Origin: Candidatus Alcyoniella australis | GTDB lineage: Bacteria > Lernaellota > Lernaellaia > JAVCCG01 > Alcyoniellaceae | NCBI GenBank assembly: GCA_030765605.1 | Contig: JAVCCG010000061.1 | Span: 1-42,415 of the forward strand | Length of the DNA: 42,415 nucleotides | Direction of reading: 5' to 3' | Part shown: piece after piece, positions 1 through 42,415 of the stretch | How the letters are laid out: the number at the start of each line of letters is the position of its first letter | Position numbering within the stretch: the stretch's first letter is position 1 | The notes under the pieces: model-generated | What the model saw: the letters and a program-made list of their open reading frames with translations, nothing else | What the model was told of the DNA's origin: nothing | Database searches by the model: none | Position numbers and translations under genes: made by a program

Positions 1-304
1 ATCCGTCGGCGGCCAGCACGCGATGGCAAGGCACGAGCACCGGCAGCGGGTTGCGCCCCAGTGCGCCGCCCACCGCCCTGGCCGCTTGGGGCCTGCCCAG
101 GTCGCGGGCGATGTCGCCGTAGGTAGTTGTTGCGCCGTAGGGGATCCGCCGCGTGCGTTGCAACACGGCCGCACTGAACTCTCCGAGGCGATTAAGGTCG
201 ACCCGATAGTGCGACAGCTCGGGATTGCTCCCGCAAAAATAGGCGACCAAGTCCTCCACGAGCGGATGCCCGTGCTGGTCAAGTTCTACTTTTGGCAGGG
301 CCAC
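1..304 (-). CDS. ogt: Methylated-DNA--protein-cysteine methyltransferase (Ogt/MGMT). Partial: the C-terminus runs off the window edge. A GTG start near 304 is tentative.
   Basis: Minus-strand translation of 1-380 gives ...RVDLNRLGEFSAAVLQRTRRIPYGATTTYGDIARDLGRPQAARAVGGALGRNPLPVLVPCHRVLAADG. PCHRV is the MGMT active-site motif. TYGDIA and AARAVGxAxxxNP are the MGMT helix-turn-helix signature. No in-frame ATG was found; the frame stays open up to about 439, so GTG at 304 is a guess. Confidence 0.6.
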   Translation of the reverse strand, partial: MALPKVELDQHGHPLVEDLVAYFCGSNPELSHYRVDLNRLGEFSAAVLQRTRRIPYGATTTYGDIARDLGRPQAARAVGGALGRNPLPVLVPCHRVLAADG

Positions 305-434
305 CTCCAGCGCGATACGCGCCGCGCGCCTGGTGCGGCAGGGCAGGACGATCCGGATTATCAGTTCGCCGCGCCACGCTGCTGCGGCGAAGCCCAGGGC
401 CGTGGGAAAAACAACGGCCCGGGCGGGTGCGCGA

Positions 435-719
435 TCAATCGGCGTCGTCGTCGTCGAAATCGGCGTCGCTGGCCGAATCCGCAGCGTCGCTATCGTCGTC
501 ATCGGAATCGTCGCTCTCGACTTCCGGCAGCGGCTCCTCGGTGAACCTGACTTCCCTGATGCGCGAGGCGAACAATCTCTCTTCGGGGCTCGGCGCTTCG
601 ACCTGGTCCGCGACGCACTTCGGGCAGACCTTGTCTGGTCGGCCCAGGTCGTAGAACTTGCAGCCACACTTGTAGCATTCGTGGCGCTCGCCGTACTCGG
701 GATGGACCGGGTGAATCAT
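435..719 (-). CDS. FYDLN_acid family (TIGR02300-like) zinc-ribbon protein with an acidic C-terminal tail
   Basis: CYKCGCKFYDLG...CPKC is two CxxC pairs flanking the FYDL(N/G) motif. The C-terminus ESDDSDDDDSDAADSASDADFDDDDAD is acidic. ATG at 719 has a GGAGG 5 nt upstream on the minus strand; the track ORF 435..767 extends the N-terminus without an RBS. Confidence 0.7.
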   Translation of the reverse strand: MIHPVHPEYGERHECYKCGCKFYDLGRPDKVCPKCVADQVEAPSPEERLFASRIREVRFTEEPLPEVESDDSDDDDSDAADSASDADFDDDDAD

Positions 720-802
720 GCTTTCCTCCAAGATTCCTCTCCTCATAGAGGAGCGGGAAACTACCAAAAAGCGGATCGGCTGTCTATAAGTTACTCAGCC
801 GG

Positions 803-1687
803 TCAGTTCTTTTCCAGGTTGGCCAGATCAAAACGGTAGTAAAGCCCGGCCTGGGCAAACCAGTTGGCCGCACGATCTCCCTTATGAATCCGGCGGTTGT
901 GCTTATCATAGATGTCGAACTCGTTAAAGACGATCGCCCCGGCCTCGATGCCGAAAAACAGGTCGGCAACAATCCGCACGTCGAGAATCGGTCCCAGGCG
1001 CAGCTCGCGGCGATGGATGCGCGAGCCATCGAACGGCTGATCCTCGCTGAGCCGAAACGAGTAGCCGCGCAAGCAGCCGCGAATGCCGGGCCAGAAACGG
1101 TCGTTGATCGCAAAGCGGAAGTGGAAGCGATCGGGGATCATCAGGCTGAGCTGGACGTCCTTTGTCGGACGCCAATCGAAGCCCAGGATCGGCACCGGGC
1201 TGGGCGCCTCGTACTGGTCGGTGTACCCGCCGCCGAACATCAGGCTCAGTTCCTTGCTGTAGCTAAACAGGGCCACGCCGTAGCCGCGGAAGTAGAAGTC
1301 CTCGATCGAGATGTCGCGAAAGTCGCTGGCGATCCCCGGGTCGAAGCGCACCAGCAGCTTCCAGCGCTGGTTCAGATCAAGCAGCGTGCCCACCGAGAAC
1401 ATGGTCATCTGCAGCTGGTCCGGAAGCTGATTTCGAGAGATACGCTGGGACTGGTTGTGCCAATCGTAGTCGCGCAGCTCGTAGACCGCGCCCAGTGTGA
1501 TGAACTTGATCGGCAGGAACAGGAACGCGTCGAGCCCCTGGCTGTGGGCCTCGAGGTCGGTGTCGTAAAACGTGTCGCGGCCCAGCGTGAAGTAGTCGAC
1601 GTAGACGATGTCCAGCGCCACGGCCGGCATTGCGATCGAAATTAAAAGCGCGGCCGCGATTGCCGCGAACAGCATCTTGTGGTGCAC
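803..1687 (-). CDS. Putative secreted or outer-membrane protein (hypothetical)
   Basis: Track ORF 803..1756. An internal start gives a signal-peptide-like N-terminus, (V)HHKMLFAAIAAALLISIAMPAVALD. A GTG at 1687 is preceded by GGGAGGGG. Alternating aromatic-rich strands suggest a beta-rich protein. No family was recognised. Confidence 0.4.
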   Translation of the reverse strand: MHHKMLFAAIAAALLISIAMPAVALDIVYVDYFTLGRDTFYDTDLEAHSQGLDAFLFLPIKFITLGAVYELRDYDWHNQSQRISRNQLPDQLQMTMFSVGTLLDLNQRWKLLVRFDPGIASDFRDISIEDFYFRGYGVALFSYSKELSLMFGGGYTDQYEAPSPVPILGFDWRPTKDVQLSLMIPDRFHFRFAINDRFWPGIRGCLRGYSFRLSEDQPFDGSRIHRRELRLGPILDVRIVADLFFGIEAGAIVFNEFDIYDKHNRRIHKGDRAANWFAQAGLYYRFDLANLEKN

Positions 1688-1762
1688 TGCGCCCCTCCCG
1701 AATGCTTTTCTACGATGCTGGGGGCGTATTCTACACGGGGCGGCTATCAGCGCCAACCACCG

Positions 1763-2887
1763 TCAATTTTCAGCGACAGCGGCGTTGATCCGCGGCGAAA
1801 CAGCGGCCGCCAACTGCTGGGCGACCAGGATATTTCCCATGCGCGAAAGATGGCCGTTTTTCGGGAACAGGTAGGTCTGGTCCATCTCAAAACGGCTAAA
1901 CTCATCAAAGGTATCGACTAGCTCCACGCCCTGCTCCGCGCACAGTCGCGCGAAATATTCGCGTACCCCGGGCATGTTGGTCTTGCCCGGCAGTAGCACC
2001 AGCAACGCAATCTGCTGCTCGCGGCACAGCGCCACCGTGGCCGCGAAGATCTCGGCGTAGCGCTGCTCGTGCTGCTCGCGCTGGGCCAGCTCAAAGTTGA
2101 AGTAGCGCGTCATGTGATCATCGCCGCGCTGTTGCTGCGCCTGGCGCGCCTGGCGTACGCGCAGCTCGCGCACCCGGACCCGCACCAGGTCGAGCAGCTC
2201 GCGCACGCCGCGATAGAGCGCGGAGCGCGCCAGCAACGCACGGTGCACGCAGCGCGGGCCCAGCGAGCGACCGTCGGGCAAGGGCTTGGCGCAGTACTGG
2301 CCGCCGCGGCAAAACCCCTGACGCATGAAGTCGTACATCCCGTATAGATCGTTGGCCAACACCTGGAGCACGACCAGGTCGGGCTTTGACGCGCTGCCGC
2401 GCTGGGCGATCAACGAGAACTCGTCGCAGATCGTGTAGCCGGACACCCCGGCGTTGAGCGCCTCGACGATAAGGCGGCCCTCGAGCTGTTTATTGAGCCG
2501 GGTCTCGAGCTGTCCGGGAAAGGTGTCGTCGTTGCCCACGTACGGTCCGTAGGTGAACGAGTCGCCCACGCACAGCACGCGGTACACGCCCGTGGGCTTG
2601 GGCAGCTCCACATCGGTTGCGCGCCGCAATCCCTGGGAGTTGGTCTGCTCGCGAAACGGGAAGTTGCGGTCCATCAGCGAGATCTCGTCCACGTTGAGCC
2701 GCAGGTCGCCCAGCAACGTCACATCGGCCGCGGATCGCTCGGGGCACGGCTCGTAGGGCGAGCTGTAGAGCAACGTGCGGCAGACGATCTCACCCGCGAA
2801 CACAAACAGCAGCAGCGCGACCAGGGCAAAGGCCAAGCGCCTGGTCAGTGAGATCTTCAATGTTCGTTCGTTATCTTCGGGCGACAC
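1763..2887 (-). CDS. SGNH/GDSL-family hydrolase with an N-terminal membrane anchor
   Basis: N-terminal TM helix LAFALVALLLFVFAG. GDSL block VLCVGDSFTYGPYVG. The start codon is GTG (the complement of cac at 2885-2887). Confidence 0.55.
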   Translation of the reverse strand: MSPEDNERTLKISLTRRLAFALVALLLFVFAGEIVCRTLLYSSPYEPCPERSAADVTLLGDLRLNVDEISLMDRNFPFREQTNSQGLRRATDVELPKPTGVYRVLCVGDSFTYGPYVGNDDTFPGQLETRLNKQLEGRLIVEALNAGVSGYTICDEFSLIAQRGSASKPDLVVLQVLANDLYGMYDFMRQGFCRGGQYCAKPLPDGRSLGPRCVHRALLARSALYRGVRELLDLVRVRVRELRVRQARQAQQQRGDDHMTRYFNFELAQREQHEQRYAEIFAATVALCREQQIALLVLLPGKTNMPGVREYFARLCAEQGVELVDTFDEFSRFEMDQTYLFPKNGHLSRMGNILVAQQLAAAVSPRINAAVAEN

Positions 2888-2903
2888 CCTCGCTCCGCAA
2901 CGC

Positions 2904-2931
2904 TAGCCTGGATCATGAATGATCCAGGCTA
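2904..2931. promoter_or_regulatory. Perfect palindrome TAGCCTGGATCATGAATGATCCAGGCTA (12-bp arms, 2-bp spacer). Member of the recurring intergenic motif family. Candidate operator or hairpin.
   Basis: Read directly from the sequence. AGCCTGGATCAT / ATGATCCAGGCT are exact reverse complements. Located in the 41-nt gap between the SPFH gene stop (2929) and the SGNH gene start (2887). Confidence 0.5.
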
Positions 2932-4077
2932 AAACTTATGGCCGCAGTTGAAGCAGAACTTGGACCCCTTGTCCAACGGCGCGTTGCAGCTCGGGCAGTT
3001 CTCCGGCGGCGCGGTCTCGGCCGGGTCCTGCCCGCTCAAGGGCTTGCCGCAGTTGGGGCAGAACTTGGATCCGCCGGGCACCGGCTGCGAGCACGATGGG
3101 CAATTTTCAGTAAGCGGCTTGCCGCAACTGGGGCAGAACTTGGAGTTGGCCGGGGCCTGGCCCTTGCAGTGCGGGCAGATCACCAGCGGTGCGGCCTGAC
3201 CCTGCGCGCCCTGCTGCATCGCGCCCATCACCATTCCGGGAATCATCATTCCCATTCCAGCTCCCACGCCCAGGCCCATGCCCGCGCCCGCGGTTCCGCC
3301 TTCGCCACCCGCGCCGCCGCCCGTACCCTCGGCAGCCTTCTCCATGGCCTTGGCGGCCTTGAACTGCATGAAGCGGCCCATGTCGCCCACCGCGCCCATG
3401 CCCGCTCGCTCGTCGATCATCTTTTGCACTTCGGCCGGCGGAGTGATCGCGTTGATGAAGAAGTCGAGCAGCTCCAGTCCGTACTTGCTGAAGTCGTCGC
3501 GCAGGCGCGATTTGGAGGCCACGCCCAGCTCGTCGTAGAGCGCGGCGAGGTTGAAGATCGTGTCCACGTTCTCGCCCAAAATATCGTTGAGGCGCGAGAC
3601 GATCACGTCCTTAAGGTAGTTGTCCACATCCAGGCTCGAGTACGCGCCGCGGGTGCCCACCAGATCGTTGATCAGCAGCAGCGGATCAGCGACGCGCATG
3701 GTGTAGGCGCCGAAAGCGCGCAAGCGCACCATGCCCAACTCCGAGTCGCGGAACGGCACCGGCTCCTTGGTGCCCCACTTGAGGTTGGTGTAGACCTTCA
3801 TGTTGATGAAGTAGATTTCGATGCGGAACGGCGACTTGTTGTCGAACGGCACGCCGATCAGCTTGGCCAGCAGCGGCACGTTGAGCGTGCTCAGGGTGTG
3901 GCGTCCCGCTCCCAAGATGTCGAGGGCCTTGCCGTCGCGGAAGAACACAGCGGCCTGATTCTCGCGCACCACCAACTGGCTGCCCACGCGGGTCTCGGCG
4001 CTGCCCGACTCGGGAATGCGGTGGACAATTTCCTCTCCGCTCTCGTCGAAGTACTCGATAACGTCAAGCATCTTCAT
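2929..4077 (-). CDS. SPFH/band-7 (stomatin/prohibitin-like, COG4260-type) protein with four tandem C-terminal zinc-ribbon repeats
   Basis: The N-terminus MKMLDVIEYFDESGEEIVHRIP...VVRENQAAVFFRDGKALDILGAGRHTL is typical of the COG4260 SPFH family. A Gly/Ala/Met-rich linker follows. Then come four repeats of CPxC-x7-SKFCPxCGKPL. AAGGAG sits 10 nt upstream of the ATG at 4077. Confidence 0.75.
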   Translation of the reverse strand: MKMLDVIEYFDESGEEIVHRIPESGSAETRVGSQLVVRENQAAVFFRDGKALDILGAGRHTLSTLNVPLLAKLIGVPFDNKSPFRIEIYFINMKVYTNLKWGTKEPVPFRDSELGMVRLRAFGAYTMRVADPLLLINDLVGTRGAYSSLDVDNYLKDVIVSRLNDILGENVDTIFNLAALYDELGVASKSRLRDDFSKYGLELLDFFINAITPPAEVQKMIDERAGMGAVGDMGRFMQFKAAKAMEKAAEGTGGGAGGEGGTAGAGMGLGVGAGMGMMIPGMVMGAMQQGAQGQAAPLVICPHCKGQAPANSKFCPSCGKPLTENCPSCSQPVPGGSKFCPNCGKPLSGQDPAETAPPENCPSCNAPLDKGSKFCFNCGHKF

Positions 4078-4111
4078 CAGTCAACGTCTCCTTGGAAGAG
4101 TGTGCATCGCA

Positions 4112-4140
4112 GTAGAACCCTCATGAATCATCCAGGCTAG
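4112..4140 (+). repeat. Intergenic motif copy GTAGAACCCTCATGAATCATCCAGGCTAG
   Basis: Seen in the sequence. Overlaps the stop codon (cta at 4137-4139) of the upstream minus-strand gene. Lies 35 nt upstream of the SPFH ATG. Matches the copies at 35435, 4832 and 4677 (inverted) and the palindrome at 2904. Confidence 0.6.
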
Positions 4141-4661
4141 ATCTGGTTGAACGAGTCTTTGCGCAAACCCGCGAACTGTTCGAGCCTGTCGATCGATCCG
4201 TCGAACTCATGGATCCGATTCTTGATCTCCGGGTCGGGCAGATCGGCCTTGGCCCAGGCGTCGGCCTCGAGCACGAGCTGCTCGACCAAGTCGAGGATCT
4301 TGCGGTCGTAATCGTAGAGCGCGGCAAGCTGGGGCTCCTTGATCTTCTGCGGATCAAAGTAGCCCGAATAGCCGTAGGCCGCGAAACGGTGCGTGTCGCG
4401 TACGCGATCGAGCTTGCGCGTCAGCTTGTCCAGCAGGTCGAGCATGCTCAGCTTGCCCGACTCGACACGCTCGGATTTGATGCGCTCCAGCGCGTTCTTG
4501 ACCGCGTTGATGCGGCCCACAGTGTGCTCGCGCAGCAGCTTGTCCGCGTCGCGGAACTTCTCCTTGGCGCGATATCCGCGCAGCACGGGGATCGAGTCGG
4601 CCAACTCCTCGAATTTCTCGGCCCAACCCGTGGCCTGCACCGGACCGCTCGCATCGCTCAT
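4137..4661 (-). CDS. Hypothetical protein, possibly co-transcribed with the downstream SPFH gene
   Basis: Track ORF 4137..4685. The second ATG at 4661 (MSDASGPVQ...) has a GGAGG 5 nt upstream. The first ATG at 4685 lies inside the repeat motif and has no RBS. Predicted helical/coiled-coil. No family was recognised. Confidence 0.5.
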   Translation of the reverse strand: MSDASGPVQATGWAEKFEELADSIPVLRGYRAKEKFRDADKLLREHTVGRINAVKNALERIKSERVESGKLSMLDLLDKLTRKLDRVRDTHRFAAYGYSGYFDPQKIKEPQLAALYDYDRKILDLVEQLVLEADAWAKADLPDPEIKNRIHEFDGSIDRLEQFAGLRKDSFNQI

Positions 4662-4676
4662 CGCCGCCTCCAGACT

Positions 4677-4704
4677 AGCCCGCATTATTCATGAGGCTTC
4701 TACT
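4677..4704 (-). repeat. Intergenic motif copy in inverted orientation. Left arm of a 20-bp perfect inverted repeat.
   Basis: The plus strand reads agcccgcattattcatgaggcttctac. Its reverse complement is GTAGAAGCCTCATGAATAATGCGGGCT. Confidence 0.6.
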
Positions 4705-4831
4705 GCGGCGCACAATCTGCTCTCAACAACAGCGTCATCCTCGCCGATCCGTGCTCGACGTACTGCAGGGAGTACGCCTGCGCAGTATCGGCTCGTCTTC
4801 CTTGTTCTTGCGGCATCTTGCACGCCTCGCT

Positions 4832-4858
4832 ACGAACCCTCATGAATAATGCGGGCTG
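4832..4858 (+). repeat. Intergenic motif copy. Right arm of the 20-bp perfect inverted repeat.
   Basis: ACGAACCCTCATGAATAATGCGGGCT. The 20 nt cctcatgaataatgcgggct (4838-4857) are the exact reverse complement of 4677-4696. Confidence 0.6.
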
Positions 4859-4953
4859 ATTGTGTATATTCGCCAAGCTACCTGCCCCGCCCCACGTTGG
4901 TCAAGGTTCGCGGCGCATAGCCCCTTATCGACAATATGTCCGTGGAGATTAGT

Positions 4954-6483
4954 TTATTCAACCAATGACAATAATTCTTCACGTGCTTGCGATTGATCGA
5001 TACGCCACAGCTCGATTGCCAGGCCCGCGTCCTGAAAAACCAGCCGCTGTTCAAAGCGCAGATCGCCCACTGGCAGTCGCTGCTGATACGCGCGAAAGGC
5101 CGCGTGGTCCGTGGTGTCAAAGGCCGAGCCGGGCCGCACCTCAATACGGATCACGCTCTTGGCCTCAATGCGGGACGCTGCCGCGGCCAGGGTCGTGTCG
5201 CCCTGGAAAAACGCGTCGTCAACAACAATCAATCCTGGATCCAGATCTTGACGCAGGGCGTAAATCCGCAACAGGTCGGGCGACAGCTCGCTGAACGTGC
5301 CCGCCGCCAGCACGGGCTGTGGCCCGTCGATCCAGCCCACGGCCTGCTGAGCCGCCACGCGCACGACCTGCCGCGGGCTGTCAAGCTGATGCTCGGCCAT
5401 CGCCTGGATATAGGTTGTGAAATGCCGCATTGGCGCAACAATCGAGAGCACCAGCAGCAGGGCTATCGTGCATTGCACAACGCGCGCCCTGGAAAGCGAG
5501 AACAGCGCAGCCCAGCCCATTGCGGCCAGGGCCGGAACCAGCATCAGGAACGGAAAGGCGAAACGCGGATGATGATAAGGGTGCAGCGTACAGGCGATCA
5601 GCCCCACTGCCGCAAAGATTGTTAATTGTCGCGCGCGTCTGTTCCACACGGCCCACACCGCGCCCACCAGCGCCAGCAGGCCGGGCACTATCGAGAACGT
5701 ATAGAACGAACGCCAGGCGCGGGCGTAGAACAGCAGTCCGCTGCCATCGGCCTCCGACGTGCGGTTGCGCAGAAACTGCGCCGCGCTGATCAGCTTTTCC
5801 GGGAACGGATAGGCGAACCAGACGATCGATGCCAGTACGCTTGGCAGCGCCAAAATCAACAGTCCGCGCAATCGACGCTGTCGCAATCGGCCGTCGCACA
5901 GCACGCACAACGCTGCGCTGCAAAGGGCGATCAGACCGTAGTTGTACTTGAGCATCAACAGCGCGGCACAGGCCAGGCCCGCGGCCCACAGGTGCGGCTC
6001 GCTTTGCCGATCATCAGCATCACCGCTGAGCAACAGCACGATCAGGCATGTCAGCGCCCACGACGGAACCTCGAGCATGGCCCGCAGGCTGTAATCCACG
6101 AAGTACGGGCTGCAACAGGCGATCACCACGGCCCAGGCCCCCAGGGCCGCGCTGTTCTTGATACCGCTACGCAGCACGATCATGTAGCTCAGCGCCAGTC
6201 CCAGAAGCGCCATGGCGAACGCGCAGAGCCGCGCGCCGCAAATCGGATCGGAGCTAAAAGCGCCGGGCAGCAACAGCAGCGTGGAGAGCGGCGGCCAGGT
6301 TTGATAATTCCAGACCACGTCCAGGGCGTGGCCGCATGCGCCGCGTTCGAGCGCATCGCCGATTTCCAACGCCCGATAGATCAGCGTGGCCTCGTCCCAG
6401 TCCGGCGCAGGCAACAGATCGAGCAGGGTCAGCGGCGCCAGAGCCGTGGGGATCAGCAGTAAGATAAGGGCTGCAAATCGCAA
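4954..6483 (-). CDS. Polytopic membrane protein, GT-C fold (ArnT/PMT-like glycosyltransferase family 39/83 candidate)
   Basis: About ten predicted TM helices. An early periplasmic loop carries the DE motif (PDWDEATLIYRA), as in ArnT/PMT enzymes. A C-terminal soluble domain follows. Confidence 0.45.
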   Translation of the reverse strand: MRFAALILLLIPTALAPLTLLDLLPAPDWDEATLIYRALEIGDALERGACGHALDVVWNYQTWPPLSTLLLLPGAFSSDPICGARLCAFAMALLGLALSYMIVLRSGIKNSAALGAWAVVIACCSPYFVDYSLRAMLEVPSWALTCLIVLLLSGDADDRQSEPHLWAAGLACAALLMLKYNYGLIALCSAALCVLCDGRLRQRRLRGLLILALPSVLASIVWFAYPFPEKLISAAQFLRNRTSEADGSGLLFYARAWRSFYTFSIVPGLLALVGAVWAVWNRRARQLTIFAAVGLIACTLHPYHHPRFAFPFLMLVPALAAMGWAALFSLSRARVVQCTIALLLVLSIVAPMRHFTTYIQAMAEHQLDSPRQVVRVAAQQAVGWIDGPQPVLAAGTFSELSPDLLRIYALRQDLDPGLIVVDDAFFQGDTTLAAAASRIEAKSVIRIEVRPGSAFDTTDHAAFRAYQQRLPVGDLRFEQRLVFQDAGLAIELWRIDQSQAREELLSLVE

Positions 6484-6657
6484 TTGTGCGATCCTATTGA
6501 GTGTGAATCAACGTCGAATACACCTGAATGCAGCATATATACGGGACGCGATCCTGACAAGCCGACTGAGGTTGCCGCTGCCGGGGTCGATGACAATCGA
6601 TCAAGAGAATTGGTAGATTATGATGATCGATCATTCTTCGTTCGCCCCGGAGGTCCG

Positions 6658-8172
6658 ATGTCCAAAGCGTTGCGCCTGTTAACGGTCCTGTTGTGCTTGC
6701 TGATCCCGCTGGCGTTGGTCGCCTGCGATCAGGGCGCCGATGACGACGACGACGACCAGACCGCGGATGACGACGACCTTGACGACGACGATTTGGACGA
6801 CGACGCGGACGACGACGACGATACGCAGGACCCCGACTGGGATTTCATTGTCGACGAACAGGGGCGCGCGCTGATCTTGCACGGCTGCAACTTCGACGGC
6901 GGGGCCAAGTGGAACGCGGGCCTGCCGCCCCAAGGGGTCGAGCAGACGCAGAGCCTGTTTGGCGATTGGGGCTTCAACTTCGCGCGCTACTTAATTTTCC
7001 GGGCCGAGATCGACCCCGAGCCCGGCGTCTACAACGAGGACTATCTGGGCCAGGTCGAGACGCGGCTGGACTGGCTGGAGCAGGCCGGCATCCGCGTGGT
7101 GCTCGACATGCACCAGGACGTCTGGGGACCGGAGTTCCACAGCGGCGGCTCCGACGGCGCGCCGCCCTGGGCCACGATCACCGACGGAGTGCCGCACATC
7201 CCCTTTGCCCAGCTCCTCGGCGCCTGGGCCCTGGACTACCTCTCGCCCGCGGTGATGCGCGCCTTTGACAACTTCTGGGACTACGAGCTGCACCCCGAGC
7301 TGCAGGACCTCTACGCCGCAATGTGGGTCCACGTGGTGCAGCGCTTCAAGGATCACCCCAGCGTACTGGGCTACGACCTGATCAACGAGCCGTGGGAAGG
7401 GACCGGGATCTACAACCAGGGGCGCTTTGACCGCACCAAGTATTTCGAGTTCAACCAGCGGATGATCGACGCGATCCGCAGCGCGGACCAGGAGGGCTGG
7501 ATCTTCTACGAGCCGCGCGCCTTTGGCCCCAACCAGGGACTGCCATCGCATTTGCCCGCACTGGACGATCCGCGTCCCGGCGCGCAACGCCTGGCCTACT
7601 TCCCGCACATGTACTCGATCCTGGTCGAGCTTGAAGGCGGCTACGACCCGCTGCGCGATCCGATCCTCGAGGACTGGCCGCGCAACCGCACGATCGAGAG
7701 CGAGCTGCAGCGTGCGCCGCTGCTGGCCGGCGAATGGTCGTTGCTCACCTGGCCCGACCTGGAAAACCGCCTGCTGTTCAACGATGCGGCCCTGCGGATG
7801 TTCGAAAGCGCGACCTCGGGCTGGGCCTATTGGGATTGCGGCTCGTTCGAGCGCTCGCCGCTTGAGCTGCAAGAGCTGATCGCCTCGCCCTTTCCTCGCG
7901 CCGTGGCCGGTTGGCCCCTGGAGTACGGCTACGACCAAAGCGCGCGCGAGCTGAGCTTGACCTTTGAGGCGCGCGACAATGTCGAGGGACCGACCGAGAT
8001 CTATCTGCCGCTAAGCCGCTGCTGCCCTGACGGCTACGCAATCGAGGTCAGCGGCGTGGCGGAAGATGGCTGGCACAGCGAGTTTAACGACGATTCCCAA
8101 CTGCTCAGCATCTGGATCGATGAGACTTTTACCGAGGCCACAATCAGTATTTTTGCCGCACAGCCGCAGTAG
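6658..8172 (+). CDS. Lipoprotein: glycoside hydrolase family 5 domain, with a poly-Asp linker after the lipobox
   Basis: MSKALRLLTVLLCLLIPLALVAC is a signal peptide plus lipobox. It is followed by DQGADDDDDDQTADDDDLDDDDLDDDADDDDD. GH5 blocks: VVLDMHQDVWGPEF and GYDLINEPWEG (the NEP acid/base motif). GGAGG sits 4 nt upstream of the ATG at 6658. The track ORF begins at 6484, but the upstream residues have no signal peptide or RBS. Confidence 0.7.
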   Translation: MSKALRLLTVLLCLLIPLALVACDQGADDDDDDQTADDDDLDDDDLDDDADDDDDTQDPDWDFIVDEQGRALILHGCNFDGGAKWNAGLPPQGVEQTQSLFGDWGFNFARYLIFRAEIDPEPGVYNEDYLGQVETRLDWLEQAGIRVVLDMHQDVWGPEFHSGGSDGAPPWATITDGVPHIPFAQLLGAWALDYLSPAVMRAFDNFWDYELHPELQDLYAAMWVHVVQRFKDHPSVLGYDLINEPWEGTGIYNQGRFDRTKYFEFNQRMIDAIRSADQEGWIFYEPRAFGPNQGLPSHLPALDDPRPGAQRLAYFPHMYSILVELEGGYDPLRDPILEDWPRNRTIESELQRAPLLAGEWSLLTWPDLENRLLFNDAALRMFESATSGWAYWDCGSFERSPLELQELIASPFPRAVAGWPLEYGYDQSARELSLTFEARDNVEGPTEIYLPLSRCCPDGYAIEVSGVAEDGWHSEFNDDSQLLSIWIDETFTEATISIFAAQPQ

Positions 8173-8335
8173 CCGCCAGCCCAGGGTTACAACAAGCCGG
8201 CTGGTGTTGCCCGCTGCCAGGGTGACAATCGATCGGCAAATCGGGCACACGGTTGAAGCTCGCTTGGGAAAATTGCCTTTTGATTGGCGCAGGCGTAGCC
8301 TCAGTTGTATACATATTTCATCAGAGGTGCACGCC

Positions 8336-10018
8336 GTGAGAAAACGCTTTTTCACGTTTACCGCCCTGGCCTTCTCAGTTATCTGTGTCATCGGCATCGT
8401 GGCGTTCTGCTCTTGCGGGACTGATGATGACGACGACGCGGACGACGATGACGACGATCTTGACGACGACGCGGACGACGATGACGACGACGGTTTCCCC
8501 TGCGTCTGGGACCAGGTACGAGCAGGACATTGGGTGCATGCGGTGAACTTGCCGTGGGACAACTATGGCACCGACTTCGGAGAAAGCGCCTGGGGCTATC
8601 GCGGATTGGCAAACCAGGGGCCTGCCGGATGGCGCTGCAAACACGACGACGACAGCCAAGGGTGTGCGAGTTTGGATTGGAACGACGGGAAGCTCGTGGT
8701 GAACTTGAGCTTGAATGCCTCAGATCAGCTCAGATCGAATGCAATAACTTACTATTGTTTTGAGGAATCGGCGGCTTTGCCCTCGGAGGGGACGATCGAC
8801 CTTCGCGGAAAAACAGTTGCCGCCCAGGCAAGCTTTCCTGCCGGAAGCCAGGGGCCCTCATCCGCTCCCAACGAAGTAGTCCTCTTTCTCCAGGACATCA
8901 ACTGGAATTGGGGACAGAGCGCGCCGCAGAACATCGTGCCGGGCGACATGACGTTGAGCGTCGTGCCCGACACCCTGCCGGATTTCGATGAGACGCAGGT
9001 CCGCTGCATCGGCATCAGCATGACTACCAACGACGAGGCGCCGGATGATTACACTTATGACGGCTCCTTCACCGTCGATTACGTGCAGTCGCCGCCCGAG
9101 ATAAACTTCCCCTACGACACCGCCCATACGCGCACAGAAGATGAACTGCTGGACATCGCGGGCCTCGGGGCCACGGCGACCCGCGTATGGCTTTTCGCCG
9201 ACGGCCGATCAGGACTGGCATTCGATCCGGCCAGCGGAGAGGTCAGCGGCCTTAATCAGTTTTTTAAAGATGATTTCGACGAACTGATACGTCTGGCTGA
9301 TTCAAGCCGGCTATATCTGATCGTCGTGCTGTTTGACTTCCTGATGGGCGGCTCGTCCCCGGTGGAGGAGCCGGGAATCTTCGGCCACGCGGACCTGATC
9401 ACCGACCCGGCCAAGCGCGATTCCCTGATCGGGAATGCGCTGATCCCGCTCTTTGAGGAGTACGGCGATCGGTGCGAAATATTGTCGTGGGAACTGATGA
9501 ATGAGCCCGAATGGCTGTTGATCAACGATCCCGACCACGTGACGATCCTCGCGGGAAAGAGGCCGTCCGAGATCGCCACCGGCGGCGCGGCCACCTTCGA
9601 CCAGATGACCGAGTTTTTCAACGCTGTTCTTGAGGCATACCAGACCGCCGTGCCCGGCGGGCAACAGCTTTTCACCGTGGGAAGCGCCAGCGAACAATGG
9701 GCCGATCAGTGGTACGAGGCGCTGAACATGGATCTCGGTCAATTCCATTTCTGGAACGGTCCCGCACAGATCGACGAAGGTCTGAGCTTCGATTTCACGC
9801 CGCCGATCGCCGGCGTGCCCAACATCATGGGCGAGTTCAGCTCAGAGGCCGATTGCTGCGAAATACTGGAATCCGCCCTTGAGCTGGATTACTCGGGAGC
9901 CTGGCCCTGGGCCTATCGATCCAAGGACGAATCGAGCTTCCGCATGCTGGGCGACGATTGCCGCGAGTGCATGCAGCAGTTTGCAGAGGAACATCCCGAA
10001 ACGGTTCGCTTCGAATAG
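8336..10018 (+). CDS. Lipoprotein: second glycoside hydrolase family 5 (mannanase-like) domain, with a poly-Asp linker
   Basis: GTG at 8336 is preceded by cAGAGG. The N-terminus (V)RKRFFTFTALAFSVICVIGIVAFCSCG is followed by TDDDDDADDDDDDLDDDADDDDDD. GH5 block: ILSWELMNEPEW. Confidence 0.6.
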   Translation: MRKRFFTFTALAFSVICVIGIVAFCSCGTDDDDDADDDDDDLDDDADDDDDDGFPCVWDQVRAGHWVHAVNLPWDNYGTDFGESAWGYRGLANQGPAGWRCKHDDDSQGCASLDWNDGKLVVNLSLNASDQLRSNAITYYCFEESAALPSEGTIDLRGKTVAAQASFPAGSQGPSSAPNEVVLFLQDINWNWGQSAPQNIVPGDMTLSVVPDTLPDFDETQVRCIGISMTTNDEAPDDYTYDGSFTVDYVQSPPEINFPYDTAHTRTEDELLDIAGLGATATRVWLFADGRSGLAFDPASGEVSGLNQFFKDDFDELIRLADSSRLYLIVVLFDFLMGGSSPVEEPGIFGHADLITDPAKRDSLIGNALIPLFEEYGDRCEILSWELMNEPEWLLINDPDHVTILAGKRPSEIATGGAATFDQMTEFFNAVLEAYQTAVPGGQQLFTVGSASEQWADQWYEALNMDLGQFHFWNGPAQIDEGLSFDFTPPIAGVPNIMGEFSSEADCCEILESALELDYSGAWPWAYRSKDESSFRMLGDDCRECMQQFAEEHPETVRFE

Positions 10019-10042
10019 CAACTCGTCGCGGACCCTCTGCCG

Positions 10043-10834
10043 CTACCCCAGGGTCACGTCCAGCACCATCATCACGATGAAGCCGATCATCACGCCGAAG
10101 GTCGCCTCTTTCTCAAACCCTTTGCGGTGCGACTCGGGGATAATCTCGTCCGAGACCACGAAGAGCATGGCGCCCGCTGCGAACGCCAGTCCCCAGGGCA
10201 AAATCGGCTGAGCCACGCTGACCAGGCCCGCGCCGAACAGTCCACCCACCGGCTCCACCAGCCCGGTGAGCAGCGCGATCCCCAACGCCTGAGCCTTGGT
10301 ATAGCGCTCGGTGAGCAGCGCCAGGGCCACCACCAAACCCTCGGGCATGTTCTGCAATCCAATGCCGATGGCCAGGCTGGTGCCGTTTTGCACATCGCCC
10401 CCGCCAAAGCCCACGCCCACGGCCAGTCCCTCGGGAAAGTTGTGCAGGGTGATGGCGATGATGAACAGCCAGACGCGGCGCAGGTTGCTGCGGTCCGCGC
10501 CCTCGGGCCCTTTGATGAAATGTTCGTGGGGTAAAAAGCGGTCGGCCAACCAGAGAAACACCGCGCCCAGGCCCATGCCGCAGGCCACGATCATCGCGCC
10601 GGACACGCCCGCGCCGCCGGCCTCGATGGCAGGGATGATCAGCGAGAATGAGGTAGCCGCGAGCATTACGCCCGCGCCGAATCCGAGCATCACGTCCTGG
10701 GTTCGCTGGGAAATCCCGCGGGTGAACAGCACGGGCAACGCACCCACGCCCGTGGCCAGACCCGCCAGCAGGCTCGCCATTGCGCCCAAAACCACGATCG
10801 GCATGTCGGATAGGCCCGCGATCATCTCCTGCAT
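10043..10834 (-). CDS. zupT: ZIP-family zinc transporter
   Basis: HNFPEGLAVG and QNMPEGLVVALAL are ZIP signature motifs. About eight TM helices. Length 263 aa, typical for ZupT. Confidence 0.85.
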   Translation of the reverse strand: MQEMIAGLSDMPIVVLGAMASLLAGLATGVGALPVLFTRGISQRTQDVMLGFGAGVMLAATSFSLIIPAIEAGGAGVSGAMIVACGMGLGAVFLWLADRFLPHEHFIKGPEGADRSNLRRVWLFIIAITLHNFPEGLAVGVGFGGGDVQNGTSLAIGIGLQNMPEGLVVALALLTERYTKAQALGIALLTGLVEPVGGLFGAGLVSVAQPILPWGLAFAAGAMLFVVSDEIIPESHRKGFEKEATFGVMIGFIVMMVLDVTLG

Positions 10835-10927
10835 AATTTCCCCTCTGCAAACCTGTCTATCGTATTAGGCCAATCGATGAAAGACGCGTCCCCGGTTCGA
10901 CTGAAGAATCCCTATTAATGATCCGCT

Positions 10928-11632
10928 TCAGCCGCCGAGGATTTGCGGGTTGAACGCCAGCACCACGCTGTTGCACAGCCCGTGGTAGAGGCCCGCGCCG
11001 AATACGCTGCCCGTGCGCTTGCGCATCCAGGCGAAGGCCAGTCCGGGCACAAAGGTGGCGACCGTGGCCGGGTTGAACGTGATCGCCAAATGCGCCAGGG
11101 CGAACAGCGCGGCGCTGAGCCAGACGTCCGGCCCGATCCGAACCCCGAGCAGCGTCGGCCCGCGATGGCCCCAACGCCGGGTCAGCGGGCTCTGAATCCA
11201 GCCGCGAAAAAAAATCTCCTCGGGCACGCCGATCACCAGGATCATCAGCGTCACACCTCGCACGTAACTCCAATCGAGACGCGCGGTCACGTGGTGATCC
11301 ATGATCAACCCGAACCAGACCACGTAGAGCACAACGAACAGCGGCAGCGTGGCCAGGGCGAACAGCAGCGAGACTTTCAGATCGTCGCGCCAACGATCGA
11401 GGCGCAGGCCGAAATCCTCCGGCCGTTGGCGGCAGAGGCGTATCAGCAGCAGCGGCAGATAGATCAGCAGCACGACCTTGCCCACCGCCGCCAAATCCGC
11501 GGTGATGCCCGGCAGGCGACGTGCCGCGTTGAGCGCTAAGAAGGCCACAATCAGCGCCGCCAGGCTGGCCAGTAGTTGCCGAATGGACGGCCGTAACGCG
11601 GCCTGTTGTTCGATGGAATGCTGTCGGGACAT
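10928..11632 (-). CDS. CPBP-family (CAAX protease-like) intramembrane metalloprotease
   Basis: EEIFFRG motif 1, FALAHL motif 2 and a HGLCN-like third motif. Multi-pass membrane protein. Confidence 0.75.
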   Translation of the reverse strand: MSRQHSIEQQAALRPSIRQLLASLAALIVAFLALNAARRLPGITADLAAVGKVVLLIYLPLLLIRLCRQRPEDFGLRLDRWRDDLKVSLLFALATLPLFVVLYVVWFGLIMDHHVTARLDWSYVRGVTLMILVIGVPEEIFFRGWIQSPLTRRWGHRGPTLLGVRIGPDVWLSAALFALAHLAITFNPATVATFVPGLAFAWMRKRTGSVFGAGLYHGLCNSVVLAFNPQILGG

Positions 11633-11726
11633 TGGATCGAGTCTAGCTGCTCAAATCGCGGCCAACAAGCGCTGCGTTTGCCGATGCTTGACTATCCCCC
11701 GAGCGTCTGACAGCCTCGATCGCGTT

Positions 11727-12902
11727 GTGAAATCGCTTAAGCCGATCCTAGTCCTGGCCTTGATTGCGACGCTTGTCAGCGTTGCGGCGGCGGCCGATCA
11801 GACCGCCGCGGAGCTGCAGCGCGAGGGCGTACGCGCGGCGCGGCAGGGCGATCCGCAGCTCGGCGCACAGCTGCTCGAGCGTTGCGTCGAACTCTACCCG
11901 GACTACCGCAACCTGGACTACGTGCTCTACAACCTGGGCGACGTCTACGAGAACGAACTGTTCGATTTCGTGCGCGCATGCGACATCTATAAAGAACTGA
12001 TCGAGCGCTTCCCCTCCAGCCGTTGGGCGCTGCGCGGCCGCAACCGCCTTGAGCAACTCGAGGAGAACGACCTGTACAGCGATTCCGAGCCGCTGGCCCT
12101 GCTCAAATCGATCCGCCGCGACTACCGCGACCTGGGACGCGATCGCGTGGTCGAGCAGTACCTGACCCTGCTGCACGATTTCCCGCTGTTCAGCAAGCGC
12201 GACGAGGCGCTGTTCGGCTTGGCCCAGGAATACGAGCTGCGCGCATTGCCCGAGGACGACGAGCGCGAGTACCTCAAGGCCCTCGAGATGTACCGCCGGC
12301 TGGTGGAGGAGAAGCCGGGCAGCGATTTGGCGTTTGTCGCGCTCAAGCAATCGGGCGACATCCTGCTCGAGCTCAACCGCTTTGACGAGGCGCGGCAGGA
12401 GTATGCGCGGATGGCGTCCTATCGCGGCGAGGACGGCGCGAACGCGGCGCGGTTCCTCTCGCTGGAGGTCGACAAGTACATACGATTGCGCAACCTGTAC
12501 TTGGTCTGCCTGGGATTAATCGCCGCCCTAAGCGCACTGCTGATCAAGCGCGTGCGTTGGTCGTCCCTTGGCCGCGACCGGGTGCTGCGCGCACTGATCG
12601 AGCCGGGCCTGCTGCTGCTGGCTTCCATCGGCGGGGCCTGGTACTTGCTCTATCACGACCGCCCCGTACGCTACCTGTTTTGCATGCTGTTGCTGATGCT
12701 CGGCTTCGCTGTCACACTATTTTGTAACGCGCTGTACATCGGCACACGCCGCCTGAGTGCTATGCAGATACTGTTTCAGGCAGTGGTGGTGATGTTACTT
12801 GTAACGGCAGTGATCTACGCGGTCTTTTATGGACTGGGACTGATGTCGATTACGATTCAGACTTTGCAGTCGCACTACTACATCATCAGCAGGGGAGGCT
12901 GA
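11727..12902 (+). CDS. TPR-like repeat protein with a signal peptide and a C-terminal multi-TM domain
   Basis: The track ORF starts at 11478 but overlaps the divergent CPBP gene. GTG at 11727 gives a signal-peptide-like start, VKSLKPILVLALIATLVSVAAAADQ. The protein is helical-repeat (TPR-like) with YPDY/YNLGDVY-type repeats. Four to five C-terminal TM helices. The start position is uncertain. Confidence 0.45.
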   Translation: MKSLKPILVLALIATLVSVAAAADQTAAELQREGVRAARQGDPQLGAQLLERCVELYPDYRNLDYVLYNLGDVYENELFDFVRACDIYKELIERFPSSRWALRGRNRLEQLEENDLYSDSEPLALLKSIRRDYRDLGRDRVVEQYLTLLHDFPLFSKRDEALFGLAQEYELRALPEDDEREYLKALEMYRRLVEEKPGSDLAFVALKQSGDILLELNRFDEARQEYARMASYRGEDGANAARFLSLEVDKYIRLRNLYLVCLGLIAALSALLIKRVRWSSLGRDRVLRALIEPGLLLLASIGGAWYLLYHDRPVRYLFCMLLLMLGFAVTLFCNALYIGTRRLSAMQILFQAVVVMLLVTAVIYAVFYGLGLMSITIQTLQSHYYIISRGG

Positions 12903-12904
12903 AA

Positions 12905-13138
12905 GTGAGCAGCGCCGATCCCTTCCAGATTCCGACTCCCGAGCCGGGCATGCGTGGTCGAATACTCAAAGTCAAGATCGGGGTCAATCCCAACTCGAGT
13001 TCCCTGGGAACCGATTTGCAGGTGATCCTCTTCGGCGCTACGGCCCTGGGCCTTCTGACCACCTTCCTCTCTACGGCAATCAGAATCTGGCGCAAGCCCA
13101 AAGTGCAGCCGGAAACGGGGAAGCAAGATGGAAAATGA
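12905..13138 (+). CDS. Small (77 aa) hypothetical protein with one C-terminal TM helix, immediately upstream of the radical SAM gene
   Basis: The GTG start at 12905 is 7 nt after a GGAGG. Its stop overlaps the radical SAM ATG (ATGA). The TM segment is LQVILFGATALGLLTTFLSTAIRIW. Coding status is unverified. Confidence 0.3.
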   Translation: MSSADPFQIPTPEPGMRGRILKVKIGVNPNSSSLGTDLQVILFGATALGLLTTFLSTAIRIWRKPKVQPETGKQDGK

Positions 13139-14309
13139 GCGCAAGATCATCCCCTACCGCTTCGAGCACTTCGGCGGCATTTTGCACCTGGAGCATCCCA
13201 GCTCGCTGATCTGGGTCGACAAGGACTACATGCGTTCGCTGGGTTTCGAACACTCGCCGCTGTGGGACATCGACCGGCCCTATCTCTGCGCTCCGACCGA
13301 GGTTCACCTGAGCGTCACCGGCCGCTGCTCAGCCGGCTGCGTGGGCTGCTACATGGACGCGCGGCCCGACTTCGAGGGCGATCTGGACCTCGAGCAAATG
13401 CGCAAGGTGATCGACACCCTGGCCGACATGCGCGTGTTCCATCTGGCAATGGGCGGCGGCGAGAGTTTCGAGTGCGAACACTTCATCGAGCTGGCACGCC
13501 ACGCGCGCCAACGCGGCATGGTGCCCAACGTCACCACCAACGGCATGCTGATCGACGAACACAACGCCGAACTCTCGCGGGTCTTCGGCCAGATCAACGT
13601 CAGCGTCGACGGCGTGGAGCAGGTCTTCACCAGCTGCCGCGGACACGATGGATTCGCCCGCGCCGACCGCGCCATCAACGCGCTGCGCCGCGCCGGCTGC
13701 AGGGTGGGCATCAACACCGTGGTCTCGCGCCGCAACTTCGACCACCTGGAACAACTGATCCGCTATGCCCACGACCAGCAGGTGCTCGAGGTCGAGCTGC
13801 TGCGCTTCAAGCCCGCGGGCCGCGGCTGCGACGTGTTCAACGACTTCGACCTCACGCCGCAACAGGCGCGGGATTTCTACCCGCTGATCACCTCCCTGGC
13901 CCGGCGCCACAACGTCTGGATCAAACTCGACTGCTCGTTCACGCCGCTGGTCTGCTATCACCAGCCCGATCCGGAACGGATGGACTTCTTTGCGGTCAAC
14001 GGCTGCGAGGCGGGCAACATGCTGATGGGCGTGCGCTCCGACGGCCAGGTCTCGGCTTGCAGCTTCTCCCAAAGCGAGCCGCACGATGTGCTCAAGATGA
14101 GCAGCTGGTGGAAAGACGCCGCCTCGTTCAGCGACTTCCGCCTATGGGACAAGGCCGCGGTGCCCGAGCCCTGCGCGAGCTGCCGCTATCTGCGAATCTG
14201 CCGCGGCGGTTGCCACCCGGTGGCCCAATTCGTCTACGGCGATTTTTCCATGCCCGACCCGGGATGCCCCACGGTTCAAGAGTATATGGGCAGCCCGATC
14301 ATCCACTAA
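13128..14309 (+). CDS. Radical SAM/SPASM-domain protein (peptide-modifying-type rSAM maturase candidate)
   Basis: CSAGCVGC (CxxxCxxC) at residue 66. The C-terminal SPASM pattern is GCEAG...ACSF...EPCASCRYLRICRGGCHPVA...DPGCP. A ~60-aa N-terminal extension (YRFEHFGGILHLEHPSSLIWVDKDY) is vaguely like an RiPP-recognition element (PqqD-like). Confidence 0.8.
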   Translation: MENERKIIPYRFEHFGGILHLEHPSSLIWVDKDYMRSLGFEHSPLWDIDRPYLCAPTEVHLSVTGRCSAGCVGCYMDARPDFEGDLDLEQMRKVIDTLADMRVFHLAMGGGESFECEHFIELARHARQRGMVPNVTTNGMLIDEHNAELSRVFGQINVSVDGVEQVFTSCRGHDGFARADRAINALRRAGCRVGINTVVSRRNFDHLEQLIRYAHDQQVLEVELLRFKPAGRGCDVFNDFDLTPQQARDFYPLITSLARRHNVWIKLDCSFTPLVCYHQPDPERMDFFAVNGCEAGNMLMGVRSDGQVSACSFSQSEPHDVLKMSSWWKDAASFSDFRLWDKAAVPEPCASCRYLRICRGGCHPVAQFVYGDFSMPDPGCPTVQEYMGSPIIH

Positions 14310-14447
14310 TTTGGGCAGCTTGGAGCTGCCACAAAACACGCGAGCAAACCAAGATCGTAGCTCAACGACCTTCTCCGCGACGGAAGATGCGGGAGGCTGG
14401 TAAAGATCAATATCTTTCTTCTTTACCTCACTATCCCCGCCCATGCC

Positions 14448-14476
14448 TTGACATTCGGCAATAAAGGGTTATTTTT
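14448..14476 (+). promoter_or_regulatory. Candidate sigma70-type promoter: TTGACA, 17-nt spacer, TATTTT. Upstream of the FmdB-family gene.
   Basis: Read from the sequence: ccTTGACAttcggcaataaagggttATTTTt. GAGAGGGA RBS before the ATG at 14502. Confidence 0.35.
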
Positions 14477-14501
14477 TCCCCGGTAAGTTTGAGAGGGAAC
14501 A

Positions 14502-14861
14502 ATGCCGATATACGAATACGAATGCCAACAATGCGGAAAGCTCAGCGAGCACTGGCAGAAGACCACTGACGGCCCGCCGGAAAATTGCCCCCATTGCCAG
14601 GGTGGACCTTTGCGTAAAATAGTCAGTCTCTCGACCTTCCATCTCAAGGGAACCGGCTGGTACGTGACCGACTACGCCCGGAAAAACGGTGATGCCAAGA
14701 ACGACGCGCCTTCGCCCAAGCCAAACGGCGAGCAGTCCTCGAGCGCGGCATCATCGTCCGATGAGAGCAAACCGGCCGAGTCCAAATCCGAGAGCAAGTC
14801 CGAGAGCAAGGCTGAGACCAAAGCCGAGTCCAAGCCCAACACGTCGACCACGGACGCTTAA
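14502..14861 (+). CDS. FmdB-family zinc-ribbon protein with a low-complexity Ser/Lys/Glu-rich tail
   Basis: MPIYEYECQQCG...CPHCQG is the canonical FmdB/CxxC_CxxC_SSSS N-terminus. The tail is ESKPAESKSESKSESKAETKAESKP. Confidence 0.75.
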   Translation: MPIYEYECQQCGKLSEHWQKTTDGPPENCPHCQGGPLRKIVSLSTFHLKGTGWYVTDYARKNGDAKNDAPSPKPNGEQSSSAASSSDESKPAESKSESKSESKAETKAESKPNTSTTDA

Positions 14862-14875
14862 CGCTCCCAACACGC

Positions 14876-14904
14876 TTTACACAAACCCATCCATTCGCTA
14901 ATTT
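14876..14904 (+). promoter_or_regulatory. Candidate sigma70-type promoter: TTTACA, 17 nt, TAATTT. Upstream of gcvH.
   Basis: gcTTTACAcaaacccatccattcgcTAATTTg. About 60 nt upstream of the gcvH AAGGAG RBS. The leader is too short for a glycine riboswitch. Confidence 0.3.
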
Positions 14905-14967
14905 GTTGCCGCCACCGGCATCCTTCTTATGCGTGGCGACCCAGGTAACTTATCAAGGAGTAATCCA

Positions 14968-15357
14968 ATGGAAGTGCGCGAGGGTCTCAAGTACACCAAA
15001 GAGCACGAGTGGACCAATTACGAGGACGGCTCGGTCAGTGTCGGGATCACCGATTTCGCCCAGGATCAATTGGGCGACGTGGTGTTCGTCGAGCTGCCCA
15101 AGGTCGGCGACAAGTTCGCGGCCAATGAGGCCTTCGGCGTGGTCGAAAGCGTCAAGGCCGTGTCCGACGTCTACCCGCCGATCGCCGGAGAGATCGTTGA
15201 GGTCAACGAGGCGTTGGCCGATGCTCCGGAGACCGTCAACTCCGATCCCTACGGCGAAGGCTGGATGGTCAAGATCAAGCCCGACGACCCGGCCGAGCTC
15301 GACGCGCTGATGGACGCTGCGGCCTACGCCAGCTTCTGCGCCGAGGAACAGGGTTGA
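14968..15357 (+). CDS. gcvH: Glycine cleavage system H protein
   Basis: [15 protein letters not shown]...[13 protein letters not shown] contains the lipoyl-lysine block ESVKA. AAGGAG is 7 nt upstream of the ATG at 14968. The track ORF starts earlier at 14929. Confidence 0.9.
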
Positions 15358-15389
15358 TCCAAGTCATCTAAATTCGAGAGCTGCCCACG

Positions 15390-16733
15390 ATGCGCTACAT
15401 ACCCCATACCGAGCAAGACGTACGGTCGATGCTCGACGCCATCGGCGTCGACGGGATCGAACGACTTTTCGAGGCGATCCCCAAACAGGTCCGCCAGAGC
15501 GCCGGGCTGAACCTGCCCGAGCCGCTGGACGAACAGCAACTGGTCGGACTGCTCACCGAGCTGGCCGATCGCAACAGCTCGATGGACGAGCTGAGCTGCT
15601 TTTTGGGCGCGGGGGTCTACGACCACCACGTGCCCACGGCCATCGATCAACTGCTGCTGCGCGGGGAGTTCTTCACCGCCTACACGCCCTACCAGCCCGA
15701 GGCGGCCCAGGGCACGTTGCAGGCGATCTACGAGTATCAGACCATGGTCTGCGAGCTGACCGGCATGGACGTGGCCAACGCCTCGCTCTACGACGGGGCC
15801 AGCGCACTGGCCGAGGGCGTGCTGATGGCGGCGCGCCGCAACCGCAAGACCAAGCGTACGATCATCTCGCGCGCGGTCCATCCGGAATATCGCCAGACGG
15901 TTCAGACCTACGCCCAACATCAGGATATCGAGTTTGCGAGCCTACCCTTTGGTCCCGACGGCCGCGCCGACCTGGCGCAGCTCGAGCAGCTGCTCGAGGA
16001 TCCGGCGGCCGGCGTGGTGATCCAGCAGCCCAACGCCCTGGGCGTAATCGAGCCGCTGGACCGCATCGCGGCGTTGATCAACGGCCGGGCGCGGCTGATC
16101 GTCTGCGTGGTCGAACCGCTGAGCCTGGGTCTGCTCGAGGCGCCGGGCAAGCTGGGCGCGGACATCGTGCTCGGCGAAGGCGCGAGCTTCGGCCTCGCCC
16201 CTGGGTTCGGCGGACCGCATCTGGGATTCTTCGCCGTGCGCCAATCCGACGTGCGCGCGATGCCCGGTCGGCTGTGCGGCGCCACGTTCGACAGCGAGGG
16301 CAACCGTGGCTACGTGCTGACCTTGGCCACGCGCGAGCAGCACATCCGCCGCGAGAAAGCCACGAGCAACATCTGCACCAACCAGGCGCTGTGCGCGCTG
16401 GCAATGACGATCTACCTCACGCTGCTGGGGCCCGCTGGCCTGCAGTGCCTGGCGCAGATCAACTACTCCAAAGCCGAGCACGCCAAGTCCGCGCTCTCCG
16501 CGGTCAAGGGCTGCTCGCTGCCGTTCGCCGCGCCGACGTTCAACGAGTTCGTGCTGCGCACGCCGCATCCCGCCCAGCGGGTCGAAGCTGCCCTGCGGCA
16601 GGAGGGAATTCTCGGAGGGCTGCCGCTCGAGCGCTGGTACCCCGAATTTGAGAACTGCCTGCTGGTGGCCGCAACGGAAAAAGTCAGCGCCGAGGAGATC
16701 AGCCGCTATGTCCAAGTCCTCAACCAGTTGTGA
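15390..16733 (+). CDS. gcvPA: Glycine dehydrogenase (decarboxylating) subunit 1
   Basis: MRYIPHTEQDVRSMLDAIGV... is the typical split P-protein alpha subunit. 447 aa. Confidence 0.9.
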   Translation: MRYIPHTEQDVRSMLDAIGVDGIERLFEAIPKQVRQSAGLNLPEPLDEQQLVGLLTELADRNSSMDELSCFLGAGVYDHHVPTAIDQLLLRGEFFTAYTPYQPEAAQGTLQAIYEYQTMVCELTGMDVANASLYDGASALAEGVLMAARRNRKTKRTIISRAVHPEYRQTVQTYAQHQDIEFASLPFGPDGRADLAQLEQLLEDPAAGVVIQQPNALGVIEPLDRIAALINGRARLIVCVVEPLSLGLLEAPGKLGADIVLGEGASFGLAPGFGGPHLGFFAVRQSDVRAMPGRLCGATFDSEGNRGYVLTLATREQHIRREKATSNICTNQALCALAMTIYLTLLGPAGLQCLAQINYSKAEHAKSALSAVKGCSLPFAAPTFNEFVLRTPHPAQRVEAALRQEGILGGLPLERWYPEFENCLLVAATEKVSAEEISRYVQVLNQL

Positions 16734-18231
16734 GCTTCCGGCCGGGTTTCCCGGCACGGTCGGTCTAAAATTTAACGAGCCGCTGATCTTCGAGCGCTCG
16801 GTCCCCGGACGTATCGGCCACAGCCTGCCGGCCCTCGACGTTCCGACCGCCAACCCGGCGCTGTACGTCGAGCCCGAGCTGCTGCGCGGCGAGGCTCCGG
16901 CCCTGCCCGAGGTCAGCGAGATTGACGCGGTGCGTCACTTCCACCGCCTCTCGGGCTGGAACTACGCGGTGGACAGCGGGATGTACCCGCTGGGCTCGTG
17001 CACGATGAAGTACAACCCGCGCGTCAACGAGGCGACCTCGCGTCTGCCGGGCCTGGCCCGGCTCCACCCGCTGCAACCGGTCCAGACCGCGCAGGGCGCG
17101 CTATCGCTGATGCACGAACTTTCGTCGATGTTGGCCGAGATCAGCGGCATGCACGCGGTGACGCTGCAGCCCGCGGCCGGAGCCCACGGCGAATTCAGCG
17201 GCCTGTTGATGATCCGCGCCTATCACACCAGCCGCGGCAACCCGCGCAGCAAGGTGTTGATTCCCGATTCGGCCCACGGCACCAATCCGGCCAGCGCCGC
17301 GCTGTGCAACTACAAACCGATCGAGCTCAAGTCCGGCCCCGATGGACTGCTCGACCCGTATACCGTGGCCGCTGCGATGGACGAAGAGGTCGCCGCGCTG
17401 ATGATCACCAACCCCAACACCCTGGGGCTGTTCGAGCGCAACATCCTCGAGATCGCCAAGATCGTCCACGACAAGGGCGGGCTGATCTACTGCGACGGCG
17501 CCAACCTCAACGCCTTGATGGGCGCGGCCAAGCCCGCGCACTTCGGCGCGGATGTGCTGCACTTCAACCTGCACAAGACCTTCAGCACGCCCCACGGCGG
17601 CGGCGGACCGGGTTCGGGCCCGGTGGGCGTGGTCGAGGCGCTCGAGCCGTTCCTGCCCTCGCCCGTGGTCGTCAAGTCCCAGCGCGACGGTGCGGATTAT
17701 TACGAGCTGGATTACGACCGGCCGCAGAGCGTCGGACGGGTCAAAGCGTTTTACGGCAACTTCCTGGTGATGGTCCGCGCCTACACTTACATCCGCGAGC
17801 TCGGCGGCGAGGGCCTGACCCGCTCGACGCAGATGGCGGTGCTCAACGCCAACTACGTCAAGGAACGGCTCAAGGAAGTTTTTAGCGTGGCGCACGACGC
17901 GACCTGCATGCACGAGTGCGTGTTCTCCGAGCAAAGCCTGGTCGAGCACGGCTGCCACACCATGGACCTGGCCAAACGCCTGATCGATTACGGCTATCAT
18001 CCGCCCACGGTCTATTTCCCCTTGATCGTCAAAGGCGCGATCATGATCGAGCCCACCGAGAGCGAGAGCGTCGAGTCGCTGGAGCAGTTCATCGAGGCGA
18101 TGCTGGCGATCCAACGCGAGGCGCAGACCGACCCCGAGTTGCTGCACAGTGCACCGCACTGCACGCGACTGGGTCGCCTCGATGAGGTGCGCGCGGTCAA
18201 GGATCTCGACGTGCGTTGGACCAAACGCTGA
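16708..18231 (+). CDS. gcvPB: Glycine dehydrogenase (decarboxylating) subunit 2 (PLP-binding)
   Basis: LIFERSVPGRIGHSLP...HFNLHKTFSTPHGGGGPG (the PLP-lysine region). ATG at 16708 overlaps the gcvPA stop by 26 nt. Confidence 0.9.
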   Translation: MSKSSTSCELPAGFPGTVGLKFNEPLIFERSVPGRIGHSLPALDVPTANPALYVEPELLRGEAPALPEVSEIDAVRHFHRLSGWNYAVDSGMYPLGSCTMKYNPRVNEATSRLPGLARLHPLQPVQTAQGALSLMHELSSMLAEISGMHAVTLQPAAGAHGEFSGLLMIRAYHTSRGNPRSKVLIPDSAHGTNPASAALCNYKPIELKSGPDGLLDPYTVAAAMDEEVAALMITNPNTLGLFERNILEIAKIVHDKGGLIYCDGANLNALMGAAKPAHFGADVLHFNLHKTFSTPHGGGGPGSGPVGVVEALEPFLPSPVVVKSQRDGADYYELDYDRPQSVGRVKAFYGNFLVMVRAYTYIRELGGEGLTRSTQMAVLNANYVKERLKEVFSVAHDATCMHECVFSEQSLVEHGCHTMDLAKRLIDYGYHPPTVYFPLIVKGAIMIEPTESESVESLEQFIEAMLAIQREAQTDPELLHSAPHCTRLGRLDEVRAVKDLDVRWTKR

Positions 18232-19868
18232 CCGGTTTCGTTTTCACGGCCGAGCACTGGGCCTGCGCCTTGAGCGCATTTATCTGGATCAGCGGCACGA
18301 CCGCGCTGCTCATCACACTGCTTAACAGGACCGACGCGCGCGAACGGCGCTCGGCGTTCTTCGGGCTGCTGCTGATCTGCGCGGCGGCCTACGTCCTGCG
18401 CCTGGCCGTGATCCCGCCCTGGATCTACGAGCCCTCCGGCGACGAGGAGCGGATGATCTTCGGCCCGTTCCTCGGCCAATGGCAGGTGTCCGCGCTGCCG
18501 CAGTCCAGCGGCCTGGCCGCCGACGTCTGGGCCTGGGCCTTTGGCGCGCCGCTACGGATGATGGGGATCGCTGCCGGCCCGCGCACCCTGCCCTGGATCA
18601 ACCAGGTCGCCACCCTGCCCGCCCTGCTGCTGCTGGGCCTGGCCTGCCACCTGATGACCGACCGCCGCTCCATGGCCTGGATCTGCACCGCGGCCGCCGC
18701 CATCAGCCCGCAGCTGATGTTCTGGTCGACCAGCGCCTACGACCTGGCCCCGGCGATCCCGGCCCTGGCGGCCTGGCTGCTGTGCCTGACCGTGCTGCTC
18801 GATCAACGCCGCACCCGGCGGTCGGCGATTCTGGCCGCAATCAGCGCCGCGGGCTGCTGCGTGTGGCTGGTGCTGTGCCGCGTGGAGCTGTGGCTGCCGG
18901 TCTGCGCGCTCCCCGCGACCCTGATCCTCGCCGCATTATTCATCCGCGAACAGCGGGCCCGCCGTTTGGCCGCGGCCGCGCTGTGCATCGTCTGTCTGGC
19001 GCTGGCCGTGCTGCTGCTCTCCTCAGCCACCGAGGCACGCACCGGGACCAAGGTCTTTGCCCTGGATCAGCTGCTGCTCAATTTCGACGCCAGCCGCTGG
19101 CTCAACTCGCCCTTTGGCGGCCTGGTCCCGCTGTTCCTGTCGGCCGCGGGCTATTTGGGCATCCGCAAGCTCGGGCCGTTCCCGGTCCGTTCGGCGCTGA
19201 TCGCCTCCTCGGTCGCGGGGTTGGCCCTGTGGGCGGTCTGCCTGGCGTACGACGGCTTTGCCTCCAAGTACGCGGTCTGGACCGTGCTGCTGCTCGCGCC
19301 GCTGTGGTCCGTGGCCATGTCCTGGCCCGCGCAGATCGCGCAACGCAAGGTCCCGGCCGTCGCGCTGACGCTGCTGATCGTCACCCTTGTGGCCCTGCCG
19401 CCGCTGTTGCGCTGGGGTAGCGACGTGCGCGTCACGGCCGACTCGTTCCACGGCCATGTGCATACCAGCGACATGCTCGAAATCCCGCAGGAAGTGTTGC
19501 TCAAGCAGCTCGAGGGACAGTTGGTCTTTGCCTCGCCCGGGCTGCACGACCCCCTGCGCGAGGCCGGACTGCTTGCTGACGGGATGCTGTTCGAGGCGAT
19601 GCAGCTGGTGGGGCCGCGCCGCCTGGAGCCCGAGCGCTTGCTGCGCATCGGCGAAGAGGGGAACGCCCTGCGGCTGGTCGCGCCCTACGATCACAAGCTG
19701 ACCGCCATCGGCTGGTACGACCGGCTCTACCGCGAGCGCGCACTGTTTAACATGCGGCCCGTGGCCCGCGGCGAGCTGCTGGGGCAGCCGGTGCTGCTCT
19801 ATCGACTGGAGCTGCGCCCCGGCGCGCGCCGGGCCCTGAGCTACTCGCGGTTTAAAATCGAGATCTAG
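18216..19868 (+). CDS. Polytopic membrane protein (hypothetical). The start overlaps the gcvPB stop.
   Basis: About ten hydrophobic helices plus a C-terminal soluble region. No family was recognised. The start is uncertain. Confidence 0.4.
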   Translation: MDQTLTGFVFTAEHWACALSAFIWISGTTALLITLLNRTDARERRSAFFGLLLICAAAYVLRLAVIPPWIYEPSGDEERMIFGPFLGQWQVSALPQSSGLAADVWAWAFGAPLRMMGIAAGPRTLPWINQVATLPALLLLGLACHLMTDRRSMAWICTAAAAISPQLMFWSTSAYDLAPAIPALAAWLLCLTVLLDQRRTRRSAILAAISAAGCCVWLVLCRVELWLPVCALPATLILAALFIREQRARRLAAAALCIVCLALAVLLLSSATEARTGTKVFALDQLLLNFDASRWLNSPFGGLVPLFLSAAGYLGIRKLGPFPVRSALIASSVAGLALWAVCLAYDGFASKYAVWTVLLLAPLWSVAMSWPAQIAQRKVPAVALTLLIVTLVALPPLLRWGSDVRVTADSFHGHVHTSDMLEIPQEVLLKQLEGQLVFASPGLHDPLREAGLLADGMLFEAMQLVGPRRLEPERLLRIGEEGNALRLVAPYDHKLTAIGWYDRLYRERALFNMRPVARGELLGQPVLLYRLELRPGARRALSYSRFKIEI

Positions 19869-19869
19869 C

Positions 19870-19886
19870 CCGGCTTAGAGCCGGCA
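19870..19886. terminator. Short hairpin CCGGCT-tag-AGCCGG between convergent genes. Candidate bidirectional terminator.
   Basis: Seen in the sequence at 19870-19886. 6-bp stem, 3-nt loop. Weak T-tract. Confidence 0.25.
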
Positions 19887-19941
19887 CAAGGCTCGCGCAG
19901 AACGATCATCATTGAACAACAATCCACCCCGCGACCCAAAC

Positions 19942-22900
19942 CTAGCCGCAACAACCTGAGTCGTCGTCATCGTCGCCGTCCGAGGCGTCGTCGTCGTCAT
20001 CGTCGCCGGGTAAATCCGATACCGCGTTGGAGATGCGGCTTAAGTTCCCCTCATCGTCAGCGACACGCAGTGCCACGTGCAGCACGCCGGGGTCGGGCAC
20101 GATAAAGCTCTCGATTGATCCCGGCGGCTGAGGCGCTGCTCCGAACTCAAAGGCCTCTGCCGCGGCAAACTGTTCGACCTGCTCCAGATCGGCCGCGGGA
20201 TCGCGCGAGATGCGCACGTCATAGGACTGTGCCTGACCGCAGGTCCAATCATCTCCCGGCGCGGTGAAGGTCAGCTTGAGCCGCCTATCGCCGAGCCGTT
20301 CGAGCTGCAAGTCGGTGACGCGCGCGGGCGGCAGCGCGTCCAGGCCGTAGTATCCGCTGTTGTGCGGATCGTGGTGAAAGCGCGGCCAGTCGGCGTTCTG
20401 CTCGCCGTCAATGCAGGACGCGGCCCCGGTCTCCCAGGCGTAGAGCCAGCCCTCGTAGGTCGGCAGCAGCACCTCGAGCAGGCCATCGGCGTCGATGTCC
20501 GCGATCGCAGCGCTGCCCGTGATCCATTTCTGCGTGTACTTGGGCCAGCCCGGCGGCTGGATGCCGTCCACCGAGAACGCGTGCGCCAGGTAGCCGCTGG
20601 TCCCCAGCACCAGCTCGCGCGTGCCGTCCGCGTTGAGGTCGGCCGCGGCCGGGCTGTTGAACATCGGAAGGTCCTCCAGCTCCTCGATCAGCAGCCGCTC
20701 GTGGGGCGGGTCAACGTCGTTGGCCGCCAGCTTGGAGTTGATCAGGTTGAACCCCTCCTCGCCGATCTGCAGCACGGACAGCAGCGGGATCGAGTATTGC
20801 AGCCAGCCGTCGTTGTACAGCGAGGTGAACGCGCCGTGGGCGATGGAGGTCAGGCTGAGGCCGGTGGGCATGTACATCTCGTGGATCTTTTCGCCCGAGT
20901 AGTGCATCACCGCCGGGAACCAGCCCGGCGTGCCCAGGCCGATCCAGGCCTCGCCGTTGCCCAAGGCGATCACCGGCGAGGAGACGCCGCCCGCTGCGAA
21001 CGGCAGCGGGATCGCATCGCCCAGGGGCGCTGCGGGCGCGGCCGGCCAGTCGGGCAGAAACGTTCCCGCGGGATTGGCCCAGCCGTCGTGGTAGATCGCG
21101 TAGGCGCGGGTGGTGGCCAGCAGCCCCTCCTCGCAAATCTCGGTGGTCGCCACCACCACGGACGGATATTCGGACACGTCCGGATTCGCGTTCAGCGGAT
21201 CGAGCACACCCGCCGCCGGCGTGCTGCAAATCTGAGACGGCAGGCCGCTCCCCTCGCAGATCCGCTCGTCGCGCACGATCCCCTCGTCGCTGCGGCAGAG
21301 CACGGGCCAGCCGTAGAGCGGGTCGACCTGGCCGTTACCGTCCTGGTCCAGCGGCTTCCAAGCGTAGGCCTTCTGGTCGTTGGACGCGACCACGATCTCG
21401 AGCACGCCGTCGAGGTCGAGGTCAACGAGCACCGGCGAGCCGTAGACGCCGTTACCATGGCCAAAGGCGAGCGAGCTGGAGTTGTCCGGCGCATCGGTCT
21501 GCACCGGAAACCCGGGCAGGATCGGCGAGGGCTGGTGCAGGTTGCCGTCAGCGTGAATTGCAAACACCCGGCCCAGGGCCGTGGCGGCCACGATCTCGGG
21601 CTCGCCGTCGCCGAACAGATCGCCGATGGCCACCGAGCCGATGATCCCGTCGCTGCGCCATTGGTCGTAGCTCGAGAGGTCCACGGGGAAGCCCGCAAGC
21701 TCGGACCAGCCGGAGCCGTCAACGTCGCGGGTCAGAACGTGGACCAGGCCGTCGCCCGTGCCCATCACGATCTCGGGCAGGCCGTCGGCCGCGCCGTCGA
21801 GGTCGTAGACAATGGGCGAGAACCCGGGGGAGGCGCCGAAGTAGTACGGGAAGCCGGCGGCCAGGCCGTTCACCGGATCGTCGTCCACGTGGACCGAGAT
21901 CGACTTGCGCGCCTCGCCGCGCACCTGTTCGTCGATCCCGGCCTCGTACCACGCGCGCACGCGCAGCGAGACCTCGAAATCGTAGCGCGACTGGGGCACT
22001 CCGCGCATCTGGTCGGGCGGAAAGAGTTGGGCGATGGGCACCTGGGCAATCAGGCCCTCGATCCGCTCGTCGGACGTGCCCTGGAACACGGTCTGGTACT
22101 CATTGTCCAGCGGCTGCTTGCCGCGGGCCAGCTGCACCTCGTAGGAGAACGGATAGACCCGGGCGTCGATCTCGCCCTCGAGCTCGAAGGTCGCGCTCGC
22201 CGCGGTATCGAAGGTCTCCCACCAGCGCGGATAGGTGATGCGCACCTCGGGCGGAATGCGCGGCTCGATCCCGCGTTGCTCGTCGCCGAGCATCAGCAGC
22301 GCACGCTCGAGGTCCGGCCGGCCGTAGCCGAAGTGCTCGTCCCAGCCGGGCTGGCAGACGTTGAGCAGCGAGGCCACGGATGCGCAGTGGCTCTCGATAT
22401 CGTCCGCCGACTGGATCAGCAGCTGGAACAGCTCACCCGCGCTGAGCTCGATCCCCTGCTCCAACGCGTAGCTCTTGATCAGGGCCATGGCGCCGGTGGT
22501 GGTGCCCGTAGCGTCGGAGGTGCAGGCGGTGTCGGCGGGCACTGCCACGTGGGCGTGGGTGCCGAAGTTGGTGCAATAGGTCTCGACAAAGCCGAACGAT
22601 CCGAGGTTGAAGATCCCCACCAGGTCCACCGGGATGATCGGGAACAGCGCAGTGACCGCCACCACGTCCTCCATCGCGGCCGGAGCCCAATGGTGCATGC
22701 TCATCTCGTCGCCCTGGGGTGCGGCGATCAGCACCCCGGCGTCGTAGGCCTCCATCACCGCCCGATGCGCTTGGTCCGAATAGTTCAGGGCCACGCCGGA
22801 ATGGTTGATCACGTCCGCGCCCATCGACACCGCGTAACGCACGCCCGCGGCGAACAGGTCGTAGTTGTAGATCACCGCGTCGCCAACCCGCACCTGCATC

Positions 22901-23910
22901 ACGCGGCAGTCGGGGCAGACTCCGGGCCGATTGCCGATGCCGTTGTTGCCGCGCGCCGCGGCCAGCTCGCACATCCCGTGGCCGTGGGCCCCCTCGGGGA
23001 AGTCGTCGACCCCGAGCACCTCGTTGGTGTTGCGGAAGAAGTCCCAGCCGCTGATGTCGTCGACCAAGCCGTTTTTATCGTCGTCAACGCCGTCGGAGAA
23101 CTCGGCCAGTAGATCGCCGACGTTGATCGCGCGGTCCAGCGGCTCCACGCGCGGATCGTCGGCATAGTCGTCCACGTCAAAGCGGCCGTCGCCGTTGCAG
23201 TCGTAGTCCGCGCAGACGCCCGACGCGGTCTGCGGCAGGGGCAGCTCGCCGGAGTTGATGAACAGCGCGATGCGCAGGTCCTCGTCCTCGTAATGCTTAA
23301 GTCCGTCGTCGACCACCGCCACCAGCACATCGGGGCTGCCGGTGCTGTACTTCCAGGCGCCGGTGACGTTGATCCCCGGAATCATCCACGGCCCCTCGAC
23401 AGCAGACTCGGGCTCGATCGGGTTGAAGCCCATCAGCACGCTGGTCTCGGTGAACATTGCGAACGGATCGCCCGGATCGTAGATCGGGATCTCGAAGTCG
23501 TTGGGGATGTTGCACACGAACAATGCGCCGAAGGGGTACGCGCCGTCGAATGGATCGCCGGACGCGGAGTGCAGAGCGTTGCCCACGTGCAGCTCGATCC
23601 GCTCGCCCCAGGGCCAGGCCGCACTCGGCGTGAAGACCACTGTGTCGTTGGCGTGCACAATGCTGCTTAGTACCAGCGAGCCGGCCAGGTGCGCATCATC
23701 GCCACCCAGCGCAACGAAGAACGTCGAATCGCCCAGCGTGGCCCCTTCCAGGGAGTCGGAGAAGCGTACTGACAGCGGCGTGTCGCCCTGAACCAGCTTG
23801 CTCTGGAAGGTCGGAAACTGATCGACAATCGACAGCGCCGCGGCGCCCGAGGCGGCCAGCGCGATCGAACACAGCGCGACGAAAAGAACGGCAATCGTAC
23901 GTGACGTCAT
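19942..23910 (-). CDS. Large secreted protein (1322 aa): S8 subtilase-like peptidase domain plus FG-GAP/integrin-alpha-like beta-propeller repeats. Acidic C-terminal tail ending SGCCG.
   Basis: Signal peptide MTSRTIAVLFVALCSIALAASGAAA from the ATG at 23910. Subtilase D/H/S blocks: VAVVDDGL, HGHGMCELAAARGNNGIGNRPGVCP, ACTSDATGTTTGAMALIKS (aligns to GTSMASPHVAG). Repeated D-x-D/N-x-DG-x-x-E motifs (DLDLDGVLEIVV, DLNADGTRELVL, DIDADGLLEVLL) are FG-GAP-like. The C-terminus is DLPGDDDDDDASDGDDDDDSGCCG. Confidence 0.7.
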   Translation of the reverse strand: MTSRTIAVLFVALCSIALAASGAAALSIVDQFPTFQSKLVQGDTPLSVRFSDSLEGATLGDSTFFVALGGDDAHLAGSLVLSSIVHANDTVVFTPSAAWPWGERIELHVGNALHSASGDPFDGAYPFGALFVCNIPNDFEIPIYDPGDPFAMFTETSVLMGFNPIEPESAVEGPWMIPGINVTGAWKYSTGSPDVLVAVVDDGLKHYEDEDLRIALFINSGELPLPQTASGVCADYDCNGDGRFDVDDYADDPRVEPLDRAINVGDLLAEFSDGVDDDKNGLVDDISGWDFFRNTNEVLGVDDFPEGAHGHGMCELAAARGNNGIGNRPGVCPDCRVMQVRVGDAVIYNYDLFAAGVRYAVSMGADVINHSGVALNYSDQAHRAVMEAYDAGVLIAAPQGDEMSMHHWAPAAMEDVVAVTALFPIIPVDLVGIFNLGSFGFVETYCTNFGTHAHVAVPADTACTSDATGTTTGAMALIKSYALEQGIELSAGELFQLLIQSADDIESHCASVASLLNVCQPGWDEHFGYGRPDLERALLMLGDEQRGIEPRIPPEVRITYPRWWETFDTAASATFELEGEIDARVYPFSYEVQLARGKQPLDNEYQTVFQGTSDERIEGLIAQVPIAQLFPPDQMRGVPQSRYDFEVSLRVRAWYEAGIDEQVRGEARKSISVHVDDDPVNGLAAGFPYYFGASPGFSPIVYDLDGAADGLPEIVMGTGDGLVHVLTRDVDGSGWSELAGFPVDLSSYDQWRSDGIIGSVAIGDLFGDGEPEIVAATALGRVFAIHADGNLHQPSPILPGFPVQTDAPDNSSSLAFGHGNGVYGSPVLVDLDLDGVLEIVVASNDQKAYAWKPLDQDGNGQVDPLYGWPVLCRSDEGIVRDERICEGSGLPSQICSTPAAGVLDPLNANPDVSEYPSVVVATTEICEEGLLATTRAYAIYHDGWANPAGTFLPDWPAAPAAPLGDAIPLPFAAGGVSSPVIALGNGEAWIGLGTPGWFPAVMHYSGEKIHEMYMPTGLSLTSIAHGAFTSLYNDGWLQYSIPLLSVLQIGEEGFNLINSKLAANDVDPPHERLLIEELEDLPMFNSPAAADLNADGTRELVLGTSGYLAHAFSVDGIQPPGWPKYTQKWITGSAAIADIDADGLLEVLLPTYEGWLYAWETGAASCIDGEQNADWPRFHHDPHNSGYYGLDALPPARVTDLQLERLGDRRLKLTFTAPGDDWTCGQAQSYDVRISRDPAADLEQVEQFAAAEAFEFGAAPQPPGSIESFIVPDPGVLHVALRVADDEGNLSRISNAVSDLPGDDDDDDASDGDDDDDSGCCG

Positions 23911-24052
23911 CGTGAGCACTCCGGTCGTAATGTGGCAGGCGAGCCTATCCAAGCGGCATTTAGCCTGGATTATTTATCAAGTTTCGTCAAATATTGCGGT
24001 AGCTGAATTTGACCGCTGAACAAATCGGGAATCCACGATATGATTTAAGATC

Positions 24053-25714
24053 ATGAGCCCCAAACTATCACCACGCGAGGAGCTGATTCGGATTCAGCGC
24101 ATGCTGGTCGAGCGCTACCGCGACGACATCGAGCGCACCCTCGAGGACAGCTCGGGCCTGCTCAAGGTCTATCAGCAGGAGCACGACGCCGAGGTCGAGA
24201 GCTACGAGCGGATCTCGGGCAAGGCCGAGCTGATCTCCGAGGTGATCAACGCCGGATTGGTCTACGTCGGCGACTTTCACAGCCTGCGCGCCAGCCAAAC
24301 CACGTTCCTCAAGTTGATCCGGGAAACCGTGCGCATCCGGCCGAAAATCTGCCTGGCGCTCGAGGCGTTCAACGCCTCGGACCAGCACCACCTCGACGCC
24401 TATCTCAAACGCCGGATCAAATTTACGACACTGTTGCGGCGCGTGGACTTCGACCGCACCTGGGGCTTCGGCGCGGACGTCTACGAGTCGATCCTCGGCC
24501 TGGCGCGCGAACGCGGACTGCCCGTGGTCGGCATCAACCACAAGGTCGGCGGCAGGCACGCGCTGGTTAAACGCGACGAGGGCGCGGCGCGAATAATCGC
24601 ACGGCTGAGCAGTGAGCATCCGGAGCACATCGTCTTCGTGCTCGACGGCGAACTGCACGTGGCCGACTGCCATTTGCCCTCCAGGGTGCGCGCGCTGCTC
24701 GCGTCCCAGGGGATCGAACGCCGACGGCTGATCCTCTATCAGAACCCGGAGCAGATCTACTGGCTGATCGCCGAGCGCAAACTCGAACAGGTTGCCGACG
24801 TGGTGCGGCTCGCTGATTACCGCTACGCGCTTTTAAGCTCCACGCCGCTGGTGATGTACCAAAGCTACCTCAACTGGCTCTACGACCAACAGGAGCTGGT
24901 GCAAGGCACGCATCCGGGCTGGACCGACGGAGACAGCGTGGACTACAACTCGCAGGTTCACGATCTGGTGCAGATCATCGCCGAGTTCCTGGGAATCACC
25001 GAGGTCGCGTTGGACAACTTCAGCGTCTACTGCGTTTCGGACCTCGACTTCCTTGAGAGCATGATCAGCGAGGGATTCAACCGTGAGCAGATCGCGCAGA
25101 TCAAGCAACAGATCCTCAAACGCGAGAGCTATTTCATCGTCGGCCGCAACATCATCTACCTCGCCTCGCTGAGCGTTGACCACGCGGCCGAGGAGTCCAC
25201 GCACTACATCAACGCGCGTTGCGCCGGGCTCGATCAACGCGAACACAGCGCGCGCGAGGACTTCTACCAGCGCGTGATGCGCGAGGCCCTGGGATTTTTC
25301 GGCAGCATGGTGATCAATCCCAAACGCCAGTTTTACGACATCGACGACTTCACCGAGATGCTCAGCACGCGCGCCGAACCGACCGAGGAGCGCAACCGCG
25401 AGCTGTACCGCATCAGCCGCTACGTGCTGTTGCACAAGGAGTACGAGCGCGAATATTTGGCGGGCAGACGCCGTGCCACCAAGCGCTACAGCGCAATCTG
25501 GTCCCAGCCGTTCGACATCCACCTGGGCACGGCCCACGGCCTGGGCTACATGCTCGGGGAGCGAATGTTCCAATCCGTGGGCTGGGGGATCATCGAGCGT
25601 TCCGAGGTCAAGCGACTGTTCTTTGACGATTTCAAACGCCGCGGCAGCGCCCAACGCGCGTACATGGACCTGGTGGCGCGCCTGATCGACGCACCCTCCG
25701 CCCGCACGTTTTAA
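24053..25714 (+). CDS. ChaN-like (Tiki/TraB/GumN superfamily, Cofac_haem_bdg-type) N-terminal domain protein with an uncharacterised C-terminal half
   Basis: The pattern VYVGDFHSLRASQTTFLKLIRE...ICLALEAF...LDAYL...GLPVVGINH matches the ChaN/PF04187 layout (GEQH...ALEMF...A.N). Family assignment is from memory, not a search. Confidence 0.45.
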   Translation: MSPKLSPREELIRIQRMLVERYRDDIERTLEDSSGLLKVYQQEHDAEVESYERISGKAELISEVINAGLVYVGDFHSLRASQTTFLKLIRETVRIRPKICLALEAFNASDQHHLDAYLKRRIKFTTLLRRVDFDRTWGFGADVYESILGLARERGLPVVGINHKVGGRHALVKRDEGAARIIARLSSEHPEHIVFVLDGELHVADCHLPSRVRALLASQGIERRRLILYQNPEQIYWLIAERKLEQVADVVRLADYRYALLSSTPLVMYQSYLNWLYDQQELVQGTHPGWTDGDSVDYNSQVHDLVQIIAEFLGITEVALDNFSVYCVSDLDFLESMISEGFNREQIAQIKQQILKRESYFIVGRNIIYLASLSVDHAAEESTHYINARCAGLDQREHSAREDFYQRVMREALGFFGSMVINPKRQFYDIDDFTEMLSTRAEPTEERNRELYRISRYVLLHKEYEREYLAGRRRATKRYSAIWSQPFDIHLGTAHGLGYMLGERMFQSVGWGIIERSEVKRLFFDDFKRRGSAQRAYMDLVARLIDAPSARTF

Positions 25715-25751
25715 AGCGTCGGGATGTGAGCCGGTCGGGCAGGTCTCACCT

Positions 25752-26606
25752 TCAGTCGCTCAGCGGGCGGGCGTGATAAGAGCTTCTGACCAGCGGCGCG
25801 CAGAACGCTTGTTTGAACCCCTTGGACAGGGCGAGCTGTTGCAATTCGTCGAACTCCGCGGGCTCCCAATAGCGCTCCACCGCCAGGTTGCCCAAGCGCG
25901 GCCGCAAATACTGCCCCACGGTGATCATGTCGCAATCCACGTTACGTAGATCGTCGAGCACTGCCTCAATTTCCTCGCGCGTCTCGCCCAGCCCGACCAT
26001 CAGCCCGCTTTTAGTCGCCAGCTCCGGCCGCGCCTGTTTGGCCAGCCGCAGCACTTGCAGCGAACGCGCGTAGTCGGCCTGGGGGCGCACCCGGCCATAG
26101 AGCCGCGGCAAGGTCTCCAGGTTGTGGTTGAAGACCTCGATCGGTCCGTTGGCCACCAGCGCCACCGCCTCCTCATTACCAAGCATGTCCGGCACCAGCA
26201 CCTCGATCGTGGCCTGCGGCAGCCGCCCGCGGATCGCGCGGCACACGGCCAGGAAATGCGCGGCGCCGCCGTCGTGCAAATCGTCGCGAGTAACAGAAGT
26301 CACCACTACGTGCGTCAGCCCCATCTCAGCCGCCACCAGTGCCAGCTGCTCGGGCTCGTGTTGATCCAGGGGCAGCGGAGCGCCGTGTTCGATTGCGCAA
26401 AAGGCGCAGTTGCGCGTACAGCGATCGCCCATAATTAAAAAGGTGGCCGTGGGCTGAGCAAAGCACTCGCTGATGTTCGGACAACGCGCAGACTCGCAGA
26501 CCGTGTGCAGACCGTGACTACGTAGGATCGAGCGCAGCCGATGGACCTGCGCGCCGCGGGCCGGCGGCCGTCTGAGCCATTGCGGTTTGCGTTGCTGATC
26601 GCTCAT
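25752..26606 (-). CDS. lipA: Lipoyl synthase
   Basis: CESARCPNISEC auxiliary-cluster motif and CTRNCAFC radical SAM motif. 284 aa. Confidence 0.9.
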   Translation of the reverse strand: MSDQQRKPQWLRRPPARGAQVHRLRSILRSHGLHTVCESARCPNISECFAQPTATFLIMGDRCTRNCAFCAIEHGAPLPLDQHEPEQLALVAAEMGLTHVVVTSVTRDDLHDGGAAHFLAVCRAIRGRLPQATIEVLVPDMLGNEEAVALVANGPIEVFNHNLETLPRLYGRVRPQADYARSLQVLRLAKQARPELATKSGLMVGLGETREEIEAVLDDLRNVDCDMITVGQYLRPRLGNLAVERYWEPAEFDELQQLALSKGFKQAFCAPLVRSSYHARPLSD

Positions 26607-29044
26607 CCGATGCTCCCCAGGCCCAGCCCCTCGCCCCAGCGTTGTTTAACCAATCGCGCCAGGGGCCGGTTCTCCGCAGCCGCGAGTTGCGGGTCCTCGC
26701 GCACCAGGCGCAGCGCCTCGTCGCGTGCCAAAGAGAGCAGCTTCACGTCGCGGGCCAGGTTGGCCACACGCAGGTCGGGCAGCCCGGATTGGCGCGTGCC
26801 CAGGAACTGTCCCGGACCGCGCAACGCCAGGTCCTCCTCACTGATGCGGAAGCCGTCGGTTGTCTCGACCATCACCCGCAATCGTTGTTCCGCGTTCTCC
26901 CCCGGAGCGCCCCCCACAACCAGCAGGCAGCTCGAGGGCTGTTCGCCGCGCCCCACCCTGCCCCGCAGTTGGTGCAGTTGGGTCAGGCCGAAGCGCTCGG
27001 CGTGCTCGATCACGATCAGCGTGGCATTGGGCACGTCGATGCCGACCTCGATCACCGTGGTGCTGACCAGCACGTCGACTTTGCCCGCGACAAAGGAGCG
27101 CATCACCGACTCTTTTTTCGCGGGCTTCATCCGGCCGTGGAGCAGGCCCAGGCGCAAGCCTTTAAGCTCTTTGCGCTCCAACTGCTCGCAGGAGGCCGTG
27201 GCGTCGGCCAGGTCGGAGTCCTCGGCCGCCTCGACCAGCGGGTAGACCAAGTAGACCTGGTGACCGGCCTTAACCTCGGCGCGGATCCGGCGGTAGAGCT
27301 TGGCGCGGCCACGCTTCGTCACCAGCTCGGTCTTGATCGGCGTGCGCCCCGGCGGCATCTCGTCGAGCAGCGAGATGTCCAGGTCGCCGTAGAGCGTCAG
27401 CGCCAGGGTGCGCGGGATCGGCGTGGCGGTCATGATCAGCACGTCGGGCAGCGTCCCCTTGCCCGAGAGCGCCGCGCGCTGGCCCACGCCGAAGCGGTGC
27501 TGCTCGTCGACGATCACCAGGCCCAGCCGTTTGAACTCCACGCCCTGGCTGATCAGCGCGTGGGTGCCGATCAACAGGTGGATCAGTCCGCCGCGCAGCT
27601 CGGAGAGGATCCGCTTGCGTTCGGGTCCGCGCACCGACCCGGTGAGCAGGGCCGCGCGCAGGCCGAGTTGGGCCAGTTGGGCGCTCAGTCGCTTGGCGTG
27701 CTGCTCGGCCAGCAGCTCGGTGGGGGCCATCAGCGCGGCCTGATACCCGTTGTCGATCACGCTTAGGGCCGCAAGCGCGGCGAGGATCGTCTTGCCGCTG
27801 CCCACGTCGCCCTGGATCAGTCGATTCATCGGCACGGGCTTGCGTAGGTCACCTTGGATCTCCTCGAGTACCCGGCGTTGGGCCGCGGTAAGCACAAAGG
27901 GCTGCTGCTCGAGCAGCCTGGACGGGCTCGGGGTTTTAATTTTGAACGCGATACCCGGCCGACGCTGCAGATCGCGCTTAGACAAGGCCAGGCCCAGTCC
28001 CAGCGAGAACAGCTCATCGAAGATCAGCCGACGGTAGGCTGCGGTGGCCATGCGCCGCAGTTTCTCCGGGTCCTCGTCCTCGGGCGGAAAGTGCGCCTGC
28101 TCGATGGCCAATCCCAGATCGAGCAGCCCCAGCCGCTCGCGCAGGCGCAACGGCAGCGGGTCGGGGACCTTGCCGCGGACCTTATCCAGGGCGCTGTCGA
28201 GGATCCGGCGCAGCCGTTTCTTGGACAGGCCCTCGATCTCGGAGTAGATCGGCACGATCCGCCCATAATGCAGGCTCGGGCCAACCTCGGTCTGCTCGTC
28301 GATGGGCTCGATGTCCGGATGGTGTATCTCCAGGCCGCCGCGGAACTGCGTGGCCTCGCCGGTGACCACCAGCCGGATGCCTGGCCGCACCACCTGCGGA
28401 ATATAGGCCGGCACGTTGAACCAGGCCAGGGTCAGCTCGCCGCTGTCATCACCGGCGCGCACCTTGTACATCGGCCGGCCGCGGGCGCGCATCTTGGGCA
28501 TCGCCTCGAGCACGTTAAGCACCAGAGTCGCGCGTTCGCCGGGCTCGAGCTGCTCCACCGCGGTGATCAATCGACGGTCGTCAAATGCGCGCGGCAGCAG
28601 CATCAGCATTTGGCCCACGGTCTCGATCCCGCGTCGCGCGAGCAGCTGCGCCACCTTGGGCCCGACTCCCTTGACGAACTGGATCGACTCGTCCAGCGCA
28701 GCGGCGGATTGCGGCGCAGGTTTGGGCTGCGGCTTGACCAACACCGGCTCGGGCGCGGCCTGTATCGCCGGTGCCGATGGAGAGAGCCGATCGAGAATCC
28801 GTAGCGCCCGGCGCAGGCGCAGCATCCGCTCGTCCTGATCGAGTTTCTCCAATCCGACCAGCGACGAGGTCAGCTCGTTAAGCGCCAGTTGCACTTCGGG
28901 GTCGACCCCGCGCCTACGCAGCTCGCGCGCCTGGCGGGCGATCAGCACGTCGAGGTTGCGCACGCGCTGCGCTGCCTGGGGCGAGCTTGCCGCGTACTCC
29001 AGCGGTCGGCGGATCGCCTCGAGTGCCTTGCTAATATCGCTCAT
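26603..29044 (-). CDS. recG: ATP-dependent DNA helicase RecG
   Basis: 813 aa. Walker A GDVGSGKT, the DExH block VIVDEQHRFGV, and a wedge/OB N-terminal domain. The stop overlaps the lipA start (ATGA). Confidence 0.9.
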   Translation of the reverse strand: MSDISKALEAIRRPLEYAASSPQAAQRVRNLDVLIARQARELRRRGVDPEVQLALNELTSSLVGLEKLDQDERMLRLRRALRILDRLSPSAPAIQAAPEPVLVKPQPKPAPQSAAALDESIQFVKGVGPKVAQLLARRGIETVGQMLMLLPRAFDDRRLITAVEQLEPGERATLVLNVLEAMPKMRARGRPMYKVRAGDDSGELTLAWFNVPAYIPQVVRPGIRLVVTGEATQFRGGLEIHHPDIEPIDEQTEVGPSLHYGRIVPIYSEIEGLSKKRLRRILDSALDKVRGKVPDPLPLRLRERLGLLDLGLAIEQAHFPPEDEDPEKLRRMATAAYRRLIFDELFSLGLGLALSKRDLQRRPGIAFKIKTPSPSRLLEQQPFVLTAAQRRVLEEIQGDLRKPVPMNRLIQGDVGSGKTILAALAALSVIDNGYQAALMAPTELLAEQHAKRLSAQLAQLGLRAALLTGSVRGPERKRILSELRGGLIHLLIGTHALISQGVEFKRLGLVIVDEQHRFGVGQRAALSGKGTLPDVLIMTATPIPRTLALTLYGDLDISLLDEMPPGRTPIKTELVTKRGRAKLYRRIRAEVKAGHQVYLVYPLVEAAEDSDLADATASCEQLERKELKGLRLGLLHGRMKPAKKESVMRSFVAGKVDVLVSTTVIEVGIDVPNATLIVIEHAERFGLTQLHQLRGRVGRGEQPSSCLLVVGGAPGENAEQRLRVMVETTDGFRISEEDLALRGPGQFLGTRQSGLPDLRVANLARDVKLLSLARDEALRLVREDPQLAAAENRPLARLVKQRWGEGLGLGSIG

Positions 29045-29969
29045 CGTCCTGAATCCAGCCGTTGCTCAGACCCGCGGCGAAGAATTCCTCGCGAGCGTGC
29101 GCCAGCTCCTGGCGCGTGCACGGCCTGTCGACCCCCAGTGTACGCAGGGCGAGGTGCGCTGGAAAGTATTGGCTCATCAGCGAAACATAGATCGCCGGAT
29201 CGAGCTGCGCCAGGAACTCGAAGCAGCCGCGCTCGCCGCTAAGTCCGCCCGGCAGTACCAGATGGCGCACCAGCAGGCCACGTTGCGCAATGCCCTGCCG
29301 ATCGATCTCGAGCCGCCCTACCTGTTGCTGCATCAGTTCCAGGGCGCGGCGGTTGACCTGCACGTAGTCGACCGCGCCGCTGAGACGCAGCGCCGTTTGC
29401 GCATCGTCGTACTTGATGTCCGGCATGTAGATATCGACAATCCCGTCGAGCAGCTCCAGGGCCAACGGCGAATCAAAGCCCGAGGTGTTATAGACCAGCG
29501 GCAAGCCGAGACCCTGCTCAGCCGCAATACTCAGCGCCTCGAGGATCGCCGCAAGCTGGTGCGTCGGAGTCACCAGGTTGATGTTGTGACAGCCCTTGGA
29601 TTGCAGCCCGAGCATCTTTTGCGCGAGCTGATCCGCGCTTTGCGCGTTGCCCGTGGCGTTGTGGCTGATCGGCCAGTTCTGGCAGAACACGCAGCCCAGC
29701 GAGCAGCCGCTGAAAAAGATCGTGCCCGAGCCGTGGATCCCGCTGATCGGCGGCTCCTCGCCGCTGTGCGGCATGGCGCTGGCGATTTTCGCATCCGGTC
29801 CCGTGGCGCAACGTCCCAGCTCACCGGCCAGGCGGTCGACCCCGCAGTTATGGCCGCACAGCCCGCAGGCGCTCAACGCCTGCCGCGCCCGTTGGGCCCT
29901 GCGCTCCAGCTCTGCGGCGGGCAGCGTCAGGTAGCTGGGCACTCGTCTATTTGTAGAAGTAGAGCACAT
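29031..29969 (-). CDS. Radical SAM protein, PflX-like (COG1313, pyruvate formate-lyase activase-related)
   Basis: GCSLGCVFC (CxxxCxxC) plus an upstream CGLCGHNCGVD...GRC. The track ORF 29031..30011 starts at a TTG. ATG at 29969 is more plausible, but the start is uncertain. Confidence 0.65.
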   Translation of the reverse strand: MCSTSTNRRVPSYLTLPAAELERRAQRARQALSACGLCGHNCGVDRLAGELGRCATGPDAKIASAMPHSGEEPPISGIHGSGTIFFSGCSLGCVFCQNWPISHNATGNAQSADQLAQKMLGLQSKGCHNINLVTPTHQLAAILEALSIAAEQGLGLPLVYNTSGFDSPLALELLDGIVDIYMPDIKYDDAQTALRLSGAVDYVQVNRRALELMQQQVGRLEIDRQGIAQRGLLVRHLVLPGGLSGERGCFEFLAQLDPAIYVSLMSQYFPAHLALRTLGVDRPCTRQELAHAREEFFAAGLSNGWIQDDERY

Positions 29970-30564
29970 CCACGTGCTTGTAGCGGTCGCTCTGCAACCG
30001 CTTCTGGGCAAGTTCGGACAGCAGGTTCTCTTTGGCCTGACGTTCGAGCTTGCGATGGGCTCTGGCCCGGTTGCGGATATATCGGTTGGCGCGCATCGGG
30101 TGGAAGATCAACGCCTCGGACAAATAGTAGCACTCGCCCACCGGAATCACGCGGCCCTGGAAGATCTCCTTGCGCGCGAACCCGCGCGGCTTGGGATCGA
30201 TCACGCAGAGCTTGATGCGCTCCAGCAGGTCGCACAGCGCCACGCCCTCCGCGCCGGACTTTAGCACCTGGAACAGGCTGCGCCGCGTCTTGGTGAAACC
30301 CTCGAGCACCAATCGCTGTTCCTCGTCCTCGCCGGATCCGTACTGCTCAAAGAACAGCTCGGCCGGAGTCCGGCCGCTGTCGTTAAGCTTGCGTTCGAAA
30401 ACGTACCAGTCCAGGAAGTTGGTCAGGTGTTGCTCAAACCCGGTCTCGGATTCGGAGACTCGTCCGATCGTTGCAAAATAGCGGATGCGGGCCTCGATGA
30501 TCTCGGTTCCGAACTGCTCGCTGGAGAACTGCAACAGTCGCTCGTAATACGGGGCGATCTCCAC
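29947..30564 (-). CDS. Hypothetical protein (205 aa)
   Basis: Intact ORF between pyrC and the PflX-like gene on the same strand. No motif was recognised and it is not AMMECR1-like. GTG start. Confidence 0.45.
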   Translation of the reverse strand: MEIAPYYERLLQFSSEQFGTEIIEARIRYFATIGRVSESETGFEQHLTNFLDWYVFERKLNDSGRTPAELFFEQYGSGEDEEQRLVLEGFTKTRRSLFQVLKSGAEGVALCDLLERIKLCVIDPKPRGFARKEIFQGRVIPVGECYYLSEALIFHPMRANRYIRNRARAHRKLERQAKENLLSELAQKRLQSDRYKHVDVLYFYK

Positions 30565-30574
30565 GGTCGGCGTG

Positions 30575-31861
30575 TTATCCCGAATGTACGATCCGGCCGT
30601 TGACGATCGTGGCCTTGATTACGCCGGGCAGGCTCCAGCCGTCGAACGGCGTGTTGTGGCTGCGCGAGCGCAGGCACATCGCGTCGACGGTCCACTCCTG
30701 TTCCGGGTCAAAAACCACCACGTCGGCCGGTTGATCCACGGCGAGCGATCCGCCGGGCAGGCCCATAATGCGGGCCGGGGCGGTGGACATGCGCTGGATC
30801 AGTGTGGGCAGATCCAGCTGCCCCTGCCTCACCAGGCGCAGCATTAAGCCCAGTGCGGTCTCCAGGCCGATTACGCCGTTGGCCGCCTTGTCGAACTCGA
30901 CGATCTTCAGCCGGTCGTCGTGGGGCGCGTGGTCGGTGGCCACCGCGTCGATCGTGCCGTCGGCCAGGCCGGTGAGCACGGCGATGCGATCCTGCTCCGA
31001 GCGCAGCGGCGGCGACATCTTGCACTGGGTGTTGTAGCCGCGCACCGCCTTTTCGGTCAGCGTCAGGTGGTGCGGCGTGGCCTCGGCCGTGACCCTGACA
31101 TCGCGCGCCTTGGCCCAGCGGATCAGGTCGACCGAGCCCGCGGTGCTCACGTGGGCGATGTGGATCGGCGCGCCGGTCATCTCGGCGAGGATCAGGTTGC
31201 GCGCGACCATCGACTCCTCGGCCGCGTTGGGGATTCCGGGCAGACCCAGCTCGGTGCTGACGAACCCCTCGTTGACCTGCCCGCCCTGGCTCAGATACAT
31301 GTCCTCGCAGTGTAAGATCACCGGCATATCGAACATCGAGGCGTACTCGAGCACCAGCCGCGCGACCTGGGAATTCCTGATCTCGTTGCCGTCGTCGGAG
31401 AGCGCTACGGCACCGGCAGTCTTGAGCTCGCCGATCTCGGTCGCCGCCTCTCCGTTCTGTCCGACAGTGGCCGCGGCGATCGGGTAAACGCGCACGCCGT
31501 TGGCCTTCTGCGCCTGGGCGATGATCATCAGCGTGATCGCCTGGTTGTCGTTGACCGGATTGGTGTTGGCCATACAGCACACCGAGGTAAAGCCGCCGGC
31601 CGCCGCAGCGGCGCAGCCGGACTCGATGGTTTCCTTGTGCTCGAAACCCGGCTCGCGGAAGTGCACGTGCATATCGATCAGGCCCGGCGCGACGATGCAA
31701 CCCGTAGCGTCGATTGTCTTAACCTTGTCCATCGCGGGACGCACGCGGCTCGCCGGTTGAATCAGCGAGGCGATCCGGCCCTTCTCGATCAAGACGTCCA
31801 GCGGTTTGTCGATCCCCTGTGCGGGGTCGATTACGCGTCCGCCCTTAATCAGCAGTTTCAT
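30575..31861 (-). CDS. pyrC: Dihydroorotase
   Basis: [16 protein letters not shown]...[13 protein letters not shown]... is a class I dihydroorotase. 428 aa. Confidence 0.85.
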
Positions 31862-32783
31862 CGCCCGCGCCTCCGGTCAGCAGGTAGAGCAGCGCCATGC
31901 GTACCGCCACGCCGTTGGTCACCTGGTTGAGAATCATCGATCGCTGGCAGTCGGCGACCTCGGAGCTGATCTCGACCCCGCGGTTGATCGGCCCGGGGTG
32001 CAAAATCGTGGCGTCGGGTTTGGCGGCCTTGATTATTTCGGGGGTCAGGCCGAAGTGCCGCGCGTACTCGCGCAGGCTGGGCAACAACGCCCCGGCCTGA
32101 CGCTCAAGCTGAATGCGCAGCATCATGATTACGTCCACGCCGCTGATCGCCTTACGCACGTCGTGGAAGACCTCGACTCCCATGCGCTCGATCTGGGCCG
32201 GGATCATCGTCTTGGGCCCGCAGACCCTCACCCGCGCGCCCATCCGGGTCAGGCCGTAGATGTTCGAGCGCGCCACCCGGCTGTGGCTGATGTCGCCGAT
32301 GATCGCCACGGTCAGGCCGTTGATCCGGCCCTTGACGTCGCGAATCATCAGCATGTCCAGCAGCGCCTGGGACGGGTGCTCGTGCGCCCCGTCGCCGGCG
32401 TTGATCACGCCGCATTCGACCATCCGCGCCAGCATGTGCGGCGCGCCGGCCGAACCGTGGCGCACCACGATCAGGTCCGGCTGCATCGCCTCGATGTTCT
32501 TCATCGTGTCGATCAAGGTCTCGCCCTTGCCCACCGAACTCTGGCTGGCCGAGAAGTTGACCACGTCGGCGCTCAGTCGCTTGCCCGCGATCTCGAAGCT
32601 GGTGCGCGTGCGCGTGCTGGGCTCGTAGAACAGGTTGACCACGGTCTTACCGCGCAGGGCCGGGACCTTTTTAATTATCCGCGAGCCGAACTCCTTGAAC
32701 GAATCGGCCGTGTCGAGGATCAGCTTGATCTCATCGACGGCGATGTCCTCGAGGCCGAGCAAGTCCTTGCGGTTCAGTCGCAC
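31845..32783 (-). CDS. pyrB: Aspartate carbamoyltransferase catalytic subunit
   Basis: [19 protein letters not shown] and HPSQALLD blocks. The GTG start at 32783 gives (M)[13 protein letters not shown], matching PyrB N-termini. It is preceded by GGGAGG. The track TTG start at 32861 was rejected. Confidence 0.85.
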
Positions 32784-33346
32784 TTGGGCCTCCCGCCGAC
32801 GTTCAGGGCATGGGGAACGAGCAGCGCGCAGTCCGGCTCTCCGGGGCAGCCGATCTTGCAAAGCACTTTATCGTCGTAATCGGTCTCAAACGCGCGGCCC
32901 ACGTAGTCCGCGTGGATCGGCAGTTCGCGGTGTCCGCGGTCGATCAGCACCGCAAGCTGAATCGCGGCCGGACGCCCCAGGTCCATCAGCGCGTCCATTG
33001 CCGAGCGCACGGTGCGGCCGGTGAACAACACGTCGTCGACCAGCACCGCAATGCGGCCATCGAGGTTGAAGCCGATCTCCGTGCGAAACAGTTGCGGACG
33101 GTCGTGGCGGTCCAGGTCGTCGCGGTACAGTCCGATGTCCAGGGTGCCGAAGGGAATTTCGACTCCCTCGATCGCCCGCAGCTTGGTCGAGAGCAGGCGC
33201 ATTACCGGCTCGCCGCCGCGCAGCACGCCGACCAGCGCCAGGCGGCCGGAGCCGCGGTTGCGCTCGAGGATCTCGTGGGCGATGCGCGTGACGATGCGGT
33301 CGATCCGCTCCGCGTCCAGCAGTTGACGCTGATCTGCTTTATCCAT
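32774..33346 (-). CDS. pyrR: Bifunctional pyrimidine operon regulator / uracil phosphoribosyltransferase PyrR, with an unusual Cys-containing C-terminal extension
   Basis: [28 protein letters not shown]...[20 protein letters not shown] is the PRTase/PyrR core. ATG at 33346 with a GGGGA RBS. The C-terminal ~28 aa, [28 protein letters not shown], go beyond the normal PyrR end. Confidence 0.8.
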
Positions 33347-33494
33347 CAATTTCCCCAAGCCTGAGTCGGGCGTAGGATATCCTTGCCCGTCAACGGCCGT
33401 CAAGCTTTCGCGCTCTGGCCTATTGTAGATCGTCTGCTATGATATCCCCACATCGATATCAGCGGATAAACGTGTAGATGCAAAGGAGCTTCCG

Positions 33495-35399
33495 ATGTTG
33501 GCGTTTCGCGAAAAGCACCTGTGGCTGCTGCTGCTGGCGGCGTTGTCGTTATTGGCCCTGGTCGCGGCCGGCTGTTCGGTCGGCGACGACGACGACGACG
33601 ATGACGACGATGACGACGATGATTTCGAGCTTGACGGCAATATCGTCGCGCCGCAGATCGACCCCACGGACTGCCTGACCGACGACGCCAAAGAGGCGGT
33701 CGAACTGGCGCCGGCCTGGCTGCGCACCGAGATGATCCTCAACCTGTGCGCTTTAGCGGACGATAAGCAGGACCTGGCCGCCGAGCTGGTGCTGGGCTAT
33801 ACCGACCCCAAATACATCGACGAGCTGGCGTTTTTAGCGGCCCACGTGGGCAAGACCGACTGGAACTACCCTTCCCTGGACATCGACCTGTTCTACGACA
33901 ACGTCGTGTCGGTCTACGCCGCGGACGAGCAGCTGGACTACGTGACCCTGATCGACGAGGGCGATCCGCTGACCGACGACGACTTCTTCACCACGGCCGA
34001 ATACAGTTCCTTTGACAGCTCGGGCAAGGCCCAGACCGTGCGCGTGGATCCCTATTACTACTACTGGTTCGTGGTCCATCCGCGGCTGGAGGACGAGGGC
34101 CCGCGCTACATCGACCCCGAAACCGGCGGCAGCGCCGATCCGCCCGACGGCGTGTTCTGGCGCGACTACCTGCTCAACCACTCCGACGATCTGTGCCCGG
34201 GCACAATCGACAATCAGACCGATTTCGAGGATCCGGAAAAGACTACCTGGGTGAGCTGCTCGGTGCTCGCCGATCTGCTCGCGGGCGTGGACACGGTCTG
34301 GGAGGGAACTGACGAAACAATCGACAATGGTGCCATTGGCTTAATCAGCTACTGGATCGACGAGGCGATGTGGTTCTTCAGCTATACTCGCCGGCCGGTG
34401 CAGCCCGTGGCGATCTACTCGGGCCATGTGGGGCGTTGCGGCGAGCACGCCGACCTGACCTCCGCCGCCACGCGCGCGGCGCTGATCCCCGCGGCCAACA
34501 TCGCCTCCTATGCCAACGACCACACCTGGAACGAGTTCTACGACTTCCTCTGGGTGCAGTACGAGCCGGTCAACGACATGGTTAACGCACCCAACGCCTA
34601 CGACACCTGGGGCAACGGCACCAAGGGCGCGTACCGCACGCGCGGCGACGGCTTCGCCGAGAACGCCACGTCGCTGTACACCACAACCGGCACCCTCGAG
34701 ATCACCGTGGTCGACTCCGCAGGCAACCCGGTGGACGAAGCGGTGGTGATCGCCAGCGGCAAATATGGCGGAAGGCAGATGGACCACACCATGAGCGTCA
34801 CCGACCAGAGCGGCTTCACCAGCTTCGAGGTCGGCGACGAGAACTACGTCTACCTCGAGGTCCGCTCGCCGCTGGCCAATTTCCCCGCCGAGCAGGTGAT
34901 CAAGAAGCGCATCAATGCCGGCCAAACCTATGAGGGCCAAATCGAGCTTGATGCCGAGCTTAAGACCCTGGACATCGCGCAGCCCGAGGACTACCAGGGC
35001 GCGGGCGTGGTCACGCTCGAGGTCGGCCTGATCGACGCGGTGCGTTACGTGCGCAACCAGGGGATCGTCGGCACCAATATCTTCACTCAGTCCTACGACG
35101 ACGTGCTGCTGCCGCTGTACATGGTCGACGCGCAGAACTACGCCCTCTACCAGGACGGCGAGCAGTTCGTTGCCCACGCCCTGACCTTTGATGCCAACGG
35201 CGAGGCGCAGTTCGACCTGCCCCACGGCGGCGACTGGATGCTGTTCGTGAGCAACTACTCGGGCGTGAGCAACTACATCACCGGCGCGTTGGCAGTGCAG
35301 ATCGTCAACGCCGCCACCGACGAGGTATTCGACTCGGCGCAGGTCGAGCTGTTCCTCGAGCCGGGCGATCTGGCGCTGTTTGAATTAAACGGATTGTAG
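33495..35399 (+). CDS. Lipoprotein: transglutaminase-like cysteine-protease core domain, with a 13-Asp linker after the lipobox
   Basis: The N-terminus MLAFREKHLWLLLLAALSLLALVAAGCSVG is followed by DDDDDDDDDDDDD. Transglutaminase-like core: GRCGEHADLTSAATRAALIPAANIASYANDHTWNEFY (a Cys...His...Asp/Asn arrangement). C-terminal Ig-like / CarboxypepD_reg-like beta domain (TGTLEITVVDSAGNPVDEAVV). Confidence 0.6.
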   Translation: MLAFREKHLWLLLLAALSLLALVAAGCSVGDDDDDDDDDDDDDFELDGNIVAPQIDPTDCLTDDAKEAVELAPAWLRTEMILNLCALADDKQDLAAELVLGYTDPKYIDELAFLAAHVGKTDWNYPSLDIDLFYDNVVSVYAADEQLDYVTLIDEGDPLTDDDFFTTAEYSSFDSSGKAQTVRVDPYYYYWFVVHPRLEDEGPRYIDPETGGSADPPDGVFWRDYLLNHSDDLCPGTIDNQTDFEDPEKTTWVSCSVLADLLAGVDTVWEGTDETIDNGAIGLISYWIDEAMWFFSYTRRPVQPVAIYSGHVGRCGEHADLTSAATRAALIPAANIASYANDHTWNEFYDFLWVQYEPVNDMVNAPNAYDTWGNGTKGAYRTRGDGFAENATSLYTTTGTLEITVVDSAGNPVDEAVVIASGKYGGRQMDHTMSVTDQSGFTSFEVGDENYVYLEVRSPLANFPAEQVIKKRINAGQTYEGQIELDAELKTLDIAQPEDYQGAGVVTLEVGLIDAVRYVRNQGIVGTNIFTQSYDDVLLPLYMVDAQNYALYQDGEQFVAHALTFDANGEAQFDLPHGGDWMLFVSNYSGVSNYITGALAVQIVNAATDEVFDSAQVELFLEPGDLALFELNGL

Positions 35400-35434
35400 C
35401 GCCAAGGTTATCCTCTTTCTTGAGCGCCTCGCTG

Positions 35435-35463
35435 ACGAACCCTCATGATTAATCCAGGCTAGT
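35435..35463 (+). repeat. Intergenic motif copy GACGAACCCTCATGATTAATCCAGGCTAG, ending 3 nt before the ATG at 35466
   Basis: Seen in the sequence. A 25/27 match to the copy at 4112-4140. Confidence 0.6.
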
Positions 35464-35465
35464 CG

Positions 35466-38345
35466 ATGCATCGTATCGCCTGCTCCTTGTTACTGATCGT
35501 GCTGCTCGTGCTCGGGCTGTGCCTGCCCTCTCTGGCCTACGACTCGCGCCTTGTTTGGCGCACGTTGGAGACCGAACACTTCTACGTACACTTCCACGAT
35601 GGCGAGCGCGAGCTGGCGCTGCGTGCCGCAATCCTCGCCGAACAGGTCTTCGACATGCTCTCCGAGCAGCTTGATTGGCAGCCTTGGGGCAAGGTCCAGC
35701 TGGTAATCGCCGACGACTCGGACCGCGCCAACGGCTGGGCGAGCACCATTCCCTACAACACCGTGCGGCTCTATGCCACGGCCCCGACCTCGGATCAGCG
35801 CATCGACGAATACGGGGATTGGTTCCACGGCCTGCTGATGCACGAGATGACCCACGTGCTGCACATCGACCAGGCGCGCGGATTCAACCGGCTGTTCCGC
35901 GCGATCTTCGGCCGGGTCTACGCGGTCAACGGCATCCACCCGATTTTGCAGATCGAGGGGCTGGCCGTGCTCAAGGAGACCAGCAACACCGAGCACGGCC
36001 GCGGTCGCTCGAGCCTGACCCAGATGTATCTGCGCGCAGCGATTCTCGAGGACCGCTTCCCGAGCATCGATCAGTCCACCACGTTCTTTCTGCGCTGGCC
36101 GGGCTCGGCCGTGCCCTACCTGTTCGGCGGCGCGTTCCACGTCTACGTGGCGGACAACTACGGTGAGAATTGCTGGACGCAGATCTCGAAACGCCACTCG
36201 CGCCAAGTCTGGCCGTTTCTCTACAACAGCAACGCCGAGCGCGTAATCGGCAAGAGCCTGGTCACCCTTTGGCGCGAATGGCAGACCGTGCTGCGCTCGC
36301 GCTTTGAGCGCCAGGCCGCACAGATTCGCTCCCAGGGCCTGTACCGGGGCGAGCGCGTGACGTTCAGCGGCTACCAGACGCGCAAACCGACATTCGCCGG
36401 GCCGCGCAGCCTCTACTTTCAGCAGCGCACACCGCGCCGTAAGAACCGGATCATGCTGCTCGACCTTCAGACCAGTCGTACGAGCAAGGTGGCCCTGATC
36501 GATGGCCCGGGGGGCATGGACGCCCTGGGCAACGATCTGCTGGTCTATTCCGACGACCGCGTGTATCAGATCGACTACCTGTTCAAGGACCTGTTCCTGA
36601 TCGACCGACGGCCGCGTAGCGAACGGATCACCAGCGGCAAACGCCAACGGCTGACGCGCGGCGCGCGCCTGCTCGACCCGGCGTTCTTCAGCGACGGCAA
36701 ACGCGTGCTGGCCGTGCAGAACCGCCTGCAGTCCAAAGACCTGGTGATCTACGACCTGGAGACGCGGAGCATCGAACGCGTTAGCGACCTAAGCCCCGAG
36801 CTGGTGCAGTTCGATCGGCCCGACGTGCACACCGATGGCCGCCGCGCGGCAGTGGCCGCGTGGCACGAGCGCGGCGAACGCGACATCTATCTCTACGACT
36901 TAGAGGACCACGTTTTCACGCGACTGACATCGCATCCGGCTAAGGAGATCGACCCGCAGTTCACGCCCGACGGCGAGTTGCTGTTGTTCAGCTCGGACCG
37001 CAGCGGCGTGTACAACATCTACGCCCTGGACCTGCCTAAGCAACGGCTGTTTCAATTGACCAACGTGCTCGGCGGCGCGTTCTGGCCCAGCGTCAGCTCG
37101 GATGGCGAGCTGCTGGCCTACACCGGCTACACTGCCGACGGGTTCGACGTGTTCGTGCTCGAGCTCGACAAAGCCTGGTGGCGCGAGGTGCCCTACGAGC
37201 CGCCCGCGCCCAGCGGGCCGCCGCGCAACGGCAACCCTATCGATCTCCAGGCCGCGGCCGAGCAGTTCCCCGAGCATAAATACAGCCCGTGGCGCACGAT
37301 CTGGCCGCGCTATTGGCTGCCCGAGCTTGGCACCACGGCCGATGAAACACTGTTCGGCATCACCACCTCGGGCCGCGACGTGCTGCAGTACCACTCCTAT
37401 TCGGCCACCGCGCTCTACGGGCCGCAGAGCGAATTCCTCAGCTACTGGCTGAGCTACGCCAACCGCCAGCTGTGGCCGACGATCAGGCTCAACCAGGCGG
37501 CCTTCGCCGACTCCTACGGCAAGCTGATCCGGCTGCCCGACGGGCGCCGCCGCCAGTACTTCGAGCGCCGGATAACCGGCAGCGTAGGGGCCTACGCGCC
37601 GATCGTCGAGCACCTCGTGGCGGGCGCGAGCTATCGCATTCAACAGCGCGACAACATCACACGCATCCCCTCCGACGCGATCAACCCACCCAATACCGGG
37701 CTGTTCTCCGGCCTGGCGCTGAGCCTGAGTTTCAACAACACGCAGAGCTACGGCCGCTCGATCAGCCCCGAGCGCGGCGTGGATTTGGGACTGGGCTTCA
37801 ACTGGTGGGCCGATTGGCTGGGCTCGGATTACGACCTGCGAATCATCAGCGCCTCGGCCCGCGCCTACCAGGGGCTGTGGCTCAATCACGCCTTGGCCCT
37901 GCGATTGGTCGGCGGACTGGCCCAAGGCGACGTGCTGCGCCAACGCACTTTCCGCCTCGGCGGGTTCGGCGGCAGCGGCGCATTTGCCGTGCCTTCCGAG
38001 GGCAGCTACTTTATGCGCGGGTTCGGCGCATCGCAGTTCAAGGGTCAGCGCATCGTCGCGGGTTCGGTTGAATACCGGCTGCCGATCTGGTGGATCGACC
38101 GCGGCATCAGCACCTGGCCGATCTACTTCAAGGTCTTGCACGCCAACCTGTTCTACGACACCGGCCAAAGCTTTGATCGCCTGGACTTCAAGCCGCGCGA
38201 CCTGCACCAAGGCCTGGGCGCGGAAATCAAGCTCGATACGCGCTTGGCCTACGGCATGGCGGTCAACTTCCGTTTCGCCCTGGCACAGGGATTGGGCGAT
38301 GAGGGCGACCTGCGCTACATGTACTACCTGGGCGGCCTTTTCTAG
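35466..38345 (+). CDS. Putative outer-membrane protein (959 aa): HEXXH metallopeptidase-like N-domain, TolB-like (PD40/WD40-like) beta-propeller region, C-terminal beta-barrel ending in Phe
   Basis: Signal peptide MHRIACSLLLIVLLVLGLCLPSLA. Zinc motif LLMHEMTHVLHI, with a downstream Glu in QIEGLAV. PD40-like repeats (FSSDRSGVYNIYALDL, SSDGELLAYTGY). The C-terminus, with alternating aromatic strands ending YMYYLGGLF, looks like an outer-membrane barrel (inference). Confidence 0.55.
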   Translation: MHRIACSLLLIVLLVLGLCLPSLAYDSRLVWRTLETEHFYVHFHDGERELALRAAILAEQVFDMLSEQLDWQPWGKVQLVIADDSDRANGWASTIPYNTVRLYATAPTSDQRIDEYGDWFHGLLMHEMTHVLHIDQARGFNRLFRAIFGRVYAVNGIHPILQIEGLAVLKETSNTEHGRGRSSLTQMYLRAAILEDRFPSIDQSTTFFLRWPGSAVPYLFGGAFHVYVADNYGENCWTQISKRHSRQVWPFLYNSNAERVIGKSLVTLWREWQTVLRSRFERQAAQIRSQGLYRGERVTFSGYQTRKPTFAGPRSLYFQQRTPRRKNRIMLLDLQTSRTSKVALIDGPGGMDALGNDLLVYSDDRVYQIDYLFKDLFLIDRRPRSERITSGKRQRLTRGARLLDPAFFSDGKRVLAVQNRLQSKDLVIYDLETRSIERVSDLSPELVQFDRPDVHTDGRRAAVAAWHERGERDIYLYDLEDHVFTRLTSHPAKEIDPQFTPDGELLLFSSDRSGVYNIYALDLPKQRLFQLTNVLGGAFWPSVSSDGELLAYTGYTADGFDVFVLELDKAWWREVPYEPPAPSGPPRNGNPIDLQAAAEQFPEHKYSPWRTIWPRYWLPELGTTADETLFGITTSGRDVLQYHSYSATALYGPQSEFLSYWLSYANRQLWPTIRLNQAAFADSYGKLIRLPDGRRRQYFERRITGSVGAYAPIVEHLVAGASYRIQQRDNITRIPSDAINPPNTGLFSGLALSLSFNNTQSYGRSISPERGVDLGLGFNWWADWLGSDYDLRIISASARAYQGLWLNHALALRLVGGLAQGDVLRQRTFRLGGFGGSGAFAVPSEGSYFMRGFGASQFKGQRIVAGSVEYRLPIWWIDRGISTWPIYFKVLHANLFYDTGQSFDRLDFKPRDLHQGLGAEIKLDTRLAYGMAVNFRFALAQGLGDEGDLRYMYYLGGLF

Positions 38346-38389
38346 GGTCGATTGGCGCCGGATGATGTTGGAGACTAAAGATGATTGGA

Positions 38390-38464
38390 TGGTGCCCCAG
38401 GGAGGGATCGAACCTCCGCACCCGGCTCCGGAGGCCGATGCTCTATCCACTGAGCTACTGGGGC
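38390..38464 (-). tRNA. tRNA-Arg (anticodon CCG)
   Basis: The reverse complement gives GCCCCAGTAGCTCAGTGGATAGAGCATCGGCCTCCGGAGCCGG...GGTTCGATCCCTCCCTGGGGCACCA. The cloverleaf folds by hand. The anticodon loop is CTCCGGA. CCA is encoded. Confidence 0.85.
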
Positions 38465-38468
38465 ATGA

Positions 38469-38544
38469 TGGTGGACGGTAGCGGACTCGAACCGCCGGCC
38501 TCTGCCTTGCGAAAGCAGCGCTCTTCCAACTGAGCTAACCGCCC
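38469..38544 (-). tRNA. tRNA-Ala (anticodon CGC)
   Basis: The reverse complement gives GGGCGGTTAGCTCAGTTGGAAGAGCGCTGCTTTCGCAAGGCAG...GGTTCGAGTCCGCTACCGTCCACCA. The G3:U70 wobble is the Ala identity element. The anticodon loop is TTCGCAA. CCA is encoded. Only 4 nt separate it from tRNA-Arg. Confidence 0.85.
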
Positions 38545-38681
38545 ACTTCCGTTTCCGAGCGACCTTCCGGCCGCACGGAGGCATCTGACTAACATTTTTA
38601 CCCGGTGCGGTCAATTGGAATAGACCGTGATAAACAGAGTATCATCTTGCTCGCACTGTCCTGCGCAGACGGAGGAGCCCG

Positions 38682-39467
38682 ATGCGACGACCGGTGATCG
38701 TTTTAGCTTGCCTATTGCTGCTGCCGCTGATTCTCGGGGCCAGGCCGCTGCCCGACGCGGGCGGCGTCGAATTCTGGGCGTTTGAAACCGGGGACAAGAC
38801 CGTGGCGCTGATCGGCTGCCGCGTGCCGGGCAAGGGCCTGCTCGAATCCCAGGACTGCTCCGCACTGATTAAACCCGGCAGCGTGGTCAAGCTGCATCTG
38901 CCGGACTTCATCTGGCGCGACTTCCGCATCGAACGGCTGGTCGAGCACGAGCAGAGTTCGGGCAACAGTTTCTTCAGCGGAACCTACGTGGGAGAGGCGC
39001 GTCCGGCCGGTAATTTCAAGGTGTTGCAACCGCACAACCCGACCTACGAGAAGATCGCCTTGGAATGGGCGCGCAATCAGGGAGGCGTGGCCGACACGGT
39101 TAAAATCACGCGATTGCTGCGCTTGGACCTGGACTCCGACGGCACGGATGAAGTGCTGCTCGCCTTTGACGGCCCACAGTTCGATTACTTTTCAGAAACG
39201 CCGCAACAGTTCAGCGCGATCTTGTTGCGCAAGATCGTCGGCCCGGGCGTGCAGCAGATTGCGCTGGTGCAAAGATTCCGCGCGGCTATTCAACGCGGCG
39301 ATCTGATGTACCGCTTCGAGCTGCTCAACCTGATCGACGTGGACGGCGACGGAGTGCTCGATCCGCTGATCAGCCTAAACTACTATGAGGGACGCTCGCT
39401 GTACTTCCTGCCCGTGGCCGGTCCCAACGAGGGCAAACGCGTGTGCGGATTCTTCGAGGGAGCATAG
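38682..39467 (+). CDS. Secreted hypothetical protein with two DxDxDG-type (FG-GAP / calcium-binding-like) loops
   Basis: Signal peptide MRRPVIVLACLLLLPLILGA. Loops DLDSDGTDEVLL and DVDGDGVLDPLI. GGAGGAG RBS before the ATG at 38682. Confidence 0.5.
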   Translation: MRRPVIVLACLLLLPLILGARPLPDAGGVEFWAFETGDKTVALIGCRVPGKGLLESQDCSALIKPGSVVKLHLPDFIWRDFRIERLVEHEQSSGNSFFSGTYVGEARPAGNFKVLQPHNPTYEKIALEWARNQGGVADTVKITRLLRLDLDSDGTDEVLLAFDGPQFDYFSETPQQFSAILLRKIVGPGVQQIALVQRFRAAIQRGDLMYRFELLNLIDVDGDGVLDPLISLNYYEGRSLYFLPVAGPNEGKRVCGFFEGA

Positions 39468-39511
39468 CCTTAATTGCCTAATCCCGGCCGACCCTGAAAG
39501 AGCAACTGCGA

Positions 39512-40540
39512 ATGAACGACGTAGAAATAAAAGTAGAGTTCCCGCGCCGCGACCTGGCGCTGATCAAGGTGCCGACCCCCTTTGGCGTGGGGCGCGCCAA
39601 CTGCATTTTGATCAAGCGCGATCCGCTGACCGTGGTCGACTGCGGCACCAACACCGATCGCAGTTACTCGGCGCTGGTCCGCGGCCTGGCCCAGGCCGGT
39701 GTCGAGCCGCGCGACTTGCAACGGATCGTGATCACCCATCTGCACCTGGACCACAGCGGATTGGTGCAACGCCTGGTCGACGCCTCGGGCGCGCAGGTGC
39801 TGTGCCATCCGCGACTGATCGATCAATTCGCCGAGCTGTATGAGCACTGGAAGATCGACAACAGCCATATCGAGGCGCTTTCGCCCTACTTGGGATTGTC
39901 GCCGGAACCGGCGCGGATGCAGCGGCGGATCGCCGAAATGATCCGCAATCTGGGCTGCGAGTACGCCGACGCCCTGCCGTTGAATCCCGGGGAGTCGCTC
40001 GAGTTCGACGGCGCAAGCTGGCAGGTGCTGCACACGCCGGGCCACACCCCTTACTGTCTGAGCCTCTATGACCGCGCGGGCCGCACACTGATCAGCGGCG
40101 ATTTTTTACTGGAAAAGATCACGCCCAATCCGCTGCTGCACCGTCCGTCGGAACCCGGCGCGCTGGGATTGGACGCCCTGGTGATGATGCTCGACTCGCT
40201 GGCGAAGATCCGATCGTTGAAGATCGACAGCGTGCTGCCCGGACACGGCTCGGCCTTCGGCGATCCGCGATTGCTGATCCAAAGCCAGTTGCAACACCGT
40301 CGTCAACGCCACGGGCAACTGCTCGACGCCCTCGAGCCCGGGCCGTTGAACGCCCACGAGTTGATCGCCTGCCTGTTTCCCAATCTGCCGCCCACGGAAA
40401 TCTTCCTCGGACTCTCCGAGGTGATGGCCCACGTGGGCCTGGCCCTGCATAACAACGAGCTTTGTTGCGAGGTACGCGACGGATTGATGCTCTTCAGCCG
40501 CTCAAAGGTTGCGCCCGGGTCGTCGTTGGTTTTTCAGTAG
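39512..40540 (+). CDS. MBL-fold metallo-hydrolase
   Basis: VITHLHLDHSG (HxHxDH) plus downstream His and Asp ligands (HTPGHTP). 342 aa. Confidence 0.75.
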   Translation: MNDVEIKVEFPRRDLALIKVPTPFGVGRANCILIKRDPLTVVDCGTNTDRSYSALVRGLAQAGVEPRDLQRIVITHLHLDHSGLVQRLVDASGAQVLCHPRLIDQFAELYEHWKIDNSHIEALSPYLGLSPEPARMQRRIAEMIRNLGCEYADALPLNPGESLEFDGASWQVLHTPGHTPYCLSLYDRAGRTLISGDFLLEKITPNPLLHRPSEPGALGLDALVMMLDSLAKIRSLKIDSVLPGHGSAFGDPRLLIQSQLQHRRQRHGQLLDALEPGPLNAHELIACLFPNLPPTEIFLGLSEVMAHVGLALHNNELCCEVRDGLMLFSRSKVAPGSSLVFQ

Positions 40541-41502
40541 ATCTTGTTCTCGCGGTACCACTGGTCCGCCCGTGCCACGCTTTGCTCGAACGGACGGCAG
40601 TCATAGCCCAGCTCCTCGCGAGCCTTGTCGCAGCAGTAATACATCTCATGGGCCACGATCCGCATCTCGTCGATGCTTAAAACCGGCGAGCGGCCCAGCA
40701 GCGAAAGCACGCGCGATCCGGTAAGCAGGGCGCGGGCCGAAATCATCTTCTCGGGTGCCGTGCCGCCCACGGTGTCGGCGATGCGTCGCATAGCGTCGAT
40801 AAAGCCGATGTTCTCGCCGCCGAGAATGTAGCTCTCGCCCTTACGCCCGCTTTGCATGGCCGAGACGATCCCGGCCGCGACGTCGGCCACGTCGGCGAAG
40901 CACGATCCGCCCGGCACCCCGTAGGTCAGTTTGCTGTTGCGGATCTCGCTGATCAGGCGGCCGGTGGTCAGCTTGCTGTCGTAAGGGCCGATCATCGCCG
41001 CCGGGTTGACGATCACCGCATCGAGCCCCGCCTCCATTGCCCCGCGCACCTCGAGCTCGGCCATGTGCTTGGTGCGGAAGTAGACGATCGAGTCCAGCCA
41101 CTTTGGCCGCGGTGTGCCCTCGCAGGCCGGATGGTCGATCGTGCCCGGCCCGATGGTGCAGATCGTGCTCACGTGCACCATCCGCTGAACCCGGGCGCGA
41201 CGGCAGGCCTGAAGCACGTTGTACGTGCCGTCGCGAGCCACGCTCATCACCCTGCTCGTGTGATGGCCGCTTCGCGGCACCTCGGCCGCGGCGTGGATCA
41301 CTGCCTGCGCGCCCTCAAACGCCCGCTGCAGCGAATCAACGTCGAATAGATCAATGGTGCGCAATTCGATCGGCAGGCCGTAGATGAATTGATTGTCCGA
41401 TGTTTCGCGTTGCAGCGCGCGGACCTCGTGGCCGCGCTCCAACAATTCTCGTACAAGGCTGGCGCCGAGAAAGCCGGTTGCTCCAGTGAGTGCAACGATC
41501 AT
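40534..41502 (-). CDS. NAD(P)-dependent epimerase/dehydratase-family (extended SDR) protein
   Basis: MIVALTGATGFLGASLVRELLERGHEVRAL is a Rossmann GxxGxxG fold. The extended SDR layout has the catalytic YxxxK region (YFRTKHMAE). Confidence 0.7.
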   Translation of the reverse strand: MIVALTGATGFLGASLVRELLERGHEVRALQRETSDNQFIYGLPIELRTIDLFDVDSLQRAFEGAQAVIHAAAEVPRSGHHTSRVMSVARDGTYNVLQACRRARVQRMVHVSTICTIGPGTIDHPACEGTPRPKWLDSIVYFRTKHMAELEVRGAMEAGLDAVIVNPAAMIGPYDSKLTTGRLISEIRNSKLTYGVPGGSCFADVADVAAGIVSAMQSGRKGESYILGGENIGFIDAMRRIADTVGGTAPEKMISARALLTGSRVLSLLGRSPVLSIDEMRIVAHEMYYCCDKAREELGYDCRPFEQSVARADQWYRENKIY

Positions 41503-41584
41503 CTTTATTATTTTTTCACGAATCGGCTGCGATGCAAAATGGAAAAACAGTTGACAGCCGGTCGGTCCGGCCCAGGATAGGCTA

Positions 41585-42214
41585 ATGGATGAGCAGTTTC
41601 CCTACAGCAGGCTCCGGCAAGGGACTGAGGAGAGCAGCGATCCGCAAAGCCGATCAATGCGTGAACGCCTGCATCGAAAGCGCCGTAGCGGGCTTTACGA
41701 GCGCTACGGATTGATCTTCGAGCATTGCGGCGAGTTGCACGGCCGTAGCGTGTTGATCTGCGGCCGCGCCCTCGAGGGCTATCTGCCCGCGTTGCTCAAA
41801 TCCGGCGTGCAAAGCGTGTGCGCAATGGTCGACGACCCGGGCGAGGCCCAGCGGCTGCGCTCGACATTTGGGGGGTCGGACTGCGAGGTGCTGCTGGGCA
41901 ACGTGCTCGAGCATGGGTTCGGCACGCGGCGCTTCGACGTGGTGTTGGCCGTGGGCGCGTTCTACGAGCTGCACGATCCGCGAATGCAGTTGGCGCGGCT
42001 GTTCTCGCTGTGCTCGGGCCGAATGCTGGCCGACTTCGCCCTGCGCACGATCTGGGGCTCACCGCTGATCAAGCGGCGGCTGGACCTGCGCGGCCGCGAC
42101 CCGCTGCTGATCGACAAACGCGAGTTGGGGCTAATCGCCTGCTCATTGGAGCCGCGCCGCCTGCGCCTGATCCAGGGGCGATCGGGCCTACTGCTGCTGA
42201 TTGCGGATAAGTAG
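41585..42214 (+). CDS. Hypothetical protein, possibly a class I SAM-dependent methyltransferase-like fold
   Basis: VLICGRALEGYL (motif I-like) and RFDVVLAVGAFYELHDP (motif II/III-like). The resemblance is weak. The start is uncertain. Confidence 0.35.
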   Translation: MDEQFPYSRLRQGTEESSDPQSRSMRERLHRKRRSGLYERYGLIFEHCGELHGRSVLICGRALEGYLPALLKSGVQSVCAMVDDPGEAQRLRSTFGGSDCEVLLGNVLEHGFGTRRFDVVLAVGAFYELHDPRMQLARLFSLCSGRMLADFALRTIWGSPLIKRRLDLRGRDPLLIDKRELGLIACSLEPRRLRLIQGRSGLLLLIADK

Positions 42215-42228
42215 TAGAAACAACGACC

Positions 42229-42255
42229 CACCCCGCATCGGAAAATGGGGGGTGG
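42229..42255 (+). terminator. Candidate stem-loop CCACCCC-(loop)-GGGGTGG downstream of the 41585..42214 gene
   Basis: Seen in the sequence. 7-bp GC stem. The loop (~13 nt) is long. It is followed by an AT-rich tract but no clean U-run. Confidence 0.3.
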
Positions 42256-42257
42256 AT

Positions 42258-42279
42258 AATAATGTTGAATAACATTATT
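42258..42279. repeat. AT-rich palindrome AATAATGTT-gaat-AACATTATT (9-bp perfect arms) in an otherwise GC-rich context
   Basis: Seen in the sequence, immediately after the candidate terminator hairpin. Confidence 0.4.
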
Positions 42280-42415
42280 GGGTAGGCGCTCGGCAGAAAT
42301 CAGGTTGAGATTTTTTCGGATTGCCGGTCCGAAATACGCTGAGGTAGTTGTCTGGTTCGCACGGGGGCTTGCTCAGCGGGTTCTCAAAGGCGCCCAGTTA
42401 ATCGAGACAGGTTAA

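What the first reader, a model, noticed from the sequence alone, without database searches (positions are those of the whole stretch)
33495..38345. Two-gene cassette pairing a transglutaminase-like lipoprotein with an OM-barrel metallopeptidase/TolB-propeller fusion
A lipoprotein with an intact transglutaminase-like Cys-His-Asp core (GRCGEHAD...NDHTWNEFY) is followed 66 nt later by a 959-aa protein. That protein combines a HEMTH zinc-peptidase-like domain, PD40/TolB-like propeller repeats and a C-terminal barrel ending in Phe. The motif copy lies between them. I do not know of a characterised system built from a transglutaminase-like fold plus a protease/propeller/barrel fusion. It could be an envelope-remodelling or protein-crosslinking/processing module.
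Basis: partly seen in the sequence, partly recalled or inferred. Interest (0 to 1): 0.65.

Follow-up and report, generated by a model that had tools for sequence, protein, structure and literature searches.

The report
Lineage-specific operon of two envelope hydrolases
Two neighbouring genes in an uncultivated Antarctic-lake bacterium encode a transglutaminase-like lipoprotein and an outer-membrane barrel fused to a zinc peptidase and a TolB-like propeller; the fusion type was catalogued in 2014, and the pairing occurs only in a few close relatives.

Summary
ORF A (33495-35399, 634 aa) is a lipoprotein with a transglutaminase/PNGase-type core. Its third catalytic residue is Glu357, not Asp. 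ORF B (35466-38345, 959 aa) starts 66 nt later. It has a signal peptide, an MA/M1-type zinc-peptidase domain (H126, E127, H130, E164 and Y218, all invariant), a six-bladed TolB-like propeller and a 16-strand Omp85 barrel with the LRG(F/Y) and FxDxG motifs.

ORF B is not a new architecture. Heinz & Lithgow (2014) already listed a 'WD40-like' Omp85 subfamily with TolB-like and aminopeptidase-like domains. The N-domain family has more than 5,000 clusters at 50% identity. No member has been characterised experimentally.

The A+B pair, always 5-66 nt apart, is kept in all five loci that hold the closest ORF A relatives (39-43% identity), with differing flanks. It is absent next to about 130 more distant ORF A homologues and next to five ORF B homologues, which have other partners.

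The best reading is a clade-specific operon of two envelope hydrolases acting on proteins or (glyco)peptides. It is not a general 'system'. Function remains inferred. Interest is modest.

The parts
33483..33488 (+). Shine-Dalgarno sequence AAGGAG, 6 nt before the ORF A start codon
   Evidence: Read directly from the sequence.
33495..35399 (+). ORF A, 634 aa: lipoprotein with a transglutaminase/PNGase-like core and two beta-sandwich domains
33495..33575 (+). Signal peptide and lipobox of ORF A (aa 1-27, lipidated Cys27)
   Evidence: Sequence MLAFREKHLWLLLLAALSLLALVAAG-C. A Cys at this position after the signal peptide is present in most homologues (alignment A2).
33585..33623 (+). Poly-Asp tether (about 13 Asp, aa 31-43) directly after the lipobox
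   Evidence: The model has pLDDT below 50 for aa 26-42.
34338..34568 (+). Transglutaminase-like catalytic core (aa 282-358) with C315, H343 and E357
   Evidence: Pfam match to aa 282-358. C315 and H343 are invariant in 45 sequences. E357 aligns with the catalytic Asp of PNGase. That column is E in 40, D in 4.
34686..34946 (+). Transthyretin-like / CarboxypepD_reg-like beta-sandwich (aa ~398-484)
35010..35390 (+). C-terminal beta-sandwich domain of ORF A (aa ~506-632), no family match
   Evidence: All-beta secondary structure in the AF2 model with high pLDDT.
35437..35460 (+). Copy of a 24-nt repeated intergenic motif that ends 5 nt before the ORF B start. It contains a 5-codon mini-ORF (ATG ATT AAT CCA GGC TAG).
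   Evidence: 4 copies in the window, 0 expected. Alignment A6. Absent from the A-B spacers of related loci. No Rfam match.
35466..38345 (+). ORF B, 959 aa: 'WD40-like' Omp85 protein (zinc peptidase + TolB-like propeller + Omp85 barrel). GenBank MDP8255443.1, annotated 'hypothetical protein'.
   Evidence: AF2 model pLDDT 88.9, pTM 0.90.
35466..35537 (+). Signal peptide of ORF B (aa 1-24, ...PSLA|YD)
   Evidence: Sequence. pLDDT below 50 for aa 1-21.
35538..36350 (+). MA/M1-type zinc-metallopeptidase domain (aa 25-295). H126-E127-x-x-H130 is at nt 35841-35855, with E164 and Y218 also in this domain.
   Evidence: H126, E127, H130, E164 and Y218 are invariant in 42 of 42 sequences. Pfam Peptidase_MA_2 passes its cut-off in the distant homologue P0045 and matches 6 of 21 N-domain homologues, best E 7e-9. 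A weak profile match to the M1 aminopeptidase 3cia aligns the EGxA and Y-x-x-G motifs. Phyre2 aminopeptidase hits for the subfamily are listed in PMC4104836 Table S3.
36363..37190 (+). Six-bladed TolB-like (PD40) beta-propeller (aa ~300-575)
37191..37316 (+). Conserved linker before the barrel (aa 576-617) with a family motif YSPW-x4-P-x2-W-x-P (Y606 invariant; P614, W617, P619 at least 90%)
   Evidence: Alignment A1. Two short helices in the model.
37317..38345 (+). 16-stranded Omp85-type beta-barrel (aa 618-959). Loop-6 motif MRGF is at aa 850-853, FYDTG (FxDxG) at aa 896-900, and the protein ends in F959.
38390..38544 (-). tRNA-Arg(CCG) and tRNA-Ala(CGC) on the opposite strand. They mark the downstream boundary of the two-gene unit.
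   Evidence: ARAGORN. Rfam tRNA.

Best explanation
This is a clade-specific, probably co-transcribed pair of genes for two envelope-located hydrolases. The host is Candidatus Alcyoniella australis (phylum Ca. Lernaellota), an uncultivated anaerobe predicted to live by breaking down proteins and polysaccharides.

Gene A encodes a lipoprotein. A poly-Asp tether follows the lipid anchor. It then carries a transglutaminase/PNGase-type Cys315-His343-Glu357 hydrolase core and two beta-sandwich domains.

Gene B encodes a member of the already catalogued 'WD40-like' Omp85 subfamily.
- The 16-strand Omp85 barrel sits in the outer membrane.
- By analogy with BamA and TamA, whose N-terminal domains are periplasmic, it holds the peptidase and propeller at the periplasmic face.
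- The six-bladed propeller would admit only unfolded chains or peptides to the zinc site, as the propellers of tricorn and S9 oligopeptidases do.

The two enzymes most likely act on the same pool of protein or (glyco)peptide substrates at the outer membrane. The pairing is a lineage-specific operon, not a widely conserved system.

Shown here: the domain composition, the conservation of catalytic and barrel motifs, the folds of the propeller, the barrel and the TGase-like core, and the distribution of the pairing.

Inferred: the topology, any enzyme activity, the substrates, co-transcription, and any functional link between A and B.
For: Organism:
- P0001 is 100% identical to ORF B and comes from the Ca. 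Alcyoniella australis MAG.
- The organism's lifestyle is described in PMC9324843.

ORF B architecture and models.

Catalytic and Omp85 motifs, counted in 42 sequences:
- H126, E127, H130, E164 and Y218 are invariant.
- R851 and G852 are invariant.
- F896 is invariant, position 898 is D or E in all 42, G900 is present in 40, and the C-terminal residue is Phe in 41.

MA-clan assignment of the N-domain rests on Pfam matches in homologues, not in ORF B itself:
- Pfam Peptidase_MA_2 matches homologues.
- An M1-type motif alignment exists but is weak.
- Published Phyre2 results cover the subfamily.

ORF A fold and triad.

Pairing:
- A is followed by B on the same strand in L005 (gap 48 nt), L088 (5 nt), L007 (14 nt), L091 (57 nt), L089 (61 nt) and the window (66 nt).
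- The flanks differ. Only L005 shares pyrR-pyrB-pyrC with the window.
- No sigma-70-like promoter or intrinsic terminator was found in the window's gap.

Extracytoplasmic-degradation theme:
- ORF A homologues in other phyla carry T9SS sorting tails.
- They sit beside other secreted proteins, including C10, S8 and M28 peptidases.
- An S8 peptidase lies upstream in L089.
- The window also encodes a GH5 lipoprotein and an S8 peptidase.
Against: - No experiment exists for any member of either family.
- The N-domain fold was not confirmed by the fold searches. The top 50-60 hits were all propellers and barrels.
- ORF B itself has no Pfam peptidase hit.
- The M1-type GXMEN motif is absent.
- Periplasmic topology is assumed from BamA/TamA. 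PlpD shows that an Omp85 barrel can export its passenger domain instead (PMC4104836).
- The pair is known from only six loci of one clade, so shared ancestry could explain part of its persistence.
- ORF B homologues elsewhere have unrelated upstream partners: Amidase_3, an alpha/beta hydrolase and Hsp33.
- The repeated 24-nt motif in the A-B gap could carry a separate promoter for ORF B.
Confidence: 0.45

Rival explanations
1. Outer-membrane quality control. ORF B would be an accessory Omp85 that works like a physical fusion of a BamA-type barrel with a BepA-like periplasmic zinc protease. It would capture and degrade stalled or misfolded outer-membrane proteins or lipoproteins. ORF A would be a client or helper.
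For: The barrel is Omp85-type and keeps the conserved loop-6 and FxDxG motifs. Heinz & Lithgow propose protein assembly or quality control for the non-POTRA subfamilies, and liken the WD40 type to a BamA-BamB fusion (PMC4104836). The zinc site is invariant.
Against: There are no POTRA domains. Nothing here links the protein to the BAM complex. The partner genes in other lineages are hydrolases, not envelope-biogenesis genes. The BepA analogy rests on general knowledge, not on any test made here.
Confidence: 0.15
2. Cell-wall (peptidoglycan) or glycopeptide turnover. An amidase-type enzyme would separate glycan from peptide, and the outer-membrane-tethered peptidase would trim the released peptides. 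The amidase is ORF A here and Amidase_3 in Gemmatimonadota. The TolB-like propeller would dock on peptidoglycan-associated partners.
For: In the two Gemmatimonadota/Longimicrobiales loci a 681-691-aa Amidase_3 protein lies directly upstream of the ORF B homologue. It overlaps by 4 nt in L003, and GH3 and SSF transporter genes lie nearby. The next-closest ORF A homologue without ORF B (L090) is followed by a GH25 muramidase. The best solved sequence relative of ORF A is PNGase, a glycan-peptide amidase. In L005 and L088 a third gene with weak GH127-like similarity follows ORF B.
Against: These are only three anecdotal neighbourhoods. A survey of 39 downstream and 36 upstream neighbours of ORF A homologues showed no recurrent peptidoglycan enzymes. 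ORF A lacks the CxxC zinc motif of PNGase (sequence). The TolB equivalog model is far below its cut-off.
Confidence: 0.15
3. No functional coupling. The two genes are independent envelope proteins that are neighbours by descent in one clade.
For: The pair is absent from 132 of 136 ORF A-homologue loci that have at least 600 nt downstream (3 have ORF B directly downstream and one has only a weak upstream hit), and from all 5 ORF B-homologue loci. L005 shares wider synteny (pyrRBC; PyrB 77% identical) with the window. A repeated motif in the gap might provide a separate promoter.
Against: The pair survives while the flanks differ in L007, L088 and L089. The spacers are short, down to 5 nt. Both proteins have diverged to a similar degree (about 40%) while staying adjacent.
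Confidence: 0.2
4. Protein cross-linking module. ORF A would be a true transglutaminase that cross-links envelope or surface proteins, and ORF B would process them.
Against: By profile, the closest solved sequences are PNGases (E 3.9e-6), not transglutaminases. It is established that most prokaryotic transglutaminase-like proteins are predicted hydrolases (Makarova, Aravind & Koonin 1999; from my own knowledge). Homologues are T9SS-secreted alongside peptidases.
Confidence: 0.05

Closest known systems
'WD40-like' Omp85 subfamily (Heinz & Lithgow 2014, Front Microbiol 5:370, PMC4104836)
   Same: Same three-part architecture. Table S3 lists, for members from Anaeromyxobacter, Sorangium, Rhodothermus, Caldithrix and Cloacimonas, a BamA/TamA-type barrel, a TolB-type propeller and a 'best aminopeptidase hit' to M1 enzymes such as 1z5h, 4kxd and 4fgm. 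ORF B is 33% identical over 96% of its length to an Anaeromyxobacter protein that NCBI names 'BamA/TamA family outer membrane protein'.
   Different: ORF B comes from a phylum (Lernaellota) that was not sampled in 2014. Its link to a transglutaminase-like lipoprotein gene was not described. The subfamily has no experimentally studied member.
BamA / TamA (POTRA-bearing Omp85 proteins)
   Different: There are no POTRA domains. A peptidase and a propeller take their place. Pfam Omp85 scores below its cut-off for ORF B (20.9 vs 24 bits).
TolB (Tol-Pal system)
   Different: Only the propeller matches. The TolB N-terminal domain is absent, and the TIGR02800 score is 91 vs the 343-bit cut-off. The protein is fused to a membrane barrel rather than soluble.
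Clan MA gluzincins: Pfam Peptidase_MA_2 and M1 aminopeptidases (for example the cold-active aminopeptidase 3cia and tricorn-interacting factor F3)
   Same: HExxH, plus a downstream Glu in an 'EGxA' helix, plus a Tyr in a 'Y-x-x-G' segment. All are invariant. Peptidase_MA_2 matches homologues.
   Different: The second His and the Glu ligand are 33 residues apart, against 18 in M1. There is no GXMEN motif. The M1 N-terminal and C-terminal domains are missing. ORF B itself has no direct Pfam hit.
Propeller-gated peptidases (tricorn protease, S9 family DPP-IV / acylaminoacyl peptidase)
   Same: A PD40-type propeller next to a peptidase domain. There are weak matches to tricorn and S9 propellers. 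This is what the peptidase-propeller unit probably works like.
   Different: The catalytic class differs (zinc vs serine), and ORF B has a membrane barrel. Whether the propeller gates the zinc site was not checked, because the model coordinates could not be inspected.
Peptide:N-glycanase (Png1/NGLY1) and bacterial transglutaminase-like putative cysteine proteases (PDB 3isr, 3kd4); Bacteroides fragment 3e8v
   Different: Glu replaces the catalytic Asp. There is no CxxC zinc motif. ORF A is a lipoprotein with a poly-Asp tether and extra N- and C-terminal domains. It is extracytoplasmic, whereas PNGase is cytosolic.
PlpD (patatin-Omp85) and 'Metallo' (PF00149) Omp85 subfamilies
   Same: An enzyme domain is fused N-terminally to an Omp85 barrel (PMC4104836).
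   Different: The enzyme domains are different, and PlpD retains a POTRA domain. PlpD's passenger is exported to the cell surface. Whether ORF B does the same is unknown.

Membership tests
Omp85/TpsB superfamily | 16-stranded outer-membrane beta-barrel of the BamA/TamA/Sam50 type | tested here: met
Omp85/TpsB superfamily | Loop-6 (V/I/L)RG(F/Y) motif | tested here: met
   MRGF at aa 850-853. R851 and G852 are present in 42/42 sequences. Position 853 is F or Y in 38/42.
Omp85/TpsB superfamily | (F/G)xDxG motif on a C-terminal barrel strand | tested here: met
   FYDTG at aa 896-900. F in 42/42, D or E in 42/42, G in 40/42. That this motif defines the family is from my own knowledge (Delattre et al. 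2010).
Omp85/TpsB superfamily | Pfam PF01103 (Omp85) at or above the gathering score | tested here: inconclusive
   ORF B scores 20.9 bits vs the 24-bit cut-off. Homologue P0004 scores 30.2 bits, which passes. NCBIfam Omp85_fam scores 28.8 vs 200.
Omp85/TpsB superfamily | Residence in the outer membrane | not testable with these tools
   Only a signal peptide and a C-terminal Phe (41/42 sequences) are seen.
'WD40-like' Omp85 subfamily (Heinz & Lithgow 2014) | PD40/TolB-like propeller N-terminal to the Omp85 barrel, and no POTRA domain | tested here: met
   No POTRA hit in Pfam.
'WD40-like' Omp85 subfamily (Heinz & Lithgow 2014) | Aminopeptidase-like (M1-type) domain at the N-terminus, as in their Table S3 | tested here: met
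   Invariant HExxH, E164 and Y218. Peptidase_MA_2 matches homologues. Weak M1 profile alignment. The fold searches did not list this domain.
'WD40-like' Omp85 subfamily (Heinz & Lithgow 2014) | Sequence clustering with the listed UniProt members (for example B4UC98, A7HC17, D0MEQ5) | not tested
   Those entries could not be fetched, and afdb50 was unavailable. As a proxy, ORF B is 33% identical over 96% of its length to an Anaeromyxobacter homologue, P0004.
BamA / TamA | One or more POTRA domains N-terminal to the barrel | tested here: not met
   No POTRA match. The model shows a peptidase domain and a propeller instead.
TolB (Tol-Pal) | Full-length TolB (N-terminal domain plus propeller) reaching the TIGR02800 equivalog cut-off | tested here: not met
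   91.1 bits vs 343.15. Only aa 393-573 match.
Clan MA(E) gluzincin metallopeptidases | HExxH plus a downstream Glu as third zinc ligand | tested here: met
   H126, E127, H130 and E164 are present in 42/42 sequences and lie on two helices (aa 119-134 and 160-173) of the model.
M1 aminopeptidases | GXMEN exopeptidase motif and HExxH-X18-E spacing | tested here: not met
   No GXMEN in the sequence. The spacing is 33 residues. Pfam Peptidase_M1 matches one homologue at E 0.068 only.
Clan MA(E) gluzincin metallopeptidases | Zinc-dependent peptidase activity | not testable with these tools
   This needs biochemistry.
Transglutaminase-like superfamily (PF01841) | Pfam match above the cut-off and a papain-like transglutaminase fold | tested here: met
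Transglutaminase-like superfamily (PF01841) | Cys-His-Asp catalytic triad | tested here: inconclusive
   C315 and H343 are present in 45/45 sequences. The Asp position holds Glu357 (E in 40, D in 4 of 45). The position stays acidic, but the residue geometry was not inspected.
Peptide:N-glycanase (Png1/NGLY1) | CxxC zinc-binding motifs beside the core | tested here: not met
   ORF A has six Cys (27, 60, 85, 234, 255, 315) and no CxxC pair (sequence).

The most novel reading that the evidence does not exclude
In Lernaellota-like bacteria the transglutaminase/PNGase-like lipoprotein and the peptidase-propeller-Omp85 protein form a dedicated outer-membrane machine. One form would be a two-step (glyco)peptide-processing unit: the lipoprotein removes a glycan or isopeptide block, and the tethered zinc peptidase degrades the peptide. 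Another form would have the barrel help place the poly-Asp-tagged lipoprotein at the surface. The Amidase_3 partner seen in Gemmatimonadota would then be an analogous 'amidase + Omp85-peptidase' pairing, giving the first functional handle on a family of more than 5,000 clusters.
Probability: 0.15. Interest if true: 0.6.

Novelty: new member of a known kind. Interest (0 to 1): 0.3.

Why it matters
The peptidase-propeller-Omp85 family is large. Its N-domain alone has 5,146 clusters at 50% identity with E up to 1e-3. It spans many phyla and has been catalogued since 2014, yet it has no known function.

A conserved operon partner can give a clue to substrate or role. Here the partner is conserved only within one clade and differs elsewhere, so the clue is weak. 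It points loosely to extracytoplasmic protein, glycopeptide or cell-wall peptide processing.

The finding does not reveal a new kind of system. Its value is as one data point for a future neighbourhood census and as a well-modelled example: pLDDT is about 89-91 for both proteins.

Tried and rejected
- A locus search with the 42-sequence ORF B alignment failed because no stretch was conserved enough. I therefore sampled ORF B homologues by single-protein contig look-ups. I scanned GTDB genomes and JGI metagenomes with the ORF A alignment instead.
- The afdb50 fold library was unavailable, so ORF B could not be tied directly to the UniProt entries of the 2014 list.
- A profile of N-domain-only homologues against PDB gave only weak M1 hits, E 0.22-1.2.
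- The sigma-70 promoter and terminator scan found nothing in the A-B gap.
- I tried reading the 24-nt motif as a sigma-70 promoter. The TTGnnC-to-AATAAT spacing is 20-22 nt, which is too long.
- I also tried reading it as an ECF-type promoter. The spacing from GAAC to a TCTG-like element is about 22 nt, also too long.
- I rejected both promoter readings. Two of the four copies also point away from any plausible gene.
- Rfam has no match to the motif.
- I considered a general peptidoglycan link. Surveys of 36 upstream and 39 downstream neighbours of ORF A homologues showed mostly T9SS cargo and assorted genes, with no recurrent cell-wall enzymes.
- The third gene seen after ORF B in L005 and L088 is not present anywhere in the window (tblastn).
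Full report
**Source and setting**

The window is a whole 42,415-bp contig of the metagenome-assembled genome 'Candidatus Alcyoniella australis'. ORF B is 100% identical to GenBank MDP8255443.1, locus P9M14_06820, annotated 'hypothetical protein'. The organism belongs to the candidate phylum Lernaellota. The phylum was described from the anoxic zone of Ace Lake, Antarctica, and its members are predicted to be saccharolytic and proteolytic (PMC9324843).

The two genes lie on the + strand. Upstream is a divergent pyrR-pyrB-pyrC cluster on the - strand. Downstream are two convergent tRNA genes, Arg-CCG and Ala-CGC, at 38390-38544. In this genome they therefore form a self-contained two-gene unit.

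**Check of the observation**

- ORF A is 33495-35399 (634 aa) and ORF B is 35466-38345 (959 aa). The spacer is 66 nt.
- ORF A has an AAGGAG ribosome-binding site, a signal peptide and a lipobox Cys27. About 13 Asp follow the lipobox.
- Pfam Transglut_core matches aa 282-358 of ORF A above its cut-off.
- ORF B has a signal peptide, HEMTH at aa 126-130, PD40 repeats and a partial TolB-model match at aa 393-573.
- It also has an Omp85 match just below the Pfam cut-off, and it ends in Phe.
- The 'motif copy' in the spacer is a 24-nt element with four copies in the window and none expected by chance.

**ORF B in detail**

A 42-sequence alignment gave an AlphaFold2 model with mean pLDDT 88.9 and pTM 0.90. 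The model has four regions:
- an alpha/beta domain at aa 31-290;
- 24 strands forming six propeller blades at aa 303-575;
- a short conserved linker;
- a 16-strand barrel at aa 618-955.

The two sequence hallmarks of Omp85 barrels are conserved:
- (L/V)RG(F/Y) at aa 850-853, with R and G in 42/42 sequences;
- FxDxG at aa 896-900, with F in 42/42, D or E in 42/42 and G in 40/42.

There is no POTRA domain.

The N-domain has no Pfam hit of its own. However, H126, E127, H130, E164 and Y218 are invariant in all 42 sequences. Pfam Peptidase_MA_2 passes its curated cut-off in the distant homologue P0045. It also matches 6 of 21 N-domain-only homologues, best E 7e-9. A weak profile match to the M1 aminopeptidase 3cia (E 0.22) aligns 'wliEGlAvyeE' with 'WLNEGFTSYVE' and 'vaYlyG' with 'VPYVKG'. 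Those are the positions of the M1 zinc-ligand Glu and catalytic Tyr; that identification is from my own knowledge of M1 enzymes.

The M1 GXMEN motif is absent, and the His-to-Glu spacing is 33 residues rather than 18. I therefore call it an MA/M1-type zinc peptidase of unknown specificity, not an M1 family member.

**ORF B is a known kind**

Heinz & Lithgow (2014, PMC4104836) divided the Omp85/TpsB superfamily into ten subfamilies. One is 'WD40-like', with a TolB-like propeller in place of POTRA domains. Their Table S3 lists three things for members from Anaeromyxobacter, Sorangium, Rhodothermus, Caldithrix, Cloacimonas and others:
- a BamA/TamA-type barrel;
- a TolB-type propeller;
- a 'best aminopeptidase hit' to M1 structures at about 99% Phyre2 confidence.

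[quoted passage not shown] ORF B is 33% identical over 96% of its length to an Anaeromyxobacter protein.

An exhaustive search with the N-domain alone found 5,146 clusters at 50% identity with E up to 1e-3, and 896 with E up to 1e-30. Most of the best hits are 950-1,100 aa long with the domain at the N-terminus. So the architecture is widespread. I found no experimental work on it.

**ORF A in detail**

By sequence profile the best solved relative is PNGase (E 3.9e-6). In that alignment Cys315 and His343 match the catalytic Cys and His, and Glu357 sits where the catalytic Asp is. That position is Glu in 40 and Asp in 4 of 45 homologues. The PNGase CxxC zinc motif is absent.

Homologues are numerous: 245 confirmed stretches in GTDB genomes and 224 in JGI metagenomes. 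They occur in many bacterial phyla and in Thermoplasmatota archaea. Many carry T9SS C-terminal sorting domains. The family therefore looks like a secreted or surface-tethered hydrolase, not a partner-specific factor.

**Do the two genes travel together?**

Only in one clade. The five loci holding the closest ORF A relatives (39-43% identity) all have an ORF B homologue immediately downstream on the same strand.

| Locus | ORF B homologue | Identity to ORF B | A-B gap |
|---|---|---|---|
| window | full length | – | 66 nt |
| L005 | full length | 39% | 48 nt |
| L088 | full length | 38% | 5 nt |
| L091 | 258 aa, cut by contig end | 47% | 57 nt |
| L089 (same contig as L092) | N-terminal fragment, cut by contig end | 44% over 54 aa | 61 nt |
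| L007 | N-terminal fragment, cut by contig end | 42% over 48 aa | 14 nt |

The flanks differ. Only L005 shares pyrR-pyrB-pyrC with the window (PyrB 77% identical). L005 and L088 also carry a third gene right after ORF B. It encodes a 605-609-aa lipoprotein with weak GH127-like similarity, and the window lacks it.

Beyond this clade the pairing disappears.
- Among 136 ORF A-homologue loci with at least 600 nt downstream, three have ORF B directly downstream.
- One of the 136 (L130) has only a weak N-domain-like hit 2 kb upstream.
- The remaining 132 have nothing within 6-8 kb. Some contigs occur in both collections.
- Five loci with ORF B homologues have no transglutaminase-like gene. Their upstream neighbours are an alpha/beta hydrolase (Anaeromyxobacter), an Amidase_3 protein (two Gemmatimonadota/Longimicrobiales loci), Hsp33 and a small membrane protein.

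It is met for a general system, but not within the clade.

**Most likely mechanism**

I commit to a clade-specific operon of two envelope hydrolases. By analogy with BamA and TamA, whose N-terminal domains are periplasmic, the barrel of ORF B would hold the peptidase-propeller unit under the outer membrane. The propeller would admit only unfolded chains or peptides, as in tricorn and S9 peptidases. ORF A, tethered by its lipid and poly-Asp linker, would act on the same protein or (glyco)peptide substrates.

Support is indirect:
- the catalytic residues are invariant;
- the A-B spacers are short, and no terminator was found in the window's spacer;
- the host is predicted to be proteolytic;
- ORF A homologues tend to sit among secreted proteins and peptidases.

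Topology, activity, substrates and co-transcription are all inferred. Confidence is about 0.45.

The rivals are outer-membrane quality control (a BamA plus BepA-like fusion), cell-wall or glycopeptide turnover, no functional coupling, and true cross-linking. The cell-wall idea is suggested by the Amidase_3 partner in Gemmatimonadota, a GH25 muramidase next to ORF A's homologue in L090, and the PNGase similarity. None of the rivals is excluded. The cell-wall idea rests on only three neighbourhoods and was not borne out by the neighbour surveys.

**The spacer motif**

GAACCCTCATGAWTAATSCRGGCT occurs at 4115(+), 4677(-), 4834(+) and 35437(+). Each copy contains a five-codon mini-ORF (M-[N/I]-[N/H]-[A/P]-G-stop). 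The copy in the spacer ends 5 nt before the ORF B start.

It is absent from the spacers of the related loci and has no Rfam match. It does not fit sigma-70 or ECF promoter spacing, and two copies point away from any plausible gene. It is a property of this genome, not of the gene pair. I could not explain it.

**Verdict**

ORF B is a new member of a catalogued but uncharacterised Omp85 subfamily. ORF A is a new member of a widespread transglutaminase/PNGase-like family. Their adjacency is a narrow, lineage-specific operon. Interest is modest, at 0.3.

Noticed in passing
window 4115-4138(+), 4677-4700(-), 4834-4857(+), 35437-35460(+): A 24-nt repeated intergenic motif, GAACCCTCATGAWTAATSCRGGCT, has 4 copies against 0 expected. 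Each copy holds a 5-codon mini-ORF (M[NI][NH][AP]G-stop). Copies 1 and 2 are inverted and flank ORF 4137-4685(-), which has no Pfam match. The motif has no Rfam match, is absent from related loci and does not fit sigma-70 or ECF promoter spacing. Its function is unexplained.
   Followed up: partly
window ~6658-6840 (GH5 lipoprotein), 8336-8500 (ORF ending at 10018), 33495-33623 (ORF A): Three secreted proteins or lipoproteins have long poly-Asp tracts directly after the lipobox Cys: LALVAC-DQGADDDDDD..., VAFCSCGTDDDDDADDDDDD... and AAGC-SVGDDDDDDDDDDDDD. The closest homologues of ORF A (P0065-P0068) share this. It recalls the acidic lipoprotein export signal that sends Bacteroidetes lipoproteins to the cell surface (PMC5080379). 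That link was not tested.
   Followed up: partly
L005:11792-13609 and L088:7454-9283: In two related loci a third gene follows the ORF B homologue directly, overlapping it in L088. It encodes a 605-609-aa lipoprotein; the two copies are 45% identical, with only weak GH127-like (alpha/alpha-toroid) similarity. It is absent from the window, where two tRNA genes follow ORF B.
   Followed up: partly
L002:4902-6947 and L003:4929-7004: In Gemmatimonadota/Longimicrobiales the ORF B homologue is directly preceded by a 681-691-aa Amidase_3 (N-acetylmuramoyl-L-alanine amidase) protein, with a 4-nt overlap in L003. GH3 and SSF transporter genes lie upstream. This may be a cell-wall recycling context.
   Followed up: partly
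L018-L033 and other GTDB loci (Fermentibacteria, Aegiribacteria, Eisenbacteria): ORF A homologues in these lineages carry T9SS sorting tails. They are preceded by another T9SS-tailed protein of about 580 aa with no catalytic Pfam domain, often overlapping by 4 nt. Of 36 upstream neighbours, 15 have Por_Secre_tail. This is a different, possibly conserved pairing.
   Followed up: partly
L090:9134-10693: The next-closest ORF A homologue that lacks an ORF B neighbour (36.5% identity) is followed by a GH25 muramidase with CarboxypepD_reg domains and collagen-like repeats.
   Followed up: no
window 33495-35399: The exact ORF A protein is not in the 15-billion-protein collection, and no near-identical hit was returned (best 43%). 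ORF B of the same contig is present. ORF A may be uncalled or marked as a pseudogene in the deposited annotation, although the ORF is intact and aligns end to end with homologues.
   Followed up: partly
window 37281-37322 (ORF B aa 606-619): A strongly conserved linker motif, YSPW-x4-P-x2-W-x-P, lies just before barrel strand 1 (Y606 invariant; P614, W617, P619 at least 90%). It is specific to this Omp85 subfamily. Its role (plug, hinge or docking) is unknown.
   Followed up: no
L130:3217-3858: In one marine metagenome locus a weak match to the ORF B N-domain (27% over 220 aa, E 2e-4) lies about 2 kb upstream of an ORF A homologue. This may be an unfused MA-type peptidase near a transglutaminase-like gene.
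   Followed up: no
window 19942-23952(-): A 1,336-aa secreted S8 subtilase with FG-GAP and Ig-like domains has an acidic C-terminus ending ...DDDDDDASDGDDDDDSGCCG. This is another large envelope or secreted hydrolase on the contig.
   Followed up: no

What the first reader, a model, noticed from the sequence alone, without database searches (positions are those of the whole stretch)
35435..35463. Distant copy of the motif abutting the start codon of the OM metallopeptidase/TolB-like gene
GACGAACCCTCATGATTAATCCAGGCTAG ends 3 nt before the ATG at 35466. It lies 36 nt after the stop of the transglutaminase-like lipoprotein gene. This is about 31 kb from the cluster of copies at 2.9-4.9 kb. The separation implies a dispersed element, not a local duplication. 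With this spacing no conventional Shine-Dalgarno is available for the downstream gene, so the motif region may itself act in translation initiation or its regulation.
Basis: seen in the sequence. Interest (0 to 1): 0.6.

Follow-up and report, generated by a model that had tools for sequence, protein, structure and literature searches.

The report
Leftover end of an IS1380-family transposon
The 29-base motif in front of the outer-membrane protein gene is the terminal inverted repeat of a non-autonomous IS1380-family insertion sequence that landed in a CTAG site 3 bases before the start codon; it is an ordinary transposon remnant, not a dedicated translation signal.

Summary
The motif is real. 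It sits at 35434-35462, one base left of the stated coordinates, and it is far beyond chance. It is the outer end of a mobile element: an 18-bp terminal inverted repeat (35441-35458, CCTCATGATTAATCCAGG), the 4-bp target copy CTAG (35459-35462), and about 24 bp of subterminal sequence (35417-35440).

The same repeat occurs in more than 120 stretches of DNA from about a dozen phyla. It mostly forms inverted pairs, 56 of 88-452 bp (MITE-sized) and 6 of 1456-1686 bp. All six long ones encode an IS1380-family transposase. The named element ISAzs3 has the same kind of end and the same CTAG flanks.

The window is a contig of Candidatus Alcyoniella australis. It carries one complete 186-bp MITE (4675-4860), three solo or degenerate ends (4097-4140, 23960-23990, 35417-35462) and a 22-bp micro-palindrome flanked by CTAG/CTAA (2903-2932). 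It encodes no transposase.

The element is dispersed, ATG 35466 is the true start, and no strong Shine-Dalgarno precedes it. Nothing supports a dedicated role in translation. The transposon end simply became the gene's leader. Interest is low: a new member of a known kind.

The parts
35441..35458 (+). Terminal inverted repeat proper (CCTCATGATTAATCCAGG), read from the interior outwards. The element's outermost bases are the terminal GG (CC on the other strand).
   Evidence: It matches the core pattern exactly. It has one mismatch to the 22-nt consensus. It aligns with the ends of transposase-bearing IS1380 elements and of ISAzs3.
35459..35462 (.). CTAG, the right-hand copy of the 4-bp target site. 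Its TAG closes the reading frame one codon before ATG 35466.
   Evidence: 125 of 187 ends in other genomes are followed by CTAG. Inverted pairs carry direct 4-bp repeats. It is one of only 10 CTAG sites in the window.
35417..35440 (+). Subterminal sequence of the 'End A' type (TCTTGAGCGCCTCGCTGACGAACC), homologous to the inner side of the right end of the complete MITE.
   Evidence: Local alignment of 35417-35460 with 4815-4857, 43 nt with one gap. The same subterminal sequence occurs in metagenome MITEs L122 and L123.
35466..38345 (+). Downstream gene of 959 aa, a secreted protein with PD40/Tricorn-like and Omp85-like regions. The start codon lies 3 nt after the CTAG.
   Evidence: Pfam hits to PD40 and Omp85, the latter below its cutoff. 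It is identical to an NCBI protein of Ca. Alcyoniella australis with the same start. The N-terminal signal peptide and WRTLETEHF block are conserved in homologues.
33495..35399 (+). Upstream co-directional gene (transglutaminase-like, 634 aa). Its stop codon lies 17 nt before the transposon-derived sequence begins.
   Evidence: Pfam Transglut_core. No terminator-like site lies between the two genes.
4675..4860 (.). Complete non-autonomous element (MITE). Layout: CTAG 4675-4678, left repeat 4679-4696, interior, right repeat 4838-4855, then CTGA.
   Evidence: Inverted pair of exact core matches. It folds into one long hairpin of -83.3 kcal/mol, z = -6.65. Relatives with the same two end types and a similar interior are in L122 and L123.
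4097..4140 (+). Solo end of the 'End B' type plus CTAG. The CTAG contains the stop codon of the minus-strand ORF 4137-4661. It lies upstream of the SPFH/zinc-ribbon gene, in the reverse orientation.
   Evidence: 84% complementary over 44 nt to 4675-4718 (I3). Aligned.
2903..2932 (.). Micro-element: CTAG, then the 22-bp near-palindrome CCTGGATCATGAATGATCCAGG, then CTAA. Only the outer parts of two facing repeats remain.
   Evidence: Sequence read. Both arms are found (2903-2924 minus, 2911-2932 plus).
23960..23990 (-). Degenerate solo end (GACGAAACTTGATAAATAATCCAGGCTAA), about 50 nt upstream of the probable ATG (23909) of the large subtilase-like gene.
   Evidence: Found (3 mismatches; 4 mismatches). 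Sequence read.

Best explanation
The motif is one end of a non-autonomous derivative of an IS1380-family insertion sequence.

Proposed mechanism, partly shown and partly inferred:
- An IS1380-type DDE transposase, encoded elsewhere, binds the roughly 18-bp terminal inverted repeat CCYGSATTATTCATGAGG.
- It inserts the element into the tetranucleotide CTAG and duplicates those 4 bp.
- One such insertion hit a CTAG that lay 3 nt upstream of ATG 35466.

Only the right end survives there: the repeat, about 24 bp of subterminal sequence and the right CTAG. It is therefore a solo end, presumably left by an internal deletion.

Shown:
- The repeat family, and its pairing around transposase genes and MITEs in other genomes.
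- The CTAG flanks and the direct duplications.
- The absence of a partner repeat and of a transposase in this window.

Inferred:
- That the copies moved in trans.
- That the left half was deleted.
- That the downstream gene is now transcribed by read-through from the upstream gene and translated from a transposon-derived leader with only a weak AGG 7 nt before the ATG.
For: 1. Distribution. The hosts include Nitrospirota, Planctomycetota, Acidobacteriota, Myxococcota, Cyanobacteria, Chloroflexota, Armatimonadota, and Alpha- and Gammaproteobacteria. Many copies lie 30-125 nt from contig ends, as expected of a multicopy repeat that breaks assemblies.

2. Pairing. The copies form 62 inverted pairs with the CTAG ends facing outwards. 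56 pairs are 88-452 bp long and 6 are 1456-1686 bp long.

3. Transposase. All six long pairs encode IS1380-family transposases.
- L063 and L120 match NF033539 at 377 and 400 bits (cutoff 180) and PF13701.
- L085 is identical to L063.
- L010 and L074 score 341 and 397 bits.
- L048 is a frameshifted fragment.

4. A named relative. ISAzs3 has CTAG|CCGGGAAAATTCATGAGGG at its left end and GGCGG|CTAG at its right end.

5. Target duplication. CTAG is on both sides in 32 of 62 pairs. Non-palindromic flanks repeat directly (TTAG/TTAG three times, CTAA/CTAA twice) and never in the inverted form.

6. Window copies. There is a complete 186-bp MITE that folds as a hairpin (z = -6.65). The finding's copy aligns over 43 nt with that MITE's right end.

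7. CTAG scarcity. The window has only 10 CTAG sites, against 141 expected from base composition. Four of the 10 flank these repeats.

8. No significant transposase similarity in the window (tblastn best E = 0.48).
Against: - No transposase-bearing copy has been shown in this organism, because only this one contig could be examined.
- The copy at 35441 has no detectable left partner. Its origin by insertion followed by deletion is therefore inferred, and no empty-site allele was seen.
- Three of the six ends point outwards towards a nearby start codon (35466, 4661, 23909). This leaves room for a secondary effect on expression.
Confidence: 0.9

Rival explanations
1. The transposon end has been co-opted as a working leader. 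It would supply an outward promoter, a weak ribosome-binding site (AGG 7 nt before the ATG), or a 5-codon upstream ORF (ATG ATT AAT CCA GGC TAG) that ends 3 nt before, and in frame with, ATG 35466. In this reading the motif does act in initiation.
For: - The start at 35466 is well supported and the nearest strong SD is absent. If the gene is expressed, the ribosome must load on transposon-derived sequence.
- Other genes in the window also start after AT-rich, SD-less leaders, for example 24053 and 41502.
- Two IS1380-family members, ISEcp1 and ISPme1, are reported to carry strong outward promoters (PMC9330008).
- Three of the six ends face a nearby start codon.
Against: - No sigma-70-type promoter is detected in or around any copy.
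- Anti-SD pairing is only -2.5 kcal/mol.
- The upstream ORF has no SD of its own.
- The local RNA fold is no more stable than shuffled sequence (z = -0.98).
- The same sequence also sits antisense to genes and after stop codons (4119+, 2903-2932).
- Nearness to gene ends is expected anyway. Several of the remaining CTAG sites checked (19865, 19942, 38342) overlap TAG stop codons.
Confidence: 0.1
2. The motif is the operator or promoter element of a host regulon, that is, a binding site for a transcription factor or an alternative sigma factor shared by the flanking genes.
For: It is AT-rich in a genome of about 63% GC and partly palindromic (TCATGA core). It lies in intergenic DNA, and some copies are close to start codons.
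Against: - The identical 18-20 bp occurs in about a dozen phyla. There it bounds transposase genes and short non-coding hairpin elements with 4-bp direct duplications, and it sits at contig ends.
- Neighbouring gene functions are unrelated: SPFH, GDSL lipase, subtilase and an Omp85-like protein.
- Orientation and distance to the genes are not constant.
Confidence: 0.03
3. The motif is a REP/BIME-type extragenic palindrome mobilised by a RAYT (IS200/IS605-like) transposase, or else a structured small RNA.
For: It is a dispersed intergenic repeat found in both orientations, sometimes as inverted pairs, and the complete copy folds into a hairpin.
Against: - A single unit is not an imperfect palindrome.
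- Pairs carry 4-bp direct target duplications, and the long versions encode a DDE IS1380 transposase, not a Y1 transposase.
- No Rfam family reaches its gathering score here.
- The interiors of the pairs are not conserved between phyla.
Confidence: 0.02

Closest known systems
IS1380-family insertion sequences, in particular ISAzs3/ISAzs25 of Azospirillum sp. B510 (about 54-56% transposase identity to the full-length relative in L120)
   Same: The terminal repeat starts with CC and contains ATTCATGAGG. CTAG flanks both ends. There is a single transposase of about 450 aa matching NF033539 and PF13701. Total length is 1.45-1.7 kb.
   Different: The window copies carry no transposase. The copy in the finding keeps only one end. 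No autonomous partner has yet been shown in Ca. Alcyoniella.
Bacterial MITEs (miniature inverted-repeat transposable elements) and their solo-end remnants
   Same: The element at 4675-4860 is short (186 bp) and non-coding. It has terminal inverted repeats and a flanking target duplication, forms a strong hairpin, and has many relatives.
   Different: I found no paper in the searchable library that describes MITEs derived from IS1380-family elements or that contains this repeat sequence. The copy at 35441 fails the two-repeat criterion and is only a fragment.
ISEcp1 / ISPme1 (IS1380 family), known for outward promoters and one-ended transposition giving transposable modules
   Same: Same family. 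The start of the ISEcp1 repeat (CCTAGATTC..., recalled from memory and not tested here) resembles CCTGGATTA. Insertion directly upstream of a gene is the classic setting in which these elements alter expression (PMC9330008; PMC3281130).
   Different: Those promoters lie inside full-length elements. Here only about 45 bp remain and no promoter-like site is detected.
piggyBac transposons of eukaryotes
   Same: IS1380 transposases serve as the prokaryotic outgroup of piggyBac transposases (PMC10813416). Both insert into a palindromic tetranucleotide that is duplicated (TTAA for piggyBac, CTAG here). Both have repeats that begin with CC; for piggyBac this is from memory.
   Different: The host domain, the target sequence and the transposase size all differ. 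This is an analogy, not membership.

Membership tests
IS1380-family insertion sequence (as a non-autonomous derivative) | Terminal inverted repeats of about 15-20 bp whose outermost bases are CC | tested here: met
   The repeat CCYGSATTATTCATGAGG is conserved over about 18 bp, and conservation drops sharply beyond it. It is shared with transposase-bearing elements and ISAzs3.
IS1380-family insertion sequence (as a non-autonomous derivative) | Full-length elements bounded by the same repeat encode an IS1380-type DDE transposase | tested here: met
   L063, L085, L120, L010 and L074 match NF033539 at 341-400 bits (cutoff 180). L048 is a frameshifted fragment at 142 bits.
IS1380-family insertion sequence (as a non-autonomous derivative) | 4-5 bp direct duplication of the target | tested here: met
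   32 of 62 pairs have CTAG on both sides. Five pairs have identical non-palindromic flanks (TTAG/TTAG, CTAA/CTAA) and none has the inverted form. For the solo copy at 35441 only the right CTAG exists, so the duplication cannot be checked at that site.
IS1380-family insertion sequence (as a non-autonomous derivative) | A transposase gene within the element itself (autonomy) | tested here: not met
   tblastn of two IS1380 transposases against the window gives nothing better than E = 0.48. The window copies are therefore non-autonomous.
MITE | A short non-coding element with two terminal inverted repeats, a target duplication and hairpin potential | tested here: met
   Met for 4675-4860. NOT met for the finding's own copy: no partner repeat is detectable upstream of 35441 (best p = 0.18). 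That copy is a solo end.
Shine-Dalgarno ribosome-binding site | A purine-rich stretch pairing with the 16S 3' end, 5-10 nt before the start | tested here: not met
   The best pairing is -2.5 kcal/mol (the AGG within CCAGG). Other genes of the window, such as 4661, 31861 and 38682, reach -7 to -9.5. The 16S rRNA sequence of this organism was not available, so a generic anti-SD was used.
Sigma-70-type promoter | -35 and -10 hexamers with a 16-18 nt spacing | tested here: not met
   No site in 35250-35600 or in 2800-5000. Other promoter types are not covered by the scan.
Known structured RNA (Rfam) | A match to a curated covariance model at its gathering score | tested here: not met
   Only two tRNAs in the whole window reach the threshold.

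The most novel reading that the evidence does not exclude
The solo IS1380 end may have been domesticated as the leader of the Omp85/TolB-like gene. This leader would be SD-less, AT-rich and transposon-derived, and might carry an outward promoter. It contains a 5-codon mini-ORF (MINPG) that stops 3 nt before the real start and in the same frame, which could allow termination-reinitiation. More generally, elements of this family close all three reading frames when read outwards (TAA, TAG and TGA within 22 nt). They target CTAG, which in this CTAG-depleted genome often overlaps TAG stop codons. They might therefore act as portable gene-boundary modules.
Probability: 0.08. Interest if true: 0.45.

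Novelty: new member of a known kind. Interest (0 to 1): 0.2.

Why it matters
The main value is for annotation.
- These short repeats in a little-studied phylum (Candidatus Lernaellota) are IS1380-family MITEs and solo ends. They should not be read as regulatory motifs.
- They explain why copies abut stop codons. The element targets CTAG, a tetranucleotide that is about 14-fold depleted here. Several of the unoccupied CTAG sites overlap TAG stops.
- The cross-phylum conservation of one 18-bp repeat, and the abundance of MITE-sized derivatives, may interest people who curate insertion-sequence databases.
- For the downstream gene, the insertion shows that an essential-looking secreted protein tolerates a transposon-derived, SD-poor leader. 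That is a small, testable case of how insertions reshape initiation regions.

Tried and rejected
- Rfam scan of the whole window: only two tRNAs.
- Sigma-70 promoter and terminator scans around all copies: no promoter, no terminator between the two genes.
- Search for a degenerate partner repeat upstream of 35441, left of 4119 and beside 23962, by local alignment against shuffles. Nothing was significant. One nominal hit (p = 0.007 among 12 tests) lies inside the SPFH coding region and was discounted.
- By eye, TTTGAATTAAAC at the 3' end of the upstream ORF resembles the repeat (8 of 10), but it did not pass the shuffle test.
- Exact-sequence look-up of the 959-aa protein in the assembly index: not on record.
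- Orthologous intergenic comparison was impossible, because the nearest homologue is only 34% identical.
- Synteny check of three homologues: no transglutaminase-like neighbour. Two of them overlap their upstream gene by 4 nt, which says nothing firm about the state before insertion.
- Literature search for the repeat sequence itself and for IS1380 together with CTAG or MITE: no paper describes this repeat or IS1380-derived MITEs.
- An IS630/Tc1 reading (a TA duplication with a longer repeat) was considered first. It was dropped when the full-length copies proved to encode IS1380 transposases and non-palindromic 4-bp direct repeats were found.
- A chimeric-assembly origin of the solo end was rejected. 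The left boundary of homology abuts unique host sequence, not transposon interior.

Full report
**Observation.** The 29-mer GACGAACCCTCATGATTAATCCAGGCTAG occurs once in the window, at 35434-35462 on the + strand. That is one base to the left of the stated coordinates. It is followed by TCG and then the ATG at 35466. It starts 34 nt after the stop codon of ORF 33495-35399.

A degenerate core, CCTCATGAWTNATSCRGGCT, has six copies with up to 3 mismatches. They start at 2911+, 4119+, 4677-, 4838+, 23962- and 35441+. Shuffled sequence gives 0.04. With the 22-nt consensus that includes CTAG there are seven ends and essentially none by chance.

**Anatomy in the window.** The copies at 4677(-) and 4838(+) form an inverted pair whose CTAG-side ends face outwards. 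Together they delimit a 186-bp element, 4675-4860. It folds as one long hairpin of -83.3 kcal/mol, z = -6.65 against shuffles.

The two ends of this element differ in their subterminal sequence:
- "End A" reads ...TCTTGCACGCCTCGCTACGAACC before the repeat.
- "End B" reads ...AGATTGTGCGCCGCAGTAGAAGC before the repeat.

The finding's copy aligns with End A over 43 nt, 35417-35460. The copy at 4097-4140 aligns with End B over 44 nt. The sequence at 2903-2932 is CTAG, then a 22-bp near-palindrome made of the outer parts of two facing repeats, then CTAA. I found no partner repeat upstream of 35441. That copy is therefore a solo end, not a complete element.

**Evidence from other genomes.** They come from Nitrospirota, Planctomycetota, Acidobacteriota, Myxococcota, Cyanobacteria, Chloroflexota, Armatimonadota, Alpha- and Gammaproteobacteria and others. 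Many matches lie 30-125 nt from a true contig end, which is typical of a multicopy repeat that breaks assemblies.

Allowing a few mismatches, the copies form 62 inverted pairs with the same outward geometry. 56 pairs are 88-452 bp long and 6 are 1456-1686 bp long.

All six long pairs encode an IS1380-family transposase:
- L063 and L120 match NF033539 at 377 and 400 bits (cutoff 180) and Pfam PF13701.
- L085 is a second copy of the L063 element.
- L010 and L074 score 341 and 397 bits.
- L048 is a frameshifted remnant.

The closest annotated relatives of the L120 transposase are ISAzs3 and ISAzs25 of Azospirillum sp. B510, at about 54-56% identity. ISAzs3 has CTAG|CCGGGAAAATTCATGAGGG at one end and ...GGCGG|CTAG at the other. 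An alignment of the window ends with these elements shows the shared repeat and the CTAG.

**Repeat length and target.** Among 187 ends, conservation is high over about 18 bp (CCTCATGAATAATSCRGG, read outwards) and falls off on both sides. The next four bases are CTAG in 125 ends and CTAA in 24.

In the pairs, CTAG is on both sides in 32 of 62. The informative non-palindromic cases are direct repeats (TTAG/TTAG three times, CTAA/CTAA twice) and never the inverted form. So the four bases are a target duplication, not part of the repeat. This fits what is reported for the family. IS1247, for example, is 1672 bp long with 16-bp repeats and a 5-bp duplication (PMC3281130). That the family's repeat ends with CC is my recollection of the ISfinder description.

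**Source organism.** The 959-aa product is identical to an NCBI protein of Candidatus Alcyoniella australis on a 42,415-bp contig, so the window is that whole contig. The species belongs to the phylum Candidatus Lernaellota. The contig encodes no IS1380 transposase, so all its copies are non-autonomous. A metagenome scan with the End A subterminal sequence found four more members. Two of them are complete MITEs with End A at one side, End B at the other and a similar hairpin interior (L122, L123). The window's MITE therefore belongs to a wider family.

**Why the copies abut gene ends.** CTAG is very rare in this contig. There are 10 sites, against 141 expected from base composition and 53 from a Markov estimate. 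Four of the ten flank the repeats. Three of the rest (19865, 19942, 38342) overlap the TAG stop codons of ORFs 18216-19868, 19942-23952 and 35466-38345.

An element that needs CTAG can therefore land almost only at gene boundaries. This explains why the stop codons of ORFs 4137-4661 and 2929-4077 are part of the CTAG or CTAA next to a repeat. Read outwards, the repeat plus CTAG closes all three reading frames: TAA, TAG and TGA within 22 nt, read directly from the sequence. That is why the frame of the 959-aa gene is closed one codon before its ATG.

**The downstream gene and its start.** No in-frame start is possible upstream of 35466. Starts further downstream would cut into a normal signal peptide (MHRIACSLLLIVLLVLGLCLPSLA). 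Twenty-four homologues place a signal peptide of similar length directly before the conserved WRTLETEHF..HFH block, and one of them even begins MHRIA.

The best pairing to a generic anti-SD is -2.5 kcal/mol, from the AGG of the repeat 7 nt before the ATG. Many genes of the contig have GGAGG-type sites at -7 to -9.5. A few other genes also lack one and have AT-rich leaders (24053, 41502).

Other checks around the start:
- No sigma-70-type promoter and no terminator is detected between the two genes.
- The local RNA fold is unremarkable, z = -0.98.

**Most likely history (inference).** An End A-bearing element inserted into a CTAG 3 nt before the ATG. Its left part was later lost. The gene is now transcribed by read-through from the transglutaminase-like gene and translated from a weak, transposon-derived leader.

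**Rivals.**
- Co-option of the end as a promoter or initiation element cannot be excluded. ISEcp1 and ISPme1 of this family carry strong outward promoters (PMC9330008). Three of the six ends point at nearby starts. A 5-codon mini-ORF in the repeat stops 3 nt before the ATG, in frame. Nothing measured here supports it, however, and the other copies sit antisense to genes or after stop codons.
- A host operator or regulon motif is contradicted by the cross-phylum pairing around transposases, by the direct target duplications and by the non-conserved interiors.
- A REP/RAYT element or a small RNA is contradicted on the same grounds, and no Rfam family matches.

**Comparison with known systems and novelty.** The element works like, and belongs to, the IS1380 family as a non-autonomous derivative. 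The closest named relatives are ISAzs3 and ISAzs25. IS1380 transposases are the prokaryotic outgroup of piggyBac (PMC10813416). The duplicated palindromic tetranucleotide target is a pleasing parallel with piggyBac's TTAA.

I found no paper in the searchable library that describes IS1380-derived MITEs or this repeat sequence. The family of short derivatives may therefore be unnamed. In kind it is ordinary, and I rate it a new member of a known kind with low interest.

Noticed in passing
window 4675-4860: A complete 186-bp non-autonomous IS1380-type element (MITE). It has two distinguishable ends (A and B) and a very stable hairpin (z = -6.65). Its left CTAG lies 13 nt upstream of the probable ATG (4661) of a 174-aa ORF that has a GGAGG site.
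   Followed up: yes
window 4097-4140 and 4675-4718: Two End B copies form a 44-nt inverted repeat (84% complementary). Their outer ends face each other across the 174-aa ORF 4137-4661, which has no Pfam match. This arrangement could allow inversion of the gene by recombination.
   Followed up: partly
window 2903-2932: A 22-bp near-palindrome (CCTGGATCATGAATGATCCAGG) flanked by CTAG and CTAA. It looks like a MITE reduced to the tips of its two repeats. It lies between the stop of the SPFH/zinc-ribbon gene and the start of the GDSL-lipase gene.
   Followed up: partly
whole window: CTAG is strongly depleted: 10 sites against 141 expected from base composition. Four of them flank transposon ends, and three others (19865, 19942, 38342) overlap TAG stop codons.
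   Followed up: partly
window 35377-35399: Four of the last six sense codons of the transglutaminase-like ORF end in A or T (TTT GAA TTA AAC GGA TTG TAG), although 88% of the gene's third positions are G or C. The native 3' end may have been replaced. A resemblance to the repeat was not significant.
   Followed up: partly
window 439-510, 6714-6838, 8414-8514, 19953-20008, 33578-33648: Runs of GAC/GAT (or the complement) in several large ORFs encode poly-aspartate stretches. They dominate the repeat finder's output.
   Followed up: no
window 38390-38544 (- strand): tRNA-Arg(CCG) and tRNA-Ala(CGC) lie side by side, convergent with the 959-aa gene and starting 45 nt after its stop.
   Followed up: no
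L013 118-157 (Planctomycetota MAG): The right end of one element and the left end of the next share a single CTAG (…CCCGGG|CTAG|CCCGGATCATTCATGAGG…). This means one element inserted into the target copy of another.
   Followed up: no
L127 and L128 (homologues of the 959-aa gene): In two distant homologues the gene overlaps its unrelated upstream gene by 4 nt. There is no conserved neighbour across the three contexts examined.
   Followed up: partly
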